Shown here one piece after another: positions 1 to 64,000 of a stretch of DNA of 64,000 nucleotides (within the stretch, counting starts at the first letter, position 1; the number at the start of each line of letters is the position of its first letter). Made by a program: the position numbers and the translations under genes. The notes beneath the pieces are model-generated. The model worked only from the letters and a program-made list of their open reading frames with translations, did not search any database and was not told where the DNA came from. Origin of the DNA: Oscillatoriales cyanobacterium (lineage in GTDB: Bacteria > Cyanobacteriota > Cyanobacteriia > Cyanobacteriales > Laspinemataceae); the NCBI GenBank assembly GCA_011390955.1, contig JAABRM010000001.1, positions 46,694 through 110,693 on the forward strand, read 5' to 3'.

Positions 1-888
1 GGATCGACTGCCTTGGTTGCGGTGGTGGCGATCGCCCTGGGTTTAAGGTTAGCAGGGGCGATCGCGGCTCAGATGAACCAAGAAGCCACGGCAGTCGCGG
101 CTTCAGCCCTGGAAATCGCTGCCACAATCGAAGCACAAGCCCGTATTTCAAGCTTACAAGCATCCTCAGTCCATGAAACTACTACCACAGTCGATGAGTT
201 AAATGCCTCAGCGCGAAAAATGTCGGAACAAGCGGAAAGTTCTGCCCAGAGTGCCAGTGCTGTAGCGGAACTAACTGCCCGAGGAAGCCATGCGATCGAG
301 CAAAGTTTACAAGAGATGACCATCTTGCAGCAAAAAGTAGGGGCGATCGCCGCCCAAATTCAAGAATTAAATCAGCAAGCCAGTCAGATTCGCCAAATCA
401 TCAGTTTGGTCAGCGATTTTGCCAGTCAAACTAATATGTTAGCCCTGAACGCATCGGTGGAAGCAGTGCGGGCGGGAGAACAAGGGAAAGGCTTTGGGGT
501 TGTAGCTAATTATATTCGCCAACTAGCGGATCAAAGTCGGGCATCCAGTCAACAAATCGATCGATTGATTAGTGAGATTCAAAGTAAGATTCAAGCAACC
601 GTAACGGTGTCACAAGAAGGGCAAAAAATTGTCGCCAATAGCGTAGAAATTTCGGAAAATACAGCAGCAGCGTTTACACAAGTTAGGAATTCTATGAATA
701 ACATGGTTGTGAATTCTCAGCAAATTTCCTTAGCAGCCAGCCAGCAAACTCAGGCGATCGAGCAGATTGTTCAAGCTATGCAAAATCTGAATATTGCCGC
801 CAAAGAAAGCGCTGACGGCATCGCCCAAGTTCAATTGGCTACCCAACAGTTAAGTCATTCGGCAGAAAATTTACAAAACATGATTTAG
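1..888 (+). CDS. methyl-accepting chemotaxis protein, C-terminal portion (5' end truncated by window edge)
   Basis: Frame is open back to position 1. Highly conserved MCP signalling-domain signature '...NMLALNASVEAVRAGEQGKGFGVVANYIRQLADQS...' with an Ala/Gln-rich coiled-coil context. Confidence 0.85.
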   Translation, partial: GSTALVAVVAIALGLRLAGAIAAQMNQEATAVAASALEIAATIEAQARISSLQASSVHETTTTVDELNASARKMSEQAESSAQSASAVAELTARGSHAIEQSLQEMTILQQKVGAIAAQIQELNQQASQIRQIISLVSDFASQTNMLALNASVEAVRAGEQGKGFGVVANYIRQLADQSRASSQQIDRLISEIQSKIQATVTVSQEGQKIVANSVEISENTAAAFTQVRNSMNNMVVNSQQISLAASQQTQAIEQIVQAMQNLNIAAKESADGIAQVQLATQQLSHSAENLQNMI

Positions 889-917
889 TAGGCATTGCAT
901 TGCCCACCAAATCTTTA

Positions 918-1140
918 TAGCACCTTGCGGAGTTATGAAGTACAAAAAAACTTGTCATTCCCGCGCGGGAATACCGAAAAACTCTGTAATCGAATAAAAA
1001 CCGCCATATAAGTAGGCGAACATAATTAATTGCACTTTTCGTTCCCCACCGTAAATCCTTGGATTCCCGCCTTCGCGGGAATGACAGTTTTTCTCCCGAT
1101 CTGGTCTGCATTTATTTCTGCCCACCTACTTAGTGCTTGC
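918..1140. repeat. composite MITE-like dispersed repeat, copy 1
   Basis: Left module 'agttatgaagtacaaaaaaacttgtcattcccgcgcgggaat' and inverted right module 'ggattcccgccttcgcgggaatgacag...tttatttctgcccacctactta'. The same modules recur at 15062-15550, 32440-32575 and 57095-57500. Confidence 0.65.
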
Positions 1141-1156
1141 CTAAAATTTACCCTAA

Positions 1157-2812
1157 ATGAGCAGCAAATTACCCAAAATGGCTATTTTATCTTCAACTTA
1201 TTCTCTTGATGCCAATCTCTTGAATACCGACCCAATTAAATGCCCGAATTGCGGTCAATTCCACCCTGGTCAATTGGCTTCTCATGGCCATGACGTTTGG
1301 GCAGATATGCCCAATGACCCCATAGAATTGACCAACGATTTAATTAAAATGGGGCTTTATTCCTCGGAAGTTTTGGATTTAGCCACAACTCTGACGGAAA
1401 ATCAGTTAAAGGTTTCTTTTTGCCAATTTTTCCGCAATCGCCTCGATTTGTCGCCAAACGAATTCGCCATCAATTCATCCCTTGATGGGGTCGATCGCCT
1501 TTGTTTAGAAGTGATTCAAACAGCGGGAGGCATAGAGGCAGCATTTGCCGCTGCTTTTGGCGATCGCCAAGGGGAACTATTTCAAGATACCATCAAAACC
1601 GGAAACTTTAATCGGCGGCAATTTTTAGCAAGAGTTCTCACGGTAGCTTCCTTAATCATGCTCACCAATTGCCAAAAAGACCAAACCGCAGATTTAACAT
1701 CCGATTCTCCCAATAATTTAGCACAAAAATTAGAGAAACCCGCGATAAAAATCGGGTTTATGCCGGTGACTTGTGCCACGCCAATTATTATGTCACAGCC
1801 TTTAGGTTTTTATGAGAAATATGGTTTAAAAGTAGAATTGGTGAAAATGCAGAATTGGGCACAAGTCAGGGATTCCGCGATCGCAGGGGAACTGGATGCC
1901 TACCATATGCTATCCCCCATGCCTTTGGCCATTAGCTTGGGTTTAGGTTCTCCCAGATTTCCCATTAAATTGGCCAGCATTGAAAATACTAACGGTAATG
2001 CCCTGACTGTGGCGATTAAACATAAAAATAAAGTCAAAAGTGCCGCAGAATTGAAAGGATTTACCATCGCCATTCCTCTTATTTATTCAATACAAAATCT
2101 TTTATTGCGCTACTATCTCGCCGCTGGCGGATTAAACCCCGATCGAGATGTCAAATTGGTGGTTTTACCCCCAGCAGATATGATAATAAAACTGGCTAAT
2201 GGGGAAATTGACGCGATGATTGTGGCCGAACCTTTTAATCAAAAAGCGGTGGCGGAAAAACTGGGTTTTATTCATATTCTGAGTTCGGAAATTTGGCCGG
2301 GACATCCCTGTTGTTGTTTAGCCACAGGGCAGCCTTGGATTTCCCAATATCCCAATACTTTTCGGGCATTAAATAAGGCAATTATTGATGGCTGTAATTA
2401 TGCCAGTCAATCGCAACATCGCGCTGAAATTGCCCGCGCGATCGCTGCCCCAGAATATTTGAATCAACCAGAGTCTTTAGTGAAAGCAGTGCTCACCGGC
2501 AGCTTTGAAGATGGTCTAGGGAATATACACAATGTGCGCGATCGCATTGACTTTGACCCTTATCCTTGGAAAAGCTTTTCTTACTGGATCGCCACCCAAT
2601 TTCAACGCTGGAACCTGATGCCATCAAACGTAGACCATGAAGCCATTGCTGATGAAGTATTTCTCACCGGGTTAGCTAGGCATCTCGCGAAACAATTAGG
2701 TCAAAATCCCCCTACGGTGATTCTGCGGAAAGAACAGTTAAAATACGATCGCTTTGACCCCACTGACCCGGAAGCTTATCTGCAACAACAGATTAAAAAA
2801 TTTGGTTTTTAG
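1157..2812 (+). CDS. NrtA/CmpA/SsuA-family ABC-type substrate-binding-domain protein with ~150-aa N-terminal extension (CxxC...HxH) and an internal Tat-like RRQFLA motif plus hydrophobic segment
   Basis: Residues ~190-551 match the NrtA-like periplasmic binding fold ('KIGFMPVTCATPIIMSQPLGFYEKYGLKVELVKMQNWAQVRDS', 'EIDAMIVAEPFNQKA'). 'FNRRQFLARVLTVASLIMLTNC' resembles a Tat signal/lipobox but lies ~150 aa from the ORF start. No in-frame ATG/GTG/TTG lies immediately before it. Confidence 0.7.
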   Translation: MSSKLPKMAILSSTYSLDANLLNTDPIKCPNCGQFHPGQLASHGHDVWADMPNDPIELTNDLIKMGLYSSEVLDLATTLTENQLKVSFCQFFRNRLDLSPNEFAINSSLDGVDRLCLEVIQTAGGIEAAFAAAFGDRQGELFQDTIKTGNFNRRQFLARVLTVASLIMLTNCQKDQTADLTSDSPNNLAQKLEKPAIKIGFMPVTCATPIIMSQPLGFYEKYGLKVELVKMQNWAQVRDSAIAGELDAYHMLSPMPLAISLGLGSPRFPIKLASIENTNGNALTVAIKHKNKVKSAAELKGFTIAIPLIYSIQNLLLRYYLAAGGLNPDRDVKLVVLPPADMIIKLANGEIDAMIVAEPFNQKAVAEKLGFIHILSSEIWPGHPCCCLATGQPWISQYPNTFRALNKAIIDGCNYASQSQHRAEIARAIAAPEYLNQPESLVKAVLTGSFEDGLGNIHNVRDRIDFDPYPWKSFSYWIATQFQRWNLMPSNVDHEAIADEVFLTGLARHLAKQLGQNPPTVILRKEQLKYDRFDPTDPEAYLQQQIKKFGF

Positions 2813-2814
2813 TT

Positions 2815-3030
2815 ATTAGTTGTTTGTTGTTGGTTGTTGGTTGTTGGTTGTTGGTTGTTTGTTGCCCCCCCTTGAAGGGGGGGTTGGGGGGGGTGTTGTT
2901 AGTTATTGGTTATTGGTTATTAGCCGGATCCTATGTATTACAAATAACAAACAACAAATAACAAACAACAAATAACAAACAACAAACAACAAACAACAAA
3001 CAACAAACAACAAACAACAAACAACAAATC
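2815..3030. repeat. STRR-like heptanucleotide tandem arrays arranged as a large inverted repeat (TTGTTGG arm ... CAACAAA arm) around a C7-TTGAA-G7 hairpin
   Basis: Direct reading: 'ttgttggttgttggttgttgg...ttgcccccccttgaaggggggg...caaataacaaacaacaaataacaaacaac...'. It starts 3 nt after the stop of the upstream gene. Confidence 0.85.
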
Positions 3031-3472
3031 TTAATACTTTGGGCAAATTTTTAACATTTATTCATATAAATATATATTGAAATTAGTTGAAAATTCTGGG
3101 CAAGTGAATTACAATATATACAATCATACCAGCAAAAATCGACCCCGCATTGCTTATATGCCAAGACATTTGGCAGTTTTGTCCATAAAAAATTAGCTCA
3201 GTAATCGCTGAAATTTCTAAAAAAGTCACCTCAGATTATTTCATAAACTCAGATTTTTTTTAAGATTTTATACAAAAACTTGAGTCAGGACTCTCGAAAA
3301 TGTAACCAAAAATAATGTTTTGGTAAAAAATGTTGCATTTTGTACCTGATAAATCAGATAATGTGTAATTATAAAAAAATAGTTAAGGAAATGGTTCCGC
3401 TGGATTTCTCTGTATTGCAGCGATATTCCAGCGATCGCAAAACAACCCGATGCTCCAAATCCTTGATCCAAG

Positions 3473-3718
3473 ATGAGGAGCCTTTTAGAGGAGGTAAGTA
3501 TGAGTCCCAGCACGCTGCGCCATCTTTGGCACTTAATTGAAAAAACTCAGGGCAGTATCTTATTATCGATGGATGATAAGGGTTTGGTGCAATGGTTGAT
3601 TTCGCAATTTCAGCAAGAACAAGCGCTCGACCCTCAAGAAACGAATTATATTCAAAATTACCTGAACTCTAGACTTTTGCTAATTCGGGACTTGGCTCAA
3701 GAACGGGTGGCTACATAA
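3473..3718 (+). CDS. hypothetical small protein (weak call)
   Basis: 81-codon ORF in an otherwise gene-free AT-rich 1.3-kb region; no recognisable motif. Confidence 0.2.
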   Translation: MRSLLEEVSMSPSTLRHLWHLIEKTQGSILLSMDDKGLVQWLISQFQQEQALDPQETNYIQNYLNSRLLLIRDLAQERVAT

Positions 3719-4362
3719 GTCATTTGAGCGATTTTGCTGTAGTTATTTGGGTGACTGGACTTGCTTCAAGTGATTTCAGTCCAGTCAGTCTAAACTCTGC
3801 ATTAAAACAAAATTAAAACCAAATTGCCACAAAAGCGATCGCGTTTATTTGAACATTAATTGAGCCGTAATTGAGCATGATTTGACCCGTAATTGAGTAT
3901 TATTTGAGTATTAATACCATTGACAAAAAGTTATGCAATAGTAGGGGCGCAATGCTTGCGCCCAAATAAACCTGGGAATTACAGCAGTAATTTTTAAAAT
4001 TCGTATAATTAAATGGCTTGAGAGAGAGTCATTGTTTTTGTTGATGAATTATCATCAGATAAAAAAATGAATGAAAAAAAAGTTAATCATTTTGCGAGTT
4101 AATTGAAAGTCAATTGAGTCAGGGGGCTGGTTTTGGGATAAATTTCCCCGGAATTTGCGGTTTGGGGTCTTTGGCAACGGGCGACAAAGATGATATGATA
4201 TATCTTGCCGATCGCTCCCAGATCGGGTCTGATGATTAGTTGTAAAATTAAAACAACTACATCACCATACCCCTAAAAATAACCCGATGATTCACTGAAA
4301 TCAAGGTGGGAAATTAGGGGCCTTGTTCTGTAGGTCAGATATCGGTTACGACAACAACTTCT

Positions 4363-6774
4363 ATGTTGTTGGAGGTGAAATTGAATCCCAAAGAAGACTC
4401 TGTACTAAATTCTACTGCTGCATCTGAACGATCGCGATCTGACCATGATGGGATCCTTAACCAGTCATGGCCAGAGGTATTTTATGCGTATTTCCCGGCG
4501 ATCGCCTTGACCCTTGATGCCGCAGGATTTGTCCGTTGGGCGAATCAATGGGCAGAACAATCCCTGGGTTATCTTCAAGGGGAATTAATTGGCAAATCTT
4601 TTGCGGAGATGCTGGAAGCATCAGAATGGGATTTACTGGTAGAAGAAATCAAGATTGATTCGGATCCAGTCGGTATAGTGAAAACTTGGGATACTTGTCT
4701 GAAAAAGAAAGATGGCAGTTTTTGTTGTCTGAGACTGACCCTGCGCTCCCTCGCCGCTAATGCAGAATTATTCCCCGATCGCCCCTCATCCCAATTAGTG
4801 AATTCTCCACTGATTATTTTGGTAGTGGGACAGACAATTACCCCACAGAAACATGAGAGTTTATGGGCAGAAAAATTACAGCGATCGCTGGCATTGTTGC
4901 AAGGGTTTATCGCATCCAGTCCCAATGGGATTATGCTCGAAGATAGTGATGGAGAAATTATCGCCTGCAACGAGCGATTTCGCCAACTCTGGGGACTGTC
5001 CAGGGGAGAGACAAATCGGTCATCCCAGTCTGAACTTGAGGCGATCGCCCAGCAATTAAAAAATCCCGCAGCTTTTCAAGCGCAACTTCAGCAATTTTCG
5101 GCAAAATCTGATGCCTTCGGCGATCGATTGCTGGAATTAAAAGATGGTCGCATTTTTGAATTTTCCACCCAACCGCAACGCTGGCAAAACCAAATTGTAG
5201 GCCGAATTTGGGTTTTCCAAGATATTACGGAGCGATCGCAGACTCAAGCCACCCTCAAATTCACCCAATCATCCATCGCTCGCAGTGCGGAAGCCGCCTT
5301 TTGGTTATCCGCTGATGGTCGTTTCTGCTATGTCAACGATGCCGCTTGCCGTTCCTTGGGATATCCTCGGGAACAGTTACTAGAAATGACGATTTTTGAC
5401 ATTAACCCAGATTTGTCAGAAACCGACTGGCAACAACAATGGCAAGATTTAAAACAACGGGGTTCTTTTCATTTAAAATCTCATCAACTGTCAGGAAAAG
5501 GGACAACCACTCCCTTAGAAGTCACCGTAAATTATGTCGAGTTTAAAGGAGAAGCTTATGGCTGTTCTTTTATTCATCAGCTTTCCCAAGCGAAAGAAAC
5601 AGATTTAATCCGGCGCCAAGAACAAGAACGACAGAAACTCCTGGGACAAATTGCCACAAAAATTCGCCAATCCCTGAATGCTCAAGAAATTTTGCAAACT
5701 ACGGTGGATGAAGTTCGGCAATTGTTAAATACTGACCGGGTATTGGTTTTCCGCTTTAATCCCGATTGGACTGGGCAAGTGATCGTAGAATCCGTGGGAG
5801 CGGATTCTTTGGCTATTTTAAACGAAAAAATTCACGACCCATGCTTTGAAGCCCGCTATATTCTCCCGTATCAAGAAGGAAGAGTTAAAGCAACTGAAGA
5901 TATCTATACGGCGAATCTAACTCAATGTCATCTAGATTTATTATCGCGATTTCACGTTAGAGCAAATTTAGTGGTGCCGATTCTCTTTAATCAAGAAATT
6001 AAACATCAAGAAATTCAACAGCTATCTGATGAGGAAACGGAAAGTTTACCCGATGAAGGATTAGGGGAAGATATACCAAAAGTAGAGCATTCTAAGTTAT
6101 GGGGTCTGTTGGTTGCCCATCAATGTCGTAGTCCTCGGCAGTGGCAATTGTGGGAAATGAATTTACTGCAACAATTGGGAGTTCATGTGGCGATCGCGAT
6201 TCAACAATCCACCTTATTTGAACAACTCCAAGCCACGAACAAAGAGTTAGAACGTCTTGCCAGTTATGACGGTCTGACCCAAGTGGCTAATCGTCGTTTA
6301 TTTGATAATTTCTTACAGAAAGAATGGCGGCGAATGCTCCGAGAAGAATCTTGGTTATCCTTGATTCTGTGTGATATTGATTACTTTAAACCTTACAATG
6401 ACACCTACGGCCATTTAGCTGGGGATAGTTGTTTGCAACAAGTGGCAGCAGCGATTAGTTCTGTGGTCAAACGTCCCGCTGATTTAGTCGCCCGTTATGG
6501 GGGGGAAGAGTTTGCGATTATTCTACCGAATACCCACTTATCTGGTGCGGTAAAAGTTGGGGAAAAAATTTGCGCCCAAATCAATCAGTTGAAAATTCCT
6601 CACCAGGGATCTTTAGTGTCTCATCAAATTACCCTCAGTTTAGGAATTGCCAGTATTTTTCCTCATCCCGATGAATCACCCAAAATTTTGATTAATGCCG
6701 CAGATCGGGCATTATATCGAGCCAAAGAACAAGGACGCGATCGCATCTGCACCAACAAAGTTTCTTGCTTTTAA
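4363..6774 (+). CDS. sensory diguanylate cyclase, PAS-PAS-PAS-GAF-GGDEF
   Basis: C-terminal GGDEF domain with intact '[12 protein letters not shown]' active-site motif and '[14 protein letters not shown]' linker. Upstream GAF-like segment ('[19 protein letters not shown]'...'[17 protein letters not shown]') and several PAS-like blocks. Confidence 0.85.
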
Positions 6775-6988
6775 AGAAATCTCCTGATTGTTGGTCTACA
6801 ATCTGCCTGCGCGATCGGGTGGACTTTAGGGTAGGCTAGATGGCGGATCCGAACCCGCCGATTTCCCTCTGATTTCACGCAACCGGATCTAACTTAGTAC
6901 CATTCATCCAGAACAATTAACTCTCTAGGGATATCTTTATAAGGACAGTCTAAATATAAGTCTAAATGTAGTGGGGAGTGAAAAACCG

Positions 6989-8080
6989 ATGAGATTCTCT
7001 TGGCGTTGGTTATTAAGTTTTGGATTCATGGGATTATCCGTAGCGGTTTGCCTTTTGCAGCCTGCCTTATTAGTCAATAGTGCCAGCAATCCTCCATCCT
7101 ATCAGGCACAATCAGTTAATCCCGGAACCTTTAACCCTTCTGGTAAATTTGCCCTGGTCAAAACCCTGGACGATTCAGAACAAGGGCATATCTCTAGAGT
7201 CAACGACCTGGCGATTAGTCCCGATGGCAAAGTCCTCATTAGTGCCAGTCGAGATAAAACCATTAAACTCTGGAATCTAGAAACCGCAAGCTTAATTACC
7301 ACCTTGTCCCAAGATGCTAAAGAAATTTACTCCGTGGCGATTTCTCCCGACGGGCAAACCTTGGCTAGTGGCAGTGCGGACGAAACCATCAAGATTTGGC
7401 GACTGAACCTCAGCCAACTGGCCATCAATTCCCAGATTCCCGTCGCCTCGTTAGAATTCACCAAAAAAGCCCATGACTTTGGGGTGAGTGCAGTGGCGAT
7501 CTCTCCCGATGGCCAAACCATTGCTACTGCCAGCCCAGATAGGAGGATTAAATTATGGAACCTCGCCACTCTCGAAGAAAAAGAAGAGCTTAAAGGCCAT
7601 AACAGCTTTGTTTGGGACGTAGCATTTAGTCCCGATGGTCGCACCTTGGCCAGTGCTAGTTACGATCAAACCGTCAGAATTTGGAACTTAGGCAGAGGGT
7701 TTCGCAAACGTGAACTGAAAGGTCACGAGTCTCCAGTCCTCTGTGTGGCTTTCAGTCCTGATGGTCTTATGTTGGCCAGTGCCAGCAGCAATGGCACGAT
7801 TAAATTGTGGAATCCCCGGACAGGTCAAGTGATTAGTACCCTGGCAAGGCATACTTCTACGGTGATGTCCCTGCAATTTAGCCCCGATGGACAATATTTA
7901 GCTAGTGGGGGTGCAGACAATGTGGTGAAAATTTGGAATCCGATCAACGGTGCTGTCCTGGAAACCCTCCGAGGACATATTAATCCAGTGACAGCAGTCG
8001 CTTTTACCCCCGATGGTAAGACGTTGGTCAGTGGCAGTGCCGATCGCACGATTAAAATTTGGCAGCGTCGCGAAAATTAG
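6989..8080 (+). CDS. secreted WD40-repeat protein (7 WD repeats)
   Basis: ATG at 6989 preceded by GGAG at ~11 nt; the ORF caller's GTG at 6971 is less likely. N-terminal signal peptide 'MRFSWRWLLSFGFMGLSVAVCLLQ'. Repeated '...SPDG(Q/K)TLASGSxDxTIKLWN' WD40 units. Confidence 0.8.
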   Translation: MRFSWRWLLSFGFMGLSVAVCLLQPALLVNSASNPPSYQAQSVNPGTFNPSGKFALVKTLDDSEQGHISRVNDLAISPDGKVLISASRDKTIKLWNLETASLITTLSQDAKEIYSVAISPDGQTLASGSADETIKIWRLNLSQLAINSQIPVASLEFTKKAHDFGVSAVAISPDGQTIATASPDRRIKLWNLATLEEKEELKGHNSFVWDVAFSPDGRTLASASYDQTVRIWNLGRGFRKRELKGHESPVLCVAFSPDGLMLASASSNGTIKLWNPRTGQVISTLARHTSTVMSLQFSPDGQYLASGGADNVVKIWNPINGAVLETLRGHINPVTAVAFTPDGKTLVSGSADRTIKIWQRREN

Positions 8081-8084
8081 GCAT

Positions 8085-8143
8085 TTGTTGTTGGTTGTTG
8101 GTTGCTGGTTGTTGGTTATTGGTTGTTTGTTGTTGGTGATTTG
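8085..8143. repeat. STRR-like TTGTTGG array (left arm)
   Basis: 'tttgttgttggttgttggttgctggttgttggttattggttgtttgttgttgg'. Pairs with the CAACAAA arm at 8411-8503. Confidence 0.8.
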
Positions 8144-8179
8144 GAAGTCCTGAATGCAAACAACAGGGAGCCGCCAATC

Positions 8180-8330
8180 GAGCGTCTTGTGCGTCTTGTG
8201 CGTCTTGTGCGTCTTGTGCGGGGGAGCGGCGGTTCGGCTTCGCTCACCGACCGAGGAGCAGAGGAGCAGAGGAGCAGAGGAGCAGAGGAGCAGAGGAGCA
8301 GAGGAGCAGAGGAGCAGAGGAGCAGAGGAG
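8180..8330. repeat. two adjacent 9-mer tandem arrays: (GCGTCTTGT)x4 and (GAGGAGCAG)x~9
   Basis: Direct reading. A second (GAGGAGCAG)n + 'gagagagtgaa...ttttcacttttcact' block occurs at 57305-57400. Confidence 0.85.
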
Positions 8331-8410
8331 AGAGTGAATAGTGATACCTATTTTCACTTTTCACTTGTACGGGCGAATGCGAGAACGCCCCTACGAATGC
8401 ATCACTTTCC

Positions 8411-8503
8411 CCAACCAACAACCAACAGCAAACAACAACTAACAACAAACAACAACCAACAAACAACAACCAACAACAAACAACCAACAAACAACAAACA
8501 ACA
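8411..8503. repeat. STRR-like CAACAAA/CCAACAA array (right arm)
   Basis: 'ccaaccaacaaccaacagcaaacaacaactaacaacaaacaacaacc...'. Confidence 0.8.
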
Positions 8504-8513
8504 GGAAAAAACT

Positions 8514-9317
8514 ATGACCAATTCATACACAGAAAGCGATCGCGAATGGTGGGCGCAACAATGGGTCGATTTATTAAATTCTTATCGGTTTAAAAAGCGC
8601 TTAGAACGAGGGCGTCGCTATGCGATCGAAGGAAATGTGCGATCCATTGACTTTTCCGAGCAAAAAATCATCGCAAAAGTTCAAGGCACTGAAGCTGAAC
8701 CTTATGAACTTTCTCTATGGCTGGATCGGTTTACCGCAGAAGATTGGCAATATGTAGTCCAAAGTTTATCGGAAAAAGCGATATTTTCCGCTAAGTTATT
8801 AGCCGGAGAAATGCCCGCCAATATTGAGGATGTTTTTGCAGCCAATGGGCTCAGACTATTTCCCTTTAAATTATCGGAAATTCATTCCCGCTGTAGTTGT
8901 CCCGATAAGGCTAATCCCTGTAAACATATTGCAGCGGTCTATTATTTGTTGGGCGATCGCTTCAGTGAAGACCCCTTTTTATTATTTCAATTGCGCGGTC
9001 GCAGTCAAGCAGAACTGATTGCTAACCTCCGGGAAATTCGCGGAACCGAAGCATCAGAAACCACAGCGGAAACGGATAATATACCGGAAAAAACTCCGGT
9101 AATTTTTGCAAAATCTCCCCTTAATTTAGAAGATTTTTGGCAATACGATCGACAGTTAGATTCTGGGTTAGTCGTGATTGCCCCACCCCCAAGTAGTGAA
9201 ACTATTTTAGATGTGCTCGGACCGATTGGATCCCCCGTCGTGACTGAGTATTTGCAAAGCGTTTATCCGCTGATTAGTCAACAGGCAATTCTGACCGGAT
9301 TAAATCGTGATGACTAA
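8514..9317 (+). CDS. SWIM zinc-finger domain protein
   Basis: ATG at 8514 with upstream 'aggaaaaaact'. SWIM CxCxnCxH motif 'CSCPDKANPCKHIAAV'. The caller's longer ORF (8154) only adds translation of the repeat arrays. Confidence 0.7.
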   Translation: MTNSYTESDREWWAQQWVDLLNSYRFKKRLERGRRYAIEGNVRSIDFSEQKIIAKVQGTEAEPYELSLWLDRFTAEDWQYVVQSLSEKAIFSAKLLAGEMPANIEDVFAANGLRLFPFKLSEIHSRCSCPDKANPCKHIAAVYYLLGDRFSEDPFLLFQLRGRSQAELIANLREIRGTEASETTAETDNIPEKTPVIFAKSPLNLEDFWQYDRQLDSGLVVIAPPPSSETILDVLGPIGSPVVTEYLQSVYPLISQQAILTGLNRDD

Positions 9318-9523
9318 CTCTTGTGACGCAGCGAAATAACTCAGGGAACCCAAAATAAACCAAATTCCTACAGTGGGTATTGCTCACCGTAGGAATTTGG
9401 CTGCTTAATTTTTGGCTGTTTAATTACTGATTAGACAATTCTGGCATAATTTTTGCCGAAAAGTCACCCTAACAAAACCATTACAATGGCTAAAACCTTT
9501 ACTATATAAAGCTTTGACATTAA

Positions 9524-9596
9524 AGCCGATGACGGGAGTCGAACCCGTGGCCATTCGATTACGAATCGAATGCTCTGGCCTCTGAGCTACACCGGC
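9524..9596 (-). tRNA. tRNA-Thr (anticodon CGU)
   Basis: Reverse complement reads 'GCCGGTGTAGCTCAGAGGCCAGAGCATTCGATTCGTAATCGAATGGCCACGGGTTCGACTCCCGTCATCGGCT'. It has a 7-bp acceptor stem, D-arm GCTC/GAGC, anticodon loop TTCGTAA (anticodon CGT) and T-arm 'ACGGGTTCGACTCCCGT'. Confidence 0.85.
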
Positions 9597-9823
9597 AATG
9601 AACACATACACCGATTATAGCAGAGGTGCGGAAATTTGCATAGAGGTGAAGCAGAAAAATTATCGGCAGTTGATTCCCCCTGCCTGGGGTGACGGCCAGG
9701 GGTGTCAAATTCCGCAGCTTTTGTCAATAATATAGATTGAGGTTGACTTGGCCGAATCATTCAGCCAAATCATCAAGCCCAACCATTACGCCAAACCATT
9801 AAGGATTCTCAAGGATTGTCATT

Positions 9824-10783
9824 ATGCCGACTTATACTGGAATTTCGAGTGAAGCATTTCGCCATCCCCTCGATCGCGAAGCGGAGGAAGCTTTACGCAG
9901 TTTACCGGGATTTGAACTCCTAGCCAGCAAATTTGTAGAATTTATCTATGAACGGCCTCAATTTGTCTATCACATGGGCAACAGTATCCAAGTTGGCCCG
10001 CGTCAGTATCCCACTTTGTACGGAATTTTTCGGGAATGTGTCAGGGATTTAGATGTTTATCCAGAACCGACTCTGTTTGTCAGCCAAAATCCGGTGGTGA
10101 ATGCCTATTCTCTGGGTAAAGAACATCCATATATTGTGATGAATACGGGGCTGTTAGATATTCTCAATGAAACAGAACTTCGCTCGGTGATTGCCCATGA
10201 ACTTGGCCATATTAAATGCGAACATACTATTTTAATTCAAATGGCAATTTGGGCGATTAACTTTGCTTCAACTTTAGGAGAAATGACGATGGGCTTAGGC
10301 AATTTAATCGGCAGCGGCTTGATTTTCGCGTTTTATGAATGGCGACGAAAAGCAGAATTATCGGCAGATCGCGCTTCCCTGTTGGTGATGGATGATTTAA
10401 ATCCAGTGATGTATAGCATGATGAAAATTGCCGGGGGAAGTGGCAATTTTAGCCATGAATGTCACTTAGATGAATTTATTAAACAGTCGGAAAATTATCA
10501 GGAACTTGATGATGATAATCTGAATCAGTTGTATAAGTTTTTACTGTACAACGGGGCACAAGGTATGATGTTAAGTCATCCGTTTCCCGTGGAACGCCTC
10601 AGCTATTTACGAGAATGGGCAGTTTCACGAGAATATCAACAAATTAGAGCGGGGAATTATGCTCGGGCAGGGGCACAAGGTTCGGTGCCGGTGCGGTCTG
10701 AATCCTCATCGGATGAAGCGGAAAAGTTGCGGCGGCAAATTGAGGAGTTGCAACAACAAATCGATCGCATTAAGTCCAAGTAA
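9824..10783 (+). CDS. M48-family zinc metallopeptidase with C-terminal coiled coil
   Basis: HEXXH motif in 'VIAHELGHIKCEH'. Overall Ste24/HtpX-like layout. C-terminal 'EKLRRQIEELQQQIDRIKSK'. Confidence 0.75.
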   Translation: MPTYTGISSEAFRHPLDREAEEALRSLPGFELLASKFVEFIYERPQFVYHMGNSIQVGPRQYPTLYGIFRECVRDLDVYPEPTLFVSQNPVVNAYSLGKEHPYIVMNTGLLDILNETELRSVIAHELGHIKCEHTILIQMAIWAINFASTLGEMTMGLGNLIGSGLIFAFYEWRRKAELSADRASLLVMDDLNPVMYSMMKIAGGSGNFSHECHLDEFIKQSENYQELDDDNLNQLYKFLLYNGAQGMMLSHPFPVERLSYLREWAVSREYQQIRAGNYARAGAQGSVPVRSESSSDEAEKLRRQIEELQQQIDRIKSK

Positions 10784-10796
10784 TTCAAATTAGTTT

Positions 10797-12164
10797 ATGT
10801 CTAAATACGGCTACCTCTATCGCTTGGTAGGGGCGATCGCCATTTCCTCTGCTATTGTATCCCTGACCCTGGGGACGGTAATGAGATCGCACGAAAATGG
10901 GCGATCGACGAAACCACTCAACCTGTTGGCTGTCTCCAGACCGGCAGATCCGTTTCGAGAAGCGATCGGTCAAGCAACCAGGGCGGCAACTCTGGCTCAA
11001 AGCGCCTTCAGTCCCGCAGACTGGAACAAGGTAGCAATGGCTTGGATCGAGGCAGTGGCTTGGATGCAAACTGTTCCGCCCAATAGTCCTAAGCGGGTAT
11101 TTGCGGAGAAAAAAGTCGCGGAATATTTACAAAATTTCACCTTTGCCCAACGACGGGCAGCGGGAAATTTTGGCCTATCTTATCCCACTTTTAACAGTGA
11201 AATCCTCGATAGACAACTGGAATTGTATTTGTCTTATATTGCCGCAGTGGGCATTCCTGATGTGGCGATAATTGGCAGTTCCCGGGCGTTGCAAGGGATC
11301 GATCCCAGTGTTTTACAGCAAGCCTTGGCTGCCCAGGGTTATCCGGGGTTAAGAATTTTTAACTTTGGCGTCAATGGTGCGACGGCTCAAGTAGTCAATT
11401 TTATGTTGAGCCAATTGTTAACCCCCAACCAACTGCCTCGGATGATTATTTGGGCAGATGGTTTGCGAGCATTTAACAATGGTCGAGTCGATCGCACCTA
11501 CAACGAAATTCTCAATTCTCCGGGCTATCGACTCTTAAGGTCTGGCACTCGCCCCACTTTGGGGTCGCAATTGCCCGCTACCGCCATCAGTGAAGGGACT
11601 TTTCAGAACCAACAGCTTTATAGTTATCACCCCGTGGCTAATTATGCCACCTCAGACCCAAGAGTTTATCGCTTAGTCGGGGAAATTGTTCCGGGAATTT
11701 TAGCCCAAGGGCTCCAGGGAACTTCTCTGTTTGAAGCCATTGATGCCAATGGTTTTAGGGCTGTCTCTACTCGATTTAATCCCTCGGTTTATTATCAACA
11801 AAATCCGCGAGTATCGGGAAATTATGATGGGGACTATGCCCAGTTTCAACTCGGAGGGAGTCAAGAGGCGGCATTGCGATCGGCGGTCGCCCTCACCAAA
11901 GCCCGGAAAATTCCCTTGTTGGTGGTCAACTTGCCCGTGACCAATGACTACCTGGACAGCACCCGCAGTAATCGCCAACAACAATTTCGCCAGTATATGC
12001 AGAATCAGGCGCGATCGCTTGGTTTTGTCTGGCGGGACTATTCTCAAGGAAATCTCAGCCGCAATGATTATTTTGAAGACCCCAGTCACCTCAACCGCTT
12101 TGGCGCAGCGGCAGTAGCGCGGCAACTGGCGGGGGATCAAGCGCTGCGCTGGCCGAGACGGTGA
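10797..12164 (+). CDS. hypothetical membrane-anchored exported protein (possible SGNH/GDSL-like fold, uncertain)
   Basis: N-terminal hydrophobic anchor 'LVGAIAISSAIVSLTLGTV'. Blocks 'AIIGSSRALQGID' and 'NFGVNGATA' are loosely reminiscent of SGNH hydrolase blocks. No firm family assignment. Confidence 0.45.
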   Translation: MSKYGYLYRLVGAIAISSAIVSLTLGTVMRSHENGRSTKPLNLLAVSRPADPFREAIGQATRAATLAQSAFSPADWNKVAMAWIEAVAWMQTVPPNSPKRVFAEKKVAEYLQNFTFAQRRAAGNFGLSYPTFNSEILDRQLELYLSYIAAVGIPDVAIIGSSRALQGIDPSVLQQALAAQGYPGLRIFNFGVNGATAQVVNFMLSQLLTPNQLPRMIIWADGLRAFNNGRVDRTYNEILNSPGYRLLRSGTRPTLGSQLPATAISEGTFQNQQLYSYHPVANYATSDPRVYRLVGEIVPGILAQGLQGTSLFEAIDANGFRAVSTRFNPSVYYQQNPRVSGNYDGDYAQFQLGGSQEAALRSAVALTKARKIPLLVVNLPVTNDYLDSTRSNRQQQFRQYMQNQARSLGFVWRDYSQGNLSRNDYFEDPSHLNRFGAAAVARQLAGDQALRWPRR

Positions 12165-12512
12165 CAGTGGTGTCTCCTGGGTCGGTTTAGTGCATGATTG
12201 TAAAAAGTTTGTATCAATGGCAACCGATGTGGAACAATTCACCATAAAGTAAATTAAGTCAGGGTCATCTTTTATCCGTGGTGGTTGTCTCCAATGAGGA
12301 ATAATCATCCCATTGATGCAGTAAACGACGGTAAAATGTCCTGGACAATTCCCGGATTGACCGCCCATAGCCCAGTTTCTCCGAACCATTTTTTCTCTGT
12401 AAAAATTCGGACAAATATTCAGACAGGGTATTGGGATCGGATATTGAGACTAGATCGCTCACAACATCATGGGCAGCATATTGGTGCAAAATAATACATT
12501 AAAGCTTTTAAC

Positions 12513-12565
12513 TGACCGTTAGCCGTTAGCCGTCAAACGTTAACCGTTAACCGTTAACCGTCAAC
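12513..12565. repeat. hexanucleotide tandem array (CCGTTA/ACCGTT variants)
   Basis: 'ccgttagccgttagccgtcaaacgttaaccgttaaccgttaaccgtcaacggtcaacc'. Confidence 0.7.
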
Positions 12566-12642
12566 GGTCAACCAATAAAGCTTTCTCAGGCGATGACAAA
12601 TTTGATTGGAAATATTCGATTGGAAATAGGAGTATAAACCTT

Positions 12643-13344
12643 ATGGTCGTCTCCACGGGGCAACAAGCAGCTACCCAACTCACGCATTCTCTCCGAGCCA
12701 AACATCCGAAAAAGCATAATCATTACGGGTTTAAGGACTTTTTTCATTTTGATTCTACCCAAGGCACCATTACCGACTGGAATAACGCTCGGAATATTCT
12801 GACCAGTGAAGATTTTATCATTGGTTTAGTGGAAGGATTAGAAGAAGAAGTCGGCCCAGCTTCTTCGGTGATTATGTACACCATTGGCGAAGAATGGGGC
12901 AACAAAGATGCTGCTTTTTTTAAAGAATGGTTTGAAAAAGAATATGAGCGAGAAGTGCGCCAGACTAATTTAATGTTTCTATTAGAAACTTGGTGGTGGC
13001 CTTTTACTTCTCAAGGCTGGGGACGATGGGAAGTCGATTTGAGCGATCGCAAACATGGGTTTATGTTCATTAACTTATTTGATTCTGCCGTAGCTCGCAC
13101 CCTGGGAGACGTGGGCAAACCCGTTTGTTATATCTACGCGGGATTATTTGCCGGTTTCTTTAGTTGCTTAGTGAAAAAACCCCTAAGCTGCATTGAATTG
13201 CAATGCTACTCAATGGGAGAAACTTACTGTAAATTTCTCATCGGCAACAAAGACCGGATTGATGCGGCAGCTTTTTGGCAAAATGAAGGAGCCACCGCTA
13301 ATGATATTCAACGACGAATGCAGTCCGGGGATCGACTAAAATGA
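12643..13344 (+). CDS. V4R (4-vinyl-reductase-like) domain protein, paralog 1
   Basis: C-terminal V4R cysteine signature 'CYIYAGLFAGFFSCLVKKPLSCIELQCYSMGETYCKF'. Paralogous to 14289-14957 ('IIGLVEGLEEEVG' vs 'IDAIYSGLEKETG'). Confidence 0.7.
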   Translation: MVVSTGQQAATQLTHSLRAKHPKKHNHYGFKDFFHFDSTQGTITDWNNARNILTSEDFIIGLVEGLEEEVGPASSVIMYTIGEEWGNKDAAFFKEWFEKEYEREVRQTNLMFLLETWWWPFTSQGWGRWEVDLSDRKHGFMFINLFDSAVARTLGDVGKPVCYIYAGLFAGFFSCLVKKPLSCIELQCYSMGETYCKFLIGNKDRIDAAAFWQNEGATANDIQRRMQSGDRLK

Positions 13345-13616
13345 ACCAGGCAAAGACTTTACTAAAACTATCAGTCGATCGGTTTTTTAGCCAATGCAAC
13401 TGGACTGGTCAACCCCTAGCAATTCTGGAAAATGCCGATCTAGAAACTGTTCCCGAAATTCGCCTGAGTTTATTAGTCAGCGAATATTTCCGCTTACTTC
13501 CCTGGGAAGGAACTCCGATCGTTGGTTCTCTGCCAAAAGTATCGGCTAATGTTGATTTGCTAGAAACCGATCCCCTTGATGATGTCACCCTTGAGGATCT
13601 CCTCGACTCTTTTTAG
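13341..13616 (+). CDS. hypothetical acidic small protein, translationally coupled (ATGA overlap) to the upstream V4R gene
   Basis: Start overlaps the previous stop by 4 nt. No known motif. Confidence 0.4.
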   Translation: MNQAKTLLKLSVDRFFSQCNWTGQPLAILENADLETVPEIRLSLLVSEYFRLLPWEGTPIVGSLPKVSANVDLLETDPLDDVTLEDLLDSF

Positions 13617-13617
13617 A

Positions 13618-13695
13618 GAGTAGGGTGGGCAATATCTTGCCCACCCTACGAATTGCTACAGTAGTAGGGTGGGCAAGATATTGCCCACCCTACAG
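13618..13695. repeat. two tandem perfect palindromes of the GTAGGG...CCCTAC family (terminator-like hairpins)
   Basis: 'gtagggtgggcaatatcttgcccaccctac' and 'gtagggtgggcaagatattgcccaccctac'. They lie immediately after the stop at 13616. Confidence 0.75.
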
Positions 13696-13750
13696 ATAGC
13701 TACAGATAGTTGAAATACTATTTATCCACATCTACCTAAGAATTAACGCT

Positions 13751-14227
13751 ATGCACCCAGAGCTTTTGAGCCTACTAGAAACGGCTGAACAGCGCTACCT
13801 AGAACCGAAAGAGATTGAACTTTATCGTCGCCATGCGGCCTCTTTAAATCGACGCTTACAAGCCTATGAAATGCTGCGAGAACAAGAAACAAAAATTTTT
13901 CAAGCGATCGCCGATAGACTGGTGAATGCATTACCAAATGAAAGCCAAGAAAATTTAGAACGGTGTTTGAAATATTGGCTGTTAATTGTGCGCTATAGTG
14001 CCACAGCGATGCTAATCAACGATCTTTCTTATTTACAAAACCGTTTGCAGGAATGGGTTAAGGGTTTACTAGAAACTTATGAAACCTATCAAATTGATGT
14101 GCAGGTTTATGACTTACTGATGCAGGAATTAAAAAATTACCTATCTCAAGACGATGTGCGGTTATTAGATCCGGTTCTCCAAAAAGCTAAGGATTTAATT
14201 ATCTCTAAGCAACCCGGCAATTCCTGA
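13751..14227 (+). CDS. phycobiliprotein-family (globin-fold, allophycocyanin-like 'Apl'-type) protein, orphan
   Basis: Region 'ERCLKYWLLIVRYSATAMLINDLSYLQNRLQEW' parallels the phycobiliprotein core '[29 protein letters not shown]'; the Cys sits at the chromophore-attachment position followed by the aromatic/LRIVxY block. No partner subunit, linker or lyase genes nearby. Confidence 0.6.
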   Translation: MHPELLSLLETAEQRYLEPKEIELYRRHAASLNRRLQAYEMLREQETKIFQAIADRLVNALPNESQENLERCLKYWLLIVRYSATAMLINDLSYLQNRLQEWVKGLLETYETYQIDVQVYDLLMQELKNYLSQDDVRLLDPVLQKAKDLIISKQPGNS

Positions 14228-14288
14228 AAAGTTAAGCAGAAAAATTGATTCAGTTTCAGCTAATTAAATATGAGGAATAGGAAGCAAA

Positions 14289-14957
14289 ATGATCTCAATT
14301 ACCAATTTGTTGGAAGATAACGATAAACTTTCAGGAAATTATTTTTCCTCGGATGTTTATGTGAAGGGGGATTTAGAGTTAGGACTATTAGAAAATCGTC
14401 GGGGCGATCGCCTCTTGGCTTTACCGGATACCCTGATTGATGCCATTTACAGCGGTTTGGAAAAAGAAACCGGATCTGCCACCCGTTTAGTGCTGTTTAA
14501 TTGTGGTAAATGGTGGGGCAAGAATTTATATGTCCGTTTTTGCGAAGAAATCCAAGATTACTATAATAAATCAATTGCAGAAATGGACATGATTTCGTTT
14601 GTCCAATGTTTACAACAATTTTGGAAAACTCATGGCTGGGGATTATTTGAATTTGACCAAACTTATTATCAACAAGGATTTTTGGTCTTTAAAATTACTA
14701 ATTCTTCTTTTGCCAAGAAAACCGAGAACTGGTCTGGTCCTGCTTGTTTTTTAGAAGCGGGGATTTTAACTAGCTATTTTAGTCAACTCACCGGACGAGA
14801 ACTTACCTGCGTGCAAACCACTTGTGAATCCCTTGGGGCTGATTGTAATCGGTTTATTTTGGGTTTGCCCGACCGTCTGGAACCAGTGGAAGGTTGGGTT
14901 ACAGAAGGTCTAAACCATGACACGATTATGCATCGATTGTCTGAAACCCAAAATTAA
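14289..14957 (+). CDS. V4R (4-vinyl-reductase-like) domain protein, paralog 2
   Basis: V4R signature 'CFLEAGILTSYFSQLTGRELTCVQTTCESLGADCNRF'. Confidence 0.7.
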   Translation: MISITNLLEDNDKLSGNYFSSDVYVKGDLELGLLENRRGDRLLALPDTLIDAIYSGLEKETGSATRLVLFNCGKWWGKNLYVRFCEEIQDYYNKSIAEMDMISFVQCLQQFWKTHGWGLFEFDQTYYQQGFLVFKITNSSFAKKTENWSGPACFLEAGILTSYFSQLTGRELTCVQTTCESLGADCNRFILGLPDRLEPVEGWVTEGLNHDTIMHRLSETQN

Positions 14958-15061
14958 AGATGTTTGACCTGAATTTACTTGGTAAAACTGGGGGCGGCGA
15001 TGCCACGAAGCGGTTCCGGAAAGGGAATCGCAAATCAGATCGATTTGCCCCCAGTTTTATG

Positions 15062-15550
15062 TCTGATTTTATAGCACTTGTCAGAGTTATGAAGTACAAA
15101 AAAACCTGTCATTCCCGCCTTCGCGGGAATCCAGAAAACCTCTGTAATCCAGATAATAACCGCTATACAGCCTATTCAGAAATAATCCGATCCAATCTCT
15201 ATAGCACTTGTCATAGTTATGAAGTACAAAAAAACCTGTCATTCCCGCCTTCGCGGGAATCCAGAAAACCTCTGTAATCCAGATAATAACCGCTATACAG
15301 CCTATTCAGAAATAATCCGATCCAATCTCTATAGCACTTGTCATAGTTATGAAGTACAAAAAAACCTGTCATTCCCGCCTTCGCGGGAATCCAGAAAACC
15401 TCTGTACTTCATCCAGATAAGTAGGTGAAAATAATTAATTGCACTTTTCGTTTTCCGCCAATAGGCTTTGGATTCCCGCCTTCGCGGGAATGACAGCCTT
15501 TCTTCTCGTGGGGTCTGTAGTGCATTTATTTCTGCCCACCTACTTAATAA
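15062..15550. repeat. MITE-like composite repeat; left module triplicated as a ~130-bp tandem unit, followed by inverted right module
   Basis: Three near-identical units 'agcacttgtcatagttatgaagtacaaaaaaacctgtcattcccgccttcgcgggaatccagaaaacctctgtaatccagataataaccgctatacagcctattcagaaataatccgatccaatctctat'. These are followed by 'ggattcccgccttcgcgggaatgacagcc...tttatttctgcccacctactta'. Confidence 0.8.
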
Positions 15551-15618
15551 CCGCTATATGTTTTATTTTATGTCTGATTAATCCTTTCCCCCGTCACCCA
15601 CAAACAGAAACCCGGTTT

Positions 15619-17709
15619 CTAGGCAAAATGCCAAATTTTGACCGTTCTGTCCCAACTGCCACTGACCAAAGTTTGACCATCAGGACTAAAGGCTAAAGAG
15701 TTTACAGTTCCTAAATGGTTGAGAGTTTGTAGTAGTTCTCCGGTGTGATAATTCCAGATTCTAATGGTGTTATCTTGGCCCCCACTGGCGAGAGTTTGGC
15801 GATCGGGACTGAAGGCTAAACAAGATACATAACCTTCATGGTCAGTGAGGCTTTTTTCTAGTTTGCCGGTTTCCAGATTCCATAAATAAATTGGTTGGTC
15901 AGAACCACCGCTGGCAATGATTTTGTCATCGGGACTAATGGCGATCGCCCAAATAATGCCTTTAGACTGATCGAACCAAGAGGCTAATGACCCAAAAAAA
16001 TCATCGGGGCGGTTTAATGTTCGCAGTCTTTTTTCTGCCCGCCAATTCCAAATCATAATCGCACTATCGGCGCCGCCACTGACCAAAATTCGACCATCAG
16101 AACTAAAGGCGATCGCGGTAACTTCCCAGCCATGTCCTTTTAAAGTATATGCAACTTTGCCTCGATCTATTTGCCAAATTCTAATCGCCGTATCCACAGC
16201 GGTAAAACCAATATGTCCACTAGCAAGATATTGTTGGTCACGACTAAATGCCAAACTCCCTACCCGCAGATTGACTAATGAAGCGCCCAGAGATTTTTGC
16301 AGCTTTCTCGTATTTAAATCCCACAGCTTAATTGTGCCATCATTAAATTCGTGATTGCTGGAACTAGCTAATATTTTCCCATCGGGACTAAACGCCAGCG
16401 CAATAATCGCGCTATGGTGTCCGGTGAGGGTTTCTAGGATTTCTCCGGTTGCCGCATTCCATAGTTTAATTGTATTATCTTGACTGCCACTGGCGATGGT
16501 TTTTCCATCAGGACTCATGGCTACGCAAATAATCGGTTGCGTATGTCCAGTTAAGATATGTTTGATTTTCCAAGCGGGAGGCGGTAAAAAGTCTTTCCAG
16601 CTTGGGGGTTTAACGGCAGGATTTTGGCAAATTACCGGCAACCAACTCACCCCCGGATATTTTTTATCCCAGGCATCTTCGAGTTTTTTGCGGGCTAATA
16701 ATACTGAGGTATAAAAAGATTGGTTGCTGGCAAAGGCAGTGAGGAAATCCCTTAAAAAATCCTGGGCTACTTGGTCTGGTATGCGATCGCGCATGACAAT
16801 TATCTGGGGAAACTGTAAGTCTTCCAATTCATTGGCTAATCCCAAACCGTTGCAAGAGTTAAAAAAGGCAATTTTTAAGCCATTTTGAATCGCAGTTTTT
16901 AGAGCATTTTTAAATTCGGGAATCGCCAGATTATCTTGGGCATTAAGCTTAATCCAACCAGTTGCTCGATCGAAATTGCTGTTGCTATGGCCATCAAAAA
17001 ATAAAATATCCCAGCCTTGTGGTTGCCAAAGCATATCCCGGAATGTTTCCGGTGTTGGTTCGATTAACGACACAATTTCGGCATCGTTTAAATGGAGTTT
17101 AATTAAATCTAAGTCAGGGGAACTATTGCCGTCAGGGTATTTTTCTAACCCGGTGCGATCGCCCACCACCACCAAAATTCTCACTCGGTCATGTTTGGTC
17201 TTTTCTCTCCGGGGAGGTGGGGTAAACTCTGGGGTACTCAGGGCAATTTCTACGGGAACCGAAGCATCGGCAAAAAATCTCCAAACGTGCCAAGGGAGGA
17301 GACGAAGTTGCGGGTTTTTGGTTTGAATAATCACCCTAACTTCATTCGTCCCCATTAAATTGCGATTTAATTCATCCCGGATTTTTAGCCAGTCTTCATG
17401 CCCAGAATTCAGCCATCCATTTAACTTTTGAATAAATTGACTTTTCCACTCCACAGCAGGAGTAGCCATAGGACTTTCTGGTTCGTCCTCAAATTGAGAA
17501 CGTTTCATTCCCGGAAGATTCTGATATCCTCTTTGCCAATAGTTATAAAGTTGCCAAAGCGTCGGATTTGTGTCATCTTCTGGCGGCAGTTTACCTTGCA
17601 CTTGGATTTCGCTTCCCGTAGCATCATCATCATCCTGAATTCGCAGCAAAGCCGGAAATCCTGGCTGAAAATTGCCCTCGAATAGGGTTAAGATAACTCG
17701 CTTTCCCAT
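15619..17709 (-). CDS. caspase-like (CHAT/metacaspase-type His-Cys dyad) domain fused to C-terminal WD40 repeats
   Basis: His/Cys dyad context 'ILFFDGHSNSN' ... 'IAFFNSCNGLG'. C-terminal ~8 WD40 units ('AFSPDGKILASSS...TIKLWD'). Confidence 0.8.
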   Translation of the reverse strand: MGKRVILTLFEGNFQPGFPALLRIQDDDDATGSEIQVQGKLPPEDDTNPTLWQLYNYWQRGYQNLPGMKRSQFEDEPESPMATPAVEWKSQFIQKLNGWLNSGHEDWLKIRDELNRNLMGTNEVRVIIQTKNPQLRLLPWHVWRFFADASVPVEIALSTPEFTPPPRREKTKHDRVRILVVVGDRTGLEKYPDGNSSPDLDLIKLHLNDAEIVSLIEPTPETFRDMLWQPQGWDILFFDGHSNSNFDRATGWIKLNAQDNLAIPEFKNALKTAIQNGLKIAFFNSCNGLGLANELEDLQFPQIIVMRDRIPDQVAQDFLRDFLTAFASNQSFYTSVLLARKKLEDAWDKKYPGVSWLPVICQNPAVKPPSWKDFLPPPAWKIKHILTGHTQPIICVAMSPDGKTIASGSQDNTIKLWNAATGEILETLTGHHSAIIALAFSPDGKILASSSNHEFNDGTIKLWDLNTRKLQKSLGASLVNLRVGSLAFSRDQQYLASGHIGFTAVDTAIRIWQIDRGKVAYTLKGHGWEVTAIAFSSDGRILVSGGADSAIMIWNWRAEKRLRTLNRPDDFFGSLASWFDQSKGIIWAIAISPDDKIIASGGSDQPIYLWNLETGKLEKSLTDHEGYVSCLAFSPDRQTLASGGQDNTIRIWNYHTGELLQTLNHLGTVNSLAFSPDGQTLVSGSWDRTVKIWHFA

Positions 17710-17732
17710 TGATATCTCCGATGATTACCAAT

Positions 17733-17868
17733 TCTGTAAGGTGGGCAAAATTTGCCCACCCTACTATTATTAATCGATCTTGTAAATCTTGTAAGGTGGG
17801 CAAAATTTGCCCACCCTACTATTATTAATCGATCTTGTAAGGTGGGCAAAATTTGCCCACCCTACGAT
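17733..17868. repeat. three tandem perfect palindromes (GTAAGGTGGGCAAAATTTGCCCACCCTAC) with ~45-bp period, GTAGGG...CCCTAC family
   Basis: Direct reading. They occupy the whole intergenic space between two co-oriented minus-strand genes. Confidence 0.8.
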
Positions 17869-17875
17869 TAGAAGG

Positions 17876-19036
17876 TTAGATCACAAAATTTTCTGTGATG
17901 CTTACCTCTCCTAATGATAATCGAATACTGAATTGTTCTCCGACCGAACCGCTAAAACCTTGGAGTTCTAAGAAATTGGGATTCGTGGGTTGTGCTTGTC
18001 TGAAAGTATTACCGGATCGATCGAACACGATAACTTGAAGATTTTCAGGCAAATCATTCTCCTCATCGATCGCTTCTATGCGAATTCGGATACTGACTTT
18101 CTGCTCGTTTTTCGGGCGAAATGCTACCAGTAAAGCAACCGTAAAAGATTGCGTTTCGCTGACTAAATCGATCGCTTTTGCCATTTCAATTCCCGCTTGG
18201 GGATGACTGGGATTAATTTTCCCCAAACTTAAAGCCGCTTGCCAAAGAGTTTCGCTATCTTCACTGGTTGCGAGTAAGTCACTCAAAGCGGCGATCGCTT
18301 CAGGAGAGTTTACCCCAATGTCCCCTAATTCCGTGGCAATTTGCCGCCGAGTTATTTCGTCATTGGTGGTTTGCAACCGTTGGATCAGAGGGGCGATCGC
18401 TTCTATTTCATAGGGTGACATAGCACCCTTGTGAGCACCCGTTGCCAGTACCAGTTGTGGTTGCTGCCAATAAGGTTCAAAAATCTCATCTCGGAGATTT
18501 TGCAGCCATTGTCGCCAATTTATCGGCGCTGTTGCGGACTGGAGGCGGACAGCCAAAATTGGCACACCCAATATTTCTGTTAATTGCTTTGTTTTGAACA
18601 AATACTCAATTCGTTCAAATGCTTCTAGGCAACTTTCCAAGACCAGAACAACACTTCCTGGCTCGATTTTTTTCAGGGCAATGAAAGGATTGCCTAAAAG
18701 TTCATTTGCTAACTCAATTAAAGCTTCTGCTTTTTGCCGATCTACTTCGTTGAGTGTAGCACTTAAAAGTAATAACCAGGTGCTTTCCGCAGTCTGAGTA
18801 GTCGGAGTATCTATTGTATTGTCCACAACCTCTTCCCAGTTAACTCCTACTGCCTGACAAATTGCCTTAAATACTTCCTCTTGAATTCTTTTTCCTTGCC
18901 GAAAACGCCGCAAAGTTGCTGGTGAAGTTTGAGCCGCATCAACCCAAGCTACAGCATCCGCGTTCCAGCCTTTCTTTCTTCTAGCTAAATCGACTTTTGC
19001 CAAGCCTTCTTTTGTTGCTTTTAGTGTAATTGCCAT
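17876..19036 (-). CDS. alpha-helical N-terminal adaptor-like domain + HEAT (PBS-lyase-type) repeats + C-terminal domain shared with ORF 39003-39617
   Basis: N-terminus 'TLKATKEGLAKVDLARRKKGWN...ATLRRFRQG...FKAICQAVGVNWEEV' is homologous to the N-terminus of STAND ORF 22452-23810 ('TLKASELGLSKIQQARKDSGRN...ATWRRFLTG...FKAFCQVLGFDWREI'). Mid-region has HEAT-like 'ELGDIGVNSPEAIAALSDLLATSEDSETLWQAALSLGKI'. The C-terminal ~70 aa resemble the C-terminus of 39003-39617. Confidence 0.6.
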   Translation of the reverse strand: MAITLKATKEGLAKVDLARRKKGWNADAVAWVDAAQTSPATLRRFRQGKRIQEEVFKAICQAVGVNWEEVVDNTIDTPTTQTAESTWLLLLSATLNEVDRQKAEALIELANELLGNPFIALKKIEPGSVVLVLESCLEAFERIEYLFKTKQLTEILGVPILAVRLQSATAPINWRQWLQNLRDEIFEPYWQQPQLVLATGAHKGAMSPYEIEAIAPLIQRLQTTNDEITRRQIATELGDIGVNSPEAIAALSDLLATSEDSETLWQAALSLGKINPSHPQAGIEMAKAIDLVSETQSFTVALLVAFRPKNEQKVSIRIRIEAIDEENDLPENLQVIVFDRSGNTFRQAQPTNPNFLELQGFSGSVGEQFSIRLSLGEVSITENFVI

Positions 19037-19606
19037 TATTACCTCAAATTTAGTTGTCAGTCGATCTCAGTTTGATCTCAGTTTGATCTCAGTTGGGCGA
19101 TCGCTCATAAAGATGAGCCTATTTAAACCTTTTCTATACAGCACCATTAAGGTGTGGAGAAAAGTTAGCGCTAACTCCCTTTCTCCTCAGCAGTCAATCA
19201 ATGACCTTGAGGCAGAAACGAGCTATGAAAACTCAATTTTTTACTTCCCCAGTCCTCGTTGTAATTATACTACTGGTCGAGTCCATTTCCTCAGTTTCTT
19301 TGGCAGCCAATTCCCAGTTAAGCCAAAAAGCTGCTATGACCTTGACTGACTCGGAAATTATCGCCAACCAAGACGGCGATCGCACTTCAGAGTCGGATCA
19401 ATGCGACCCAGAGCAAATAAATTGTAACAAAGTATAATCAACCCGCCTTGTTTTCTAATTCCCCTTACGGCTGAAAAAACGCCTTGGGGAATTCTTGAAC
19501 CAATCTAAAAATTTTCCCCCATTCCCACCCTTATTGCCAAGGGGGTTGGGGGAATATTGTGCATAACTCTCGATATATTCATTTCAATTGTGATTGATAC
19601 AATGCT

Positions 19607-19633
19607 GTAGGGGCGCAATGCTTGCGCCCCTAC
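19607..19633. repeat. palindrome GTAGGGGCGCAATGCTTGCGCCCCTAC (GTAGGG...CCCTAC family)
   Basis: Perfect 27-bp palindrome. A near-copy with a degenerate right end is at 3941-3963. Confidence 0.75.
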
Positions 19634-19834
19634 TTGTATTAATTTTAATTCAAACAACTATAAATCATATTTTATTACCCCGATCGAAGCACTTGTGCTG
19701 TATTTATATTTTTGCTTAACAATAATTATTATATTTAAAAATATAATAATTATAATTTTTGCTAAAATACCTTTATTTGGTATATAATTAAACTAAGCAA
19801 ATAACTGCCGAAATTTATCATAAAAATAACTGGC

Positions 19835-20761
19835 ATGACTCGCGAAATCCATGACCAATTTGCTAAAGACTATCTCTCAGAATTACTATCTCATCTCGGA
19901 GAAGTCGAAACCAGCCGGGAAGTCACATCAGAAGTGCGACAAGTGGATGTTTATTTTATCCCCGCTGCCACGCCAAAGGACATCGATCCCAAACTCTTAG
20001 GGTTACTCGCGCCTATGGCCAAAACCGCTGGTTTATTTGAGCCATTTCGCAATCCTCCGACCCCGGTAGAAATCTCTAATTGTTTGGTAAAACTCTTTGG
20101 CGTTCAGGGGGAACAACGCCGCCAAGCCCGTCGGGAAAATGTCAGCCAAACTCAACTTGAATCACCGCGTTTGTGGATTTTATCCCCTTCCATTTCAACG
20201 CCAATTCTGCGCGGGTTTGGGGCGAAACCAGGCGAGTCAGAGGAATGGCCACCGGGAATCTATTTTCTGCCAAAATTTTTTTATACGGGACTGGTGGCAA
20301 TTCATCAGCTACCCGTGACCCCAGAAACTCTCTGGTTGCGGGTTTTGGGTCGGGGAGAAGTCCAAAAAGCGGCGATCGATGAGTTGGTAGCTTTGCCAGA
20401 AGCCAATCCTTTACGGCGTTATCTGCTGGAAATCTTGGCCTCCTGGCGGATCAATGTGGAATTAAGTCAAAATTTAGATGAGCAAGAAAAACAGGAGTTG
20501 ACTATGAACTTATCACCGGCATATTTACGTTGGCGAGAAGAAACTTTTCTTGAAGGTCGTCAAAAAGGTCTTCAAGAAGGTCTTCAAGAAGAACGCCGTT
20601 CAATGATAGAAAATTTCCTGCGAGTTCGCTTTGGAGAAGTGGATGAGCAATTGTCTCAGATTATTGAGTCAATGTTAGGATTGCCTACGGCAGAATTGAC
20701 CGTAATGTTGCTGAATTTTTCCCGGTCTGAGTTGTTAGAAAGATTTGGCCAAAATCGTTAA
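19835..20761 (+). CDS. Rpn/YhgA-like (PD-(D/E)XK) recombination-promoting nuclease / putative transposase family protein
   Basis: N-terminal 'IHDQFAKDYLSELL' matches the family-typical 'HDxxFKxxL' start. The size and C-terminal helical region fit the DUF4351-type tail seen in cyanobacterial members. Confidence 0.65.
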   Translation: MTREIHDQFAKDYLSELLSHLGEVETSREVTSEVRQVDVYFIPAATPKDIDPKLLGLLAPMAKTAGLFEPFRNPPTPVEISNCLVKLFGVQGEQRRQARRENVSQTQLESPRLWILSPSISTPILRGFGAKPGESEEWPPGIYFLPKFFYTGLVAIHQLPVTPETLWLRVLGRGEVQKAAIDELVALPEANPLRRYLLEILASWRINVELSQNLDEQEKQELTMNLSPAYLRWREETFLEGRQKGLQEGLQEERRSMIENFLRVRFGEVDEQLSQIIESMLGLPTAELTVMLLNFSRSELLERFGQNR

Positions 20762-20765
20762 TTAT

Positions 20766-20796
20766 GTAGGGACATGGGCTTTCGCCGTGTCCCTAC
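20766..20796. terminator. hairpin GTAGGGACA-N13-TGTCCCTAC between convergent genes (GTAGGG...CCCTAC family)
   Basis: 'gtagggacatgggctttcgccgtgtccctac' lies 5 nt after the stop at 20761 and upstream of the stop of the minus-strand kinase gene. Confidence 0.5.
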
Positions 20797-20845
20797 AAGG
20801 CAATGCCGTGTCTTTGGTCAAGTCATACCAAAAATATCTGAATAA

Positions 20846-22483
20846 TTAATCCTGGTAGGCTTGGCGTCCTTTTTCTTTTAACCAATGATCTAATTCTGGT
20901 AAGCTGATAGAATCTATGGGACATTTTTCTAATGCGTCTTTTGTCCCAGAAGCGTCTCTCAAACGTTCCATTACTGGTGCGAGAATACAATAAGCTTCTG
21001 GCCGATCGCTGCTAATTGCGATCGCTTCTTCCAGGTATTCCTCCGCATTTTCGTATTGTTCCAGACAGAGTTGTGCTCTACCCAGGTTGGTCAGCAAGCC
21101 ATATTTTCCCGCATATTTTGTAGCGATTTTTAAACCCTCTAAAAATAGGAAAGCTGCCCTCTGACAATCTTGCTTTCCTTGCTCTAGCAGATAGAGGCGT
21201 CCCAGGTTATTATAGGCTGAGGGGTTTTTATATTTAATCGCTTGCTCATATTCCCGAATCGCTGAAGCAATATCGTTTTGGTCTTCATAAAGGGAGCCAA
21301 GATTATAATAAGCTTGGCCGTAATCTGACTTTAGTAATATCGCTATTTGATAGGAATTTTTAGCCCGGTTAAACTGTTGACTTCTGTGATATATAATTCC
21401 CCGTTGATTCATCTCAATAGCCAGTTTATTTGACGCAAAATACCAGCCGATCGCCAATGCCGTTAGTAATAATATTACAGAAGCGATCGCTTTCTGGCCT
21501 TTAAGAAGTTTTTCTGTTATTATATCCTTAAATGGGATAACTTTGCCTGCGGGATCGCCAGATTCTAAATATTCTAAACCTGCTAAAGATTCTAAATCAT
21601 TTAACCGGGATAAAATAACTTCGTTACTGGAGGGACGTTCCCTGGGAAACAAAGCCATCATCTCATCCAGTAAATCTGCCAATTTATCGGGAATTTCCGA
21701 TGCGCGATCGCGCCAAATTAAATCCCCGTTCGTTTCATTTTCTGGTAAATTAATCGGCACAATTCCCGTCAGCAAATGCACCATTGTCCGACCGAGGGCA
21801 AAGAAATCTGATTGAGGCACCGCTTTGCCATTCATTTGCTCAATTGGAGTATAACCTTGTGGGGACATTAATCTCGTATGTTCCGCATCTTCTCCTAACT
21901 TTACCAGATAAGTATTGTTAATTTGCCTAACTCCTCCAAAGTCAATTAAAACCAGCTTGCCGTCCGGTTTCACCATAATATTTTCTGGCTTAATATCCCG
22001 GTGAAAGTAATGATTTTGGTGCAGTTTTTGCAATATTTCCAGCAGTTGTTTTAACCAGTCAATTGCCAATGATGAGGCAATCGGTTGATTATCTCTTTGC
22101 TTTAACCAGGTTAATAAATTTTCCCCGGCAATTTTTTCCATCACCAAACAGTGAATGGTTTCCCGGTCGGCTTCAATGGTAAAATATCCGTCTGGTTCGA
22201 CTTTGGGAATGCCGGGATGATTCAGGTGGCTTAAAACTTTTGCTTCCCGTTGAAACAGCGCGATCGCCTTGTCTTTTTCTGATGGGGGAAAGTTCTCTAA
22301 ATTGAGAACTTTGAGAACTTTAATAAATTTAACTTTATGGCAAGACTTTTCATCCCGGACAGCAAAAACTTCGCCAAAGCCTCCTGACCCAAGCTTTTCC
22401 ACAATTCTATAGCGGTTTTGCACCAGCATACCGATAGATAACATAAGCAACTCACTGGAATATGTGCTTAAATTGGTTAACAA
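20846..22483 (-). CDS. Ser/Thr protein kinase - transmembrane segment - TPR repeats
   Basis: Hanks kinase motifs 'LGSGGFGEVF', 'YFHRDIKPENIMV', 'DFG'. TM 'AIASVILLLTALAIGWYF'. C-terminal TPR-like 'AYYNLGSLYEDQNDIASAIREYEQAIKY...AYNNLGRLYLL'. The first ATG (22483) overlaps the upstream gene by 32 nt; in-frame ATGs at 22444/22429 are alternatives. Confidence 0.85.
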   Translation of the reverse strand: MLTNLSTYSSELLMLSIGMLVQNRYRIVEKLGSGGFGEVFAVRDEKSCHKVKFIKVLKVLNLENFPPSEKDKAIALFQREAKVLSHLNHPGIPKVEPDGYFTIEADRETIHCLVMEKIAGENLLTWLKQRDNQPIASSLAIDWLKQLLEILQKLHQNHYFHRDIKPENIMVKPDGKLVLIDFGGVRQINNTYLVKLGEDAEHTRLMSPQGYTPIEQMNGKAVPQSDFFALGRTMVHLLTGIVPINLPENETNGDLIWRDRASEIPDKLADLLDEMMALFPRERPSSNEVILSRLNDLESLAGLEYLESGDPAGKVIPFKDIITEKLLKGQKAIASVILLLTALAIGWYFASNKLAIEMNQRGIIYHRSQQFNRAKNSYQIAILLKSDYGQAYYNLGSLYEDQNDIASAIREYEQAIKYKNPSAYNNLGRLYLLEQGKQDCQRAAFLFLEGLKIATKYAGKYGLLTNLGRAQLCLEQYENAEEYLEEAIAISSDRPEAYCILAPVMERLRDASGTKDALEKCPIDSISLPELDHWLKEKGRQAYQD

Positions 22484-23810
22484 TATACTTCATTACCACG
22501 GGCTGAAGGGTAAACATCACTGGATCGGAGTCGCTGGTTTTTTCCGTAATTTTTTCAATCAGCGATCGCCTTGCTAAAGACTCCAAAACTTCGATAATTT
22601 GCGAGTGAGAAACCGCTGGGGAAATTTTCTCCCGCATTTGGGAAATAGTTACCGGAGATTCAGCGGTAGCGATGCGATAAAGTACCTTTTTTTCTATGTC
22701 GGAAAGTCGCTCAAACTGCCGGTCTAAAACCTCACTCAATTGTCCCACAAATATAGTATTTTGTTGGATAAATTCCGAACTTTTGCCATTAAATAATTCT
22801 AAAACAGTATCAGCGACAATTTTTAACGCCAACGGGTTGCCTCGATAGCGTTGAATCAGACGATCCCATTCCGGTTCTTCGACTAATCCTTGTTCTTGCA
22901 AAAGTTGTCGGGCTGCCCTTTTTTGCAGTCCCGATATTTTTAAACAACGCACCGGACGCTTACGACCTTCTAGCTTGACAATTTCACGGGGTTTTTCGTG
23001 ACTGGTGATGACAAAGCAGCTTTTATGTATGGATGCACCAATTTGGTAGAATAATTTGGCATAATCTTCATACCCTGGACGATATTTTCCCGCCAGGTCG
23101 TTATTACTAAAAAGGGATTCCAAGCCATCAAGAATAATTAAACAGCGCTGGGAATTGCACAGTTCAACTAAGCGGACGATATTACTTTCTAAGGTATCTG
23201 GTAATGCTTTTTTCGCCTGAGAATTCGGGATTGATTTAATCAGGTTGGGGATAAATTTGTCTGGAGGCGGGGCATATTGCAGACTGCGCCAGATGACGAT
23301 TTGAAACCGATATTTTAGCTGTTTGGCTAATTGGATGGCCAGGGTGGTTTTGCCAATTCCCCCCATACCCAAAATTGCGATTAAGCGGCAGTTTTCTTCG
23401 CCAATCCATTCGCTCATTTGTGTCAATTCTAAGGTGCGATCGTAAAAAACAGTCACCTCTGGGCAGCTATCCCAATCAATGTATTGACCGTCGCTGAGGT
23501 CTTCCAGGTCGGCGTCGGGGCGATCGGCAATTTCCCGCCAGTCGAAGCCCAAAACTTGACAAAAAGCTTTAAACGCCGGGGCAGCCACCGAATATCCGGT
23601 TAAAAAACGTCTCCAGGTGGCCTCGGAACAGCCCTCAGCGTAGGACCCACCAGATGCCCACTCTGACTCTGGACACAAAATCTCACTGGCAGCCACAAGC
23701 CATTCACTGTCATCGCGGTTTCGCCCGCTGTCCTTTCGCGCCTGCTGAATTTTGCTTAATCCCAGTTCAGAGGCTTTGAGAGTGTCCATGCTACCCCAAT
23801 ATCCTTGCAA
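22452..23810 (-). CDS. STAND NTPase (NB-ARC/AP-ATPase type) with N-terminal alpha-helical adaptor domain and no C-terminal repeat sensor
   Basis: Walker A 'GMGGIGKTTLA'. Walker B region 'CLIILDGLESL'. N-terminal domain is homologous to that of 17876-19036. The protein ends ~200 aa after the NTPase core without WD40/TPR repeats. Confidence 0.8.
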   Translation of the reverse strand: MQGYWGSMDTLKASELGLSKIQQARKDSGRNRDDSEWLVAASEILCPESEWASGGSYAEGCSEATWRRFLTGYSVAAPAFKAFCQVLGFDWREIADRPDADLEDLSDGQYIDWDSCPEVTVFYDRTLELTQMSEWIGEENCRLIAILGMGGIGKTTLAIQLAKQLKYRFQIVIWRSLQYAPPPDKFIPNLIKSIPNSQAKKALPDTLESNIVRLVELCNSQRCLIILDGLESLFSNNDLAGKYRPGYEDYAKLFYQIGASIHKSCFVITSHEKPREIVKLEGRKRPVRCLKISGLQKRAARQLLQEQGLVEEPEWDRLIQRYRGNPLALKIVADTVLELFNGKSSEFIQQNTIFVGQLSEVLDRQFERLSDIEKKVLYRIATAESPVTISQMREKISPAVSHSQIIEVLESLARRSLIEKITEKTSDSDPVMFTLQPVVMKYIVNQFKHIFQ

Positions 23811-24053
23811 GTTTCAAGGTCAATTTTAGATCGGTTTGGGGATTCGGATGAATCTCAACTAGGAAGATTTACTGTTTCATTCCCACCCGAAAGTCGAGTC
23901 CCGTGGTCTCCAAAGGTGAATCGATGGGAAAAAACTGCCAAAGGTTAAGGGTGGTTGATGCCATAAACTTAGAGTGGGCTTTTATCCTACCCTAAGTCTA
24001 TGGATCGAGGATCTAAGTGTTAATAAGTGTTAATTTTCCTGTTGGAATCCAGA

Positions 24054-24830
24054 TTAACCCCGAGATCGATAGCCACCAAATACGGTTAATTGATAATATT
24101 TCCAAGGCACCATCACTGGCAGAAAGCCAACGTTTTTCAGCATTGCCACCTGATCTAATAAATCTCCCATTTGCTGTTCATGGGAATATCCTTCGGGTTT
24201 TGTCGGGGCAATTTGCTCTTGAAGTTTGCTCAAAGTTGTTCCCTGACTCACCGCCCATTGTTCGCGAGTTTTTTGATAACCTTCCACCAGGTTGGGTGAA
24301 TCGGGTAACACCAGATCCCCATTCCAAAAACAACCGTTTGGCTGTAAATTTTCGCGAATCCATTGAAATACTTTTTCTTTCATCGGATCGGTTAAATGAT
24401 GAATAGCCAAAGATGAGAGACAAACATCAAACCCATTTTTGTCCGCCAAAGGTGCATTCAGGTTCGCTAAATTGCCAAAATCGGCTTTAATCCAATGGAC
24501 TTGTTCTCCATAGCCAAATTGGTCGATTTTAGCACTGGCAAAATCTAGCATCCGAGGAGAATAATCCACGGCGACAATTTCAATATTGGGAAACCGACTG
24601 AGGATTTTGCCGGTGAGTTCACCAGTCCCACAACCCAGTTCTAATAACTGTCGAGTATTCGGAGGAATGCAATCCACCATTAGATCGAGCATTTCATCAT
24701 AACGGGGCAATAGTTGTCGAATGTTGCGATCGTAGTCAGCCTGATTTAGGAAAAGTTCTCCAGGAAATATCTCTACCATAATTTTAAATTCCCTCAAAAT
24801 TGATTGGAGAATTGCATTTTGATTTATCAA
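24054..24830 (-). CDS. class I SAM-dependent methyltransferase
   Basis: Motif I 'LLELGCGTGELT'; Rossmann-fold layout. Confidence 0.8.
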   Translation of the reverse strand: MINQNAILQSILREFKIMVEIFPGELFLNQADYDRNIRQLLPRYDEMLDLMVDCIPPNTRQLLELGCGTGELTGKILSRFPNIEIVAVDYSPRMLDFASAKIDQFGYGEQVHWIKADFGNLANLNAPLADKNGFDVCLSSLAIHHLTDPMKEKVFQWIRENLQPNGCFWNGDLVLPDSPNLVEGYQKTREQWAVSQGTTLSKLQEQIAPTKPEGYSHEQQMGDLLDQVAMLKNVGFLPVMVPWKYYQLTVFGGYRSRG

Positions 24831-25123
24831 GTTAAACCAAAATTATCTTACCTGATTAATCCACCGTTTACTCAAAATCTCCGGAGTTTTTTTAAATCCT
24901 TAGTAAAAATTTAATTGATTGCCACTATTATTGGATAGTTGAGGCAGGGAGAATCTCATATTTGTTAAGAAAGACTCTTTTGGGAAAAGGGTGGGGAAGG
25001 TGGGGAGGGTCGGGAAGCAATATCACCCCATATCCCCTATTTGCCCTATCTTCCTCCACCGACGGGGGATCCGATCGCGGGCGATCGCACAGTCGGAACT
25101 TCATTGGCTAGAATTTATCTAGG

Positions 25124-26596
25124 GTGTTATCGTTTTTCTGTGGCTCATTCTGTGACTCATTAAATAACTGTGGTTTTCCTGATGCTATGCAGCCTAAAAA
25201 AATGTCAATATCTTGCTTATTCAAAGCAAAATTATCTCAAAAAATTGTCTTTTGGGTATTTCTTAGTTTGATCGCCATTGAAGCTTTAATTTTAATTCCT
25301 TCAGTGCAACGACGAGAAGAAGAATTACTAGATCAATTAAGCGAGGTATCATCAGCAAAAGTAAATTGGCTAATTGAAACTTATCCGATGATTTCAAATC
25401 AAGAATTTATAGTGCAATTACGCCGACTAAAAGTTGAAACGATGTTTGGCAAAATTATCGGCGGAATTCTCTATGATAGTCAGGGAAAAACTCTCCATCA
25501 ATTTGGCGAAATACCCTCCCTTGATTGGGAACAGGTAATGAGCGATCGCCTCAAACTCAAGGAGTCGCATCTAGACCGATATGATATTGCCTGGAAATTA
25601 GAACAAATTCCGGGAAACTACATATTAATTCTGCGCCATGACTTATCTTTAATTGGCATAGAATTATGGGCATATAAAGCTAGAATAACTGGATTAGTAG
25701 TATTAATTTCTATCGTCGTAACTTCCACCACTATGTTTGTCTTAGGAAAAACGGTAATTTTACCTGTATTGCAACTGCGCGATGACATCCTAGGGGCAGG
25801 AGAAGCCCTGAGTCAAGACTTACCCGCCCCAAACTTTTATTCTTGTTCCGTGCAAAGAACTGATGAATTAGGAGAAGTCATGCAAGCGTTTAAGCAAATG
25901 TTTGAAAGAGTCCATCAAGAAATTGCCGATCGCAAACAAGCGGAAGAAATGTTACGAGGCGAACAGCAAAAATCGGAAACTTTACTCTTAAATATTTTAC
26001 CCATTGCGATCGCCGAAAAATTAAAAAATGGAGAAAATCACATTGCCGAGGGATTTGCAGAAGTGACGATTTTATTTGCAGATATTGTCGGATTTACCCA
26101 ACTTTCCCAACAAATATCCCCGGCTGATTTAGTCCAATTATTAAACCATATTTTTTCTGCCTTCGATCGCTTAAGCGAAAAACATCAATTAGAAAAAATA
26201 AAAACCATTGGGGATGCGTATATGGTAGTGGGAGGTTTGCCCGTTCCCAGACCGGATCACGCCGAAGCGATCGCAGCAATGGCCCTGGATATGCAAGGTG
26301 CGATCGCCGATTTTAATGCCCGAAATAAATCGGATTTAACCATCAGAATTGGCATCAATACCGGGGCGGCGATCGCTGGAGTCATTGGCACCAAAAAATT
26401 TATCTATGACCTATGGGGTGATGCGGTCAATACTGCCTCTCGCATGGAGTCCCACGGCATTCCTGGAGAAATTCAGGTGACAGAATCTACCTACAATCTG
26501 CTGAAACACAAATATTCTTTCCAGCCACGGGGAAAAATTCATATTAAAGGCAAAGGAGAAATGATGACCTATTTACTGAAAAAATCAGATGGTTAG
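25124..26596 (+). CDS. membrane-anchored class III adenylate/guanylate cyclase (CHD domain)
   Basis: CHD motifs 'VTILFADIVGFTQLS' ... 'KIKTIGDAYMVVGGLP' ... 'IRIGINTGAAIAGVIGTKKFIYDLWGDAVNTASRMES'. Two N-terminal hydrophobic segments. Start may be the ATG at ~25187 ('MQPKKMS'). Confidence 0.8.
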   Translation: MLSFFCGSFCDSLNNCGFPDAMQPKKMSISCLFKAKLSQKIVFWVFLSLIAIEALILIPSVQRREEELLDQLSEVSSAKVNWLIETYPMISNQEFIVQLRRLKVETMFGKIIGGILYDSQGKTLHQFGEIPSLDWEQVMSDRLKLKESHLDRYDIAWKLEQIPGNYILILRHDLSLIGIELWAYKARITGLVVLISIVVTSTTMFVLGKTVILPVLQLRDDILGAGEALSQDLPAPNFYSCSVQRTDELGEVMQAFKQMFERVHQEIADRKQAEEMLRGEQQKSETLLLNILPIAIAEKLKNGENHIAEGFAEVTILFADIVGFTQLSQQISPADLVQLLNHIFSAFDRLSEKHQLEKIKTIGDAYMVVGGLPVPRPDHAEAIAAMALDMQGAIADFNARNKSDLTIRIGINTGAAIAGVIGTKKFIYDLWGDAVNTASRMESHGIPGEIQVTESTYNLLKHKYSFQPRGKIHIKGKGEMMTYLLKKSDG

Positions 26597-26705
26597 ACTA
26601 ATTTTGACCTTTTTAGAGATAGAATAATAGTCAGTAGACCGCTAACAGTGGCCGATTGACCGTGAAAGCAAAAAAATAGAGAAATTTCTAAAAGCGCTCT
26701 CAAGT

Positions 26706-28334
26706 ATGAATAACTCCCCAAACTACCCTTCAGGCCCAGTTCCCCTGGACTCTCCATTTTATATTCCCCGTCCCCCGGTTGAAGAACTCGTCTACGAAGA
26801 AATCGGCAAACCCGGTGCGCTGATTCGGATTAAAGGGGCGAAGGAAATGGGCAAATCTTCCTTAATGTTAAGAATTGTGGACTATGCCAAAAACCTAGGA
26901 TACCAGATTGTTGCCATAGATTTTCAACAATTTGATGCCGATTGTCTGAATAATTTAGATCGATTTCTCCGCAGCTTTTGCCTGCAAGTGACTAAACAGT
27001 TAAACCTCGAACCTAACCTTGATGAATATTGGGATGAGGATATCGGCAGTAAGATCAGTTGTAGCCTTTATTTTCGCTGGCATATCCTGGAAAATCTCAC
27101 TTCTCCCCTGGTCTTGGTACTTAATGAAGTCAACGAATTATTTGAATATCCCCAACTCACCCAAGATTTTTTGCCCTTACTGCGATCGTGGTATGAAGAA
27201 GCCAAACAAGTCCCAATTTGGCGATCGCTTAGATTAATCGTCGTCTATACCACCGAAGTTTATGTTCCCCTAAAAATTACCCAATCACCTTTTAACATTG
27301 GTTTACCTGTACAATTAGCGGATTTTACCGCCGAACAAGTAGAAGAGTTGGCAAAATTACATCAATTAGAGTGGAATGAGTCGCACACTGAAAAATTAAT
27401 GGCAATAGTAGGAGGTCATCCGATCTTAGTCCGATTAGCATTATATCACTTGGCCACTCACCCAAAAGAAACCCTGGAAAACCTGCTAAACTCCGCTGCC
27501 AGCGATACAGGCATTTACACAGACCATTTGCAGCGGCTTTCTCGTACTCTGGAAGAAGACCCCGAATTAAAAATAGTGTTCCAAAACTTGATTTTGGGGA
27601 ATAAGTCATTAGAGTTACCGCAAAATTTATCCTATAAATTAGAAAGTTTAGGATTAGTCAATTTGACAAACAAGCAAGTCAAAATCAGCCAGGAATTGTA
27701 TCAAAAATATTTTTGGCAAAAAATTCAAGCAGAAATCGACTTACCGGGAATAAAAGACGCCAAATTTCCGGCTAACATTATGACAAGTTTAGCAAAAGAA
27801 TATCAAAAACTAAAACAACTGGCCGAATTAGACGAACTCACACAATTAGCCAATCGAAGAAGCTTTGAAAAAAAACTCCAAGATTACTGGAACCAGTTGT
27901 CTGACACCCAAGAACCTTTATCCCTAATTATCGGTGAAATTGACTTTTTCAAGGTTTACAAAAGTTACTACGGAGAGAAACAAGCCAACCATTGCTTGCA
28001 GGAAGTAGCCCAGGCATTTATTCAGCCAAGTAAAAGTGAGCACACCCTGGTTGCGCGTTATGGGGATGCTCAATTTGCCGTAATTTTACCGAGAATCGAT
28101 AAATCCGCAGCAGTTGAAATTGCTAAAAATATCCAAGCCCAAGTGCAAGGGTTAAAAATTGAACTGAATATTCCTGATTATTCCGGTTTTCCTGATTCAG
28201 TCGTCACCGTCAGTTTAGGCTTAACCACGATGATGGTGACGGCAAATAGCGCTCTAGATGAGTTAATTTCCCGCACTGGACAAGCATTAAAATCTGCCCA
28301 AATCATTGGCGGAAATTATCTTAAATCTGTTTAA
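26706..28334 (+). CDS. 'AAA-like' (PF14516-type) N-terminal ATPase domain fused to a degenerate GGDEF domain
   Basis: N-terminus 'GALIRIKGAKEMGKSSLMLR' (P-loop-like) resembles the N-terminus of 28755-32321. C-terminal GGDEF fold 'LDELTQLANRRSFEK' but active site reads 'RYGDAQFAVILP' instead of GG(D/E)EF, so it is predicted catalytically inactive. Confidence 0.75.
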   Translation: MNNSPNYPSGPVPLDSPFYIPRPPVEELVYEEIGKPGALIRIKGAKEMGKSSLMLRIVDYAKNLGYQIVAIDFQQFDADCLNNLDRFLRSFCLQVTKQLNLEPNLDEYWDEDIGSKISCSLYFRWHILENLTSPLVLVLNEVNELFEYPQLTQDFLPLLRSWYEEAKQVPIWRSLRLIVVYTTEVYVPLKITQSPFNIGLPVQLADFTAEQVEELAKLHQLEWNESHTEKLMAIVGGHPILVRLALYHLATHPKETLENLLNSAASDTGIYTDHLQRLSRTLEEDPELKIVFQNLILGNKSLELPQNLSYKLESLGLVNLTNKQVKISQELYQKYFWQKIQAEIDLPGIKDAKFPANIMTSLAKEYQKLKQLAELDELTQLANRRSFEKKLQDYWNQLSDTQEPLSLIIGEIDFFKVYKSYYGEKQANHCLQEVAQAFIQPSKSEHTLVARYGDAQFAVILPRIDKSAAVEIAKNIQAQVQGLKIELNIPDYSGFPDSVVTVSLGLTTMMVTANSALDELISRTGQALKSAQIIGGNYLKSV

Positions 28335-28345
28335 TTGATTCAATC

Positions 28346-28380
28346 AAAACGCAACAATTGCGTTTCTATATTTTTCCATT
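28346..28380 (+). terminator. putative rho-independent terminator
   Basis: 'aacgcaacaattgcgtt' hairpin followed by 'tctatatttttcc', 12 nt after the stop at 28334. Confidence 0.45.
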
Positions 28381-28735
28381 CTATTCCCTGTTCCTGATTC
28401 CCTGTTCCTGATTCCCTATTCCCTATTCCCCGTTCCCTTTCCCTATTCCCTATTCCCCGTTCCCTATTCCCTATTCCCTATTCCCTATTCCCCGTTCCCC
28501 GTTCCCTTATGACTTACGCAATGACTCTATATATGGGGTATTGGTGCGTTACGCTTCGCTAACGCACCCTACAAATAGCATTTATGCGTAAGTCCTGTCC
28601 CTATTCCCCGTTCCCCGTTCCCCGTTCCCCGTTCCCTATTCCCTATTCCCTATTCCCTATTCCCTATTCCTTATTCCTTATTCCCTATTCCCTATTCCCT
28701 ATTCCCTATTCCCTATTCCCTATTCCCTATTCCAT
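28377..28735. repeat. STRR-like TTCCCTA/TTCCCCG heptamer array interrupted by an ~90-bp inverted-repeat-flanked insert
   Basis: Arrays 28377-28500 and 28597-28735. Insert 'gacttacgcaatgac...ggtgcgttacgcttcgctaacgcacc...atttatgcgtaagtc' has 10-11-bp terminal inverted repeats and an internal hairpin. Confidence 0.8.
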
Positions 28736-28754
28736 AGCCAAAACCAAATAAACT

Positions 28755-31700
28755 ATGAGTCAATACTCTTACCAAGTCGGGGGAAGTTTAGCTAGTGATG
28801 CCCCCACTTATGTGCAACGTTGCGCCGATCGCCAACTTTATCAAGGTTTAATTAATGGGGAATTTTGCTATGTGTTTAATTCCCGACAAATGGGTAAATC
28901 TTCTTTGCTGGTACAGACAAGAAAACGGTTAGAAGAACTGGGATATCTCTGCACTACCATTGACTTGACTAAAATTGGTAGTGAAAATATCACCCCTGTC
29001 CAGTGGTATAAAGGGATGATGACTGAGTTATGGCAAGGATTCAATTTAATTGGCAAAGTGCGCTTCAAAAATTGGTGGCAAGAAGTTGAAGATATGTCCT
29101 TGTCCCAAAAATTAAGTCAATTTATTGAGTCAGTAATTTTCCCGAATGTTGCGGCAGAAAAAATTTTTATTTTTGTCGATGAAATTGACACAATTCTGGG
29201 GTTAGATTTTTCCGTTGATGATTTTTTTGCCCTGATTCGGTTTTGCTATAATCAACGGGCGGTTAATTCGGAATATCAGCGGCTCAGTTTTGCTTTATTT
29301 GGCGTTGCTACCCCTAGCGATCTAATTAAAGATAAAAGCCGAACACCTTTTAATATTGGCACTGCCATAGATTTAGGTGGATTTGAACCGGAACAAGTTC
29401 AGCCACTCTTGAGAGGATTAGAGGAAAATGTCAGTCATCCCGAAATTGTTTTAAAAGAAATCTTAGCCTGGACTAATGGCCAACCATTTCTGACGCAAAA
29501 ATTGTGTCATTTAGTGATTCGGGAATTTAAAGTTATGAAAAATGATGTAAAAATTCCCCCAGGCATGGAAGCTTTTTGGGTAGAAAGTTTAGTCAAAAGT
29601 AAAGTAATTAACCATTGGGATGCTCAAGATGAACCGGAACATTTAAGAACTATTCGCGATCGCCTCTTACGCAACCAAAAACGAGCCGGTAGATTATTGG
29701 GAATTTATCAGCAGGTATTACAATATGATGCCCTCAACCATGATGCCCTCAACCCACCCTTAGCCAAAAAAGATGCTGAGGGAATTTCCTGTGATGATAG
29801 CTTAGAACAAATTGAATTAATTTTATCAGGATTAGTCGTCAAAAAACAGGGATATTTGCAAATAAAAAACCGCATTTATGGCGAAGTATTTAACTTAGAA
29901 TGGGTAGAAAAACAACTCTCCGGTCTGCGACCTTATTCCCAAACCTTTGATGCTTGGGTCGCTGCCGGACAAACGGATCGATCTCGACTTTTACGCGGTC
30001 AAGCCCTCAAAGATGCTCAACTTTGGGTCCAAGGCAAAAGTTTAAGCGATTTAGATTATCAATTTTTTGCCAAAAGTGAAGAATTGGATCGCCAAGAAAT
30101 GCAAATAGCCTTAGAAGCAGCCAGAACCCAAGAAGTAGAAGCCCGACTTGCTGAAGAACAAAAAAGGCTCAAACAAGAACAAAAAACCGCAAAATTGCAA
30201 CGGTTATTCTTAGGGGTTGTTACATTTGCTTTCGCCATATCTTCGGGAATTGGCTTATTTGCTTTCTGGCAATATCGACAGGCAAGAATCAGTGAAATTA
30301 TGGCTTTGGCTTCATCTTCTAAGGGCTTGTTTGCCTCCAATAAGCACTTAGAAGCGATGATCGCGGCAATTAAAGCCCAACGGGGCATCGACTCTCTGGG
30401 TAAAGTCGATCCCAAAATCGCCACTCAAGTGGAAACTGCCTTAACCCAAGCGATTTATGGCACGAACGAATATAATCAGCTTGTGGATCATCAAGGCAGT
30501 GTTTTGAGCGTGGATATTAGCTTAAATGGCCAGTTAATTGCTACGGCTAGTAACGATAAAACCGTGAAAATTTGGCAGCAAAATGGCAAATTATGGAAAA
30601 CCCTGCCACATTCAGCCACGGTGCATCGAGTTGCCTTTAGTCCAGACAACAAATCCCTCGTTTCTGGGAGTTTAGATGGGACGGTTAAGCTGTGGAATGT
30701 GGAAGGGAAACTGTTACAAGATATTCAGGGACATAATGCCCCAGTTTGGGGAGTTGCTTTTAGCCCCAATGGGCAAATGTTTGCTTCGGCAAGTGGCGAT
30801 CGCACCGTAAAAATTTGGCGCACCGACGGCACATTGTTAACCACTTTAACCGGACATCAACAAGCAGTTTGGAATGTTGCTTTCGACCCTGAAAGTCAAA
30901 TTGTCGCTTCTGCTGGAGTCGATCGCACCGTCAAACTTTGGCAGATTGACGGTAAGTTACTCAAAAACCTAGAAGGACATCAGGGAGCAGTTTGGGATGT
31001 CGCGTTTTGCCAGAAAACTAACTTACTCGTATCGGTTAGTTCCGACAAAACCGCAAAACTGTGGCAAAAAGATGGCACTTTGGTCAGAACTCTTCCGGGG
31101 GAAGATGTCATCATCGGCGTTGATTGTAGCGAGAACGGCGAATACATTGCCACCAGTGGCAAAGATAATGTGGTCGCACTGTGGAAACCCGATGGCACTT
31201 TTGCCAGAAACTTAAGAAAACATGACGCGGTGATTCGGGATGTGGCCTTAAGAACTGATGGCTTGATGGCCGCTTCTGCCAGTGATGATGGCACGGTGAA
31301 ACTATGGCAACGGAATATCTATTTATTAATTCCGCTTTATGGCCATGAGGATACGATTTGGGATTTGACCGCGAGTCCCGATGGGAAATTCATCGCCTCT
31401 GTGGGAGATAATAGTCTCCGACTCTGGGAAGCCAATGGCAAGTTGTGGCAGCAAATCGAGAGTTCAGACCAAGGAATTCGGGCTGTGGCTTTTAGTCCAG
31501 ATTCACAGATCGTCGCCATGAGCAAGAATGCTCAAATCGAGCTTTGGGATGTCAAAAATACTCAGAAATCCCCTACAGAACCGAGAAGAGTATTGACGGG
31601 ACATCAGGCTGCCGTATATGCGATCGCCGTCAGTCCCGACGGTCAAACCATCGCCTCTGGTGGTGACGACAAAACCATTAAACTTTGGCATCTGGACGGA

Positions 31701-32321
31701 AAACTACGCCAAAGTATTGTCGCCCATGATGAAAGAATTTGGAAAATAGCCTTTACCCCAGACGGTCAAGCGATCGCCTCTGCCAGTGAAGATGGCACCG
31801 TGAAATTATGGCAAACCGATGGCACACTTTTGGCCACATTGAATCATCAAGGGGGTGCGGTTTGGGGCGTCGCCATCAGTCCCCAAGGGGATTTGATTGC
31901 CTCTAGCAGTCGGGATGACACCGTAAAACTCTGGAAATTAGATGGCACCCTAATGAAAACCATTCCCGGGCAGAGTAAAGGCATCACCAGAGTCGCCTGG
32001 AGTCCCGATGGTCAAACCATTGCCACTGGAGGTGTGGACAATACGGTGAAACTGTGGAACCGGCAAGGAGAATTACTCGCAACTTTGCCCGGACATACCG
32101 GCATGGTGGTCAGCGTTGCCTTTACCCCCGATCGTGAATTTGTGGTTTCTGGGAGCGACGATCGCAGCGTGATTATTTGGGATTTAGCAAAAATTCATAC
32201 CCTGAAAAAACTGACTTATGCCTGCGACTGGGTACGGGATTATTTGCAGAACAATCCTCTGGTGGAAGCAAAAGACCGAAACCTTTGTGATGGGGTGAAA
32301 AGCGATGGGGTGAAAAAATAG
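28755..32321 (+). CDS. 'AAA-like' (PF14516-type) N-terminal ATPase domain - coiled coil - TM segment - ~14 WD40 repeats
   Basis: N-terminus '[28 protein letters not shown]'. Coiled-coil '[24 protein letters not shown]'. TM '[22 protein letters not shown]'. Long array of 'SPDGQxIASxSxDxTVKLW' units. Confidence 0.85.
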
Positions 32322-32439
32322 AGCAACGTCCTACAGAGTCAAGAAACCGGGTTTCTTGACTCTGGTAAATGTTAGATCAAATTTTAGGCAGAAACCCGGT
32401 TTCTCTGTCCCAGGAAAAACCTGGAAAAATGTAGCCTAT

Positions 32440-32575
32440 TTTACTGTTTATAGCGGTTTTTATTGGATGAAGTACAGAGGTTTTCTGGATTCTTTTTCTG
32501 GATTCCCGCCTGCGCGGGAATGACAGGTTTTTTTGTCCTTCATCACTCCGAAAAGTGCTATAAAAACCCATCGTT
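32440..32575. repeat. MITE-like repeat fragment (inverted orientation of left module)
   Basis: 'ggatgaagtacagaggttttctggattc...ggattcccgcctgcgcgggaatgacaggttttttt'. Flanked by a 'gaaaccgggtttct' palindrome at 32345-32405. Confidence 0.55.
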
Positions 32576-32788
32576 TTTTTGATGGTTAAGATAGGGATTT
32601 CAAATAGAAAGCCAAACTTCAGACTGAAGTTTGGCTTTCTGAGTATATATATTTTGATGGCTAGGGTCTTTATCTGGGCTGACCCCATTTCAACTAAATA
32701 TATGTTGGCATAACTTTGGCCAAATTGCCAATACCTTAATAATTTCTTTATAATCTCGCCAAAGTAGCATGGTAAAAGGTTATAGCCG

Positions 32789-33307
32789 CTACTTATGGGT
32801 GAGTGTCGCCCCCAAAACTTGGGAAAACCAAACTTCAAAAGAGCGTAAGCGAGCCATGCTCAAACCGCGATCCGGATCGACTAAAGGTTCTACCAAAATC
32901 GTAAACATTCCTAACCGATTGCCTGCGAGAACATCGGTAAAAAGGCGATCGCCTACCATCGCTAATTGTTCCACGGGCAACTGCATTTGCTCCACCGCTT
33001 GTCTTAACTTCCGACGGGATGGTTTAGCTGCCCCAGCAATATAAGGCAAATTCAGGGCATCCCCGATGCGGGCAATCCGGGCTGAAATCACATTATTACT
33101 AACCAACCATAAACTAGCCACTTGGCGAATTTCATTCACCCATTGTTGTAACTCATCGGAGATATGATCTTGACTAATGGGTACGAGGGTTTCATCAACA
33201 TCTAAAACCAATCCTTTGAGATGATGTTGCTGAATTAATTCTGGAGTTATCGTCAAAACTGAACTGCCTAAAACGAGATCCGGTTCTAAAAGTTTGCCCC
33301 AAGACAT
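32789..33307 (-). CDS. HAD-IIIA family phosphatase (YqeG-like)
   Basis: DxDxT motif 'LVLDVDETLV'. 'MVGDRLFTDVLAGNRLG' motif III/IV region. Confidence 0.75.
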   Translation of the reverse strand: MSWGKLLEPDLVLGSSVLTITPELIQQHHLKGLVLDVDETLVPISQDHISDELQQWVNEIRQVASLWLVSNNVISARIARIGDALNLPYIAGAAKPSRRKLRQAVEQMQLPVEQLAMVGDRLFTDVLAGNRLGMFTILVEPLVDPDRGLSMARLRSFEVWFSQVLGATLTHK

Positions 33308-33398
33308 GGCATTTTACTCTAAAATATTAAGAATTAATAAAGTGTGAAGTTTGGTGATTGCAAATCTAACTTCACACTCAATGGTTTGCCAAAAATAA

Positions 33399-34511
33399 CT
33401 ATTGTCGCGCCGCATCTCGGCGATCGTGAATTTCGTCTTGCGCTCTTTGATGTTCTTCAAAGGTACGACTAAATACATGAGTGCCATCATAGCGAGCCAC
33501 AAAATACAAATATTCAGTTTTTTGCGGATTTAAACTCGCTTCTAAACTCGCCAATCCGGGGGAGCCAATGGGAGTTGGAGGTAAGCCCAAATTGAGATAA
33601 GTATTATAAGGAGAAGGCGTCTCAACTTGTTTCCAAGTTAAAGGGCGATCGGGAGTTTGTGTCACCCCTAATCCATATTCAACGGTTGGGTCAGCACCCA
33701 GACGCATTCCTTCTGCCAACCGTCTAGCAAATACCCCAGCAATCAACGGACGTTCTTCACCAATCACCGCTTCTCTTTCCACAATACTGGCCAGAGTCAC
33801 CCAATCTTTTAAACTGTAATTAGTTTGGGCTTTTCCGGCTTCATAAACTGGCAGGGCTAATCGTTCAAACTGCCCCAGCATTTGGCGGACAACTGCTTGT
33901 GGGCTGATTCGATCGCTATTCAGATGATAAGTATCTGGAAATAAAAATCCTTCTAAGTGAGGGATATCTTTGGGTAGCCAGGGAAAGTCATTCCTAGGAA
34001 TTTCTGACGCGGCAGCCATGAATTCTTCAGCGCTGAAAAACCCGATGGACTCAAAATGATCCGCCATCTTTTTGAGTGTCCAACCTTCCCGGATCGTATA
34101 GCCATCTTGCACCACAGATCCTTGCCAAATTTTGGTCGCGATCGCATCCAAATTTTCCGTTTGGTAAAACTCATAAGCCCCGGCTTGGAATCCGCCATTG
34201 GGTTCGCGGAAAGTTTGCCAGCGAGTCCATACTTTCCATGCGGTTTCCGACCGAATCAAACCGTTTTGGGCTAAAGTTTGGCCGATTTGCTGTCCCGGAG
34301 TTCCTGGCGCAATTTCTAAATAGATCGGTTCGGGTTTTGACTCTTCATCTGCGTCTTGTGTAAACACTGACATAGTTGGGGCACTAGCGTTCGTCCACCA
34401 TGCCCAAGCTTGCAATCCCGCCACGCCGATAAATCCGGTAGAAACCAGGAAAAAAAATAACACCTTTGTGATGATATTAGTGGTTTTTATTTTGGGTTTG
34501 CTTTTCAGCAC
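33399..34511 (-). CDS. mltG: endolytic murein transglycosylase MltG (YceG family)
   Basis: N-terminal TM, 'YTIREGWTLKKMADHFE', and C-terminal 'YLYFVARYDGTHVFSRTFEEH' typical of the YceG/MltG fold. Confidence 0.8.
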   Translation of the reverse strand: MLKSKPKIKTTNIITKVLFFFLVSTGFIGVAGLQAWAWWTNASAPTMSVFTQDADEESKPEPIYLEIAPGTPGQQIGQTLAQNGLIRSETAWKVWTRWQTFREPNGGFQAGAYEFYQTENLDAIATKIWQGSVVQDGYTIREGWTLKKMADHFESIGFFSAEEFMAAASEIPRNDFPWLPKDIPHLEGFLFPDTYHLNSDRISPQAVVRQMLGQFERLALPVYEAGKAQTNYSLKDWVTLASIVEREAVIGEERPLIAGVFARRLAEGMRLGADPTVEYGLGVTQTPDRPLTWKQVETPSPYNTYLNLGLPPTPIGSPGLASLEASLNPQKTEYLYFVARYDGTHVFSRTFEEHQRAQDEIHDRRDAARQ

Positions 34512-34572
34512 TGTTTCTCCCCCTAATTACTTGTCATCAACTGAATATTTCTGACCCCGATTCCGCTCGAAC

Positions 34573-35169
34573 TTAATTCATTTCACTGAATAAGTGTTCT
34601 TCGATCATGCCTTCCAAACTCGGTAACATCGGTTCCAGTTTTTCTAACTCTTCATCAGAGAGTAATTGCGGTTCGCCATTTTCATCCAATCGAGCCAAAA
34701 TAAAAAATGGATCGAGTGGGGTATAAATGGCATACTCCTGCTCTTCATTATAAAAACTTGCTAACAGTTGTAATTCCTCATACCCTTCTTCTTCTTCATC
34801 TTCCTCAGACTCCAGTTCATCCTCTAATTCCGGGAGTTCGCCACTCACGGTGAGGGTGACAGCGGTCTGTTTCAGGGTGAGATTTTGTTCTTCTAGCACC
34901 GCTTTGGCGGTTTCAAAAATTTCATCAATCTCATCAGGGTCTTCGATCGCAATTGGTTCTTCGTCTTCGTCGTCTTCTGCCCAAGAAAAAATTTCTACCG
35001 GGGCATCGACCGGCAAAAGTAACACATAATTTTCATCGTTTAATTCAAACGAATGCTCAATATAACAAACGAGCGATCGCCCGAATTCATCAGTTACAGT
35101 CACAGATTTCGCGGGAAAAATGCCATTTTCTTGGGGGAATTCTGATTGGGTCATAACCTTATAGAACAA
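34573..35169 (-). CDS. DUF1292-like acidic protein
   Basis: 'DENYVLLLPVDAPVEIFSWAEDDEDEEPIAIEDPDEIDEIFETAKAVLEEQN' resembles the DUF1292 family (YrzB-like). It sits between ruvX and mltG, as in Firmicutes. Confidence 0.55.
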   Translation of the reverse strand: MFYKVMTQSEFPQENGIFPAKSVTVTDEFGRSLVCYIEHSFELNDENYVLLLPVDAPVEIFSWAEDDEDEEPIAIEDPDEIDEIFETAKAVLEEQNLTLKQTAVTLTVSGELPELEDELESEEDEEEEGYEELQLLASFYNEEQEYAIYTPLDPFFILARLDENGEPQLLSDEELEKLEPMLPSLEGMIEEHLFSEMN

Positions 35170-35357
35170 TTGAATATATTAGCAATTAGTGCTGATTACT
35201 CGCACTGATTAATCTGTCACTCTTTAGACCATAGTCTGGCGATGAATAACCCATGCTAAAATATCTTGGGTCATATAGTGGCCTAATCTAAAGACACATC
35301 CAGAATATCACGGCCTTGGAAAATCTGGCCTAGTGTGAAAAATTAATTATTTACCAT

Positions 35358-35440
35358 TATTTGTTATTTGTTGTTGGTTGTTGGTTATTTGTTATTTCTT
35401 ATTTCTTATTTGTTGGTTGGTTGTTGTTGGTTGGTGGTTG
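35358..35440. repeat. STRR-like TTGTTGG/TTATTTG array (single arm)
   Basis: 'ttgttatttgttgttggttgttggttatttgttatttcttatttcttatttgttggttggttgttgttgg'. It overlaps the 3' tail of the ruvX ORF. Confidence 0.75.
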
Positions 35441-35911
35441 AGGCAATGGGGTTCCTTTTTCCTCCCCCTGGCTGAGGGCTGATGGCTTTTGCCGTCGGTC
35501 ATCTAACCATTGCTGCAAAATCAGGGCGGCGGCTTTGCGATCGATCAGCCCCTTGTTTCGGGAAGGGGAAATATTTTCCGCCTTGAGCATTTCTTCCGCC
35601 TGAAAAGAAGTTAAGCGCTCGTCCACATACTCCACAGGTAACTGTAAAGCCGTAGAGAGCGCTTGAGCAAATTTGAGGGTCTGTCGAGCTTGCGGCCCAA
35701 CGGTGCCATCCATCGAATAAGGTAAACCGACGACGAGCACTTGAACCTCGCGATCGCGGATAATTGCTTCTAGGTTGGCGACCACCTGGGCAAAAGATTT
35801 GCGGTAGATCGTCTCCAACCCTGTAGCAATCAAACCCGTGCCATCACAACCAGCGACACCAATTCGCTTTCTACCGAGATCCAAACCTAAAGCAGAGATT
35901 TTTCTTGTCAC
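35399..35911 (-). CDS. ruvX: Holliday-junction resolvase-like RuvX/YqgF
   Basis: 'ISALGLDLGRKRIGVAGCDGTGLIATGLETI' matches the YqgF N-terminal motif. Start proposed at GTG 35911 (the caller's ATG 35992 adds 27 non-conserved residues). The C-terminal 'QPPTNNNQPTNKK' tail is translated from the STRR array, so the true stop is uncertain. Confidence 0.7.
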   Translation of the reverse strand: MTRKISALGLDLGRKRIGVAGCDGTGLIATGLETIYRKSFAQVVANLEAIIRDREVQVLVVGLPYSMDGTVGPQARQTLKFAQALSTALQLPVEYVDERLTSFQAEEMLKAENISPSRNKGLIDRKAAALILQQWLDDRRQKPSALSQGEEKGTPLPQPPTNNNQPTNKK

Positions 35912-36025
35912 CGTTGACCGTTGAAACCTTGAAAATGAACAATAAATATGCAACCCACGGTGTTCCCTGGTAAACCCCATAAACCTAGTCATCCCCAGGG
36001 AATTGACTGTGAAAGAACCGGAAAA

Positions 36026-37246
36026 TTAACCTTCGTCACCGGAAGAACATGGACGAGAATCTTCCATATTCGGTCGGGAATGCTCTGGGGGACGACAGGG
36101 GGCAGCGGGTTCTATTTTGGGCTCCCACCAAGTAATCCGACTGGGAATTGGTTTGCGGACTGGGGCTAGACCGGGCAGCATATCCGTCAGTTGCAAAGCA
36201 TCCAAAGAAACCCGTTTAGATTCTCGGAGTTTATGCCAGACCGAACGGGACATCAACATCGTATGTTCAATGCGTTCTGCCCGGATTTGTTCTAAATACT
36301 CTTCCCGTTCCGGTTGATAATCTGCGGAAGCCAGTTGGAGTGACTGCGGGGGCAAATCTTTGGCAATGCGGGCCATTTGGGAGAGAATTTCTGGATACAG
36401 CCAAGTATAAGCGGGATGAACGGTTAATTGAGCTTTGTGGGCAAAAGAGCCATCTTTACATAAGCGGAGTTGGAAATGACCGATCGCGGCTTTCCGCTGA
36501 GGTTCAAACACATAACCACTCACAACTTCGGTGCGATCGAGCCATTGGCGGATTCCTTGCAGGATTGCTTGGAAAAAACTGGTTTGAAAATCACTTTTAT
36601 GGCGTTCAAACACTTGACGCACCAAAGGGGGCATCGCCGCGATATCCAGTTGACAGAGTAAGTGAGCATCCGCATTGCTCACCGGCAACAAGTTCGGTAA
36701 GTCCGGTTCCCGTTGGGTTAACTGGGACAACAACTCAGGGGCGATCGCCCAATAAGTCATCTGGGCTAAAGGTTGAAACCCATTATGCCGATACAAGGCC
36801 AAAGCATCCTTATCATTCACATTAACTTCCAACAGCCACATCCGGGCTTCCCAAATCGCTTCTAAGCAATGGCGCAACAACATCGAACCAATCAATAAAT
36901 GGTCGGCGCCCGGATCCACCACCACCCGCTCTACCCGCCAAGTGCTGCGGGTACTATTAAACGGCGCAATCTGAATTAACCCCAAAATTTGATTATCTCG
37001 TTCAGCCACCCGCGCACATAATAGGTGCTGCAAAGGATTGGGGAAGAAACTGAATAACCTAAGTAACCCATACCAAGCCCGAATCGGTTGGAATTGCCGG
37101 TGAATATCCAGAGAACATTTTTCAATCGAGCAACTAGGAGTTTCTAGCTCAATGCCGATGTTGAGCAAATGTTCTACCGCTTCGAGATCCCTTTGTTGTA
37201 AAGGGCGAATGGTGACATTTCGATTTCGGTGAAGACTGACACTCAT
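36026..37246 (-). CDS. tandem GNAT-family N-acetyltransferase-like protein
   Basis: Two regions with GNAT-like layout: 'ILGLIQIAPFNSTRSTWRVERVVVDPGADHLLIGSMLLRHCLE' and 'AIGHFQLRLCKDGSFAHKAQLTVHPAYTWLYPEILSQMARIA'. Confidence 0.5.
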   Translation of the reverse strand: MSVSLHRNRNVTIRPLQQRDLEAVEHLLNIGIELETPSCSIEKCSLDIHRQFQPIRAWYGLLRLFSFFPNPLQHLLCARVAERDNQILGLIQIAPFNSTRSTWRVERVVVDPGADHLLIGSMLLRHCLEAIWEARMWLLEVNVNDKDALALYRHNGFQPLAQMTYWAIAPELLSQLTQREPDLPNLLPVSNADAHLLCQLDIAAMPPLVRQVFERHKSDFQTSFFQAILQGIRQWLDRTEVVSGYVFEPQRKAAIGHFQLRLCKDGSFAHKAQLTVHPAYTWLYPEILSQMARIAKDLPPQSLQLASADYQPEREEYLEQIRAERIEHTMLMSRSVWHKLRESKRVSLDALQLTDMLPGLAPVRKPIPSRITWWEPKIEPAAPCRPPEHSRPNMEDSRPCSSGDEG

Positions 37247-37446
37247 ATTGATTAAATGATAAAGGTAAGATTTTAGGGGGCGATCGCCGCCGCACGGAAT
37301 CCTATTCGGAGACAGGATGAGTGCGGCTGGCTGATTTTCCCTCCGAGAAAATTTTTGCTTCCCTTACAGGGTTTGGGGTTAGACCATGCCTAACCCCGAT
37401 CGGCTTGGTTCAAGACGTGATACGGAAAGCGAAATCCTTAGACTAA

Positions 37447-38628
37447 TTAAGCCGTCTGGCGAATTAACACAACCGGAGTTTGTTCGTTACCATTGCCAGC
37501 CGGGTTATTTCTTAAAGCAGCTACTAAAAAGTCAGAGGAAATATCAGAGGTTGCTGCCAATATCTTAACTGCTTTCAAGTCATTCACATCGACGATCGCC
37601 GCCGAAATGCCAGTTTCTCGTTTAATTCGATCCACCACTTGCTGGGGATTTTCCGGGCCGAGGACAATAAATTGATCGTAAGGGGGCAAAGTGCCGGTGA
37701 CATCATCGATTAAACGGGCTTGTTCCCCAGCTAACTGGTAAAAAGCGCCGCGATAACCAAAAACCCTGGCGATCGCCCCGCCGACAAAGGCCAAAAATAC
37801 CCGCACCGGGCCGACCACATCCACCAAAGACTGTAACCCACAAGCGGTGGCTAAACTGGAAGTAGGCAAGAAAAAATAACACAATCGTTTAGCCACAAAT
37901 CCGGGCTTGACGAAGCTAGGATCTCGCCACCGCCCTTGGATAATCGCCACGGGAGTTTCCCCAATGGCCACAATATCTCCCGGTTTAGCATGAGGCTGGA
38001 CATATCGCTTCACCACCTCCACCAGATCGTCGGAATTGGCCAGCAAATGGGTTTTCACCGGCAACACCTGACCCTTGGCTTCGGGAACATCTCGCCACCC
38101 CGGATTTTCTGCCGGATTGGGAAACTTTAACGGCACAATAATATGTTTAACCTTGGGAATGCGTCCTTCGGGGCCATAAGTCAGGTAATTAACTTTTACC
38201 CAAGCAGTTTGCAAGTCGCTGAGATTTTCCCCTTGAATATCAATCGTAACTTGCATTTGCGTGGTTTTACGCACTTTGACAATATAGGCATCCCAATAGC
38301 CATCCGCCCGGGCTGGGGTATCTGCATGCATGGATTTGACGTGAGTCTGAGTCTGAATTTTCGTCAAACTGCCTTCAGACAGTAACGTCACCTCCGCAGA
38401 CACTTGGGGCAGCATGATTTCCAAGTTGGGCGTCAGGTTGCGAAACTCCACGACCCCCACTAATTGCCAATGCTGGGGAGACAAGGTTTCTTGTTGCCAC
38501 TTGCCGGTAGTCAGTTCTAAATCGTTCCCCGGACGGCGGCGGTATTGTAACTCTAGGGACACACCAGCGACACCGATCGCGAGGGCTGCCGCACCTAATC
38601 CCAGTCCAATTGTTTCTGCGATCGCCAC
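37447..38628 (-). CDS. membrane-anchored protein with C-terminal CofE-like (F420-0:gamma-glutamyl ligase family) domain
   Basis: N-terminal TM 'IGLGLGAAALAIGVAGV'. C-terminal 'AKPGDIVAIGETPVAIIQGRWRD' and 'TLPPYDQFIVLGPENPQQVVDRIKRETGISAAIVDVNDL' parallel CofE 'EDGDVLVVCSTVISKAEGR' / 'LLPPLDPDGSAEKLRRRILELTGKRVGVIITDTNGR'. Confidence 0.5.
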   Translation of the reverse strand: MAIAETIGLGLGAAALAIGVAGVSLELQYRRRPGNDLELTTGKWQQETLSPQHWQLVGVVEFRNLTPNLEIMLPQVSAEVTLLSEGSLTKIQTQTHVKSMHADTPARADGYWDAYIVKVRKTTQMQVTIDIQGENLSDLQTAWVKVNYLTYGPEGRIPKVKHIIVPLKFPNPAENPGWRDVPEAKGQVLPVKTHLLANSDDLVEVVKRYVQPHAKPGDIVAIGETPVAIIQGRWRDPSFVKPGFVAKRLCYFFLPTSSLATACGLQSLVDVVGPVRVFLAFVGGAIARVFGYRGAFYQLAGEQARLIDDVTGTLPPYDQFIVLGPENPQQVVDRIKRETGISAAIVDVNDLKAVKILAATSDISSDFLVAALRNNPAGNGNEQTPVVLIRQTA

Positions 38629-38702
38629 AAATCCTCCAAAAATAAACTCAAAATTACATAATGAGTTTATTATGCTTAGATCCCAAGTGGATTTCCGAAA
38701 TA

Positions 38703-39002
38703 TTCGTTATTTGTTGTTGGTTGTTGGTTATTCGTTATTTGTTCTTGGTTGTTTGTTCTTTGTTGTTCGTTGTTCGTTGGTTGTTCGTTGGTTGTTGTTC
38801 GTTGGTTGTTGTTCGTTGGTTGTTCAACAATCAACAATCAACAATCAACCACCAACAAAGAACAAACCACCGATCGCTTACCACCAACAAACAACAAACA
38901 ACAAACAACAAACAACAAAGAACAAAGAACAAAGAACAAACAACAAACAACTTGCCAACAAACAACAAACAACAAACAACAAACAACAAACAACAATCAA
39001 CC
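38703..39002. repeat. large STRR-like inverted array (TTGTTGG/TTGTTCG arm then CAACAAA/CAAAGAA arm)
   Basis: Direct reading. It fills the entire 370-bp intergenic region between two minus-strand genes. Confidence 0.85.
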
Positions 39003-39617
39003 TTACATTAAGAAATTTTGTGTCATCGTCACGTTGCCAGAGGTCAATTCCACGGTAAACTCTTCTCCCCGTTCAACCGTAAACTCTAATTGAATCACCT
39101 CACTGGTCGGATGGGCGGTCGCGCAGCCGCGAACATCCCCCAAAGGAGAAAGCACAGTCATCAGCAGATTTTCTGGTAAATAATGTAAATCCGTCCCATG
39201 AACTTGTAAAAGAATGCTGGTTTTGGTGGAAGATTCGTTTTTCAGAGTGACAATTAGGGCGACTGGGGATTCTAAATAAATCAACTTGGTGCGTTTTACT
39301 CCAGCAGTTTGTAACGCAATCTGGGTTTCTGCTGAAGTTCCTGTGGGGGCAAAAATATCCTCAATAGAATGCCAATCAGGTTCAAATACATCGTGGAACC
39401 ACTGCCGCAGTCTGACGGGCAATTCGGTGAAATCCTCCCCCCAATTTTCTAGCCAATCGCTTTCAACATCTTCAACATAAAGATTGACATAATCAAAGCC
39501 AGAGTTAATTCTTTCTTGCTGTAATTTCTCTGCATCTTCTAGTAAATGCCAAATTCTTTCAAGCCGGTCTTTATTGCTCAGATTGCTAGTAGTTATGCTC
39601 ATGGATGGCTTTTTCAA
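39003..39617 (-). CDS. hypothetical protein sharing a C-terminal domain with 17876-19036
   Basis: C-terminus 'TVERGEEFTVELTSGNVTMTQNFLM' vs 'SVGEQFSIRLSLGEVSITENFVI'. Confidence 0.5.
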   Translation of the reverse strand: MKKPSMSITTSNLSNKDRLERIWHLLEDAEKLQQERINSGFDYVNLYVEDVESDWLENWGEDFTELPVRLRQWFHDVFEPDWHSIEDIFAPTGTSAETQIALQTAGVKRTKLIYLESPVALIVTLKNESSTKTSILLQVHGTDLHYLPENLLMTVLSPLGDVRGCATAHPTSEVIQLEFTVERGEEFTVELTSGNVTMTQNFLM

Positions 39618-39661
39618 CAGTTAGAATGTTTGAGAATGTTTTTATTTTTTTGTATTTCAAT

Positions 39662-40360
39662 TCACTTGCCAAAAGTGAATTTTAAGTAATTTTTGTTGGG
39701 CAAATTTTTACTATTATATAAAACCAAATTGACAACTTGAACAATGAACTCCTCCTGACTGGGATTAAAACTAACAAATAACCCGCGTTCTATATTCCAC
39801 TGTCGTAAAGTATATTCCCATTTATCATATTTAATTTGAGAATATTCATCAGCTAACGTGGTAATTTGAACACAGAGAGGCAGACCTTTCTCACTGCTGA
39901 CAATCACATCAGTGGCCATAGAAAAATCAGCGATATAACGATGCACAACGTTCCCGTGACGTTGTTGAATTTGCTCCGCGATCGCTTTAATCAATTCAGT
40001 ATCCGTGGGATTAAACTCTCCCGATCTTAATTTTTGTTTCCAAATATAAAATTTTTGATCGCGATCGCGAAACCAGGTGGGAAATAGATATTCATACCAA
40101 TATCTTACCGTAGGAGTAAGCTGATCTAAAAAACATTGTCTTTCATCGGGACTAAGGACTTCCAACTCCAACCAAATTTCTGCATCTTTAATCAGTTCTA
40201 AGAGAAATCCCATTAAAAATTTTTTTTGCAGCAGGGAACCGGACTTGATGTCTTTAATCCAGCGCCAGATTTCCTCTAGCCGTTTAGCGAGAACTGGCTC
40301 GACGACCGAGGCTAGTGTAATCAGTTGTTTGAGTCTCGGTTCGATCTCCCTCGCGTGCAA
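39662..40360 (-). CDS. hypothetical protein
   Basis: 232-codon ORF with no recognised motif. Confidence 0.45.
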   Translation of the reverse strand: MHAREIEPRLKQLITLASVVEPVLAKRLEEIWRWIKDIKSGSLLQKKFLMGFLLELIKDAEIWLELEVLSPDERQCFLDQLTPTVRYWYEYLFPTWFRDRDQKFYIWKQKLRSGEFNPTDTELIKAIAEQIQQRHGNVVHRYIADFSMATDVIVSSEKGLPLCVQITTLADEYSQIKYDKWEYTLRQWNIERGLFVSFNPSQEEFIVQVVNLVLYNSKNLPNKNYLKFTFGK

Positions 40361-40776
40361 ACCATATCCCCCTGAAAATAGACAAGTTTTTTTCCTGTCA
40401 AGCTTGTATCATATTACACTTTTGTGGCCTTAAAGTAATTTTCCCTCAAGGGAATCGACCATGTACCAAAATTTAAGCAAAAATTAATCAAGCATTAATT
40501 TTTATCAAGCAAAGAGGGCGATCGCCCTTTTGCTCAAAGGCTAGAGATCCAGAAAATCAGCCAAGTCAGGCAGCAAGGGAATGGGGACAATGGCACAGTT
40601 TAGGATCGTCGCGATCGGTTTAACTGCCGATGAATGGGAGAGGATGGATAAATCGAGAACTCCGGCACAACTAACAAGGAACTAGACGCGATCGCCCGCG
40701 CAGATGTTGCTTTTGAGCAGCGTAAATCCATCAGCCACCGCGATCGCATCTATGGCATAAATCGCATCGGCTGTAA

Positions 40777-42567
40777 TTATTTCTGGCCCTTCTTCATTTT
40801 AAAATAATCTTCCATCACTTGCAGTGCCTTTGGTGCCGCAAAACCGCCACCACCGCCGCCAGAATTTTCCCCAAAAACCACCACCACAATTTCGGGTTTG
40901 TCATAAGGGACATAGCCGCCATACCAAGCATGGGATAGACGGGGCGGATCTTCAGCCGTACCAGTCTTGCCAGCATTTGGGGGAATCGTTTTCACATTCA
41001 TCACCTGACCTGTTCCCGATGTCACCACCCGTCGCAAACCAGATTGCAAAACGTTGAGGGCTTCCTTGCTTAATCCAATCGATCGCCGATTTTTTTTCGC
41101 TTCGGGATTATCCTTGAGCAAGTGAGGTTGCACCAGATAGCCGCCATTGGCAGGAACTGCATTCATCAGGGCTACTTGCAGAGGGGTAGCCAAGAGAAAC
41201 CCTTGACCAATGGACATATTCACCGTATCTCCCTCAAACCACTCTTCGTTTCTGTACTTGCGTTTCCAGGCATCATCAGCCACCAGTCCGGGGTCTTCTT
41301 CAGCAGCCAACTCAATGCCGGTCTTGGAGCCAAAGCTAAACCGTCTCGTCCATTCAATTAAAGTTGGGCCACCGATAGTCATGCCCACTTGATAAAAGAA
41401 AGTATCGCTACTCCAAGCCATCGCGCCATCAAATCCTAATGGGCCAAATCCAGCTAGGTTCCAATCCCAAAACTGGATGCCGCCAGCGACAATGTACGGA
41501 TAAGTGGGTAGTACCGTATAAGGATCGAACTTACCCGACTTGAGCGCCGCGACAGTGGTAATAATTTTAAAGGTACTAGCCGGGGGAAAGCCTCGCAAAG
41601 CCCGGTTGACAAACGGGTGATCCGATCCTTGGACTTGTTGCCAAATTTCTTCAGTGACAGGCTGGGAAAAGACATTGGGGTCATAGACCGGGCGGCTGAC
41701 CATTGCTAAAATCGCGCCATCGTTCGGATCCATGACTACAATCGCTCCCTGGGTATCGCCCAGAGCTTTTTCGGCGGCTCTTTGGATATCCAGGTCAATG
41801 GTCAAAGTTATATCTTGACCAGCTTGGGCGGGTTCTTCCCCCAAATACTTCATAATTTGGCCCGTACTATCAACTTCTACTTGCTGCCCACCCCATTTAC
41901 CACGCAATTTGTTTTCTAAACCGGCTTCAATTCCTAACTGACCAATAATGTCACCGAGACGATATCCTTTGGGTTTGAGTTGTGCTAAAGAAGTTTCATC
42001 CACTTCGCCGGTATAGCCTAAAACATGAGCCGCCAGAGTGCCGTTGGGATAGTAACGCAAGGCTTCATACTCTACGTCTACTCCGGGTAATTCATTACTG
42101 AATTCGCCAATTAAGGTGGCTTGTTCCGCTGTCAAACCCCGGGCGATGCGGATTTGCTGCGTAGACTCATAGCCATTTTCCGCTCTTTCGATCTGCCTGG
42201 ATAACTCAGCTTCAGGAATATTGAGGATTTCCGAGATGCGTTTTAGAATCGGCTTCCAATCGTCTGAGGTATGGGATCTTGGCCAAACAAATAACGCTTT
42301 AGATAGGCGAGATGTGGCCATAATTCTGCCTTTTCGGTCAAAGATGTTGCCTCTGGCTGGTTGTTTGGCAATCAGCCGAATTCGGTTTTCATCGGCGACG
42401 GATCGAAAGCGATCGCCTTCGATTAGTTGCAGATAGGCTAAACGCCAGACAATGCCACCAAACAGCATTAAACTTATCAGTCCCATCATCACAAAAGACT
42501 GATAATGTTGTCCGACGGTACGAAGTTTAGATTTCTGACGATCTGAGTAAGACTGCATCAAGGTCAT
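40777..42567 (-). CDS. mrdA: penicillin-binding protein 2 (peptidoglycan D,D-transpeptidase)
   Basis: N-terminal TM, SxxK 'ASTFKIITT', and 'KTGTAE' motif. Confidence 0.85.
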   Translation of the reverse strand: MTLMQSYSDRQKSKLRTVGQHYQSFVMMGLISLMLFGGIVWRLAYLQLIEGDRFRSVADENRIRLIAKQPARGNIFDRKGRIMATSRLSKALFVWPRSHTSDDWKPILKRISEILNIPEAELSRQIERAENGYESTQQIRIARGLTAEQATLIGEFSNELPGVDVEYEALRYYPNGTLAAHVLGYTGEVDETSLAQLKPKGYRLGDIIGQLGIEAGLENKLRGKWGGQQVEVDSTGQIMKYLGEEPAQAGQDITLTIDLDIQRAAEKALGDTQGAIVVMDPNDGAILAMVSRPVYDPNVFSQPVTEEIWQQVQGSDHPFVNRALRGFPPASTFKIITTVAALKSGKFDPYTVLPTYPYIVAGGIQFWDWNLAGFGPLGFDGAMAWSSDTFFYQVGMTIGGPTLIEWTRRFSFGSKTGIELAAEEDPGLVADDAWKRKYRNEEWFEGDTVNMSIGQGFLLATPLQVALMNAVPANGGYLVQPHLLKDNPEAKKNRRSIGLSKEALNVLQSGLRRVVTSGTGQVMNVKTIPPNAGKTGTAEDPPRLSHAWYGGYVPYDKPEIVVVVFGENSGGGGGGFAAPKALQVMEDYFKMKKGQK

Positions 42568-42710
42568 AATTATGGCTATTTGCGGGAATTATTGCATATC
42601 TGTTATGCAACCCCACTTCACTATGAGGACGGGGTTTCTGAATCGGCGATCGGTACAATCTAGTCAATTATAAGTTATAAAGCAATCAGGCTAACTCAAA
42701 CATTACAGGG

Positions 42711-43862
42711 GTGACAATGGGCGGACGTGCCATGAGTTTTTCAACTGCTGCTACACAACCATCAGACATCACCGGGCAAGACACGCCCTTGGACGTGGAA
42801 TTGCGAAAAGTTTTTAAGGTGTTTGATGGGAATACCGTTGTCCGGGCTGTAGACCTGGATATTCATCGAGGAGAGTTTTTTAGTATTCTGGGGTCTTCTG
42901 GCTGCGGGAAAACCACAACCCTGCGTTTAATTGCCGGGTTTGAAACGCCTTCCGCTGGAGAGGTACTCATTCGGGGCAAGTCAATGACCCAAGTGCCGCC
43001 CTATCAAAGACCTGTGAATACCGTATTTCAAAGCTATGCCCTGTTTAATCACATGAGCGTAGCGGAAAATATTGCTTTTGGATTACGAATTAAACGCTTG
43101 GGCAAAGCGGAAATTGAAGACCGGGTTCGGCAAGCGCTGAAATTAGTCAAGATGGAAGAATTTGCGAACCGGGTTCCCACTTCACTCTCAGGGGGTCAAC
43201 AGCAACGAGTCGCTTTAGCCAGAGCACTGGTAAACCGACCTGCGGTGATTTTACTGGATGAACCCCTGGGCGCTTTGGATTTGAAGCTGCGGAAAGAGAT
43301 GCAAGTGGAGTTATCCAATTTACATAAAGACTTAGGCTTAACTTTTGTGATGGTGACGCACGATCAACAAGAAGCCCTGAGTCTTTCCGATCGCATTGCG
43401 GTGATGCGTCAAGGTCGGGTTGAGCAAATTGGTTCACCGACGGAAATCTATGAACGACCCAAAACAACTTTTGTGGCGGATTTTATCGGCGATACTAATT
43501 TGCTGGAAGGGCGGATCGAAAGTGCCGAGCGCACCAATTTACAAATCCGCACCAATAGCAACCTGAAAATCGGGGTACAAACCCCAGAACCCTGGAGTAA
43601 TTCGGGAACTCAGGTTGCCGTGAGCGTGCGACCGGAACGGATTCAATTGAGTCTGTATGAACCGGAAAACCAAATCAATTGTTTTGAAGCCCGCCTGGAA
43701 CATATTATGTATCTGGGAACCCATGTGCATTATGTGGTGAAGTTAACTTCAGGGGATCGGCTAACAATTATGCAACCGAACACCCTGGGTAGCTTGCCAG
43801 AATTACACACGCGGATTTATGTTCACTGGTCGCCAACGAACTGTATCGCGATCGCCCAGTAG
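42711..43862 (+). CDS. potA: spermidine/putrescine ABC transporter ATP-binding protein
   Basis: Walker A 'GSSGCGKTT'. Signature 'LSGGQQQRVALARAL'. Walker B 'ILLDEPLGALD'. C-terminal TOBE-like region. Confidence 0.85.
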   Translation: MTMGGRAMSFSTAATQPSDITGQDTPLDVELRKVFKVFDGNTVVRAVDLDIHRGEFFSILGSSGCGKTTTLRLIAGFETPSAGEVLIRGKSMTQVPPYQRPVNTVFQSYALFNHMSVAENIAFGLRIKRLGKAEIEDRVRQALKLVKMEEFANRVPTSLSGGQQQRVALARALVNRPAVILLDEPLGALDLKLRKEMQVELSNLHKDLGLTFVMVTHDQQEALSLSDRIAVMRQGRVEQIGSPTEIYERPKTTFVADFIGDTNLLEGRIESAERTNLQIRTNSNLKIGVQTPEPWSNSGTQVAVSVRPERIQLSLYEPENQINCFEARLEHIMYLGTHVHYVVKLTSGDRLTIMQPNTLGSLPELHTRIYVHWSPTNCIAIAQ

Positions 43863-43924
43863 GGGCGAGCAAGGGAATCGCCCGGAGATTCGAGAATTGC
43901 CCCTAACATACCAGAAAGCAAATC

Positions 43925-44356
43925 TTGCGGATGTTTCAAGACCCAACTATGACAATCAAAGGCTTAAATCAATTGCTGGCTGAGTTGGAATCACACTGCC
44001 CGAAACAGGCGATCCTGACCTTTTTGGGCAGTGATGGTCAACCCTTCGTGATTAACCTGTATCGCCAAGGCAACCAAGTCCAATATGGAGAGGAACCATA
44101 CAGCCAAGAATTATTTCTCAGGCAAATTCAGATCCAATGCGATCCTGTGGCATCGATCATATTGCGTTCCTTTACCCCCGAGATCGATCCGATCACCCAA
44201 CTGCCCATCAAAGAACTGCGGGGATATGTACTTCAACGCCAGGGGAATCTCCTGGAGTTTGAAAAAATTTCTCCAGAAACGATGTTTGCCTGTCAAAATA
44301 CTGATGCTCAAACTGGTGAACCACTGGCTTTAGAACAATCAGTACGCTACTGTTGA
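43925..44356 (+). CDS. hypothetical protein embedded between potA and potD
   Basis: 143-codon ORF with no motif recognised. Confidence 0.4.
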   Translation: MRMFQDPTMTIKGLNQLLAELESHCPKQAILTFLGSDGQPFVINLYRQGNQVQYGEEPYSQELFLRQIQIQCDPVASIILRSFTPEIDPITQLPIKELRGYVLQRQGNLLEFEKISPETMFACQNTDAQTGEPLALEQSVRYC

Positions 44357-44491
44357 TTCAAACCAATCATGGTCAGATTCTACGGGTAGACATCACGGGT
44401 AGAAATTAAATTTTCCCCGTATCCCCCAATGGGAGTTCGTGCCTCCTCCGACATCACTCCGACGAAATCACATAGAACACCTCGCATCTAT

Positions 44492-45613
44492 ATGACTCAA
44501 ACTCGACGCCAATTTTTACAAAGTTCTGCGGCTGCGCTTTCTGGTCTAGCGCTGTCTGGTTGTGGGTGGACTCTAGGGGGTAATCCCTTTGATGACAGCG
44601 GGGATGATGACACAGGACCGCCGATGACCCAGACCTCCGCCAGCGATCTCTATATCTACACTTGGGCCGATTACACTGACTCAGAGTTAATCGAAACCTT
44701 TAGAAAACAAACCGGCATCAAAGTCATTGTGGATATTTTTGACTCCAATGAAGCAATGTTGGCTAAGGTTCAAGCGGGCGGTGGCGGAGCCTACAGTATT
44801 ATTTATCCCTCGGATTCTTGGGTCAAACGGATGGTGGATTTGAGACTGCTACAACCCCTTGACCACTCTCGTCTGAAGGGGATCGAGAATCTATTTGAGA
44901 AGTTTCAAAATCCTGACTACGATCCGGGAAATCGTTACAGTTTACCCTTCACTTGGGGAACCACTGGCTTAATTTATAATGCCGAAAAACTTTCATCTGC
45001 CCCCACCGATTGGGATTACCTCTGGGAACAGCAAAAAAAATTATCTCGGCAAGTGACATTAATCAACGATCCGCGAGAAGTGATCGGGGCTTCCCTGCGA
45101 TCGCTGGGTTACTCCTACAATTCCGAAAACCCCGCAGAAATACAAGCAGCTTATGAAAAATTGCTAGACCTCAAAGATACACTGGCAACATTTACCACTG
45201 ATGGTTGGCGAGATTTAATATTAGCCGGAGACTTAACAATGGCAATGGGTTATTCTTTTGACGCCCTAAATGTAGCCAATGAAAACCCAAATTTAAAATA
45301 TCTGGTGCCTCAAAGTGGTACTTCTTTGTGGATAGATACAATGGTTATTCCCGCCGGGGCGCCGAATGTAGCCGGGGCTTACAAATGGTTAAACTTCATG
45401 TTGCAACCAGAAGTAACTGTCTCGCTCTGTGAGCGACTTTATTTTGCCACACCCAACAAGAAAGCATTCAATCAATTACCCCAAAAGTTGCAAGAAAATC
45501 CGACTTTATTCCCCCCTGAGTATGTCCTGGTAAAGTGTGAATCAATTATGCCTTTAAGTATAGAAAAAGAGAAAAAATATGCCCGATATTGGGTTAAACT
45601 AAAGAGCAGTTAA
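44492..45613 (+). CDS. potD: spermidine/putrescine ABC transporter substrate-binding lipoprotein
   Basis: Start chosen at ATG 44492 so that the Tat/lipobox signal 'MTQTRRQFLQSSAAALSGLALSGC' is N-terminal. PotD-like body. Confidence 0.8.
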   Translation: MTQTRRQFLQSSAAALSGLALSGCGWTLGGNPFDDSGDDDTGPPMTQTSASDLYIYTWADYTDSELIETFRKQTGIKVIVDIFDSNEAMLAKVQAGGGGAYSIIYPSDSWVKRMVDLRLLQPLDHSRLKGIENLFEKFQNPDYDPGNRYSLPFTWGTTGLIYNAEKLSSAPTDWDYLWEQQKKLSRQVTLINDPREVIGASLRSLGYSYNSENPAEIQAAYEKLLDLKDTLATFTTDGWRDLILAGDLTMAMGYSFDALNVANENPNLKYLVPQSGTSLWIDTMVIPAGAPNVAGAYKWLNFMLQPEVTVSLCERLYFATPNKKAFNQLPQKLQENPTLFPPEYVLVKCESIMPLSIEKEKKYARYWVKLKSS

Positions 45614-45736
45614 TTTGTGATTTTAATTGATTACAGATGTAAAAAAATACCTAAATTTAAACCACTAAAAATTATTAATTCAAGTAGATTAATTGTTATA
45701 AACACTCCCCAAAAATAGCCAAAATTTCTGATATTT

Positions 45737-46750
45737 GTGAGGATTTATCTGAAGAAATATCCTAAACTCTCACAGTCATTAATTCACCCTGGAAAAATTA
45801 CTCATGTCATTATGACTCCACCTTCTACTGTATCGACCAATAAGCCCAAACCAGAATCAGCCTTAAATCATCGTTGGCAACCGAATTGGCTTGGCCCTTT
45901 GGCATTGCTTGGCCCATCAGGAGTTTGGTTAGTGTTATTGTTGGTGCTGCCCACCTTGGTGATTTTTCAACTAAGTTTGGTGCCGGAAATCCAACCAGGG
46001 GAAAAAGTGATTCCCTCCGGGCTGGATAATTATTGTCGAGTCTTGGGATTCGATCGCTGTCAATGGGCTAATTTCGATCCGGTTTATTTACAAGTGATTG
46101 GCCGATCGCTCATGCTGGCATCTGGCACCACCAGCATTTGTTTGATCCTCGGATTTCCTGTGGCTTACTGGTTGGCCCTGCAAACTCCCAAACGGTGGCA
46201 AAATTTACTGTTATTAGGTTTTGTTTTGCCTTTGTGGACTTCTTCCCTGCTGCGGTCTTATGCCTGGAAAACCATTTTGCGGCCTACTGGGGTACTGAAT
46301 AGCATTATCGCCACCGTGGGACTACCCCCGACGGATTTGTTGCACTCTACGTCAGCGGTACTGATTGGCATGAGTTACAGCTTTTTGCCTTATATGGTAC
46401 TGATTCTTTATGCTTCTTTGGAAAAACTCGATCGCCGTTTGTTGGAAGCGGCGGCGGATTTGGGCGCTAATCCCGTGGAAGTCTTTTTGAAAGTAACCGT
46501 GCCCCAAACCCTGCCGGGAATTGCAGCGGGTTGTTTGCTGGTGTTTATCAGCGGTCTGGGGGATTTTGTCGATCCCGAACTTCTCGGTGGTGCCTCCAGC
46601 ATGACGGTATCTCGGTTAATTTACGATCAATTTTTGGGGGCAGCGCGGGATTGGGGCTTTGGTTCGGCCCTGAGTATGGTGTTAATTACGGCGGTGAGTA
46701 TTGCGATCGCGTTGATGATTCGCTTTGGTGATGCCAGTCCGAAAAAGTAA
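45737..46750 (+). CDS. potB: spermidine/putrescine ABC transporter permease
   Basis: Six hydrophobic segments. EAA-like loop 'LEAAADLGANPVEVFLKVTVPQTLPGI'. True start possibly downstream of 45737. Confidence 0.8.
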   Translation: MRIYLKKYPKLSQSLIHPGKITHVIMTPPSTVSTNKPKPESALNHRWQPNWLGPLALLGPSGVWLVLLLVLPTLVIFQLSLVPEIQPGEKVIPSGLDNYCRVLGFDRCQWANFDPVYLQVIGRSLMLASGTTSICLILGFPVAYWLALQTPKRWQNLLLLGFVLPLWTSSLLRSYAWKTILRPTGVLNSIIATVGLPPTDLLHSTSAVLIGMSYSFLPYMVLILYASLEKLDRRLLEAAADLGANPVEVFLKVTVPQTLPGIAAGCLLVFISGLGDFVDPELLGGASSMTVSRLIYDQFLGAARDWGFGSALSMVLITAVSIAIALMIRFGDASPKK

Positions 46751-46751
46751 T

Positions 46752-47075
46752 TCTTTGTTATTTGTTATTTGTTGATTGTTGATTGTTATTTGTTGATTGT
46801 TGATTGTTGATGGTTGATTGTTGATTGTTGATTGTTGATGGTTGATTGTTGATTGTTGATTGTTGATTGTTGATTGTTGATTGTTGATTGTTGATTGTTG
46901 AACAACGAACAACTAACAACCAACAACTAACAACCAACCAACAACGAAAGAATCCCTACCCAAAGAATCCCTACCCAACAACTAACAACCAACCAACAAG
47001 AACCAACAACCAACCAACAACAACCAACAAACAACCAACAACAACCAACAAACAACCAACAACAAACAACAAATC
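46752..47075. repeat. large STRR-like inverted array (TTGTTGA/TTGTTAT arm then CAACAAC/CCAACAA arm) inside the pot operon
   Basis: Starts 2 nt after the potB stop and ends 33 nt before the potC start. Confidence 0.85.
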
Positions 47076-47107
47076 CTATAATAATTGATTAATTGGAATA
47101 GATTTCA

Positions 47108-47953
47108 ATGATAGACACCAAAATTTCACAGGAGGACATCCCGGTAGATATGTTAAAAGGTAAGCAAAAATTGCGAATTTCTTGGTCGGTGATGTTTGCC
47201 GGGGCGATGTTCTTTTTTATGTATTTGCCTATTTTGGTTTTGACCTTTTATAGTTTCAATGAATCTCGCTATAGTGCTGCTTGGGGTGGCTTTACTTTCA
47301 AATGGTATCTGAATTTATTTCAAGATGAGTCAATTTTGCTGGCACTCCGCAATAGTTTGATGGTGGGATTCTTAGCGATCGCGGTTTCGGCGGTGTTAGG
47401 AACTTTGATGGCTGTGGGTTTAGCTCGCTATAATTTTTTCGGCAAAACTTTATATAAAGGAATTTCTTACTTGCCTTTAATTATCCCCGATATTGCGATC
47501 GCGGTGGCTACCCTGGTATTTTTAGCCGCTGTCCAAATTACCCTAAGTTTGTGGACAATTATTGCCGCCCATATCGTCTTTTGTCTCGCTTATATTGCCC
47601 TAGTAGTTTCCACTCGATTAGCGGATTTAGACCCTCACTTAGAAGAAGCAGCTTTGGACTTAGGCGCCAGCCCAGTGCAAGCTTTTCTGCAAGTTTTATT
47701 ACCCCAGTTAATGCCCGGAATTGTATCCGGTTGTCTGTTGGCATTTGTCCTGAGTTTGGATGATTTTTTAATCGCCAGTTTTACCGCAGGCAGCGGCGCA
47801 GTGACTTTGCCAATGGAAATATTTGGCCGCATTCGTACCGGGGTAAAACCGGATATTAATGCTTTAAGTGTGATGTTAATTATCTTCTCTGGATCTATCG
47901 CCTTTTTCGGGGAATTTCTCCGCTCTCAGGGAGAAACAAAAACCGCTAAATAA
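47108..47953 (+). CDS. potC: spermidine/putrescine ABC transporter permease
   Basis: EAA loop 'LEEAALDLGASPVQAFLQVLLPQLMPGI'; six TM segments. Confidence 0.85.
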   Translation: MIDTKISQEDIPVDMLKGKQKLRISWSVMFAGAMFFFMYLPILVLTFYSFNESRYSAAWGGFTFKWYLNLFQDESILLALRNSLMVGFLAIAVSAVLGTLMAVGLARYNFFGKTLYKGISYLPLIIPDIAIAVATLVFLAAVQITLSLWTIIAAHIVFCLAYIALVVSTRLADLDPHLEEAALDLGASPVQAFLQVLLPQLMPGIVSGCLLAFVLSLDDFLIASFTAGSGAVTLPMEIFGRIRTGVKPDINALSVMLIIFSGSIAFFGEFLRSQGETKTAK

Positions 47954-47971
47954 TCCTGAATTTTATCCGCA

Positions 47972-48010
47972 AAAACCCCGGTTTTTTTTAGAAAAGCCGG
48001 GGTTATTTTA
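47972..48010 (+). terminator. putative rho-independent terminator of the pot operon
   Basis: 'aaccccgg-ttttttttagaaaag-ccggggtt' hairpin followed by 'atttta'. Confidence 0.5.
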
Positions 48011-48044
48011 CTGCGCTTTTCTGTTGATTAAACCACAAATTTTT

Positions 48045-48222
48045 GTAGGGGCGAAGCATTCCGGCAGATAGCTTATTGCTGAAACGATTAATTTGACTAC
48101 CGGAATGCTTCGCCCTTACTGCGGTCATGCTTGACCCTTTGTAAGGGAAGGGCGAAGCATGACCGCAGATGATTTATTGCTGAAACTATTAATTTGACTG
48201 CGGTCATGCTTCGCCCCTACAG
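48045..48222. repeat. composite nested palindromic element (GTAGGGGCG...CGCCCCTAC outer stem; inner hairpins with compensatory stem variants and a shared loop)
   Basis: Hairpin 1 'GCGAAGCATTCCGG-[cagatagcttattgctgaaacgattaatttgacta]-CCGGAATGCTTCGC'. Hairpin 3 'GGCGAAGCATGACCGC-[agatgatttattgctgaaactattaatttgac]-TGCGGTCATGCTTCGCC'. Alternative hairpin 2 'GCGGTCATGCTT-N20-AAGCATGACCGC' shares a strand with hairpin 3. Confidence 0.7.
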
Positions 48223-48230
48223 TTGTCTAT

Positions 48231-49619
48231 CTACTGATTTTTCACATACTGTTTAAATAAGCCTTGCACGATAAATAGGGACGCACCATTATTATCGCTG
48301 ATTTTTTCGATTAAACCCCGTTTCCGCAAAGACTGGATCGCGGTCAAAAAGTCAGCATCCGGTAGTAGGGGCGAATGGCCATTCGCCCCTACGGGTTTCT
48401 GGAAAATATCGGCGGCTTCTTGGTTGACTAACCACCCCATGACTATTTTTTCAGGTTCAGATAACCGTTGATAATATTCTTGTAATCTGGGTTCTAAGTC
48501 TCCGAGAAATAACGTAGGATAAGATAAGAAGCGATCGACGCTGCGGTTAAATAAGTCGTCAATGGTAGCCGCAACAATATTTAACCAGGACGGGTTGCCG
48601 CTATAAAGTTGGATCAGTTCCCCCCATTTATGCCGATCCTTTAAGTCTTTATTGGTCAGTATTTCCGTTGCCGCTTCTCCCAACCCACCCAGTTGTAAGC
48701 TACGGCAATGGCGGTTTTCTCCTTCTAAGGTGGCAATTTCTGTGGGCTTTTCCCAACTGAGGATGAGGAAGCAACTTTTGTGAGGCGATCGCGCCATTTC
48801 TTTGAGAAATTTCCCATAACTTTCGGCTTCTGGCAGATAAGTGCCTGCGAATTTTTCAGGGGCAAACAGTTCTTGGAAGTCATCGAGAATAATCAGACAA
48901 CGATTTAAACGCAAATAGTCGATAAGGGATGATGATTTGGTTTCCTGATTTTGGGAAAAAAACTCAATTAAATTGGTTTGGAAAGATTTTAGGGTGAGAG
49001 TTTCGCTACAGTTGCGCCAAAGGATATAGTCAAAGTTATCTTTAGTTTGTTCTACCAGTTCTCTAGCGAGGGTGGTTTTGCCTATTCCCGGCAAGCCAGA
49101 CATATTTACAAGGCGGATTTTTTCGGCCAAAATCCACTTTTTTAGGGTGGTTATTTCTGCAAGGCGGTTATTATGATGCTCCCATTCCGGGGCTTCGGTT
49201 AAATTGTGGCGTTGTTCTGGTTGTTGGCTAGGGGAATTTGTGGAGGAATTGGCAGAGGGCGATCGGGTTTTTCCTGTGTCGTAATACCTACTATCTCCAC
49301 AAAAGTTTATTTCACCCTGATTAAAATTACTTTGGACAAAGTTTTGAATCTTAGAATTAGAGATATAAAAACGTTCCATTGTAGCGCGGAAGTTTTTCTT
49401 ATCTATTTTTTCGTCTAACTCATCGGATATTAATTTCCATAAACTAGCCGCTACTCGCTTAACATTTGGTTCGCTACAGTGATAATCCTCGGCGATATCT
49501 CTGTATTTTTGACTATCCCAAGCCCCTGCTAAAATTGCCTGTTGCAGATTATTTAAGTGCGCTCCTGTTTTGGCAAATACTAATTTATCAGCCCATGCGA
49601 GGACTTCTTTAACATCCAT
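48231..49619 (-). CDS. STAND NTPase (NB-ARC type) with N-terminal helical domain and no C-terminal repeats
   Basis: Walker A 'MSGLPGIGKTTLAR'. Walker B 'CLIILDDFQELF'. It contains an in-frame perfect palindrome 'gtaggggcgaatggccattcgcccctac' (48365-48392) encoding 'VGANGHSPLL'. Confidence 0.75.
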   Translation of the reverse strand: MDVKEVLAWADKLVFAKTGAHLNNLQQAILAGAWDSQKYRDIAEDYHCSEPNVKRVAASLWKLISDELDEKIDKKNFRATMERFYISNSKIQNFVQSNFNQGEINFCGDSRYYDTGKTRSPSANSSTNSPSQQPEQRHNLTEAPEWEHHNNRLAEITTLKKWILAEKIRLVNMSGLPGIGKTTLARELVEQTKDNFDYILWRNCSETLTLKSFQTNLIEFFSQNQETKSSSLIDYLRLNRCLIILDDFQELFAPEKFAGTYLPEAESYGKFLKEMARSPHKSCFLILSWEKPTEIATLEGENRHCRSLQLGGLGEAATEILTNKDLKDRHKWGELIQLYSGNPSWLNIVAATIDDLFNRSVDRFLSYPTLFLGDLEPRLQEYYQRLSEPEKIVMGWLVNQEAADIFQKPVGANGHSPLLPDADFLTAIQSLRKRGLIEKISDNNGASLFIVQGLFKQYVKNQ

Positions 49620-50033
49620 CAGCGATACATATCTTAGTAAGTTTTAGGCAATTTTACTACCTTTTGCACCCTTTTGCTACCTGTTGCAACTAAACTTTAC
49701 TTTTTTATACCAACGGGGGGCGAAAGAGGATGCTTCCGAAGAGGCGATCGAAGCATCTCCTAGTTATTTTTACGGATTTTTGCTACCTATTGCAACTTTT
49801 TGCTACTTAAATATACTTTTTGCAACCAATCATGGTTTAGGAAGGTCGGTTAAAGTCTATACCAGAATAGACTTTTTTAGACTTTATTAATCAGCAGAAA
49901 TATTTAATAATAAGGTATAAATTTAGCTGAGATTTTATAGGAATTTTCATAGATAAAATTCATCCGAATTATATGAAAAGCCCTATCACCTTAGAAAAAT
50001 ATAATTATTAATGCGGCAGGCCGTATTATCACT

Positions 50034-51281
50034 ATGGAACAGTGGATTAACTTTGATCGGTCGCTCAATCAACGCTTGAACCGAGAGGCTTTAGATCAAC
50101 AACAAAGCAAAGCTAAAAACTTTTCTCTTGAAGGCCATGCTTTAGTTCGAGGTGTAGCCGGGTCTGGCAAGTCACTGGTCTTGAGAAATCGAGTTGAAAA
50201 ACTCATTGATGATGGCTATGATAATATTTTAGTGCTGTGCTATAACCGCTTTATGAACGGTTGGATTGACTCAAAACTAAGAGAAAAAAGGTTAAACTTA
50301 GATATAACCTGTAAAACCTTCCACAGTTGGGCATATCGAATTGGATATGATTATAAATGGGACGATCATCCGGATTCCCGACAAAAAATTATCAACTTAG
50401 TCGAAGAAAACTCAAAACATCGCTATCAAGCAATTTTAATTGACGAAGCGCAGGACTTTTACGACGAATGGTTCCAAGCAATGCTACCAGCAGTCAATCC
50501 AGACACAAATTCTATTTTTTTTGTTTATGATAACACTCAATCAGTTTATGGGCAACCTCATCGGCTTAAAGACAGTTGGACATGGAAATCTCTTGGGTTT
50601 ACAATTCCTGGTGGTCGTTCTCAAATATTTGAGCTTAACTATCGAAACACCCCGGAAATCTTGGAATTAGCTTGGCAATTTATTTTACCTTATTTGTCTA
50701 ATGCTAAGATGAAAATTTCCAAGCGGGCTGAGGCGGGAGGAAACATTGGTCACATAGTCGAACCTGTAAAAAAAACTGCCCGCAGTTCTTCGATTAAACC
50801 AATACTGGTTAAAGGTGATATATCTGCAAGTATTATCGCTAATCAAATTAAGTTGGCATTAAATAGCCATCCAGAATCTTCAGTTGGCGTTTTGCTACAT
50901 CCCAATGAGGATAAAAGTTTTAAGAAAAAAATTAGTGATTGTTTGTGGGATCTAAATATCGATCATCATGCACCAATGCGTTCAATAGAACGAAATAGTA
51001 ACGTTGTAGATAGACCATTTGTCATCATTGATTCCTGGAATGCTCTTAAAGGAGTTGAATTTGATGCAGTGATCATTGCCGGGATAGATAAGGTAAAAGA
51101 TTTACCAGACACCGATGAAGATTTCAAAGAAAAAGCTGGGTTATATACAGCAATGACACGGGCAAGAGATCATCTGATTATGTTATATGATAATGAAACT
51201 CCAGTAGTCAAGCAGATTGAAAAAATTCTAGCATCCCCAGATGTTTTATCTTTCGATATAGATATGAGGCAATCAGCTTAA
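50034..51281 (+). CDS. compact SF1 (UvrD/Rep-like) helicase-core protein, 415 aa
   Basis: Motif I 'GVAGSGKS'. Motif II 'ILIDEAQDF'. Motif VI 'LYTAMTRARDHL'. All core motifs are packed in ~400 aa with no obvious 1B/2B accessory insertions. Confidence 0.7.
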   Translation: MEQWINFDRSLNQRLNREALDQQQSKAKNFSLEGHALVRGVAGSGKSLVLRNRVEKLIDDGYDNILVLCYNRFMNGWIDSKLREKRLNLDITCKTFHSWAYRIGYDYKWDDHPDSRQKIINLVEENSKHRYQAILIDEAQDFYDEWFQAMLPAVNPDTNSIFFVYDNTQSVYGQPHRLKDSWTWKSLGFTIPGGRSQIFELNYRNTPEILELAWQFILPYLSNAKMKISKRAEAGGNIGHIVEPVKKTARSSSIKPILVKGDISASIIANQIKLALNSHPESSVGVLLHPNEDKSFKKKISDCLWDLNIDHHAPMRSIERNSNVVDRPFVIIDSWNALKGVEFDAVIIAGIDKVKDLPDTDEDFKEKAGLYTAMTRARDHLIMLYDNETPVVKQIEKILASPDVLSFDIDMRQSA

Positions 51282-51289
51282 TTTGTTTA

Positions 51290-51510
51290 GTGAAAAGGCG
51301 ATCGCTTTCTTATTTGATAGAAAGGCGATCGCTTTTTTGCTGCGAAAAAGAAACCGGGTTTCTGTTGTGGAAATAACAGTTAACTGTGACAGCACAAAAA
51401 GAAACCCGGTTTCTGTGCGATCGTTTCTGTGGCAAGAAGCGATCGCGCAGCGTTCCTGCGAGGGAATCGCTATTTTATTTAGCAGAAAGGCGCGATCGCG
51501 CTTGTTATCT
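51290..51510. repeat. ~220-bp structured cassette-flanking repeat, copy A
   Basis: Contains paired 'agaaaggcgatcgc' direct repeats. Also contains 'gctgcgaaaaagaaaccgggtttctgttgtggaaataacagttaactgtgacagcacaaaaagaaacccggtttctgtg' with two AGAAACCGGGTTTCT palindromes, and HIP1 sites. Confidence 0.75.
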
Positions 51511-51645
51511 ATTGTCGCAGTTGGGTAGTTGAGTTTATGCTTTTGGTTCAAGTTAATATTTATATGTTAACATGGTATATCAAACACCTACATTATACCC
51601 TTTGATAGTTTGTGTAGGAGCGTGACGAATTCAAAAGAGGTAAAA

Positions 51646-52008
51646 ATGAGATTAAAAGTCAGTGAAAATGGTCTGGTCATTCCGCCATCCTTATTGACGG
51701 GTTTAGAGGAGGTGGAAATTCGCAGAGAAGGAGACGTAATTAGCATCTTCAAAATCAATAATATTATTGAAACCATAGAGACTATTGATATTTCGATAGT
51801 TAAGGGAGAAGAGGCTCAAATTTTGCTGGAAGAGAAACTAAAAAAAATTCAGGAATCGAAAAAAAAGCGATCGCTCGATCCAGCCAAAGTTGATCTAGGG
51901 TCAAGATTTAGCCAGTTGTGTCGAGAAATCCAAGCGTTACACGCAGATAATCCTTTATCTGAAGCGGAGATTGCAGCAGAAATTGATGCGGTGAGGAGAG
52001 GTGAGTGA
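51646..52008 (+). CDS. AbrB/MazE/SpoVT-like type II antitoxin candidate
   Basis: Strong RBS 'aagaggtaaaa' before ATG 51646. N-terminal 'MRLKVSENGLVIPPSLLTGLEEVEIRREGDVISIF' swapped-hairpin-like. Stop overlaps the PIN gene start by 4 nt. Confidence 0.55.
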   Translation: MRLKVSENGLVIPPSLLTGLEEVEIRREGDVISIFKINNIIETIETIDISIVKGEEAQILLEEKLKKIQESKKKRSLDPAKVDLGSRFSQLCREIQALHADNPLSEAEIAAEIDAVRRGE

Positions 52009-52424
52009 AGATTATCATCGATACAAATGTTTTGGTTTCTGCGACCATTGCCGATGGAAAGCCAGAAGATACCATTAATTTTATTATAGGGAGTGATGAA
52101 TGGGAATGGATTGTATCCGACGCAATTCTCCATGAATACCGAGAGGTCTTAAATCGTCGAAAGCTTAAGTTAAGCGAGACGGTTAAACAAAATTGGTTAA
52201 ATATTGTTGAGTTAGCAACCACAAAAATTGATGTAGCAGTTAAGGTAAATTTTCCTAGAGATCGCAAAGATGAAAAATTTTTAGCTTGTGCGGTTGTCGG
52301 TGAGGCTGATTTTTTAATTACAGGCGACCGTGACTTTGAAGAAATGCAAGCACTTTTACCCAACACAATCATTATTTCCGTTGCTATGTTTAAAAAATTG
52401 GCGATCGATGCTGTTGAAAGCTAA
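52005..52424 (+). CDS. PIN-domain toxin candidate (VapC-like)
   Basis: 'MKIIIDTNVLVSA' N-terminal acidic motif. C-terminal 'FLACAVVGEADFLITGDRDF'. Confidence 0.65.
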   Translation: MKIIIDTNVLVSATIADGKPEDTINFIIGSDEWEWIVSDAILHEYREVLNRRKLKLSETVKQNWLNIVELATTKIDVAVKVNFPRDRKDEKFLACAVVGEADFLITGDRDFEEMQALLPNTIIISVAMFKKLAIDAVES

Positions 52425-52464
52425 AAGCCGGGAGGGAGAATTTATTCCCAGTGGTTTTTGCGAA

Positions 52465-52650
52465 ATCGCTCTCTTATTTTCCAGAAAAGCGGTAAGCGGA
52501 GCTATGTCCAAAGGGCTTATCGCCTCTTGGCTGCGAAAAAGAAACCGGGTTTCTGTGTACCCGTTTCTGTGGCAAGAAGCGTTCGCTATGCTGTCAGGCA
52601 AGCACGCTATTTTATTTCCAGAAAAGCGATCGCTATTTTTCTGCTGACTA
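52465..52650. repeat. cassette-flanking repeat, copy B (shorter; lacks the central 'ttgtggaaataacagttaactgtgacagc' segment)
   Basis: 'ggctgcgaaaaagaaaccgggtttctgtgtacccgtttctgtggcaagaagcgttcgc...attttatttccagaaaagcgatcgc'. Confidence 0.7.
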
Positions 52651-52940
52651 ACTTTATAATAAAATAGGAAGATATGGCTCAAACAGGAGAGTAAAAACGA
52701 ACAGCATCTTCAACGAATTAGTCCAGTACAGACAGCAACTTGGTCTACCACCTGCGGGCAGCGAAGCCGACAGATCGACCATAGCGAAATTAGAAATAAA
52801 CGCTCAAATTTTCTTCGGCATTAAATCGAGGTGGAGTTAATTCTATGGCTTGGCAATTAGGCATAGAAGAATTAGAAATTGTTACTCCGAGTGGCACTAA
52901 GACCATAACAGTTAAACCACCAAAAACCAGGAGAGAATAA

Positions 52941-53360
52941 ATGTTTGTATCAGACTTATCAGTGGAAAAATGGGTTGGCAATCAAGATGAAGGGACTTTG
53001 ATTTCCAACCCAACTTGGCAAGAAATAAAATCAGCTATTTGCGAATTAAACGGCAACAGTCAAACTTTAGTAACCTTGGGTGCTGATGAAGAAATGTACA
53101 TGAGTATTGGTGGCGGCGCCGCCGGTAAATATATTGTTAATGTCACTTTCGATGGCATGAATTTTTATAACTTAGTCGATCGCTCCCAACCAGAAAAAAT
53201 GGACCAACTGGCGATCGGCGGACAGTTGGGAAATTATTCAGCTAAACTCTGCGTGGATTTACAAGCCGCTTTGTTAGTCGCTAAAACTTTTGCCCAATCC
53301 GGGAAACTTGAAGAGTCAGTGATTTGGGAAGATTTCCAGTCATTAGCGATGGTGGGATAA
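52941..53360 (+). CDS. hypothetical protein, possibly an Imm1-like polymorphic-toxin immunity protein (orphan)
   Basis: Pattern 'TWQEIKSAICELNGNSQTLVTLGADEEMYMSIGGGAAGKYIVNVTFDG' resembles the Imm1 family layout. Assignment by memory only. Confidence 0.4.
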   Translation: MFVSDLSVEKWVGNQDEGTLISNPTWQEIKSAICELNGNSQTLVTLGADEEMYMSIGGGAAGKYIVNVTFDGMNFYNLVDRSQPEKMDQLAIGGQLGNYSAKLCVDLQAALLVAKTFAQSGKLEESVIWEDFQSLAMVG

Positions 53361-53379
53361 GCGAGTTATTTGATTACCC

Positions 53380-53590
53380 CATTCATGCGATCGCTTTCTT
53401 ATTTGCTAGAAAAGCGATCGCTTATTGGCTGCGAAAAAGAAACCGGGTTTCTGTTGTGGAAATAACAGTTAACTGTGACAGCACAAAAAGAAACCCGGTT
53501 TCTGTGTACCCGTTTCTGTGGCAAGAAGCGTTCGCGCAGCGTTCCTGCGAAGAAATCGCTATTTTATTTCCAGAAAAGCGATCGCGAACA
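53380..53590. repeat. cassette-flanking repeat, copy C (full length, ~95% like copy A)
   Basis: Direct comparison with 51290-51510. Confidence 0.75.
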
Positions 53591-53668
53591 TAGCAAGTAA
53601 ACGTAGGTAGCCGATCGCACCAAAATGGATTATAATCGAATAGCTTAAATCAGTCGAGGTAATGATTA

Positions 53669-53878
53669 ATGAAATTAACAGCAACAGAACAGGGCTTATT
53701 AATTCCTAAAGACATATTAGGAGACAGTCAAGAATTTGAACTTACCCAAGAAAAAGGAAAAATTATTATTACGGTCATCAAAAAATCATCTTCTATTTGG
53801 GATTTAGGTTCAAATCCTGTGGAATGTGATGTAAAAGATGCCGCCATCAACCACGATCGTTATCTGTATAACCAATGA
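53669..53878 (+). CDS. AbrB/SpoVT-like antitoxin candidate
   Basis: 'MKLTATEQGLLIPKDILGDSQEFELTQEKGKIIITVI'. Overlaps the next gene by 4 nt. Confidence 0.5.
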   Translation: MKLTATEQGLLIPKDILGDSQEFELTQEKGKIIITVIKKSSSIWDLGSNPVECDVKDAAINHDRYLYNQ

Positions 53879-54297
53879 AAAACATTTATTTTTTGGATAC
53901 CAGCTATATTTTGGCTCTGGAAATTAAAAATGAAGCGGATCATAAACAAGTCTTACAAAATTGGGTTATTTTAGCACAATCAAAACCCGTTTTAGTAACT
54001 ACAACATACATTTTTGATGAAATTGTCACTTTCTTTAATAGCCGAAACCTTCATCATAAAGCAGTGGAAGTTGGTAATCGCCTCTTGTCAAGTCCCGATA
54101 TAGAGTTAGTAGAGATTAATACAACTTTATTTAATCAGGGCTGGCAATATTTTCAAAAATATCAAGACAAGTCTTATTCCCTCACTGATTGTTTATCATT
54201 TATCGTTATGGAAGAACGAGGGATTATTACGGCTTTAACCTTAGATCATCATTTTATTCAAGCTGGATTTCAAATTTTCCCATCATCACTTAATTAA
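53875..54297 (+). CDS. PIN-domain toxin candidate (VapC-like)
   Basis: 'IYFLDTSYILALE' N-terminal Asp. 'DCLSFIVMEERGIITALTLDHHF' C-terminal acidic motif. Confidence 0.65.
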   Translation: MKNIYFLDTSYILALEIKNEADHKQVLQNWVILAQSKPVLVTTTYIFDEIVTFFNSRNLHHKAVEVGNRLLSSPDIELVEINTTLFNQGWQYFQKYQDKSYSLTDCLSFIVMEERGIITALTLDHHFIQAGFQIFPSSLN

Positions 54298-54299
54298 AA

Positions 54300-54420
54300 A
54301 TACGGTTTAATTTCAGAAAAGCGATCGCTTTTTTATTTCTAGGAAAGCGATCGCTATTTTATTCCCGCATAAAGAAACCGGGTTTCTTTGGTGGAAATAA
54401 CAATTTATCGCCTAATTTAG
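54300..54420. repeat. cassette-flanking repeat, copy D (partial)
   Basis: 'agaaaagcgatcgcttttttatttctaggaaagcgatcgctattttattcccgcataaagaaaccgggtttctttggtggaaataacaa'. Confidence 0.65.
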
Positions 54421-54429
54421 GGAGCGGGT

Positions 54430-55494
54430 TTAGTGATGCAAATTAACTTGACTGATAATTGCTGTAGCCATCAGGTTTAGGGGAACGATCGAATCACTCA
54501 AGCCATTTTCTTCGATCACCGCAGGCATTCCATAAACCACACAAGTGGACTCATGTTCGGTAAAAATTAAACCCCCTTGGGATTTAATCATAGCCGCTCC
54601 CAAGTGGCCGTCAGAACCCATTCCCGTCATTACCACCCCTAAAACGCGATCGCCAAATACCTCGGCAGCGGATTTAAACATCACATCCACACTGGGACGA
54701 TGGATAGTTTCCTGGGGCAGAAAACTCAAACGAGTCGCCACTTGACCATCTGCTTGACGGGCAAACGTCAGATGTTGTCCCGAACGAGCGATATAGACAA
54801 TTCCCGGTCGGAGAATATCCCCATGTTTTGCTTCCACCACTTTAATCGGTGATTGTTGATCGAGGCGCTGGGCATAAAGTTCCGTGTACCCTTCGAGCAT
54901 GTGCATCACGATCGCAATGGGGATGGGAAAATTCTCAGGCAACTTAGGAATCATCTGAGTCAATGCCGCAGGGCCACCAGTGGAAATCCCAATCGCCACT
55001 AACTCGATCGGTGCAGGCGGCTTGTTTGGAGTCATCAATAACGTTGTGGGTTGTGGTGGGGTGGTGGTTGGGTCAACCAAAGGAGGCATAGAAATCTTAG
55101 CGGCGATTTTGACTTTGGCAATCAACTCATCGGTCATGTGTAATAAATCTTCTGATGCCAAGGCGGTCGGTTTGTGGATAAAATCAACTGCTCCCTCCGC
55201 TAATGCCTCGACCACTTGCTGGCTATTCCCCACCGCAATACTAATAATAATAATCGGTAAAGGACGACGCGCCATTTGCTTCCGTAAAAACTCCAAACCA
55301 CCCATGTACGGCATAATTAAGTCTAGAGTCACCACATCAGGCTTCAACTGTGGGATGAGTTCGAGTGCCTCTTGTCCATCAGATGCCGTCCCCACCACTT
55401 CAATAAACGCACTGCGGGATAATATGGCTTTGATCATTTTCCTGACAAACGCCGAATCATCGACAACTAGGACTTTGATTAACCCGACCATCAT
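54430..55494 (-). CDS. cheB: chemotaxis response regulator protein-glutamate methylesterase
   Basis: N-terminal REC domain 'KVLVVDDSAFVRKMI...DVVTLDLIMPYMGG'. C-terminal CheB methylesterase 'GISTGGPAAL', 'VMTGMGSDG'. Confidence 0.85.
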   Translation of the reverse strand: MMVGLIKVLVVDDSAFVRKMIKAILSRSAFIEVVGTASDGQEALELIPQLKPDVVTLDLIMPYMGGLEFLRKQMARRPLPIIIISIAVGNSQQVVEALAEGAVDFIHKPTALASEDLLHMTDELIAKVKIAAKISMPPLVDPTTTPPQPTTLLMTPNKPPAPIELVAIGISTGGPAALTQMIPKLPENFPIPIAIVMHMLEGYTELYAQRLDQQSPIKVVEAKHGDILRPGIVYIARSGQHLTFARQADGQVATRLSFLPQETIHRPSVDVMFKSAAEVFGDRVLGVVMTGMGSDGHLGAAMIKSQGGLIFTEHESTCVVYGMPAVIEENGLSDSIVPLNLMATAIISQVNLHH

Positions 55495-55695
55495 TTTTGA
55501 CTCCGACTCTATTGAGTCCAGTAATTAATAATTTGATCGCACTCGATCGTCGCACTCGATCGGCGATCTCAGTCACGGGACTGATGCATCATTTCTATTA
55601 GTTGGAGGGATTAATCTTCGGAGCAACTTATGAATGACTCCTAGGGCTAATCGACGAGATATTCGGCACCAAAGAAAGAGTCGTCCCTGTGTCAA

Positions 55696-56634
55696 TTAAT
55701 TGCGGTGATTGTTACTATAGTAAATTCTCGCTCCGGCCCAGTGAAGCTTTTCTCGCAAAGTGCGGTAATAAGAATAATTTTCTCGGAGAATAATAAATTG
55801 AGCTTGACATTGGGCGATGCGAACTTCAACGTGCTGTCCCGGCCAAATTGAGGTGCCAAGAACCCCATCAGTCCAAAGTTTGGTGCTTAAGTCGCGATCG
55901 CCTAATGGCCAAATTTTCACCACCGAACCAGGGGGTAATACAATCGGACGACTGGAAAGACTCAAGGGACAAATCGGCGTTACCGCGATCGCCTCCATTC
56001 CCGGATGCATAATCGGGCCATTCGCTGATGCGGTATAGCAGGTAGACCCGCTGGGGGTCGCTACAATTAGACCGTCTCCCTGATATTGATCGACGATTTC
56101 CCCATCCACTTCCATTTCCAAGGTAGAAGTGGGAATGCGATCGCTGGTTGCCGGTTTAACGCACATCTCATTCAACGCCAAAAAAGGCGGATCCTGAGTT
56201 TCCGTGCCACTGACCGGCTTCAAACTGGGATCCAACCCATCCAAGACCCTCGCTTGCAACATCATCCGTTGCTGCACCGCATAGCGATCGTCCATGAGTC
56301 GTTGCCAAACCGTCTCCGTATCTTGAAATGCCTCAGTAGGTTCCGTCAAAAAACCCAGATGGCCGCCCACATTCACCGCTAAAATGGGGATGCGATCGTG
56401 AGACAACTGCCTTGCTGCTGCCAATGCGGTGCCATCCCCTCCTAAAACCACCGCTAAATCTATTTTTTGGGTCGAAGAAGCCAAAAATACTGGATAGGGA
56501 TTATCCTTTGGGCCGCTAGGTCCCATGAGCACTTTACAGCCAAGGGATTCAAGCTGTCGAGCGCATTGTTCGGCGCGACGCTTACTCAGGGGATCGGCAG
56601 CTTTATGGGCAATAATAACTTGTTTAAGTTCCAC
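55696..56634 (-). CDS. nadK: NAD(+) kinase
   Basis: 'VVLGGDGTALAAAR' and 'NEMCV...' motifs of the NAD kinase family. Confidence 0.85.
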   Translation of the reverse strand: MELKQVIIAHKAADPLSKRRAEQCARQLESLGCKVLMGPSGPKDNPYPVFLASSTQKIDLAVVLGGDGTALAAARQLSHDRIPILAVNVGGHLGFLTEPTEAFQDTETVWQRLMDDRYAVQQRMMLQARVLDGLDPSLKPVSGTETQDPPFLALNEMCVKPATSDRIPTSTLEMEVDGEIVDQYQGDGLIVATPSGSTCYTASANGPIMHPGMEAIAVTPICPLSLSSRPIVLPPGSVVKIWPLGDRDLSTKLWTDGVLGTSIWPGQHVEVRIAQCQAQFIILRENYSYYRTLREKLHWAGARIYYSNNHRN

Positions 56635-57094
56635 GATATTTATAGGAGAGAGATGTTTAGAGGGGAGAGGTGAAATTTTGGGTTTTTTACAGATTTTTGA
56701 GCGAGTATTGCGGATATTACGGATGTTAAGGATACTTATGATGAATAATTAGACCAACCATCTCCACCCAGACTGATTGACAAATAAATTTAATTAATTC
56801 CAGATCGTTTAACCAAGATATTGATTGATAATAGTATATAATAGTATATAGCAAAAATTGGTAAATTTTTCAGATTATCAAAATTAATTGTAAGGATCCA
56901 GCTAATTAAAAGTGCATTCGGTGATTTATGGGGGTGCGGTGATGATTTGCTCAAGGGTCTTAAACAGGCGATCGCACGATAGACCAGCAGCCCTGGCGCG
57001 ATCGACGTGCCAAAGTTCTATTTGGGAGCGTGTTTTGTTTTACTGTACTTGCCTCTTGGTGTATCCTTAGTCGCTTGTGTGAGCCGTTTTTCCA

Positions 57095-57500
57095 GATTAT
57101 AGCAATTGTCATAGTTATGAAGTACAAAAAAACCTGTCCCGAACCGCGCCCGCTAGAATCCAGAAAACCTCTGTACTTCCGAAGGGACAATAACCGCTAT
57201 ATGTAAGAGTTTCTCAGATATCCACTCCTCATAAAAAACCTAAGTTTACGGGCAGAAATAAATTCACTACAGACCCCATTAGAGGGAAGAGTAAAGAGTA
57301 AAGAGAAGCAGAGGAGCAGAGGAGCAGAGGAGCAGAGGAGCAGAGGAGAGAGTGAAAGTAAATATCACTATTCACTTTTCACTTTTCACTATTCACTCTC
57401 TTCTCTCTTCTCTCTTTTCTCTCTTCTCTTTTCTTTCTCCTTCCTATATGCGGGAATCCAAGGATTTACGCAGGAGAACGAAAAGTGCAATTAATTAGGA
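57095..57500. repeat. composite repeat block: degenerate MITE-like modules flanking a (GAGGAGCAG)n 9-mer array and a CT-rich microsatellite
   Basis: 'tgtcatagttatgaagtacaaaaaaacctgtcccgaacc...', then 'gcagaggagcagaggagcag...gagagagtgaaagt...ttttcacttttcact...ctcttctctcttctct...', then 'gcgggaatccaaggatttacgcagg...aaagtgcaattaattagg'. Confidence 0.75.
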
Positions 57501-57885
57501 GTTTCTCAGATATCCACTCTTCATGAAAAACCTAAAAAGCACGAATTAAGTTTGATTCAAAAGTCTAAAAAATTTTTGTGAAAACAAATCTTTAGAAAGA
57601 AAAATTAGTAAAATAAAAAAACGCAGATTTCTTCAAAAACTTATTTTTTCGTGACAAGTGCATATCAAACCGACTAAAATGCTTATGGGATAAGATTATT
57701 GAAATAGTTGAGATGTCTAATAATGAGAAGTCAATGCTCTTTGCTGATGCCGCTTTCGCCTCGTATGGAGACATAAACACAATAGCGCCACTGGCAGGGG
57801 TGGCATATCCAGAAATCTGTACCGCAATGTACTATTTTTACTACTTAATCTTGTAGAATAAGTTATCCTGGTTTATCTAAAAGAT

Positions 57886-59565
57886 ATGGTAGATGTCAAT
57901 CAATCGATTATTTTTTCCCCGTGCATTGTCAGTCCAGCAACCCCTTTGGCGGAAGCAATTATGCTTATGACTCAAGCAAAGGGAAATCATTGTCCAGTGA
58001 TGTTATATGAAGAACCAGAAGTAGTTTCACCCGTTAAAAGTCAACCCACCAGTTGCATTTTGGTTGTGGAAAATGAAAGCTTAGTGGGAATTCTCACGGA
58101 GAGAGATTTAGTTAAGTTAGCGGTGAAAACCACAGCTTTTGAAAAAACGACAGTTCGGGATGTAATGACGAGTCCCGTAGTGACACTTTTTTACGGCGAA
58201 TTTAGTGATTTATTTATTGCCTATAATTTGATGCGTCGGCATCGGATTCGGCATTTACCAATTTTAAACGATCGCGGTTATCCTTTGGGATTAGTCACCT
58301 TATCTAGTTTGCGGCAAACTTTAAATCTGGGTTATTTTTTGCGCTTTCGCCAAGTGAATGAAATTATGACCCATCATGTGGTTTGGGCTTTTCCCAATAC
58401 ACCGATTGTGGAGTTAGCCCAGATCATGTCGGTGCATGGAATTAGTTGTATTGTTTTGGTGGAAGATCGCGGGGGAATTCTCATTCCGGTGGGGATTATT
58501 ACCGAACGAGATATTGTGCAATTTCAGGCGATCGCATTAGATTTACAAAAACTGACTGCGGAACAGGTGATGAGTACGCCCTTATTTTGTTTAAAACCCG
58601 AAGATACTCTGGCAACAGTGCATCAAAAAATGGAAGAATTACGCATCAGACGATTAGTAGTCACGGGTAAACAAGGCGAATTATTAGGTCTGGTGACGGA
58701 GAGTAATCTCTCTCAAGTCCTCGATCCCATAGAAATTTACGGAATTTTAGAAATTCTCCAACATCGAGTGACTCAACTGGAAGCGGAAAAAGCTTATTTA
58801 CTGCAAAAACAAGGCATTGAATTACATGAAGCAATTGAAAAAAATCAATTTGAGCTTTATTATCAACCCCAGCTAAATTTAACTACTCAAAAAATTATTG
58901 GGGCTGAAGCTTTGATTCGCTGGCATTCCCCAGAAAGAGGGCTGGTGTCTCCGGCTGAGTTTATTCCGTTGGCGGAAAATACTGGGCTAATTATTCCGTT
59001 AGGGCAATGGATCTTAGAGTCGGTTTGTCAACAGATAATTGCCTGGGAAAAATCTGGGTTAAATCCAGTGCAGATTTCGGTTAATGTATCGAGTAAACAG
59101 TTTCATCAAGCGAATTTAGCTGAAGAAATTTTAGCCACTTTAAAAAAATATCAAGTTAAGCATCAATGGATCAAGTTAGAATTAACGGAGAGTTTGTTGG
59201 TGCAAAATATTGACATCGCTTTAGAGCAGTTTAATATTTTAAAGGCTGCCGGGATCAAAATTGCCATTGATGATTTTGGCACCGGATATGCTTCTTTGGG
59301 CTATTTACAACATTTTCCGTTCGATACGTTGAAAATTGACCGTTGTTTTGTGCAAAATATTCATCAAAATGCCAAAAGTGCCGCGATCGCTACGGCGATT
59401 ATTCGCATGGCTCAACAATTAAACTTTGAAGTGATTGCGGAAGGAGTGGAAACCGCCGCAGAACGAGATTTTCTCTATCAGCATGGTTGCGAATTAATTC
59501 AAGGCTATTTGATTAGTCGCCCTCTGCCTGTGACTGAATTTACTAATCTATTAATATCGGGATGA
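57886..59565 (+). CDS. c-di-GMP phosphodiesterase: four CBS domains + EAL domain
   Basis: CBS pairs ('VRDVMTSPVVTL', 'VNEIMTHHVVWAF', 'AEQVMSTPLFCL'). EAL domain 'ELYYQPQLNL...AEALIRWHSP', 'DDFGTGYASL', 'KIDRCFV'. Confidence 0.8.
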   Translation: MVDVNQSIIFSPCIVSPATPLAEAIMLMTQAKGNHCPVMLYEEPEVVSPVKSQPTSCILVVENESLVGILTERDLVKLAVKTTAFEKTTVRDVMTSPVVTLFYGEFSDLFIAYNLMRRHRIRHLPILNDRGYPLGLVTLSSLRQTLNLGYFLRFRQVNEIMTHHVVWAFPNTPIVELAQIMSVHGISCIVLVEDRGGILIPVGIITERDIVQFQAIALDLQKLTAEQVMSTPLFCLKPEDTLATVHQKMEELRIRRLVVTGKQGELLGLVTESNLSQVLDPIEIYGILEILQHRVTQLEAEKAYLLQKQGIELHEAIEKNQFELYYQPQLNLTTQKIIGAEALIRWHSPERGLVSPAEFIPLAENTGLIIPLGQWILESVCQQIIAWEKSGLNPVQISVNVSSKQFHQANLAEEILATLKKYQVKHQWIKLELTESLLVQNIDIALEQFNILKAAGIKIAIDDFGTGYASLGYLQHFPFDTLKIDRCFVQNIHQNAKSAAIATAIIRMAQQLNFEVIAEGVETAAERDFLYQHGCELIQGYLISRPLPVTEFTNLLISG

Positions 59566-59566
59566 T

Positions 59567-59632
59567 TATTTGTTGGTTGTTAGTTGTTAGTTGTTAGTTG
59601 TTAGTTGTTTGTTGTTTGTTGTTTGTTGTTTT
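59567..59632. repeat. STRR-like array TTGTTAG/TTGTTTG (single arm)
   Basis: 'ttgttggttgttagttgttagttgttagttgttagttgtttgttgtttgttgtttgttg'. Begins 2 nt after the stop. Confidence 0.8.
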
Positions 59633-59784
59633 TACCCGCAAGCATGAGGCTAATTAATCGAAAAAAATAGTCTGGGAAAATAATCTGGTAAATCAAGATA
59701 AAAAAGTCGTTTAAATATGACTATTTTAGAAAAAAATAGTCCCTAGGCGTGAAGTATTATCACCGCTAAATTAAAGATAATTAT

Positions 59785-59988
59785 TTAGTCCGATAAACTC
59801 AGGCGTCCCCGTTTGGCATTATAAATTAAGCGATTAATAATGTCTTGATGTTCCTCACTTAAGGAGTTTTGTAGCAAGGCATTCCGAATCTGGAAGCGAT
59901 CGCAGTGAGTCAACTTACCAGAACTAAGGCTTTGGCCAAAGATTTCTTCTAAGCTAGTGGGGGCTTGATTGTTAAAATATGTCATCAT
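59785..59988 (-). CDS. hypothetical small protein (weak)
   Basis: 67-codon ORF in an intergenic region; no motif. Confidence 0.25.
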   Translation of the reverse strand: MMTYFNNQAPTSLEEIFGQSLSSGKLTHCDRFQIRNALLQNSLSEEHQDIINRLIYNAKRGRLSLSD

Positions 59989-60298
59989 CGGTTTCCGATC
60001 GCAACTCGACTATTTCCAGTATGAATCAAGATCGGCGAGGTTCCGGTGATTTCATGGGGCAGTCACCAGTGATCTATTGCCAGAAAATTTGCGATCGCGA
60101 TCGCTGACACTTGGTTAAATTCCCTTCAAAATTCATTTAGGCAAAATTCACCCATGAGCGATCGGTGATGGTTTTTGTAACATTTCTTAAAGATTTCCCC
60201 AAAAAAACCCAATCTTTGCAGATTGGGGTCATAAAATAATTGTGAATCTAGTTTAGACTTACTATATTTAGTGGCCATGAGCAACCGGGGGATTCGGT

Positions 60299-60670
60299 TT
60301 AAAGGTCATAGATCAGGGCTTCAATGGCACTAGGATTTTCTTCACAGTAGCGATCGAATGGGGTTTTTTGCTTTTGCTCGCGACGGTGACAAGCAGCGGC
60401 TTGCAGTTCTTCCACAATGTCCCAAGCCACGGCACTTTCACGGGAGGTGATACCTTTTTCTTGGCTAATTGCCCGGGCGGCAGCGATCGCGGCTTGAAGA
60501 TTGGCCTCTAGTCTTCTGGTTCTTTCTTGCTCAAAATTCCGTTCTAAGGATTGATCGATCGGAGTAACGCCGACTTCCTGGGGTTTTGTTGCGAGTACCT
60601 GAATCATAACCGACTTTTCTCCTAATAAAAAATAGCTCGGAGTGCGCGGATGAGTCCCATTAGGGAACAC
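60299..60670 (-). CDS. CP12-domain protein (Calvin-cycle regulator family), variant C-terminus
   Basis: CP12 core signature 'AVAWDIVEELQAA'. C-terminal 'CEENPSAIEALIYDL' parallels CP12 'C..NPEA.EC..YD' but with only one Cys of the C-terminal pair. The start may be the internal ATG at 60607. Confidence 0.5.
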   Translation of the reverse strand: MFPNGTHPRTPSYFLLGEKSVMIQVLATKPQEVGVTPIDQSLERNFEQERTRRLEANLQAAIAAARAISQEKGITSRESAVAWDIVEELQAAACHRREQKQKTPFDRYCEENPSAIEALIYDL

Positions 60671-60932
60671 CTGTTTACTTCTTGGTTTTATTGTAGCTTA
60701 CTGAAAAAAAATTCTAGAAATTTTTATAGTAATTTAATATTAGCCTTGGTAAAAAATTATTAAGCACCTAGGGGAGCCTGACTACTGATTTAATCCCTGG
60801 TTAAACTTATGATTTCGTGCCGTTACATCAAAAAGTCCCGGATCTCCAGAGGCGATCGCTTCCGGTAAATTGACTTCATCAAAACTCATTCCATCTGGAT
60901 AAATCGCAGATCGAGGCAATCTTGTCACCAGA

Positions 60933-62066
60933 TCACACAGTAATCGGTGACTCCACATAAATGGTCGGGTCTTGAGTGGTGAATTCAATACCAAATTGTT
61001 TTAACTGCTTGGAAATTGTGGTTGTGGCAATTTCCAGCAAACGCTTTCTCAGTTGAATAGAATTTTCACTCGACCCTAAAATAAAGAAAGTAATTCGGGC
61101 TTGGGTCACTTGTTTTTCATATTCTTCTGAATTTCGCTTCAATATCTCGCTAAAGTTAATTTTAGTGCTCCCTGGATCAATGCCAAACACCGAGTTGGTA
61201 CTTTCTTTAATCACTTGTTGCACCATTGCATAGTCGCGATCGTTGAGAGTTTTCGAGAAATCCATATAAAGCAATACCATGACTTTTTTTGCCCGGGTAA
61301 TATTCTCAACTTCCATGCTCACTAAATTGGAGTTTGGCACGACCATTAAAGTACTTTTGCCCGATAATCTAATTTTAGTCGATCGCAAACCAATTGACTC
61401 AACTCGGCCTAGGTGTCCGTTTTGCCAGCGAATATAATCTCCAGCAATAAACGGGCGGTCTAAATATAACACAATGGTACTCAAAAGCTGCTCTAAAATC
61501 TTCTGCGCCGCAAAGGCTACCGCCAAGCCAGTAATCCCTAAACTAGCCATTAAACCAATCAAATTAATTTTTAAAGTATTGGCATAAATAATCGCGGCAA
61601 AAAATCCAATTAACACATTAGCCAAGGTTTCCACAACTAACAAAAAATCATCACCTTCTCGGCCTAATCGCCTTAATAAATTAATCCCATAAATCCGCAG
61701 CAATTGACTAAATAACCGGGAAATTAACCAGCTAACACTGATAATAATTGCGGGATCGATAAAATAAGTAATAAATTGATAGAAAGCCGGATAAGCTTGC
61801 AACCATACCAAAGACAAAGAAATTAAGATAAAGGTTCCGGCAACTTTTAAAGGGTTTTGCAGGGGTTCAATAAAATGATTATAAATAATCGTCACCTGTT
61901 GGGGAAAAAATCGATTAATACTCCAGCGGACAATACTTGGTGTATATCGGCCAAAAATAAGAGCCAGCAGGAAAAATATCAGAAAAATCATCCAATCAGG
62001 GAGATTTGACAGATTCAGCAACATAGCAATTTCTTGGATTTTTTTGCTAATTTCTAAAAAGTTCAT
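60933..62066 (-). CDS. MscS-family mechanosensitive channel, paralog 1
   Basis: TM3/β-domain block 'GLMASLGITGLAVAFAAQKILEQLLSTIVLYLDRPFIAGDYI...GRVESIGLRSTKIR'. Confidence 0.8.
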   Translation of the reverse strand: MNFLEISKKIQEIAMLLNLSNLPDWMIFLIFFLLALIFGRYTPSIVRWSINRFFPQQVTIIYNHFIEPLQNPLKVAGTFILISLSLVWLQAYPAFYQFITYFIDPAIIISVSWLISRLFSQLLRIYGINLLRRLGREGDDFLLVVETLANVLIGFFAAIIYANTLKINLIGLMASLGITGLAVAFAAQKILEQLLSTIVLYLDRPFIAGDYIRWQNGHLGRVESIGLRSTKIRLSGKSTLMVVPNSNLVSMEVENITRAKKVMVLLYMDFSKTLNDRDYAMVQQVIKESTNSVFGIDPGSTKINFSEILKRNSEEYEKQVTQARITFFILGSSENSIQLRKRLLEIATTTISKQLKQFGIEFTTQDPTIYVESPITV

Positions 62067-62150
62067 AATTGTTTATCTTACTAAAAATCGATCTATCTGC
62101 GCCATTAATCAAAATCAATCACATATTTTTTTTGTCTCCGCCAAAACCTC

Positions 62151-63257
62151 TTAAATAGTAATGGGTGAATCAACATAGATGGTGGGTTCTTCTACTTGAA
62201 AATAGGCTCCATATTCTCGAAGCTTTTGGGCAATATTTTGATTGGCAATATCGAGCAGTTGTCGTCGGAGTTCCATCGAAACTTCCCCGGATCCCAAAAT
62301 AAAAAAGGTAATTTGGACTTGAGTGCTTGAATCACCGGATTCATTCAGGATATTTTTAAAGACAACATCCGTATTTTTAGAGTCTATGCCAAAAATATTA
62401 CTGGTACTTTCTAGAATTACTTGACGAATTAAAGCCCGTTCTTCGTTGATGATAATTTTATCAAAGTCTAAGCAAATTAGTGCCATAACTTTTTTGGCAC
62501 TGGTATAGTTTTCGATGGTAATTTGGGTTAGAGCATTGTTGGGAACAATAATTAAAGTGCCTTTGCCCGTAGCCCGAATTTTGGTGGAACGTAACCCAAT
62601 GGATTCAATTCGACCAAAGGTGCCATCAGGAAGTCCTACATAGTCATCGACAATAAATGGCTTATCTAAATAAAGCACAATTCCACCCAAAATTTGTTCT
62701 AAGGTTTTTTGGGCGGCAAATGCGACCGCTAATCCGCCAATGCCCAAACTGGCAAAGATTCCCAGAATGTTAATTTGGTGAGTTTGAGCAAAACTAATTA
62801 ATGCTAGGAGGATAATAGTCAGGTTGGCTAAAATTTTGCCTAAAATCAGTAGTTCACTATTGGTTTTTCTGCCGGTTTTAATTGCCCGATCGATGATATA
62901 GATATCAAAAAGTCTCTGGAAAATTCCTAACAATAACCAGATTAAGCTTATGGTTAACGTGATTCCGATCGCCAGTTCAATCCAAGGATAAACAAAATTG
63001 TCAACCGAGAAGAAAATGATGGGTAAACTGAATTCTGTGACGAGCAAACTACAGCAAAAGCCAATTAACCGTTGATAAGGCTCAATAATTGCTTGATAGG
63101 ATTCACTGACTTTATTGCTAAACCCTAGCTGAATGATTGGTCTGAGTAAGTTGGGCAGAAAATAGCCGAGGACAAAGGCCAGAAATATGCCAATGCCAAG
63201 TAACGCCAATTCTAAGATAAAATTGACGTTCCCAAAATTTGGTAATGTTTCAGTCAT
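62151..63257 (-). CDS. MscS-family mechanosensitive channel, paralog 2
   Basis: 'GIFASLGIGGLAVAFAAQKTLEQILGGIVLYLDKPFIVDDYV...GRIESIGLRSTKIR'. Clearly paralogous to 60933-62066. Confidence 0.8.
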   Translation of the reverse strand: MTETLPNFGNVNFILELALLGIGIFLAFVLGYFLPNLLRPIIQLGFSNKVSESYQAIIEPYQRLIGFCCSLLVTEFSLPIIFFSVDNFVYPWIELAIGITLTISLIWLLLGIFQRLFDIYIIDRAIKTGRKTNSELLILGKILANLTIILLALISFAQTHQINILGIFASLGIGGLAVAFAAQKTLEQILGGIVLYLDKPFIVDDYVGLPDGTFGRIESIGLRSTKIRATGKGTLIIVPNNALTQITIENYTSAKKVMALICLDFDKIIINEERALIRQVILESTSNIFGIDSKNTDVVFKNILNESGDSSTQVQITFFILGSGEVSMELRRQLLDIANQNIAQKLREYGAYFQVEEPTIYVDSPITI

Positions 63258-63300
63258 GAGAAAAACTCCCTGAATCGATCGTCAAAGCAACTAGAAACTC

Positions 63301-64000
63301 TCAAAGCCAAGTGGTGACAGGGGCTTGGGTTTGAACGAGTAATTTTCCCTGAGAAATTACATACAGTACCGTGGCCCGATCGCGCATTGCCTGAAACCGA
63401 TTTTGGGCATTTAGTACAATTAAATTGGCAGGTTTGCCCACTTCAATGCCATACTGGGTTTCTACTTGCAAAGTTTTCGCCCCGTGTCTGGTAATCATAT
63501 CATAACATGCATCAATCTCGGCGAGTCCGGTCATCAGGCAAACATGAATCGCCATATTCGCTACATCCAGCATATTTCCGGTGCCGAAAATATACCAAGG
63601 GTCTTGAATACAATCATGTCCCAAGGAGACATTTAATCCCGCTTGCCACAGTTCTTTTACCCGTGTAATTCCCCGCCGTTTGGGATAGGTATCGGTGCGA
63701 CCTTGGAGGGTAATATTAATTAAAGGATTAGAGACAAAATTGAGGCGCGATCGCCCCAACATTCCTAATAGCTTATAGGCATAGGCATTATTATAAGAAC
63801 CAAACGCAGTTGTATGACTGGCGGTGACTTTTTCCCCCAAACCCGTTTTAATCGCCCAAGCATTCACCACTTCCAAAAATCGGGACTGGTCATCATCAAT
63901 TTCATCGCAGTGAATATCGATGATTTTCTGATATTTTTCCGCTAAGGTAAAAATCTGCTGAATCGAATTCACCCCATCTTCTCTGGTTAATTCATAATGA
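63301..64000 (-). CDS. amidohydrolase-superfamily protein (cytosine-deaminase-like), N-terminus beyond window
   Basis: 'NVSLGHDCIQDPWYIFGTGNMLDVA' and 'HVCLMTG' blocks resemble the cytosine deaminase/amidohydrolase fold. The reading frame stays open to the window edge. Confidence 0.6.
   Translation of the reverse strand, partial: HYELTREDGVNSIQQIFTLAEKYQKIIDIHCDEIDDDQSRFLEVVNAWAIKTGLGEKVTASHTTAFGSYNNAYAYKLLGMLGRSRLNFVSNPLINITLQGRTDTYPKRRGITRVKELWQAGLNVSLGHDCIQDPWYIFGTGNMLDVANMAIHVCLMTGLAEIDACYDMITRHGAKTLQVETQYGIEVGKPANLIVLNAQNRFQAMRDRATVLYVISQGKLLVQTQAPVTTWL

Follow-up and report, generated by a model that had tools for sequence, protein, structure and literature searches.

How is a STAND NTPase controlled when it carries no sensor of its own, and what part does a receptor-type kinase encoded directly behind it play in that control? 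The question is raised by two genes of an Oscillatoriales cyanobacterium (contig JAABRM010000001.1), which lie in the stretch of 64,000 nucleotides that we analysed, here called the window. The original prediction read the pair as a split NLR, that is, a STAND protein whose sensor had been separated and coupled to a kinase, or else as a kinase regulated by an NTPase switch.

A short STAND gene precedes a receptor kinase gene

Two co-directional ORFs were found on the minus strand at the positions predicted for them (Table 1), and the NCBI-sourced protein collection gives the same two products, a STAND protein of 445 aa (ATG 23789) and a kinase of 532 aa (ATG 22444); P0121, also 532 aa, is 100% identical to the window kinase. 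The 32-nt overlap first proposed between the two reading frames arises only when the kinase is begun mechanically at an upstream in-frame TTG at position 22483, whereas homologue lengths (529-534 aa at 99-100% coverage for close homologues) and the orthologues favour the ATG at 22444. In orthologues L002 and L086 an SD sequence, AAGGAGG, overlaps the STAND stop codon and stands 7 nt before the homologous kinase ATG, from which the kinase begins MLSPG.. compared to MLSIG.. in the window; the spacer is 13 nt in these two loci and 7 nt in orthologue L004. On this comparison the kinase start is the conserved ATG 7 nt past the STAND stop, and translational overlap was rejected as an artefact of the TTG start. 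A scan for promoters and terminators returned counts near the shuffled expectation and was uninformative. The HIP1 octamer occurred 90 times compared to 0.6 expected, a mark of cyanobacterial DNA, and a copy at 21483-21490 overlaps the first three codons (AIA) of the predicted transmembrane (TM) helix of the kinase.

Table 1. Features of the STAND-kinase pair and of the neighbouring locus (window coordinates)
Feature	Position	Strand	Details
Short STAND gene	22452..23789	(-)	ATG 23789, stop TGA 22454..22452, 445 aa
N-terminal five-helix Cro/C1 (XRE)-type HTH (predicted)	23520..23789	(-)	STAND aa 1-90
Walker A P-loop GMGGIGKT	23346..23369	(-)	STAND aa 141-148
Spacer, STAND stop to kinase ATG	22445..22451	(-)	7 nt
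Receptor-type Hanks Ser/Thr kinase gene	20846..22444	(-)	532 aa from ATG 22444
Kinase catalytic domain	21614..22411	(-)	~aa 12-277; Gly loop GSGGFG, HRD148, DFG168
Predicted single TM helix AIASVILLLTALAIGWYFA	21434..21490	(-)	aa 319-337, Kyte-Doolittle 2.14
C-terminal TPR region of kinase	20924..21409	(-)	~aa 346-507; TPR_8, TPR_1, TPR_11, TPR_2 above cut-offs
Possibly linked neighbour, 386 aa	17876..19036	(-)	HTH (STAND N-domain family), TRADD-like_N, HEAT, DUF1822
Possibly linked neighbour, CHAT/caspase-like protease-WD40	15619..17709	(-)	Pfam CHAT + WD40 repeats

The STAND protein is a sensor-less NB-ARC ATPase by motifs and predicted fold

The STAND protein consists of a predicted Cro/C1-type HTH followed by an NB-ARC (NBD-HD1-WHD) without repeats. 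It gave NB-ARC/NACHT matches in Pfam (NB-ARC 39.2 bits, cut-off 23.5), and in an alignment of 23 homologues the P-loop residues G141, G144, G146, K147 and T148, D221 of the Walker B motif LIILDG and P319 of the HD1 GxP motif GNPLAL were all invariant. The AlphaFold (AF2) model (pLDDT 88.9) has the NBD-HD1-WHD fold, with the chain ending about five residues past the WHD, and Foldseek searches with this model returned plant NLR resistosomes, CED-4 and Apaf-1 as the best matches (E=1e-12 to 1e-10). By its motifs and this three-domain fold the protein is a member of the AP-ATPase/NB-ARC clade. Neither Pfam nor the AF2 model revealed a C-terminal repeat or sensor, a part that is typical of the STAND class without strictly defining it, and no repeats were present in the 120 closest homologues listed (376-558 aa). 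The description of a P-loop NB-ARC protein (GMGGIGKTTLA) without WD40, TPR or LRR repeats was thus borne out. None of the PADLOC models matched the STAND protein, and an assignment to the Avs or bNACHT defence STANDs was rejected for a protein with no PADLOC match, enzymatic N-domain or sensor.

The N-domain had been labelled an adaptor, but the model points to a Cro/C1 (XRE)-type HTH fold, i.e., a predicted head of the DNA-binding type. As predicted, this domain is shared with the 386-aa protein encoded beside the CHAT-like-WD40 gene (34% identity over 87 aa, E=3e-9), relative to which the STAND copy has an 18-aa insertion. Among partner STANDs elsewhere, one relative carries an HTH_VMAP-M9 N-domain and two others gave sub-threshold Sigma70-r4/LuxR-like matches.

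The kinase carries its own, variable input domain

A Pkinase match (3.3e-32; 112.4 bits, cut-off 31.7) identifies the second product, on sequence grounds, as a Hanks-type Ser/Thr kinase with intact catalytic motifs. Only one of its segments, aa 319-337, exceeds a Kyte-Doolittle value of 1.6, so that hydropathy and Pfam agree with the predicted arrangement of a kinase, one TM helix and a TPR array. Because the sole TM helix precedes the TPR region and the cytoplasmic kinase domain lies before the helix, we infer that the TPR region is extracytoplasmic. The partner kinases all belong to one kinase-domain subfamily, but their C-terminal modules vary (TM-TPR, Peripla_BP_6/ANF, CHASE2, SH3_3 (SH3b) and WD40); TM segments separate kinase and sensor in most of them, but no clear TM segment is present in the partner with SH3_3 or in L084 and L087, both of which carry TPRs. 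The view of the TPR array as the detached sensor of the STAND does not hold up: since the array sits behind a TM helix and is replaced in paralogous pairs by CHASE2, periplasmic-binding, SH3b or WD40 modules, it appears to be the kinase's own, mostly extracytoplasmic input.

The pairing is conserved and specific to short STANDs

In a scan of 185,579 species genomes, from which the best 80 relatives of the STAND were kept (from 79 species genomes), a kinase gene lay directly downstream of 10 of the 16 short STANDs compared to none of the 64 long NB-ARC-WD40 forms (Fisher p=4.9e-9). Four of the 16 short STANDs had no kinase nearby. Seen from the kinase side, a short NB-ARC gene lay directly upstream in four of six sampled homologues (42-49% identity), and a histidine kinase gene took its place in the other two. 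The gap between the paired genes ranged from 0 to 200 nt, and orthologues with 90% and 53% identity retain the pair in different genomic contexts. By these neighbourhoods the two genes are a conserved pair in filamentous cyanobacteria. Because the pair is conserved, tightly spaced and operon-like, functional coupling is very likely, and the STAND and the kinase probably work as one signalling unit. We found no description of such a pairing in the literature, our coverage of which is incomplete; the kinase architectures have been catalogued without it (PMC2176072; PMC1262709).

The long forms resemble Apaf-1-like proteins. They belong to the same NB-ARC family as the window STAND (39-46% identity), some of them (L010, L014, L016, L055) share its N-terminal HTH, and the AP-ATPase clade is the one closest to Apaf-1 (PMC13581612). 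Unlike the window STAND, they carry about 750 aa of WD40 repeats, and in a neighbour-joining tree (midpoint-rooted, without bootstrap) all 64 fall into one clade that excludes the short STANDs. Recent truncation of a WD40 STAND was rejected on this placement; the short STANDs appear to be an old lineage and not, as the split reading had it, a recently divided NLR.

A receptor kinase may signal to the STAND switch

A partnership of this kind has a parallel in AfsK and AfsR of Streptomyces coelicolor, where an N-terminal DNA-binding-type domain is likewise followed by an NB-ARC NOD and a Hanks kinase is encoded in the same cluster. AfsK phosphorylates the NOD/TPR of AfsR, which leads to more oligomers and DNA binding (PMC10936776). 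AfsR was among the PDB sequence matches of the STAND profile (E=1.9e-6), and the NCBIfam equivalogs scored far below their cut-offs (AfsR 14.6 compared to 1430 bits, AfsK 42.3 compared to 1300 bits). Unlike AfsR, which combines a SARP (OmpR-type plus BTA) with an arm and a TPR sensor, the window STAND has an XRE-type HTH and stops at the WHD; it is the kinase that bears a TPR, behind the TM helix.

By analogy with AfsK/AfsR we tentatively consider it quite plausible, though short of probable, that the receptor kinase is the input and the sensor-less HTH-NB-ARC protein the cytoplasmic switch and output. The membrane kinase would sense a signal through its C-terminal domain, here the TPR array beyond one TM helix, and would phosphorylate the cytoplasmic STAND, tether it to the membrane, or both. 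The nucleotide switch and oligomerisation of the STAND would thereby be gated by its kinase partner, on which a STAND lacking both sensor and arm would depend, and the Cro/C1-type HTH at its N-terminus would deliver the output, most likely by binding DNA and controlling transcription. Relative to AfsK and AfsR, the sensing function would have shifted from the STAND to the kinase. In favour of this direction we counted the variable receptor-type domains of the kinases, set against a constant partner with HTH-type N-domains, together with the intact kinase motifs and the invariant Walker A/B and GxP residues of the STAND. Several observations were counted against it: the N-domain also occurs on the TRADD-N protein beside the CHAT-like gene, and under the 'effector-associated domain' logic (PMC8195603) a shared N-domain could mean an adaptor role; one fusion protein (P0270, below) holds the kinase at the N-terminal effector position; unpaired short STANDs, kinases behind a histidine kinase gene and partners without a clear TM segment exist; and phosphorylation of AfsR by AfsK changed transcription only slightly and was not considered a likely trigger of activation (PMC10936776).

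A neighbouring TRADD-N/CHAT-like locus and a possible role in conflict

A TRADD-N gene and an adjoining CHAT-like-WD40 gene lie 1.8 kb downstream of the STAND-kinase cassette, from which they are separated by a DUF4351 gene in the opposite orientation. TRADD-like_N scored 32.2 bits (cut-off 23.7) in the 386-aa protein, and CHAT 22.2 bits, just below its 24-bit cut-off, in the second product. With its HTH-type N-domain, its TRADD-N and HEAT domains and, in the adjoining gene, a caspase-like protein of the kind whose C-terminus varies, the locus resembles the TRADD-N/caspase (CHAT) systems described by Kaur et al. (2021, PMC8195603). S/T kinases, CHASE2 and STAND proteins are among the variable partners in those systems, and a short HTH-NB-ARC plus receptor-kinase operon is not among the systems described (PMC8195603). 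CHAT was encoded within 7 kb of 3 of 10 short-STAND-plus-kinase loci compared to 1 of 61 long-form loci (p=0.008), a triad of kinase, TPR_12 and TPR-CHAT genes recurs at related kinase loci, and P0269 joins CHAT, a zinc ribbon and a window-type kinase in one protein. The supposed link between the two loci has in its favour the common N-domain and the recurrence of CHAT beside kinase relatives, once as a fusion; the association with CHAT proteases recurs, but the link is a putative one.

These neighbours bring up another explanation, that the pair is an NLR-like conflict or cell-death module in which the NB-ARC switch, on oligomerisation, activates the kinase as an effector by induced proximity and feeds CHAT/caspase-like proteases in anti-phage or kin conflict. 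We regard this as rather unlikely. The CHAT associations and the N-domain common to the STAND and the TRADD-N protein speak for it, as do the position of orthologues L002 and L086 amid type ISP restriction, PIN and antitoxin genes and the decay of the module in a 91%-identical relative. The kinase domain also scored 336 bits on the PADLOC PD-T4-6 model PDLC04051, but this is a match to the generic kinase domain only, on models that have no curated cut-off and match many Hanks kinases; the anti-phage kinases of the PD-T4-6/Stk2 type are, unlike the window kinase, single genes without a STAND partner, and the window kinase's family is not known for a defence phenotype. P0270 (WP_348249622.1) places the kinase subfamily N-terminal to an NB-ARC-WD40 (52% and 36% identity to the window proteins), where an effector would be expected in this explanation. 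It is, however, a singleton cluster, and with its junction as query no other kinase/NB-ARC fusion was found in the best 120 matches (maximum coverage 67%); a stand-alone kinase from that strain shares 70% identity with its kinase half (44% of the junction query covered), so P0270 may be a chimera that arose only once. A conflict role is further weakened by a STAND with no sensor, obvious trigger or PADLOC match, by a kinase with no homologue of the STAND N-domain through which it could be recruited, and by CHASE2, periplasmic-binding and SH3b modules, which suggest extracellular ligands and not phage components.

That the genes are merely co-located or co-transcribed, their products having no action on each other, is very improbable. 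Genes for Hanks kinases and STAND proteins number in the dozens in cyanobacterial genomes, and some short STANDs and family kinases occur unpaired, but the contrast between short and long forms is joined by a co-variation of STAND and kinase identities (Mantel r=0.84, p ~2e-4; more than 15 pairs, different orders), and the two genes stay together even where their flanks and the C-terminal domains of the kinases differ. A single gene of >990 aa that a recent frameshift or an error in sequencing has broken in two, for which one could cite the short gap and the STAND of relative L089, itself split by a 1-nt deletion, can practically be dismissed, as the stop, spacer and ATG recur in independent assemblies (90% and 53% identity), where an SD sequence precedes the ATG, about 11 residues separate the ATG from the kinase domain as in at least 140 of the 150 closest kinase representatives, no STAND-then-kinase fusion occurs among the close relatives listed, and Pkinase was absent from the 120 STAND homologues listed and NB-ARC from the 120 kinase homologues listed.

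Implications for STAND and kinase signalling

Other NB-ARC proteins are controlled in trans. CED-4 of C. elegans also pairs a small helical N-domain with an NB-ARC and lacks a repeat sensor; it is held by a partner protein, CED-9, and activates a caspase, but has a CARD and HD2 where the window STAND has an HTH N-domain and a kinase partner. Plant CNL resistosomes were the best structural and sequence matches of the window STAND. In plant NLR-kinase circuits (ZAR1 with RLCK pseudokinases, Prf/Pto) NB-ARC activity relies on a separate kinase-fold partner, but plant NLRs retain LRR sensors and the kinases are baits or decoys, not operon-encoded receptor kinases. By extension, the pair could be a bacterial NLR gated in trans, in which a receptor kinase reading an extracellular cue licenses NB-ARC oligomerisation, with HTH output and, in many genomes, coupling to CHAT/caspase-like proteases. 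Though we think this distinctly unlikely, it would, if true, give the receptor-kinase/RLCK-to-NLR circuits of plants a counterpart among prokaryotes, and cyanobacterial Hanks kinases a substrate assigned by genetics.

The substrates and triggers of most of these kinases are unknown (PMC6985446), and where a kinase subfamily has one particular gene as its companion, a kinase-substrate hypothesis becomes directly testable. A STAND without any sensor or arm is, moreover, a natural case for control of an NLR-type switch in trans, and the cassette, with genes for CHAT proteases and for TRADD-N proteins recurring close by, is thereby connected with the conflict and cell-death networks of 'multicellular bacteria' (Kaur et al.). 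If the pair is no more than an ordinary signalling unit, the benefit would be a practical one: a family with more than 2,000 detected homologues, at present labelled simply 'NB-ARC domain protein' or 'protein kinase', could be annotated better.

The STAND and kinase genes are tightly spaced without overlap

On the minus strand of the window, the STAND and kinase ORFs lie side by side where they had been predicted, but the 32-nt overlap of their frames in the original prediction is a TTG-start artefact. It arises solely from an in-frame TTG at 22483, whereas the NCBI-sourced products are a 445-aa STAND (ATG 23789) and a 532-aa kinase (ATG 22444). Close kinase homologues measure 529-534 aa (coverage 99-100%), and in two orthologous loci (L002 and L086) the STAND stop codon is overlapped by a canonical AAGGAGG motif placed 7 nt ahead of the homologous ATG, the kinase beginning with MLSPG there and with MLSIG in the window. 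The window therefore has a stop codon (TGA, 22454..22452), a 7-nt spacer and the kinase ATG, a tight, operon-like spacing of non-overlapping frames. Two orthologous pairs from independently assembled genomes (90% and 53% identity) have the same layout, and neither a kinase domain in the 120 best STAND homologues nor an NB-ARC in the 120 best kinase homologues was found (0/120 each); there is no sign of a frameshifted fusion.

As predicted, the downstream gene encodes a Hanks kinase (Pkinase, 112 bits; Gly loop, HRD148 and DFG168 all intact) with a single strongly hydrophobic stretch (AIASVILLLTALAIGWYFA, residues 319-337 in the 532-aa form) and several TPR families over threshold. The TPRs would, by inference, be located outside the cytoplasm, beyond the sole TM helix that follows the cytoplasmic kinase domain, and therefore could not be a detached cis-sensor for the NB-ARC, a role first proposed for them.

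The STAND matches NB-ARC (39.2 bits, cut-off 23.5) and NACHT and contains the P-loop GMGGIGKTTLA; a domain-profile search of the ORF matched no repeat domain. In its AlphaFold model (72 homologues as input, pLDDT 88.9), a short linker joins the five-helix N-domain (aa 1-90) to NBD and HD1, and the chain ends with a winged-helix domain, bearing out the description of a STAND without repeats. Foldseek neighbours of the model are plant NLR resistosomes, CED-4 and Apaf-1 (E=1e-12 to 1e-10), and the sequence profile also matches plant CNLs and AfsR. Walker A, Walker B D221 and a GNPLAL motif are invariant in the alignments. The family numbers over 2,000 detected homologues, the 120 best all 376-558 aa long and without repeats. 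The N-domain indeed recurs at the N-terminal end of the 386-aa TRADD-N/HEAT/DUF1822 protein (34% identity, E=3e-9). Its matches to HTH_31/HTH_26 and the XRE-type regulator 3tyr, all sub-threshold, suggest that this so-called adaptor domain has an XRE-HTH fold.

Positions of features in the window and in related loci (L-numbers)
Locus	Feature	Position	Strand	Remark
Window	STAND, mechanical ORF	23810..22452	-	NB-ARC and NACHT matches
Window	Kinase, mechanical ORF	22483..20846	-	Pkinase and TPR matches
Window	308-aa protein	19835-20761	+	Sole match a weak C-terminal DUF4351; 96% conserved at same position in L004
Window	TRADD-like_N/HEAT/DUF1822 and adjoining CHAT-like-WD40 genes	15619-19036	-	386-aa TRADD-N protein at 17876..19036
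Window	Phycobilisome-family protein flanked by two V4R-domain proteins	12643-14957	+	Arrangement kept in L089
Window	Run of signalling genes	25124-32321	+	
Window	Adenylate/guanylate cyclase	25124-26596	+	
Window	AAA_35 STAND-like NTPase fused to GGDEF	26706-28334	+	
Window	AAA_35 NTPase fused to about 11 WD40 repeats	28755-32321	+	
Window	Segment absent from GCA_053487675.1	21483..16116		5.4 kb
Window	HIP1 octamers at breakpoints	21483-21490; 16109-16116		
L089	HIP1 octamer at junction	6955-6962		
L089	STAND orthologue	4657-5993		Split into 182-aa and 236-aa ORFs
L002	Trypsin-like protease, divergent	6630-7724		
L002	Type ISP restriction enzyme	11541-17006		
L084	Kinase/TPR_12/TPR-CHAT triad	4878-9647		Short NB-ARC precedes
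L087	Kinase/TPR_12/TPR-CHAT triad	6587-11478		Short NB-ARC precedes
L090 (Nostocales)	Kinase/TPR_12/TPR-CHAT triad	5674-9677		HAMP histidine kinase precedes
L092 (Nostocales)	Kinase/TPR_12/TPR-CHAT triad	5917-9659		HAMP histidine kinase precedes

The 308-aa gene lies between the kinase and TRADD-N genes on the opposite strand. The L002 pair (53% identity) sits between the protease and restriction enzyme genes, and a PP2C phosphatase lies at a distance of 6 kb.

Short STANDs are often paired with kinases in other genomes

In a scan covering one genome per species (185,579 in all), the best 80 relatives fall in 79 loci, which were annotated by script; 64 of these STANDs are long (about 1,170-1,260 aa; NB-ARC plus WD40 in both that were domain-scanned) and 16 short (418-570 aa). 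A Hanks kinase follows co-directionally in 10/16 short and 0/64 long forms (Fisher p=4.9e-9); two other short forms have kinases nearby on the other strand and four are orphans. Conversely, a short NB-ARC lies immediately upstream of 4/6 sampled kinase homologues (42-49% identity; from Nostoc, Phormidium, Leptolyngbya and Oscillatoria), the remaining two, both Nostocales, having a HAMP histidine kinase instead. The adjacency asked about in the original prediction recurs. Over 16 pairs, STAND and kinase identities covary with r=0.84 (Mantel p about 2e-4), a value that drops to r=0.37 when only pairs less than 60% identical are considered. All long forms make up one clade, with the short forms outside it, in an NJ tree built on the NB-ARC region, which carries no support values; the short forms are therefore an old lineage rather than recent truncations.

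The variable part of the pair lies on the kinase

The linked kinases belong to a single kinase-domain subfamily (46-63% mutual identity). Their C-termini are TM-TPR (window, L002, L004, L006, L063, L075, L086), Peripla_BP_6/ANF receptor (L005, L009), CHASE2 (L064, L074), SH3_3 (L059) or cytosolic WD40 (L007, L008), a hydrophobic segment separating kinase from sensor in most; such classic receptor-kinase inputs are already catalogued in cyanobacterial kinases (PMC2176072). Wherever the N-domain of the STAND partner can be typed, it is HTH-like, and several kinds occur; no type could be given to those of L059 and L074. The variable part, which would read the signal, therefore lies on the kinase, and the STAND provides the constant switch with its HTH. 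Most likely, the receptor kinase would perceive a signal and then phosphorylate and/or tether the sensor-less HTH-NB-ARC, whose nucleotide switch and oligomerisation would power an HTH-mediated, probably transcriptional, output. The closest precedent is AfsK/AfsR, in which AfsK, encoded in the AfsR cluster, phosphorylates the AfsR NOD/TPR, increasing oligomers and DNA binding (PMC10936776). Unlike AfsR, the window STAND has neither a SARP domain nor TPRs, and the pair falls outside the AfsK/AfsR family (NCBIfam scores far under cut-off).

Signalling could also run in reverse: in a network for conflict or cell death, the kinase would be the effector that the NB-ARC switch turns on. Two rare fusions are consistent with this: P0270 (WP_348249622.1, RefSeq, Leptolyngbya sp. 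GB1-A1; 1412 aa) places the kinase subfamily N-terminal to the same NB-ARC family and WD40, and P0269 (WP_293134277.1, Microcoleus sp.; 888 aa) joins CHAT, a zinc ribbon and a kinase of this subfamily. Further links to CHAT are a recurrent triad of kinase-TM-TPR, TPR_12 (~310 aa) and TPR-CHAT (~950 aa) genes, a CHAT gene within 7 kb of 3/10 short-STAND-kinase loci versus 1/61 long-form loci (p=0.008), and, 1.8 kb downstream of the window pair, the TRADD-N and CHAT-like-WD40 proteins (CHAT 22.2 bits, below the 24-bit cut-off), an arrangement resembling TRADD-N/caspase two-gene conflict systems (Kaur et al., 2021; PMC8195603). However, the STAND carries nothing that would obviously trigger it and has no PADLOC match, the PD-T4-6 match is limited to the generic kinase domain, and the kinase-NB-ARC-WD40 fusion is a singleton, no other junction-spanning protein being found among the 120 best matches.

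A close relative has lost part of the locus

GCA_053487675.1 (locus L089) is syntenic with the window at about 91% nucleotide identity and lacks 5.4 kb. Both breakpoints are HIP1 octamers (GCGATCGC; 90 in the window versus 0.6 expected, an excess that marks the window as cyanobacterial) that encode Ala-Ile-Ala in both genes. The product, P0131 (483 aa), is an in-frame fusion in which the kinase domain is followed by the final WD40 blades encoded by the CHAT-like-WD40 gene; it looks like domain shuffling via HIP1 microhomology. A 1-nt deletion splits the STAND orthologue there, so that the gene has either decayed recently into a pseudogene or been misassembled. The relative shows that the locus is dispensable in that genome.

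Taken singly, both genes are ordinary family members, and no published description of a conserved short-HTH-NB-ARC and receptor-kinase cassette was found in the searchable, incomplete literature. The cassette supplies a naturally sensor-less STAND and offers a concrete kinase-partner hypothesis that can be tested.

Follow-up and report, generated by a model that had tools for sequence, protein, structure and literature searches.

A probable RayT-associated REP cluster of two tandem double-foot hairpins and a leftover arm between convergent genes of an Oscillatoriales cyanobacterium

Two long hairpins and an extra arm between convergent genes

The window, by which the whole 64,000-nt stretch of DNA analysed here is meant, has a G+C content of 43%, contains 89 copies of HIP1 (GCGATCGC) per 64 kb and is cyanobacterial in character. 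At 48045-48220 of the window, two 75-nt hairpins with near-identical loops were found together with an extra arm that is able to pair with unit 2 (Table 1). The element starts ~40 nt past the terminator-like hairpin of an ABC-permease (pot-like) gene, and 10 nt separate the end of unit 2 from the stop codon of a convergent NB-ARC/NACHT (STAND) ORF, in agreement with the preliminary description, which had placed the element between the pot terminator and the 3' end of the STAND gene. If transcription of the STAND gene reads on, the cluster would fall in its 3' untranslated region. A terminator scan returned the hairpin of the permease gene as the sole match, with no T-run after either REP unit on either strand, and the REP units were rejected as intrinsic terminators, being G+C-rich hairpins without a following U-run. 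A search of the 64-kb window with an HMM based on a published RAYT/TIRYT alignment (Di Nocera et al.) detected no RayT gene. A UvrD-like helicase ORF (50034-51281, + strand) follows the STAND NTPase ORF (- strand), and the span 48231-51281 could be a defence-type gene neighbourhood.

Table 1. Positions of the element, its parts, the flanking genes and further short REPs in the window.
Feature	Position	Strand	Remarks
Terminator-like hairpin and T tail of ABC-permease (pot-like) gene	47974..48011	+	hairpin 47974-48004; gene end 47953
REP unit 1, double-foot long REP	48045..48119	.	from sequence, inverted-repeat search and folding
Unit 1 foot	48045-48048		GTAG
Unit 1 stem	48049-48067 / 48097-48115		constant part GGGCGAAGCAT, inner part TCCGG
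Unit 1 loop	48068-48096		
Unit 1 far foot	48116-48119		degenerate, TTAC
Orphan degenerate copy of unit-2-type right arm	48119..48139	.	CTGCGGTCATGCTTGACCCTT; sits between the units
Unit 2 inner foot	48141..48149	.	degenerate, GTAAGGGAA; read from sequence
REP unit 2	48150..48220	.	core 48150-48216, foot reaching 48220
Unit 2 stem	48150-48168 / 48198-48216		constant part GGGCGAAGCAT, inner part GACCGC
Unit 2 loop	48169-48197		
Unit 2 foot	48217-48220		CTAC (GTAG on the - strand)
Convergent NB-ARC/NACHT (STAND) ORF	48231..49619	-	stop codon 48231-48233
Short double-foot REP of the same superfamily	48365..48392	.	GTAGGGGCGAATGG/CCATTCGCCCCTAC; in frame within the STAND ORF
Short double-foot REP	19607..19633	.	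GTAGGGGCGCAATGCTTGCGCCCCTAC
Short degenerate double-foot REP	8367..8394	.	GTACGGGCGAATGCGAGAACGCCCCTAC

Unit 1 has the layout GTAG-GGGCGAAGCAT-TCCGGCAG / loop / CTACCGGA-ATGCTTCGCCC-TTAC, and its 23-nt arms are 91% complementary and separated by 29 nt; unit 2 has the layout GGGCGAAGCAT-GACCGCAG / loop / CTGCGGTC-ATGCTTCGCCC-CTAC, with 19-nt arms of 100% complementarity. Together they form a 78-nt direct repeat with 81% identity at a spacing of 101 nt, and have in common the loop sequence TTATTGCTGAAACNATTAATTTGAC, which occurs twice in the window with 0 occurrences expected. Both stems are 19 bp long and GGG/CCC immediately follows the foot in both units. The outer feet of the element are GTAG and CTAC, and the inner feet, TTAC and GTAA, are allowed variants; the whole element is closed by pairing of GTAGGGG (from 48045) with CCCCTAC (48214-48220). 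Comparison of the inner stems of the two units revealed three fully compensated pairs (T-A>G-C, C-G>A-T and G-C>C-G) and one C.A mismatch that is also repaired. Furthermore, 48119-48139 can pair with 48148-48168 in a third hairpin (21 nt, 90% complementary) that re-uses the left arm of unit 2, with a folding energy of -35.9 kcal/mol vs. -40.0 kcal/mol for the unit 2 hairpin. The predicted minimum-energy fold of the whole element contains hairpins 1 and 2 and not the alternative hairpin, and the whole-element folding energy compared with shuffles gave z scores of -9.3 (+ strand) and -11.1 (- strand). The two units of ~75 nt with a shared loop, the complementary stem substitutions, the third hairpin sharing a strand of unit 2 and the outer closure, all put forward in the preliminary description, were thus recovered by the analysis.

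Shorter relatives were also present in the window. The foot-plus-stem motif GTAGGGGCGAA was found 12 times with at most one mismatch vs. 0.6 expected, and some of these matches are short perfect palindromes, located at 19607-19633, 48365-48392 and 8367-8394, the last of which is also called degenerate. The palindrome within the NB-ARC/NACHT ORF (GTAGGGGCGAATGGCCATTCGCCCCTAC) is perfect over 28 nt and encodes the peptide VGANGHSPL; its foot reads GGTAGGGG in the strain contig L120 vs. GGTAGTAGGGG in the window, a 3-nt difference. The short REP GTAGGGGCGCAATGCTTGCGCCC occurs twice in the window, with both feet at 19607-19633 and with one foot at 3941-3963. In addition, an array of 13 copies of the heptamer CAACCAA (8412-8503), resembling an STRR tandem repeat, lies 17 nt past the degenerate REP at 8367-8394.

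Dispersed copies of the arms and their link to RayT genes

The arms GTAGGGGCGAAGCAT and ATGCTTCGCCCCTAC define the dispersed repeat to which the element belongs. Species-representative genomes, one per species, were scanned with the pattern GGGCGAAGCAT-N30-60-ATGCTTCGCCC, and at least 117 loci were found vs. ~2 expected by chance (own calculation). The element is therefore a repeat, and the earlier statement that set it apart from a neutral repeat was wrong. The loci are distributed over Oscillatoriales, Microcystis, Nostocales, Chloroflexota, Brocadia, Armatimonadota, Calditrichota, Latescibacterota, Acidimicrobiia and others, and some genomes have several loci, e.g., Microcoleus sp. herbarium12 and Brocadia DTUAMX2. 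This collection of homologous copies, as envisaged in the preliminary description, allowed the stems to be compared across the family. Among the matches listed, 130 distinct copies have a whole length of 64-75 nt, and GTAG is present as the 5' foot in 68 and CTAC as the 3' foot in 79 of these 130. In the matches listed, the arms are constant across copies, and the inner stem adds ~4-7 further pairs that are variable yet complementary. Inner-stem positions 1-5 were paired in 98, 93, 92, 89 and 73% of the copies, respectively, vs. 72, 48, 52, 43 and 47% with shuffled partners; no shuffle attained the observed pairing, and 5-6 pair types occurred at each position. Also among the matches listed, loops are alike only within clades, the neighbouring genes are unrelated and many copies lie within ORFs. 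A rough survey of the intergenic ones by gene orientation counted 44 tandem, 18 convergent and 6 divergent, and this scarcity at divergent sites agrees with reports on REPs.

Both inner stems of the window element recur in other Oscillatoriales genomes. TCCGG is also found in L003, L017, L029, L041, L045, L046, L057, L093 and L115, and GACCG-type inner stems in L005, L032, L033, L048, L064, L077 and L113; one further locus (L038) is a hybrid that carries TCCGG in its left arm and GCGGTC in its right arm. Judged from their inner stems, the TCCGG and GACCGC units are two separate REP subfamilies that recur in other Oscillatoriales. Because both stems recur as subfamilies elsewhere, the covariation between units 1 and 2 is a difference between subfamilies and not local compensatory evolution. 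The covariation noticed earlier is genuine; it characterises REP subfamilies throughout the family and is not the compensatory evolution of a regulatory RNA.

Within the 64 kb, the exact long variant is found at this locus only; a loop-specific pattern for the exact loop of units 1 and 2 gave 0 matches in genome_contigs and one in metagenome_contigs, a chance AT-rich match, so that no other true copy was obtained. A blastn comparison of the element with PLSDB plasmids gave no match, no paper containing the arm sequence was found in literature full text, and a sequence search of the supplements of Di Nocera 2013 found nothing. Clustering of the ORFs around the 117 listed loci yielded no specific recurrent neighbour; the clusters consisted of generic large families (kinases, ABC transporters and AAA/TPR proteins) and of the translated element itself.

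Several arrangements of copies at other loci were observed. GACCG-type REPs in Microcoleus and relatives (L032, L033, L048, L064, L065, L077 and L113) have a single GTAG foot and are nested in a larger palindromic element with the outer arms GGGTGCATCTCAC ... GAGATGCACCC. At L041, a 507-aa ORF (4810-6333, crude ORF call) runs through a TCCGG-type REP and gives the peptide VGAKHSGTKPRLITNDLSAGMLRPN, which looks like an in-frame intragenic copy. A MAG of Anaerolineaceae (L010, 5222-5911) contains four tandem repeats of ~205 nt, each made of one REP and a second G+C-rich palindromic segment. Doublets in L034, L035, L066 and L067 carry GTAG/CTAC at the outer ends only and have unrelated spacers of 40-80 nt; the loops of the L035 doublet are inverted (REPIN-like), vs. 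the direct orientation in the window.

RayT was the only recurrent link among the listed loci, and RayT genes themselves carry the element. The RAYT/TIRYT HMM detected RayT-like ORFs at two of the 117 listed loci, in Chloroflexi (L023) and Cyanobacteriota (L086), and each of these ORFs contains the hairpin in frame, directly past the HUH motif; at L023 a second hairpin copy immediately follows the RayT stop codon. The L023 protein has 5488 homologues (PF01797), which bear the names "REP element-mobilizing transposase RayT" or "REP-associated tyrosine transposase"; among the NCBIfam models the L023 protein matches NF047646 best, with a score under the equivalog cut-off of that model, and a phmmer search against PDB sequences gave no match. 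At least 103 of the best 120 of the 5488 homologues have an insert of the arm peptide at the same position, starting with RGEAF or VGAKHS and ending with NASPL or DASPL, and a few homologues are without it; these peptides result when GGGGCGAAGCATTC and GAATGCTTCGCCCCTA are translated in two reading frames. In Egbenema bharatensis (L119), one copy precedes the RayT start codon by ~80 nt and a second is inside the gene; the inner stem is identical in both. The RayT of this species (P0066, L119 10001-10558) has the HUH motif NHMRGI, in which the second histidine is changed to arginine, and as judged from this residue it may be inactive.

The RayT proteins can be placed by their motifs. TnpA_REP subclass 2.4, which equals RAYT group 4 of Bertels, is characterized by the motifs NH[IFV]H, WQ and YIxNNP (Quentin et al. 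2018, BMC Genomics 19:475, PMC6006769), and NH[IFV]H, WQ and YIxxNP are present in the L023, L086, L119 and P00xx proteins. The REPs of subclass 2.4 are either "canonical long", with three G-C pairs at the stem base, or "double foot", with 5' GT[AG]G and 3' C[TC]AC (PMC6006769). A REP flanking or in frame within a subclass-2.4 tnpA_REP gene was seen in the DNA of the other genomes L023, L086 and L119.

Allelic variation at the site and the origin of the element

To follow the site among close relatives, contigs encoding a permease 99-100% identical to that of the window were compared 3' of the stop codon. Contig L120 has the window allele plus one more intact 22-nt right arm, ATGCTTCGCCCTTACTGCGGTC, as a tandem duplication between the units (~4990-5035). 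In L121 (1036-1295, corresponding to 48030-48230 of the window), a different MITE-like element of ~190 nt takes the place of the doublet, and five Logan contigs (L123, L124, L126, L128 and L129) have the same ~190-nt element as far as they reach. This element has inverted ends CAGCGGTTTTTAGATTAATAAACCACA / TGTGGTTTACTCAGTAGAAAACCGCTG, TA on both sides and a central short core REP GTAGGGGTCAACGGCCGTTGACCCCTAC; the window retains only AAACCACA of its left end. Relatives with a permease 95% and 90% identical have other neighbours and no REP at the site. The compared strains showed neither a clean empty site nor a target duplication, the other allele being a replacement. Near-identical strains thus have the extra arm twice (L120) or lack it (L121-type allele), and the doublet with its "alternative" arm is unstable on a very short evolutionary scale. 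Such instability among near-identical strains is in keeping with repeats that are mobile or recombinogenic, and does not suit a conserved riboregulator.

Concerning the assemblies themselves, Logan contigs with the window allele (L001, L122, L125 and L127, four independent short-read assemblies; 4-5 contigs) end at GTAGGGGCGAAGCA, 14 nt into the left arm, and those of the other allele end at AAACCACA. An exact-protein look-up of the permease retrieved only a 1-kb contig that ends inside the left arm. The contig ends at GTAGGGGCGAAGCA were not taken as proof of repetitiveness.

On the features of its sequence, the element is very probably a REP cluster of the family associated with RayT/TnpA_REP subclass 2.4, composed of two tandem ~75-nt double-foot long REPs and a leftover arm; by the sequence-level definitions it is a further instance of a repeat kind already described. 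The comparisons above directly show the family to which the element belongs, the constancy of the arm beside a paired inner stem that varies, the link to RayT genes and the polymorphism among strains; mobilisation of these units by RayT, presumably by a putative cognate RayT in the source genome, is what we infer from E. coli TnpA_REP and the IS200/IS605 enzymes. Each copy would fold into a hairpin on single-stranded DNA, e.g., at the replication fork, and by analogy with these enzymes the transposase would read the hairpin and the GTAG foot and then cut and rejoin the strand, so that copies may be spread, duplicated and rearranged. Under such constraint the stem would be kept self-complementary with only the outer ~15 nt constant, and copy lineages would therefore differ by paired changes of the inner stem. 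RayT action, slippage and recombination between arms could together give rise to tandem units, orphan arms and hybrids; the "alternative hairpin" would be a by-product of arm duplication and not a designed switch, and an influence on neighbouring genes, for instance through a structure at the 3' end of the STAND mRNA, would only be secondary. We know of no organism in which movement of REPs by RayT has been shown in vivo. The loops of units 1 and 2 are nearly identical though their stems belong to different subfamilies, which needs local duplication with arm exchange, or loop conversion. In a very unlikely extension of this reading, REP subfamilies would swap arms as modules, by RayT or by template switch, and the competing hairpins in the 3' region of the defence-like STAND gene would tune its expression in a strain-variable manner. 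The suggestion of a protein-recognised DNA structure in the preliminary description came close, as a hairpin with a GTAG foot is the known type of substrate of the HUH enzyme RayT/TnpA_REP.

The other half of that suggestion, a functional RNA switch in which the transcript would alternate between hairpin 2 and the alternative hairpin and so regulate either the STAND gene or the pot-like operon, was not supported. The two hairpins are mutually exclusive, their energies are close (-40.0 vs. -35.9 kcal/mol) and the folding is far beyond that of shuffles; yet the minimum-energy fold consists of hairpins 1 and 2, and the element is located downstream of both flanking genes, past the pot-like terminator and the STAND stop codon. 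No Rfam family matched the element: the gathering thresholds were passed only by a tRNA in another part of the window, and in E-value mode only sub-threshold matches to miRNA-precursor-like hairpins were obtained. Furthermore, loops and junctions are not conserved and neighbour genes are unrelated across at least 130 copies, the alternative pairing is not conserved, the doublets in L034, L035, L066 and L067 having unrelated spacers, and near-identical strains have none, one or two copies of the alternative arm, or carry another element in place of the whole. A switch of this kind is therefore most improbable. A use of the REP cluster by the host as a 3'-end RNA structure, which would protect the STAND mRNA or block read-through between the convergent genes, is compatible with the REP cluster reading and appears possible, if on balance unlikely: the cluster lies between convergent genes, 10 nt past the STAND stop codon and ahead of the sole terminator-like hairpin, the intergenic copies among the matches listed favour the 3' ends of genes (62 tandem or convergent vs. 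6 divergent), and E. coli REPs are known to stabilise upstream mRNA (cited in PMC6006769), but strains exist without the cluster or with another element there, and neither hairpin is followed by a T-run on either strand.

The ~20-nt terminal inverted repeat, the small size and the strain-level presence or absence would also suit a classical IS-derived MITE, whose terminal inverted repeats would be bound by a mobilising DDE transposase. This origin is highly unlikely given that no target-site duplication occurs at the flanks of the units and that, among the 117 listed loci, no DDE transposase or other neighbour recurs near the copies, the only link being to RayT, a Y1/HUH enzyme; the GTAG foot and the GGG stem base are moreover hallmarks of REPs (PMC6006769). 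The chance that the element is an integron attC site or a fragment of a CRISPR-like array is close to negligible, even though an imperfect palindrome of attC-like length is present and one genome holds a tandem array (L010, four units ~205 nt apart): the ends are GTAGGGG ... CCCCTAC without RYYYAAC/GTTRRRY boxes, integrase and cas genes are not recurrent near the copies at the 117 listed loci, and spacing and content fit neither system.

For the REP cluster, these results carry the caution that perfect-looking compensatory stems and competing hairpins can stem from selfish DNA repeats that are constrained as DNA. The site offers a clean example of REP turnover, with three alleles at one site in strains whose flanking genes are 99-100% identical. 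The arm GTAGGGGCGAAGCAT and a RayT gene containing this arm in frame have spread together over bacterial phyla. In annotation, this may help to mask such repeats and to explain "VGAKHS...NASPL" peptides in predicted proteins.

Comparison with known repeat systems

The substrate logic proposed here, a GTAG guide with a hairpin on single-stranded DNA, is the same as that of E. coli REP/BIME and TnpA_REP. The E. coli enzyme (structure 4ER8; Messing 2012, Ton-Hoang 2012, cited in PMC6006769) is reportedly an HUH Y1 enzyme with a single-stranded DNA substrate. It belongs, however, to RAYT subclass 2.2 and not 2.4, and E. coli REPs are shorter and bulged. We know of no reported RayT link for the cyanobacterial small dispersed repeats of Elhai 2008 or for the Rickettsia palindromic elements. 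Both groups, like the element here, are very small palindromic mobile repeats that can occur in frame in genes, but they are untagged or have other sequences. The REPINs of Pseudomonas fluorescens (Bertels & Rainey 2011, PMC3116915) are likewise non-autonomous palindromes, supposedly moved by a single-copy RAYT, and form within-genome families and doublets (PMC3116915); a REPIN, however, consists of two short inverted REP hairpins (PMC3116915), whereas here each unit is one long hairpin and the units are direct.

GTAG-tagged REPs have been described in Cyanobacteria, Chloroflexi and the PVC superphylum (Di Nocera et al. 2013, BMC Genomics 14:522, PMC3733652). They form subfamilies with alternative complementary stem residues, occur as dimers, trimers and clusters and prefer positions after genes (PMC3733652); intragenic in-frame copies and REPtrons are also found among them, and the cyanobacterial families are GTAG-12, -15 and -16 (PMC3733652). 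The GTAG tag and the complementary-stem subfamilies are shared with the element studied here and its family, as are the dimers, trimers and clusters, the positions after genes, the intragenic in-frame copies and the REPtrons, a likeness drawn from the published description. The stems of GTAG REPs are mostly 6-13 bp with short loops (PMC3733652), compared with a stem of ~19 bp and a loop of ~30 nt here. The element matches the REPs of subclass 2.4 (PMC6006769), which like it have GT[AG]G/C[TC]AC feet, three basal G-C pairs and a long stem, and the taxa of this subclass, Cyanobacteria and scattered phyla, agree with those of the family (PMC6006769). Unlike in the description of subclass 2.4, two direct units with different inner stems stand side by side in the window together with an orphan arm.

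Follow-up and report, generated by a model that had tools for sequence, protein, structure and literature searches.

Locus architecture and the two proteins

Two divergently oriented genes, one encoding a STAND ATPase with an N-terminal HTH_VMAP-M9 domain and the other a compact SF1 helicase, share a single intergenic spacer in the window (the whole stretch of 64,000 nucleotides analysed, with a GC content of 43%), and are flanked by a pot-type ABC transporter on one side and cheB/NAD kinase on the other (Table 1). The initial annotation, made from the sequence alone, had described a minus-strand STAND lacking C-terminal repeats, a 415-aa helicase with the motifs GSGKS, DEAQD and TRARD, an AT-rich divergent spacer of about 410 bp and toxin-antitoxin cassettes beyond the helicase; these readings were borne out by the ORFs, by the presence of all the motifs, by a measured spacer of 414 bp and by two AbrB-like/PIN pairs with an Imm1-like ORF downstream. 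Two of its readings had to be corrected, namely that this is a second NB-ARC STAND and that it is a bare NTPase. The other STAND-like genes scanned with profiles, 26706-28334 (with GGDEF) and 28755-32321 (with WD40), are of the AAA_35 type, NB-ARC not being among their listed top matches, and the present protein carries HTH_VMAP-M9 in the effector position.

Table 1. Coordinates of the two genes, their domains, the intergenic elements and the downstream cassettes in the window
Feature	Position	Strand	Basis
HTH_VMAP-M9 / NB-ARC STAND ATPase, 462 aa	48231..49619	-	ORF, Pfam, structure model
NOD module (NBD, helical domain, winged helix; residues 137-462)	48234..49211	-	motifs, secondary structure, Foldseek
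HTH_VMAP-M9 domain (residues 1-88 of STAND)	49356..49619	-	PF26355, model
Divergent intergenic region, 414 bp, 33% GC	49620..50033	.	sequence
Promoter-like element TAGCAA-17-TAAAAT by STAND gene	49651..49679	-	read from sequence
Hairpin with HIP1 site (GATGCTTC...GCGATCG...GAAGCATC)	49729..49757	.	sequence
Second (distal) copy of promoter/repeat unit	49749..49826	.	direct repeat D4, promoter scan
Palindrome AAGTCTA-N8-TAGACTT, candidate operator for the HTH	49853..49874	.	sequence
Compact SF1 (UvrD-like) helicase, 415 aa	50034..51281	+	ORF, Pfam/PADLOC/NCBIfam, family alignment, model
Small cassettes with a repeat element between them (context only)	51283..54413	.	repeat families D1-D3, D9
VapB-like/PIN	51610-52424
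Imm1-like	52941-53360
VapB-like/PIN	53669-54297

The STAND protein matches NB-ARC (2.9e-10) and NACHT (4.6e-9) above the Pfam cut-offs and possesses a Walker A motif GLPGIGKTT at residue 175, a Walker B motif LIILDD at residue 242 and a GxP-type GNPSW motif at residue 341, so that the P-loop NBD, the helical domain with its GxP motif and the winged helix of the NB-ARC clade are all represented. In the AlphaFold model, the HTH (residues 1-88) is followed by a disordered linker (89-132) and then by the NBD, helical and winged-helix domains, right after which the chain stops at residue 462; a C-terminal sensor is absent from the model and no repeat domain was matched by Pfam. CED-4, Apaf-1 and the NB-ARC modules of plant NLRs were the fold matches found with Foldseek, the PADLOC matches were marginal and at the level of the P-loop only, and a length of 450-470 aa is kept throughout the family. 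On domain and model evidence, the protein is an NB-ARC ATPase reduced to its nucleotide-binding oligomerisation module, with HTH_VMAP-M9 predicted where the output domain normally sits. The family to which it belongs is abundant in multicellular cyanobacteria.

Assignment of the N-terminal domain to PF26355 (HTH_VMAP-M9) is taken from the precomputed Pfam annotation of the protein, the local copy of Pfam being without that model. The domain is modelled as four to five helices with a pLDDT of 85-93. HTH_VMAP-M9 is described as sigma-70 region 4/LuxR-like; the similarities observed here are sub-threshold (Sigma70_r4_2 at 0.021; GerE at 0.0065 in the homologue from locus L091); GerE is precomputed in the Pfam annotation of some family members. 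An exhaustive HMMER search found the domain at the N-terminus of about 1295 protein clusters (50% identity) with many STAND architectures, among them TIR-AAA_35 proteins, and TIR, TPR or WD40 is found in related architectures that begin with this domain; one protein has it four times in tandem. With the 92-aa HTH as the sole query, a word-indexed search for homologues gave no matches. HTH domains are among the effector modules of biological conflict systems (Kaur et al. 2020), and an HTH in the effector position of a STAND suggests a DNA-binding or regulatory role.

The helicase carries motif I (GSGKS) at residue 43, motif II (DEAQD) at 137 and motif VI (TRARD) at 375, together with Ia, III, IV and V, and motifs Q, I, Ia, II, III, IV, V and VI are invariant in 20 family members, as expected of the SF1 superfamily. 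UvrD-helicase (3e-14), UvrD_C (5e-9) and AAA_19 exceed their Pfam cut-offs, and SLFN-g3_helicase is matched at 1.1e-5. The model (pLDDT 80, pTM 0.83) consists solely of the two RecA-like domains of the core and, at residues 409-415, a disordered tail (about 7 residues); in the fold comparison the helicase domain of SLFN11 came first, followed by UvrD and PcrA. Housekeeping UvrD, PcrA and Rep helicases have full 1A/1B/2A/2B domains and about 650-750 aa. The present protein, with 415 aa and minimal 1B and 2B domains, stays far below the NCBIfam equivalog cut-offs (34 bits against 1144 for uvrD, 35 against 911 for pcrA, 27 against 951 for rep and 42 against 419 for HelD). A truncated uvrD/pcrA pseudogene, which the initial annotation had named as a finding that would undo its reading, is ruled out by these scores and by a family of conserved length (about 400-420 aa across many cyanobacteria) that always begins with MxQWI(N/D)F some 20 residues ahead of the Q motif.

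Against the PADLOC model C3a187 'NERD+UvrD', residues 6-399 of the helicase align to positions 184-557 only (2e-41), leaving the first 183 positions, which include the NERD domain, unmatched. Neither Pfam nor the model placed a hidden nuclease domain at the helicase termini, and a NERD remnant in the non-coding spacer is ruled out, as the 68-aa ORF at 49684-49890 is not frame-conserved in locus L043. Judged by this profile alignment, the helicase is a version of the widespread NERD+UvrD helicases that lacks the NERD nuclease. It occurs only patchily: among the 185,579 bacterial and archaeal species genomes scanned, about 52 carry it, a lower bound given the fixed patterns on which the scan relies, and one copy lies on a plasmid. 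A metagenome scan yielded 19 loci, mostly without upstream flank, and added little. A phage origin was set aside, as only three weak phage matches were obtained. Fusions of STAND and helicase were absent among the top 120 helicase homologues (all of about 350-440 aa), and fusions with the helicase were absent from 10 longer or mid-length HTH_VMAP-M9 proteins sampled.

In the cassette array, the two PIN genes correspond to VapBC-type toxins (PIN_3 1.3e-17 and TIGR00305 1e-19 for 52005-52424; PIN 9.9e-12 for 53875-54297), and the small ORFs ahead of them overlap by 4 nt. The palindrome AGAAACCSGGTTTCT was found at 9 places in the window, which gives 18 matches when both strands are counted, against an expectation of 0.04, and the content of the cassettes differs between the window and P. 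raciborskii.

Candidate control elements in the shared spacer

The spacer is conserved in L081, L043 and partly L082, with a mean column identity of 81% across the four aligned sequences, and it is retained in L043 even though the STAND protein of that locus is only 56% identical to that of the window. The promoter-like element beside the STAND gene, which scored below the threshold of the promoter scan, sits within repeats of about 10 bp (GTAGCAAAAG GGTGCAAAAG GTAGTAAAAT). A corresponding block with TTGCAA as its first hexamer lies upstream of the STAND orthologues of Kamptonema, Aerosakkonema, Microcoleus and contig L082, whatever the neighbouring gene, and is degenerate in Planktothrix (TTGCCA/GTATGA). 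The unit is present twice in the window (direct repeat D4, 49623-49680 and 49749-49806, 78% identical), the HIP1 hairpin being inserted between the two copies and absent from the STAND upstream regions of the other genera compared. In the distal copy, the promoter scan found TTGCAA-16-TATACT at 49790-49817 on the plus strand, a promoter-like sequence that faces the helicase. Of the five TTTTGCWAC matches in the window, four are located in the spacer; these 10-bp repeats had been considered as helicase-specific operators, a reading since revised, as they are part of the STAND gene's own conserved promoter region, duplicated in this lineage. Nothing meaningful was returned by the Rfam search.

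The palindrome AAGTCTA-N8-TAGACTT occurs once in the window (0 expected). In the fetched loci, its matches are with one exception located ahead of HTH_VMAP-M9 STAND genes or, on two short helicase contigs (L083 and L084), in the corresponding spacer, and its distance upstream of the STAND genes is fixed, at -135 to -114 in L085-L087. An RNA hairpin or terminator is a less likely explanation of it, the stem being AT-rich and the sequence changes one-sided and non-compensatory. It can be deduced from the comparison that a conserved 5' control region comes with the STAND gene itself, made up of the palindrome and a putative promoter within a run of 10-bp repeats. Since these elements also occur with helicase-free STAND orthologues, they belong to the STAND gene and alone do not link it to the helicase.

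Recurrence of the pair and its interpretation

Thirteen loci combine a helicase of at least about 70% identity with sufficient upstream flank, and at every one of them the divergent gene encodes an HTH_VMAP-M9 protein. The partner is of the STAND form in the window, P. raciborskii, L043, L082, L091 and L093-95, and an HTH-pentapeptide protein in Microcoleus and Tychonema. The flanks of the STAND-form pair are the pot operon in the window and P. raciborskii, a histidine kinase and HigBA in L043, a CLC channel and Tex in L091 and LptC and RpiA in L093-95; with L082, which also carries the pair, at least four genomic contexts are observed and probably a fifth. The pairing exceeds chance and recurs in several unrelated genomic contexts. 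Among more distant helicase orthologues, an HTH_VMAP-M9 neighbour was found in only 1 of about 38, and most helicase orthologues have neither an HTH nor a STAND neighbour. The initial annotation had named a lack of co-occurrence elsewhere as a refutation of its reading, and this does not apply: the two genes do recur, in different flanks. The pairing is genuine, within the bounds of one helicase clade.

Within that clade the helicase is 74-98% identical while the identity of the partner STAND ranges from 39% to 93%, and it appears that different paralogues have freely taken the place of the STAND half beside an unchanging helicase. Between L043 and the window, the HTH is 71% identical, the NOD 54% and the whole STAND 56%, from which it would seem that the STAND partner was exchanged with the HTH and the spacer kept.

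On our preferred reading, to which we give a little less than an even chance, the pair is a conserved module that is passed on horizontally and is carried by a group of filamentous cyanobacteria of the Oscillatoriales type; within it the HTH-STAND would govern the helicase, with defence as the plausible purpose. The HTH-STAND would be a switch that oligomerises in an ATP-dependent manner and binds the spacer between the two genes, with MalT, AfsR and cyanobacterial XssQ as precedents, and it would set the expression level of both its own gene and the helicase gene; work on nucleic acid would fall to the helicase, with phage or other invading DNA or RNA as the most plausible target. That the HTH binds DNA, that the helicase is under its control and that the pair has a role in defence is what we infer from the recurrence of the pair, the partner swap with HTH and spacer kept, the cis elements, the XssQ precedent and the conflict-system flavour. 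Counted against the module were the helicase-free STAND orthologues, the HTH-free helicase orthologues, the conserved housekeeping synteny of the helicase in Leptolyngbyaceae, the lack of a PADLOC system, the sub-threshold similarity of the HTH, XssQ not being a sequence homologue, the lack of a nameable sensor domain or trigger and the lack of fusions among the proteins sampled.

The two genes could instead be independent neighbours, the STAND being an autoregulated member of a large recombining paralogous family whose adjacency to the helicase stems from shared descent and co-transfer of a small segment. This unlikely account draws on the very large family on the STAND side, on the control region that the STAND gene keeps whatever its neighbour, on a helicase family that mostly occurs without an HTH-STAND, and on STAND orthologues (54-68% full-length identity) that have other neighbours and no helicase in five genera, Kamptonema, Aerosakkonema, Planktothrix, Limnospira and Microcoleus. 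It is countered by the unrelated flanking contexts, at least four and probably five in number, and by the replacement of the partner by STANDs of other subfamilies or by a non-STAND HTH_VMAP-M9 protein with adjacency and divergence kept, which hitch-hiking does not explain.

It is likewise doubtful that the STAND merely tunes a housekeeping-type accessory helicase to stress, with a task in repair, at the replication fork or in transcription conflicts like that of Rep, PcrA or HelD and no role in defence. The high identity within the clade with all motifs invariant, the weak NCBIfam similarity to HelD, UvrD and PcrA, the position of the window locus among ordinary metabolic and chemotaxis genes and the stable synteny in Leptolyngbyaceae, where the helicase lies between rsgA and a DUF445 gene and menG-like genes also occur, are in line with such a task. 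The NCBIfam scores far below the cut-offs, the patchy distribution with a plasmid copy, and the NERD-nuclease fusions that are the closest non-cyanobacterial relatives speak against it, as do the Nostocales, in which the same helicase adjoins pVip/VakA, McrB-like genes and NERD+UvrD helicases. The defence-island flavour of the helicase neighbourhood in Nostocales is real; the initial annotation had called the present neighbourhood defence-island-like, which is upheld for those loci and not for the window, where only cassettes of the toxin-antitoxin type are nearby.

A more far-reaching version, an undescribed two-gene immune module of multicellular cyanobacteria in which the helicase would serve as nucleic-acid sensor or effector for a sensor-less, NLR-like STAND with HTH transcriptional output, is considered distinctly improbable. 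Very unlikely is a homotypic adaptor role of the 'HTH' (a CARD-like or effector-associated domain), by which the NOD-only STAND would oligomerise and recruit HTH_VMAP-M9 proteins (nuclease-like, TIR, GGDEF) encoded elsewhere, the helicase being an upstream nucleic-acid sensor or an unrelated neighbour: the domain does head many effector and STAND architectures, including the tandem protein and the pentapeptide protein beside the Microcoleus helicase, and the best fold matches include CED-4, a sensor-less STAND working via an adaptor domain, but Pfam classes the domain as HTH with weak GerE and sigma r4 matches, HTH-STAND genes are preceded at a fixed distance by the conserved palindrome and repeats, and the helicase has no HTH_VMAP-M9 domain. 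The C-terminus of that Microcoleus protein resembles NERD over a 26-residue motif only (E 5e-4), found no support for NERD in Pfam or PDB, and is only possibly a nuclease.

If, as in our preferred reading, the pair works as a unit, it would represent a STAND/NLR-like switch without a fused sensor and with a DNA-binding output, a new architecture for bacterial NLR-like systems, whose partner helicase resembles the motor half of NERD-nuclease helicases; it would also give access to the HTH_VMAP-M9 STANDs of about 460 aa in filamentous cyanobacteria, a very large family that is unstudied. As a candidate operator, the palindrome and the promoter repeats, both conserved, lend themselves to direct testing. 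If the genes are merely neighbours, the locus is ordinary.

Comparison with known systems

No PADLOC model identified a known system in the PADLOC run, in agreement with the initial annotation, which could name no described system for this pairing. Its analogy to Gabija-type helicase partners did not survive: GajB is a UvrD-like SF1 defence helicase of about 500 aa with partial PADLOC and PDB matches to the C-terminal motifs of the present helicase, but these cover only motifs II-III or V-VI, the partner is an HTH-STAND and not GajA (OLD/TOPRIM), and no GajA-like gene lies in the window region or at any related locus, by which membership in Gabija is ruled out.

Schlafen group 3 (DUF2075) provides the best structural match to the helicase in SLFN11 (Foldseek 3e-14; 390 columns, TM 0.55), and the score for Pfam PF09848, 25.3 bits, exceeds the cut-off of 24. 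The SF1 core is compact in both proteins, and neither has large 1B or 2B domains; SLFN11, only 15% identical, has an N-terminal RNase domain that is absent from the present helicase.

Antiviral STANDs (Avs, bacterial NACHT/NLR-like proteins) share the NB-ARC/NACHT-type NTPase core with the window STAND. Avs-type proteins combine a large C-terminal sensor for a phage protein (TPR, WD40, LRR or other) with an enzymatic N-terminal effector, whereas the window STAND ends at residue 462 with no repeat match and no sensor, and its HTH is non-enzymatic. CED-4, matched in its NB-ARC fold, is likewise a sensor-less STAND made of an N-terminal output domain and a NOD, but its output domain is a CARD adaptor held in check by CED-9, in place of which the window STAND has an HTH.

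The HTH-STAND regulators MalT, AfsR, GutR and XssQ combine an HTH with a STAND NTPase module, an arrangement predicted for the window STAND too, and differ in having the C-terminal sensor or ligand-binding domain that the window STAND lacks. XssQ of Synechocystis, an N-terminal HTH-STAND activator of the transcription of neighbouring genes, binds single or tandem 9-bp sites (PMC8205485), and the window STAND resembles this type in the conserved repeats and palindrome upstream of its gene, a candidate operator. Sequence homology between the two STANDs was not detectable and was rejected (E 0.16, hhalign probability 0.4%), the HTH of XssQ being of the Xre type as read from its N-terminal sequence and its module a NACHT with NCH2, unlike the window STAND; XssQ is a functional precedent only.

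NERD-nuclease helicase fusions are typical of, and common in, defence islands, and the NERD+UvrD helicases (PADLOC-DB PDLC01087 'C3a187') are the best profile match to the helicase and share its SF1 core. They differ from it in length (about 560-690 aa against 415 aa) and in their NERD domain, which is missing from both the present protein and the spacer upstream. In Nostocales a full-length NERD+UvrD member (1.8e-268) lies directly downstream of the mini-helicase. C3a187-type proteins on plasmids are annotated 'nuclease-related domain-containing DEAD/DEAH box helicase', and some of the matches of about 28% identity from plasmids of Vibrio and Ralstonia bear the annotation of a nuclease-related domain-containing helicase. 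The relatives outside cyanobacteria (Elusimicrobia, Chloroflexota, Thermodesulfobacteriota and others) are 24-30% identical to the helicase, and nearly all are proteins of 620-690 aa with an N-terminal NERD motif.

The locus and its two proteins

Both divergent ORFs are present at exactly the coordinates assigned to them in the initial annotation, and the 414-bp spacer between them has a GC content of 33% against 43% for the whole window. The locus, from an Oscillatoriales cyanobacterium, is syntenic with, and 96% identical in DNA to, Planktothricoides raciborskii CP159837.1; both have the gene order pot-type ABC transporter, STAND, divergent helicase, and in the window cheB and a NAD kinase gene lie beyond the small cassette array, on its far side.

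Features of the window locus and contexts of the STAND-helicase pair elsewhere
Feature	Position in window	Strand	Description
STAND	48231-49619	-	ORF, 462 aa
Promoter-like site, distal copy	49790-49817	+	TTGCAA-16-TATACT, points at helicase
Palindrome (feature 1)	49853-49874		AAAGTCTA-N6-TAGACTTT, upstream of STAND; sole occurrence in window, 0 expected
Second box (feature 2)			AAAAAGTnTA, upstream of STAND
Promoter-like block (feature 3)			10-bp repeats, (T/A)TGCAA-17-TAAAAT, upstream of STAND
Helicase	50034-51281	+	ORF, 415 aa
Cassette array	51282-54429		VapB-like/PIN, Imm1-like, VapB-like/PIN
Pair in P. raciborskii			context as in window
Pair in locus L043			between histidine kinase gene and higBA
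Pair in contig L082			short contig
Pair in locus L091			between CLC channel gene and tex
Pair in loci L093-95			between lptC and rpiA

Several repeats accompany these genes. Directly downstream of the STAND stop codon (48045-48227), a 78-nt element occurs twice, its copies 81% identical and each forming a GC-rich inverted repeat of 19-23 bp (GGGCGAAGCAT...ATGCTTCGCCC); conservation of this stretch does not extend to P. raciborskii. The intergenic DNA between the two ABC permease genes (46680-47090) is a tandem repeat, so that ORFs on either strand translate into heptapeptide repeats such as QQSTINN. In the cassette array, a HIP1-rich repeat element (115-270 nt) comes after each small cassette and includes the palindrome AGAAACC(C/G)GGTTTCT, of which six of the nine window sites fall within the array (0.04 matches expected by chance in the window). 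P. raciborskii, with a STAND-helicase pair 96% identical, carries two other small ORFs in place of 51431-53413, and on the metagenome contig L082 the HIP1-rich repeat also comes after the helicase. The array resembles a hotspot at which cassettes are turned over between bounding repeats, and no integrase is apparent in it.

Pfam recognizes NB-ARC (2.9e-10) and NACHT (4.6e-9) in the STAND protein and no repeat domains, while HTH_VMAP-M9 (PF26355) is placed at the N-terminus by the precomputed annotation of an identical protein in the database and of every close homologue. In the AlphaFold model (22 homologues, mean pLDDT 78), a helical N-terminal domain (residues 1-88, pLDDT about 90) and a disordered linker (residues 89-132) precede nucleotide-binding, helical and winged-helix domains, after which the chain stops; the Foldseek matches are NB-ARC modules of plant NLRs, CED-4, Apaf-1 and MalT. 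Walker A, Walker B and GxP-type motifs are intact and conserved. From motifs, domain annotation and model together, the protein therefore consists of the HTH and the nucleotide-binding oligomerisation module (NOD) only. Its earlier description as sensor-less is borne out in that it ends after the winged helix, but the N-terminal HTH had been overlooked. Homologues of 450-470 aa are found throughout Oscillatoriales, and the architecture is no local accident.

Used alone in an exhaustive HMMER search, the HTH matched about 1295 clusters at 50% identity, nearly always as the N-terminal domain, with 440-490 aa the commonest protein length. It also heads NB-ARC+TPR, NACHT+NCH2, TIR+AAA_35, AAA_35+FHA and AAA_35+GGDEF architectures, and its likeness to sigma-70 region 4 and GerE HTHs is sub-threshold only. 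That the HTH is a homotypic adaptor, a role to which its place at the head of such varied proteins might lend itself, is very unlikely beside the conserved control region described below. Among proteins P0295, P0326 and P0251 are TIR+AAA_35 STANDs with the domain ahead of TIR, and a 541-aa protein with four tandem copies and no other Pfam-recognised domain. The other STAND-type genes scanned in the window, whose best Pfam hits are not NB-ARC, encode an AAA_35+GGDEF protein and a 1188-aa AAA_35+WD40 STAND-like protein, in a signalling-gene run with an adenylate/guanylate cyclase (25124-32321). In Kamptonema formosum, a Tse2-like ADP-ribosyltransferase toxin domain (PF18648) gene follows the orthologous HTH-STAND (L085, 6539-6985), a hint that the STAND family keeps conflict-type gene company.

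The helicase carries a complete set of SF1 motifs, invariant in 20 family members, and its family spans Microcoleus, Tychonema, Nostoc, Anabaena, Pleurocapsales, Leptolyngbyaceae and others. The initial annotation had considered that it might be a truncated pseudogene of a housekeeping uvrD/pcrA. This does not apply, since length (about 400-420 aa) and N-terminus are constant across the family, and uvrD, pcrA, rep and helD are excluded by NCBIfam scores of 27-42 bits against cut-offs of 419-1144. Nor was the hidden nuclease domain, for which a check had been proposed, found in the model (pLDDT 80, pTM 0.83), which comprises two RecA-like core domains with small insertions only; its best structural match is the compact SLFN11 helicase domain, followed by UvrD and PcrA, and Pfam SLFN-g3_helicase is barely above its cut-off. 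The top profile match is PADLOC C3a187 'NERD+UvrD' (2e-41), over model positions 184-557 only. Non-cyanobacterial relatives (24-30% identity) are nearly all of 620-690 aa with an N-terminal NERD motif, and some Vibrio and Ralstonia plasmid matches (about 28%) are annotated as nuclease-related domain-containing helicases. The window protein is thus a relative of the NERD-helicase family, homologous to C3a187 proteins in its core but without their NERD domain.

Recurrence of the pair

A helicase profile scan with one genome per species yielded 80 loci, about 52 of them cyanobacterial, which were then searched with the STAND protein and all their neighbouring ORFs clustered; contigs encoding close homologues were also looked up. 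At every locus examined, helicases 74-98% identical to that of the window are accompanied by a divergently oriented gene for an HTH_VMAP-M9/NB-ARC protein of 455-472 aa. For the Microcoleus and Tychonema helicases, at about 70% identity, the product of the divergent gene upstream joins this HTH to pentapeptide repeats and a C-terminal region, and in a number of loci a DUF4351 (Rpn-like) gene is inserted between that gene and the helicase. This partner is of 269 aa (L001, 4964-5773, minus strand; also L003, L004, L005, L039, L045 and L113), and its C-terminal region is NERD-like only over the motif PDF(L/I)xxH...ILE(I/V). Altogether, an HTH_VMAP-M9 partner is found in 13 of 13 loci of this helicase clade with enough flank, and near only one more distant orthologue (L025).

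Elsewhere the helicase keeps other company. In Nostocales, a full NERD+UvrD helicase (624 aa, C3a187 1.8e-268) follows the mini-helicase in the same orientation, often with pVip and VakA, or an McrB-like AAA_5 gene, nearby; the two may form a separate two-helicase module. Such loci are L007, L008, L009, L011, L013, L027 and L049 (about 6000-9400 in each); several of them have genes for a prokaryotic viperin (pVip, 5e-97) and its kinase VakA ahead of the two helicases or between them, and a Sphaerospermopsis plasmid carries one copy. In Leptolyngbyaceae the gene has a stable synteny, flanked by rsgA and a DUF445 gene. Such a setting would suit a regulator beside a housekeeping-type helicase, a reading made improbable by the NCBIfam scores.

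STAND orthologues of Kamptonema, Aerosakkonema, Planktothrix, Limnospira and Microcoleus (54-68% full-length identity) have no helicase neighbour, and their upstream genes vary (CHAP/FG-GAP protein, GTPase, LOG-like protein, others). Within the paired loci, the helicase is the more constant of the two at 74-98% identity, and that of the STAND partner runs from 39% to 93%; helicase-linked STANDs are not monophyletic. The window NOD is 70% identical to unlinked Kamptonema and Aerosakkonema proteins versus 54% to that of L043, whose helicase is 95% identical, and through this NOD swap the HTH and spacer were kept. The pair is accordingly confirmed as an observation: it recurs in differing contexts within the close helicase clade, but both families are mostly apart. 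The latter would accord with the two genes being independent neighbours, which is nonetheless unlikely given the recurrence.

The control region between the genes

Whatever the upstream gene, the last ~170 nt before all STANDs that have the HTH subtype of the window, which leaves out that of L091 and L093, share the three numbered features of the table. In the 114 fetched loci, a single palindrome match falls elsewhere than ahead of one of these STAND genes or, on the short helicase contigs L083 and L084, within the same spacer; where no insertion intervenes, the palindrome's position is -135 to -114. Its variants have one arm altered with no compensation, which suits an RNA hairpin less well than a site bound by protein. 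Two tandem copies of the promoter unit, separated by a hairpin with a HIP1 site, are present in the window, P. raciborskii and L043.

In L091 and L093, where the HTH is only 40% identical, other repeats (AAAAGTATC, AAAAGTACG, AAAAGTATG) and a shorter palindrome, AAAGT...ACTTT, are found, and Microcoleus loci have two to four copies of ACTTTTTNTCAC repeats. Helicase loci without an HTH neighbour have no such repeats. The HTH gene thus brings its own conserved control region, located between the two genes in paired loci. This region might also control the helicase, of which the conserved elements fall short of proof.

Interpretation and comparison with known systems

The recurrence, context and partner-swap data lead us to favour, tentatively, a mobile two-gene module. 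The HTH-STAND would be an ATP switch binding the DNA of the shared control region and the helicase its cargo or partner, plausibly serving to defend the cell from phage or other mobile DNA. The conflict-system flavour comes from the HTH_VMAP-M9 architectures, the helicase relatives and the Nostocales neighbours. The earlier defence-island-like interpretation is supported in part. Our confidence stays somewhat short of even because the two families are usually found separately, there is no trigger or sensor to name and all evidence is computational.

XssQ of Synechocystis is likewise a STAND with an N-terminal HTH, and activates neighbouring genes via single or tandem AAGTTxxAC sites, as established by knockout, qPCR, RNA-seq and EMSA (PMC8205485). 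Comparison ruled it out as a sequence homologue of the window STAND, so it serves as an analogy only. For the NTP-dependent conflict systems of multicellular bacteria, Kaur et al. 2020 (PMC7159879) count HTH domains as effector modules without enzymatic activity. In a 2026 survey of defence STANDs, transcription-regulator clades are interspersed among the Avs families, which bear sensors, unlike the window STAND with its end after the winged helix. Our literature search found no paper on VMAP-M9 by name or on this STAND-helicase pair. The pair is a variation on known kinds, namely STAND-based modules and SF1 defence-type helicases.

Follow-up and report, generated by a model that had tools for sequence, protein, structure and literature searches.

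Modules bounded by pdif sites, the 28-bp XerC/XerD sites of Acinetobacter plasmids, are discrete, include toxin–antitoxin (TA) pairs, carry short recombination sites at their bounds and turn up in differing contexts and in either orientation, without a recombinase beside them. The locus described here likewise consists of discrete, TA-containing modules that are bounded by repeats, occur in varied contexts and orientations and have no adjacent recombinase, although it lies on a chromosome and has far longer repeats, with no apparent similarity to pdif sites. It also recalls chromosomal integron arrays, including those without an integrase (CALIN), in that compact, TA-rich modules are each followed by a structured, imperfectly palindromic repeat, in that a gene module is gained or lost together with a single repeat, and in having no recombinase nearby; integrons occur in cyanobacteria (PMC4889954). 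Two further systems resemble the repeats themselves. REP/BIME mosaics and REPINs are short extragenic palindromes in high copy, mostly occurring as inverted doublets with constant spacing, grouped in mosaics with other motifs, biased towards gene 3′ ends and unstable in copy number (PMC3116915), all of which applies here. The small dispersed repeats (SDRs) of Nostocaceae (Elhai et al. 2008), in the portion of that work relayed by PMC5861425 and PMC3116915, share with this locus the hyper-abundance of HIP1, a 27–28-nt element lodged within a HIP1 site for which matching empty sites exist, and repeats nested in repeats; relative to that same portion, our lineage is Oscillatoriales, and HIP1 boxes here coincide with gene-module boundaries. 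PMC5861425 reports that no SDR-like repeat was found outside Nostocaceae and notes that what HIP1 does has been an open question since the 1990s. Little is understood of the way cyanobacteria build up very large sets of TA and defence genes.

We analyzed a 64-kb stretch of DNA (the window) from a Planktothricoides-like cyanobacterium, in which three gene modules (TA1, Imm1 and TA2) lie between four repeats (A–D), at the positions given in a preliminary description. The array is probably a variable accessory islet, whose modules would be shuffled by recombination between mosaic repeats that may also act as terminators. The cassette-like organization proposed in that description, with gain and loss in relatives, was borne out; its integron/attC reading was not. 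The region comprises, in window coordinates:

48231–49619, minus strand: STAND NTPase, left anchor of the variable region, paired with the helicase
50034–51281, plus strand: UvrD-like helicase (Pfam UvrD-helicase/AAA_19/UvrD_C), left anchor of the variable region
51283–51515: repeat A (HIP1-box hairpin, GCTGCG, palindrome doublet, GTTTCTGTGGCAAGAAGCGATCGC module, second HIP1 box)
51290–51338: HIP1-box hairpin of repeat A
51349–51414: palindrome doublet of repeat A, preceded by GCTGCG
51415–51470: GTTTCTGTGGCAAGAAGCGATCGC/GCAGCG...AATCGC module of repeat A
51466–51505: second HIP1 box of repeat A
51646–52008, plus strand: TA1 antitoxin candidate (120 aa), whose last 4 nt overlap the toxin start; without a Pfam or PDB family
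52005–52424, plus strand: TA1 toxin, PIN_3 family (PF13470, E 1.3e-17; TIGR00305, E 1e-19)
52455–52655: repeat B (HIP1-box hairpin, single palindrome, GTTTCTGTGGCAAGAAGCG module, terminal HIP1 box)
52492–52518: 27-nt insertion in repeat B, splitting the second HIP1 of its HIP1-box hairpin
52540–52554: single palindrome of repeat B
52605–52633: terminal HIP1 box of repeat B
52649–52940, plus strand: remnant of a MafB19-like deaminase toxin module of the start-less kind, from alignment to loci L118, L120 and L124
52941–53360, plus strand: Imm1 immunity gene (PF14430, E 5e-7, 30.9 bits against a cut-off of 22.4)
53375–53600: repeat C (HIP1-box hairpin, GCTGCG, palindrome doublet, GTTTCTGTGGCAAG.../GCAGCG... 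module, HIP1 box)
53387–53427: HIP1-box hairpin of repeat C
53438–53503: palindrome doublet of repeat C
53555–53590: terminal HIP1 box of repeat C
53669–53878, plus strand: TA2 antitoxin candidate (69 aa), sharing 4 nt with the toxin gene; no Pfam family
53875–54297, plus strand: TA2 toxin, PIN (VapC-like; PF01850, E 1e-11)
54300–54405: repeat D, truncated (HIP1 boxes at 54321 and 54347, palindrome at 54373–54387, first half of the doublet interior)
54430–55494, minus strand: cheB (Pfam CheB_methylest and Response_reg), right boundary

On the left, the helicase is 96% identical at the nucleotide level in the complete genome of P. raciborskii GIHE-MW2 (locus L126), and the order PBP, ABC transporter, STAND, helicase is kept between that genome and the window. 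On the right, homology to relatives on the cheB side ends at 54407–54434. The array does abut cheB, with repeat D giving way at about 54406 to the conserved cheB 3′ flank, and beyond cheB (downstream) the content is different in every relative examined.

Both TA pairs have a VapBC-type layout, in which a PIN toxin follows a small gene with a 4-nt overlap. Pfam and TIGR models confirmed the PIN toxins, but the AbrB-like label proposed for the antitoxins has no Pfam or PDB support; the two antitoxin candidates have an N-terminal motif in common. In L129 and L130 the same TA1 toxin follows a different upstream gene, an AAA ATPase. The TA2 antitoxin candidate and toxin are conserved together in L120, L126 and L129, members of the toxin's cluster carry the name VapC in Planktothricoides, and the toxin gene is disrupted in P. 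raciborskii GIHE-MW2. The middle gene, first described as an Imm1-like orphan, has an Imm1 domain above the gathering score but is not a bare orphan, given the deaminase toxin remnant upstream. A 159-nt deletion at about 52827 took out the HAE...CxxC core of this toxin and left the ends; the intact counterpart ORF in L120 matches PF14437 (MafB19-deam) at E 1e-12. With Imm1 directly 3′ of a deaminase toxin domain, the module resembles the orphan toxin-CT/immunity cassettes of polymorphic toxin systems, where a start-less C-terminal deaminase domain is followed at once by Imm1 (PMC3482391). It differs from them in having no full-length toxin gene nearby, in the deleted toxin core, and in being embedded among TA pairs and bounded by HIP1/palindrome repeats. 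The 52 Imm1 homologues are spread across Oscillatoriales and Nostocales, many of them on contigs of 0.8–1.7 kb.

The four repeats measure 105–230 bp, and each is a mosaic that folds as three to four separate hairpins. A and C align at 94% identity over 183 nt and alone contain the 66-nt doublet, whose two palindromes, with CCGGG and CCCGG at their centres, are reverse complements of each other; the doublet folds into an imperfect hairpin at −34.6 kcal/mol (z about −8). Two palindromes had been placed about 45 bp apart; both are there, at a spacing of 51 nt start to start, with 36 nt between. The outer GCTGCG...CGCAGC inverted repeat ascribed to every copy pairs in A and C, not in B and D. Internal deletion, suggested for both B and D, describes B (51 nt absent relative to A and C, plus the insertion that splits a HIP1 site) but not D, which is truncated and ends within the doublet at about 54405; full-length D-like copies are present in L126 and L129. 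The duplicated agaaaagcgatcgc boxes are real and are more correctly hairpins built on the HIP1 octamer GCGATCGC. This octamer is strongly over-represented, with 89–90 copies in the window against 0.5 expected, and 11 of these sites fall within the array. A HIP1-box hairpin consists of two such sites 26–27 nt apart followed by T-rich sequence, has a folding energy of −19 to −30 kcal/mol and starts 2–45 nt past a stop codon, repeat A itself beginning 2 nt past that of the helicase. One was flagged as terminator-like, and the HIP1-box hairpins may terminate or insulate the transcription of each module. Promoter-like matches were at chance level.

With an attC site defined as one imperfect hairpin of about 57–141 nt with extrahelical bases, the repeats, being three to four independent hairpins, were rejected as attC-type; only the 66-nt doublet resembles a single hairpin of attC size. 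No R″ (RYYYAAC)/R′ (GTTRRRY) pair 50–150 nt apart was found on either strand in any repeat or in 51200–54500, and an Rfam scan of 50500–55500 with E up to 10 gave only sub-threshold matches to unrelated families. The reported absence of intI also held: ORFs of at least 150 aa in the 64-kb window contain no integrase (Phage_integrase included), resolvase or transposase domain, and no recombinase domain occurs among the called genes of eight related loci. It is nevertheless conceivable that this is a true integron cassette array without integrase, its repeats being divergent attC sites: the modules are small, co-oriented and TA-rich, a structured repeat follows each, and cyanobacterial integrons are on record (PMC4889954). 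We consider this extremely improbable in view of the missing core sites, the multi-hairpin build of the repeats, the lack of the doublet hairpin in B and D, the lack of intI within 64 kb, the reversed modules in relatives, and a repeat family scattered beside the housekeeping genes of many genera. Module-specific sequence of 68–290 nt lies upstream of the genes, so the modules may not be promoter-less. As a practical warning, such arrays look integron-like by eye, yet fail the attC definition.

The dispersal concerns the 15-nt palindrome AGAAACCSGGTTTCT, an element of filamentous cyanobacteria whose usual form is an inverted doublet about 51 nt apart, intergenic and beside ordinary genes. The resulting element of roughly 65 bp has the inverted 15-mers AGAAACCGGGTTTCT and AGAAACCCGGTTTCT as its ends; smaller elements are nested in it and in the HIP1-box hairpins. 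Copies noted elsewhere in the window were recovered at 15606 and 32342/32390:

15606–15620: single palindrome, overlapping the stop codon of a WD40 gene
32342–32404: palindrome doublet spaced 48 nt, whose interior is different; it lies 21 nt past the stop codon of an AAA_35/WD40 gene

The array, 4.9% of the window, holds six of its nine palindromes (binomial 1e-6). A broader scan yielded more than 109 loci with at least 260 palindromes. Among the matches listed, 122 of 131 palindrome clusters at cyanobacterial loci fall outside ORFs, adjacent pairs are convergent in 68 of 109 cases (56 of the 68 spaced 47–54 nt), and 144 of 224 neighbouring genes turn their 3′ end to the cluster. The neighbours, in many cyanobacterial genera, are histidine kinases, PsaK, CbiC, enolase and the like. 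The repeats are generic and dispersed, not cassette-specific. Terminal inverted repeats of 15 nt and a size of roughly 65 bp are MITE-like traits, and the MITE-bounded cassette system offered as an alternative in the preliminary description fits the data. By eye, the listed palindrome flanks showed no consistent target duplication, no autonomous parent element came to light, and the commonest families among 150 neighbouring ORFs included no RAYT (Y1) transposase. The palindrome is unrelated in sequence to REP sequences and REPINs (PMC3116915) and has no GTAG/CGTC tag; its doublet interior, self-complementary in the window's subfamily (z about −3), is not so in most genomes (median z −0.6).

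Array content varies among related strains, with breakpoints within repeats, and thus the locus is not a static repeat-rich spacer. In L129 and L130, and in the unitigs L131 and L132, the order is TA1, one repeat, TA2, with the Imm1 module absent between them. The unit by which the window differs is:

52634–53585: indel unit relative to L129–L132 (toxin remnant, Imm1 and one composite repeat; about 950 nt)

Direct repeats of about 100 nt lie on either side of this unit and include an identical 29-mer (52605–52633 and 53557–53585) and a 51-nt stretch of 98% identity (52536–52586 versus 53485–53535). Window positions 51400–52614 correspond to 4399–5632 of L129 and 53485–54393 to 5532–6464; the two segments overlap in L129 by about 100 nt, and the L129 spacer consists of the left side of B and the right flank of C. 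In L126, the interval from the helicase to TA2 holds another gene (85 aa, opposite strand), with TA1 and Imm1 absent there; the junctions, near 51480 and 53412 of the window, lie within HIP1 boxes, and the A-like repeat of L126 has three tandem doublets. TA2 and Imm1 occur in another order in L120, with four other genes between, and the Imm1 module has other neighbours in L121, L124, L125 and L118. Co-orientation, previously likened to that of integron cassettes, applies to all modules in the window, but relatives show both orientations among homologous or adjacent modules, with the 85-aa gene (L126) and PIN pairs (L118, L120, L121) reversed. Breakpoints do not sit at one fixed position, falling in HIP1 boxes in some strain pairs and in palindromes in others. 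Across the compared islets, HIP1/palindrome composites occupy every spacer and are found at none of the flanking housekeeping genes. In TA islets, composite repeats reach about 20 times their density in flanking DNA (about eight loci). Several comparison loci are metagenome contigs, in which repeats can cause mis-joins; the main conclusions are drawn from two complete genomes, a pair of independent assemblies and unitigs.

In the reading we favour, the islet sits downstream of the conserved STAND-NTPase/helicase pair and comprises the PIN_3 pair TA1, a degraded MafB19-like deaminase toxin with Imm1, and the VapC-like PIN pair TA2. Because its spacers are mosaics of two cyanobacterial repeat families, HIP1-box hairpins and the roughly 65-bp palindrome element, 100–200 bp of 85–98% identical sequence lies at every module boundary. 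Boundary-to-boundary recombination would then delete, insert, invert, duplicate or exchange units of one module plus one repeat, presumably by RecA-type homologous recombination, possibly after uptake of foreign DNA, rather than by a dedicated recombinase. Repeats fill every spacer, however, so breakpoints would fall in them anyway, and cause is not thereby separated from correlation. The repeats might be passive filler, selfish MITE/REP-like elements and HIP1 hairpins that gather in poorly constrained spacers while modules turn over by unrelated processes (illegitimate recombination, island turnover). Most intergenic regions of the genome are indeed repeat-rich (heptamer arrays, other families), the palindrome family is generic, and nested insertions and copy-number changes show the repeats to be mobile or unstable in their own right. 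We nonetheless regard this as rather unlikely, because the L129 difference is bounded by direct repeats and its hybrid B-left/C-right spacer is a signature of repeat recombination, and because a number of independent module boundaries fall at the first HIP1 on either side.

The sharing of modules between genera also supports the favoured reading. The Imm1 module is 91.8% identical in nucleotides to its counterpart in Phormidium sp. ETS-05, versus 75% in nucleotides for NAD kinase and 58% in amino acids for CheB, and this homology starts at the HIP1 at 52626 and ends at the HIP1 at 53387. A DUF433/DUF5615 cassette shows 83% nucleotide identity between Arthrospira and the window relative L121; its left junction is a HIP1 site, intact in L121 and half in Arthrospira, and at its right end L121 has a complete HIP1. 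That both junctions with ETS-05 lie exactly at HIP1 could, however, indicate a site-specific or HIP1-directed mechanism instead of plain homologous recombination. Taken further, a dedicated integron-like system might use the HIP1-box hairpin or the doublet as the site of a recombinase encoded elsewhere and produce circles of one gene plus one repeat. Both cross-genus cases would suit it, as would strains differing by exactly one module plus one repeat, the attC-like size of the imperfect 66-nt hairpin, an exact 15-mer conserved across cyanobacterial orders as for a protein-recognized site, and the enrichment of composites in TA islets. Such a system is distinctly unlikely, however: no recombinase occurs in the window or the eight related loci, the same palindrome lies beside many housekeeping genes without cassette structure, breakpoints shift between HIP1 boxes and palindromes by strain pair, both module orientations occur, direct repeats of about 100 nt suffice for RecA, and HIP1 is so dense in the repeats that nearby junctions are weak evidence.

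Recombination between mosaic repeats, the reading we prefer, has a more general version, in which the composite HIP1-box/palindrome repeats would be portable recombination sites in filamentous cyanobacteria. TA, immunity and defence modules would be captured, excised as one gene plus one repeat, reordered, inverted and exchanged between genera, a functional counterpart of the integron working through host homologous recombination or another recombinase. This generalization is doubtful; if true, it would give HIP1 a concrete role at cassette junctions. The locus is a small, well-defined case, with three or more allelic states in close strains, a clean difference of one module plus one repeat, and two cross-genus modules bounded at HIP1, and thereby makes repeat-mediated cassette exchange directly testable. 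As a separate observation, the repeats of arrays like this one break short-read assemblies, leaving cassette-sized contigs.

The region 51283–54405 consists of one repeat in four copies, interleaved with three gene modules, which bears out the layout proposed in the preliminary description:

51283–51515, repeat A
52005–52424, toxin of the first pair (TA1), PIN_3/TIGR00305 by Pfam and NCBIfam
52455–52655, repeat B
52649–52940, remnant of a MafB19-like deaminase module, upstream of Imm1
52941–53360, Imm1 protein, by Pfam and NCBIfam
53375–53600, repeat C
53669–53878, antitoxin of the second pair (TA2)
53875–54297, TA2 toxin, PIN by Pfam and NCBIfam
54300–54405, repeat D

A small gene precedes each PIN toxin with a 4-nt overlap, and the two small genes have an N-terminal motif in common. 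Both pairs had been described as an AbrB-like antitoxin with a PIN toxin; Pfam and NCBIfam confirm the PIN assignments, whereas the AbrB identity of the antitoxins found no support in Pfam, NCBIfam or PDB. Unexpectedly, a phmmer comparison with PDB sequences paired residues 19–61 of the TA2 antitoxin with the WD40-repeat protein 2ymu_A of Nostoc (E = 2.8 × 10−9), with no stretch significant by itself, and the match may be a compositional artefact. A promoter scan returned 9 promoter-like sites against 8.7 expected, and is therefore uninformative on whether the cassettes are promoter-less.

Repeats A and C are 94% identical across 183 nt; B is missing a 51-nt segment and has gained a 27-nt insertion, and D ends internally at ~54405, where the cheB 3′ flank conserved with relatives starts. 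The agaaaagcgatcgc boxes contain GCGATCGC, the cyanobacterial HIP1 octamer, which occurs ~90 times in the window versus 0.5 expected. Two HIP1 boxes 26–27 nt apart form a hairpin (−19 to −30 kcal/mol) that begins 2–45 nt past a stop codon and is followed by T-rich sequence. Their position, stability and T-rich tails suggest that these hairpins act as terminators or insulators; a terminator scan flagged one of them. The 15-mers AGAAACCGGGTTTCT and AGAAACCCGGTTTCT, mutual reverse complements 51 nt apart, make up a palindrome doublet, and in A and C the pair closes an imperfect hairpin of 66 nt (−34.6 kcal/mol). With its modules in the order HIP1-box hairpin, GCTGCG, palindrome doublet, GTTTCTGTGGCAAGAAGCG module, GCAGCG...AATCGC module and HIP1 box, each repeat is thus a mosaic. 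Arthrospira platensis PCC 7345 has a nearly base-identical copy of this composite, with another 27-nt element nested in its doublet, and a Laspinema genome bin contains the composite as well.

The HIP1-box unit (~26 nt, GCGATCGCTATTTTATTCCCAGATAG) is also a HIP1-containing minisatellite, with 4–8 tandem copies at database loci L118 (1–116) and L125 (3368–3563); repeat D holds 2.3 copies of it at 54306–54363. A hairpin element of 27–28 nt, GTAAGCGGARGCT...GGGCTT, splits a HIP1 site into GCG and ATCGC at four places:

window, 52492–52518
L120, ~2395–2430
L065 (Arthrospira), ~1200–1232
L118, ~116–152

Matching empty sites are present in repeat C of the window and in L121 when compared with L065. 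In its behaviour the element resembles the small dispersed repeats that target HIP1 in Nostocaceae, which PMC5861425 states were not found outside that family.

The array had been read as a sedentary chromosomal integron with attC sites. No attC core-site pair (RYYYAAC ... GTTRRRY, 50–150 nt apart) was detected in any repeat or elsewhere in 51200–54500 on either strand, and folding the repeats for attC features, a check proposed with that reading, gave several hairpins per repeat, not one. An Rfam scan of 50500–55500 with E up to 10 matched hairpins at chance level only, for example mir-4766, and window ORFs of ≥150 aa contain no integrase, resolvase or transposase domains. The locus is a genuine array of repeat-bounded modules without integron status, and the core-site, folding and domain results leave a canonical integron extremely improbable.

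Comparison of strains for cassette gain and loss, also proposed at the outset, revealed that array content differs by units that each pair one module with one repeat. In the complete genome of P. raciborskii GIHE-MW2 (L126), where gene calls are heuristic as in all relatives' loci, the helicase is followed by an A-like repeat containing three doublets in tandem and then by an 85-aa gene on the opposite strand; next come a C-like repeat, TA2, whose toxin is disrupted, and a D-like repeat of full length. This locus lacks TA1 and Imm1. Its homology to the window stops at ~51480, inside a HIP1 box, and restarts at 53412, at a HIP1. Two independent assemblies (L129/L130) and two unitigs (L131/L132) have the arrangement TA1, single repeat, TA2. 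L129 matches the window at 51400–52614 (96%) and 53485–54393 (95%), and because these matches overlap by ~100 nt in L129, the window carries one extra unit of ~950 nt, in which the toxin remnant and Imm1 are joined to one composite repeat, with direct repeats on both flanks. The L129 spacer joins the left side of B to the right flank of C, as expected if B × C recombination, or the reverse insertion, had produced the difference.

Recombination of the RecA type between direct repeats would gain or lose one module together with one repeat. Direct repeats of ~100 nt at 90–98% identity are sufficient substrates for it; this is the simplest mechanism, and we consider it somewhat more likely than not. 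The hybrid spacer of L129 makes it less likely that the repeats are purely passive, which we consider unlikely.

Other relatives carry the same modules in other combinations. In L120, TA2 and the Imm1 module both occur, flanked by the same repeats, in a different order and with four other genes between; L121 has the STAND gene in common with the window and other modules ahead of Imm1; and in L118 the Imm1 module follows an 88-aa gene that shares its family with the 85-aa gene of L126, and precedes a reversed PIN pair. HIP1/palindrome composites occupy every intra-islet spacer of these loci and are absent from the flanking housekeeping genes. Metagenome contigs may be mis-joined at repeats; the comparisons with L126 and L129–L132 do not depend on such contigs alone. 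A metagenome scan with a 25-nt composite pattern gave only two loci, one of them highly informative. Exact matches to the window CheB and Imm1 proteins were confined to short Logan contigs ending inside repeats, short-read assemblies (L001, L002) break inside composite repeats, and Imm1 and TA1 homologues in many samples lie on contigs about one cassette long (0.8–1.7 kb). Repeat-bounded arrays will be systematically fragmented in metagenomes.

Modules are also shared across lineages. The Imm1 module is 91.8% identical over 563 nt to that of Phormidium sp. ETS-05 (complete genome, L124), against a baseline of 75% (nt) for NAD kinase and 58% (aa) for CheB, and the common stretch starts exactly at the HIP1 at 52626 and ends at the one at 53387. 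A relative of the window and Arthrospira share a DUF433/DUF5615 toxin-antitoxin cassette at 83% identity (nt), with 108 of 121 toxin residues matching. Its left junction is a HIP1 site, intact in the relative and half kept in Arthrospira, and the HIP1 past the toxin is intact in the relative and split by a 28-nt insertion in Arthrospira. By automated measurement, many breakpoints lie 0–15 nt from a HIP1; we do not treat this closeness as significant, since HIP1 recurs every ~50 nt in the repeats and BLAST alignment ends are accurate to a few nt only. A dedicated recombinase working at the HIP1 boxes or the palindrome we regard as quite improbable.

In relatives, Imm1 is directly preceded by an ORF that lacks a start codon and is a MafB19-like deaminase domain (E = 1 × 10−12), a combination typical of orphan toxin-CT/immunity cassettes. 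The deaminase module is intact in L118, L120 and L124, while the window remnant has a 159-nt deletion at ~52827 that takes the catalytic HAE...CxxC core.

CheB is 86% identical to its Planktothricoides counterpart, and the helicase clusters at 90% identity with P. raciborskii proteins. On the left, the order PBP, ABC transporter, STAND NTPase, helicase is common to P. raciborskii GIHE-MW2 (88–97% nt), with homology extending through repeat A. On the right, 90–94% nucleotide homology with three relatives ends at the cheB stop codon, and the sequence beyond differs in each. Conflict- and signalling-type genes abound in the window (17876–23810, 26706–32321, 39003–39617, 48231–49619), including two STAND NTPases of the NB-ARC/NACHT type, DUF1822 proteins whose N domain is TRADD-like, fusions of AAA_35 with GGDEF or WD40, and a TPR-linked protein kinase; the array sits at the edge of one STAND/helicase pair. 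In ETS-05 (L124, 1–8700) an islet with a restriction-modification system, Imm1, RelB/ParE and a PIN gene adjoins the NAD kinase gene, and in the window (54430–56634) one gene, cheB, separates the array from NAD kinase. The surroundings of NAD kinase may be a hot spot for repeated insertion.

Scanning one genome per species with AAAGAAACCSGGTTTCTGT, a pattern biased toward one palindrome subfamily, gave at least 109 loci. The matches listed are nearly all from filamentous cyanobacteria (Microseira, Calothrix, Scytonema, Oscillatoria, Microcoleus, Arthrospira, Hormoscilla and Laspinema among them) and contain 260 copies of the 15-mer. Among the cyanobacterial loci listed, 122 of 131 palindrome clusters lie outside ORFs. 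Adjacent pairs in the same matches are convergent in 68/109 cases, with a spacing of 47–54 nt in 56 of these 68; the other common form there is a back-to-back pair 18 nt apart. The doublet interior (~35 nt) varies by genome in this set and is mostly not self-complementary, so the unit resembles an element of ~65 bp bounded by terminal inverted repeats of 15 nt. Neighbours among the matches listed are ordinary genes (histidine kinases, PsaK, CbiC, Rieske, enolase, pyruvate kinase), not unusually short (median 212 aa versus 141 aa in controls), and 144 of 224 turn their 3′ end toward the cluster. The whole pattern weighs strongly against a cassette-specific recombination site. Furthermore, no general enrichment of toxin-antitoxin genes beside the palindrome was found among the matches listed, so the enrichment seems specific to the composite repeat in the islets of this lineage.

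The palindrome is also present at loci (L020, L038 and others) from genome bins with non-cyanobacterial labels: Planctomycetaceae and Pirellulaceae bins have paired copies among theirs, and those labelled Chloroflexi, Bacteroidales or Lachnospiraceae have it singly; these finds may reflect binning contamination, chance or a wider distribution. A full-text literature search with the palindrome sequence found no paper, and the cyanobacterial MITE, HIP1 and cassette literature searched contained no description of this arrangement. Repeat C had one weak, partial match in a plasmid collection, in an unannotated Kovacikia plasmid.

The repeat family of the array differs from that of the remaining window, where tandem heptamer arrays (TTGGTTG, CAACAAA, TCCCTAT and others) fill many intergenic regions (for example 2802–3028, 8087–8503, 28381–28733, 35357–35440, 38706–39001, 46754–47073 and 59566–59630). 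Heptamer-type short tandemly repeated sequences are typical of filamentous cyanobacteria. At 15070–15406, a 130-nt unit that includes the palindrome GTCATTCCCGCCTTCGCGGGAATCC is repeated 2.6 times at 99% identity; near 32500 (32490–32530) there is a related copy, GGATTCCCGCCTGCGCGGGAATGACAG, and both are close to the isolated AGAAACC palindromes. Short tandem duplications with units of 44 nt and 55 nt, at 13615–13710 and 17735–17840, surround the hairpin TAGGGTGGGCAA...TTGCCCACCCTA and are another dispersed repeat family.
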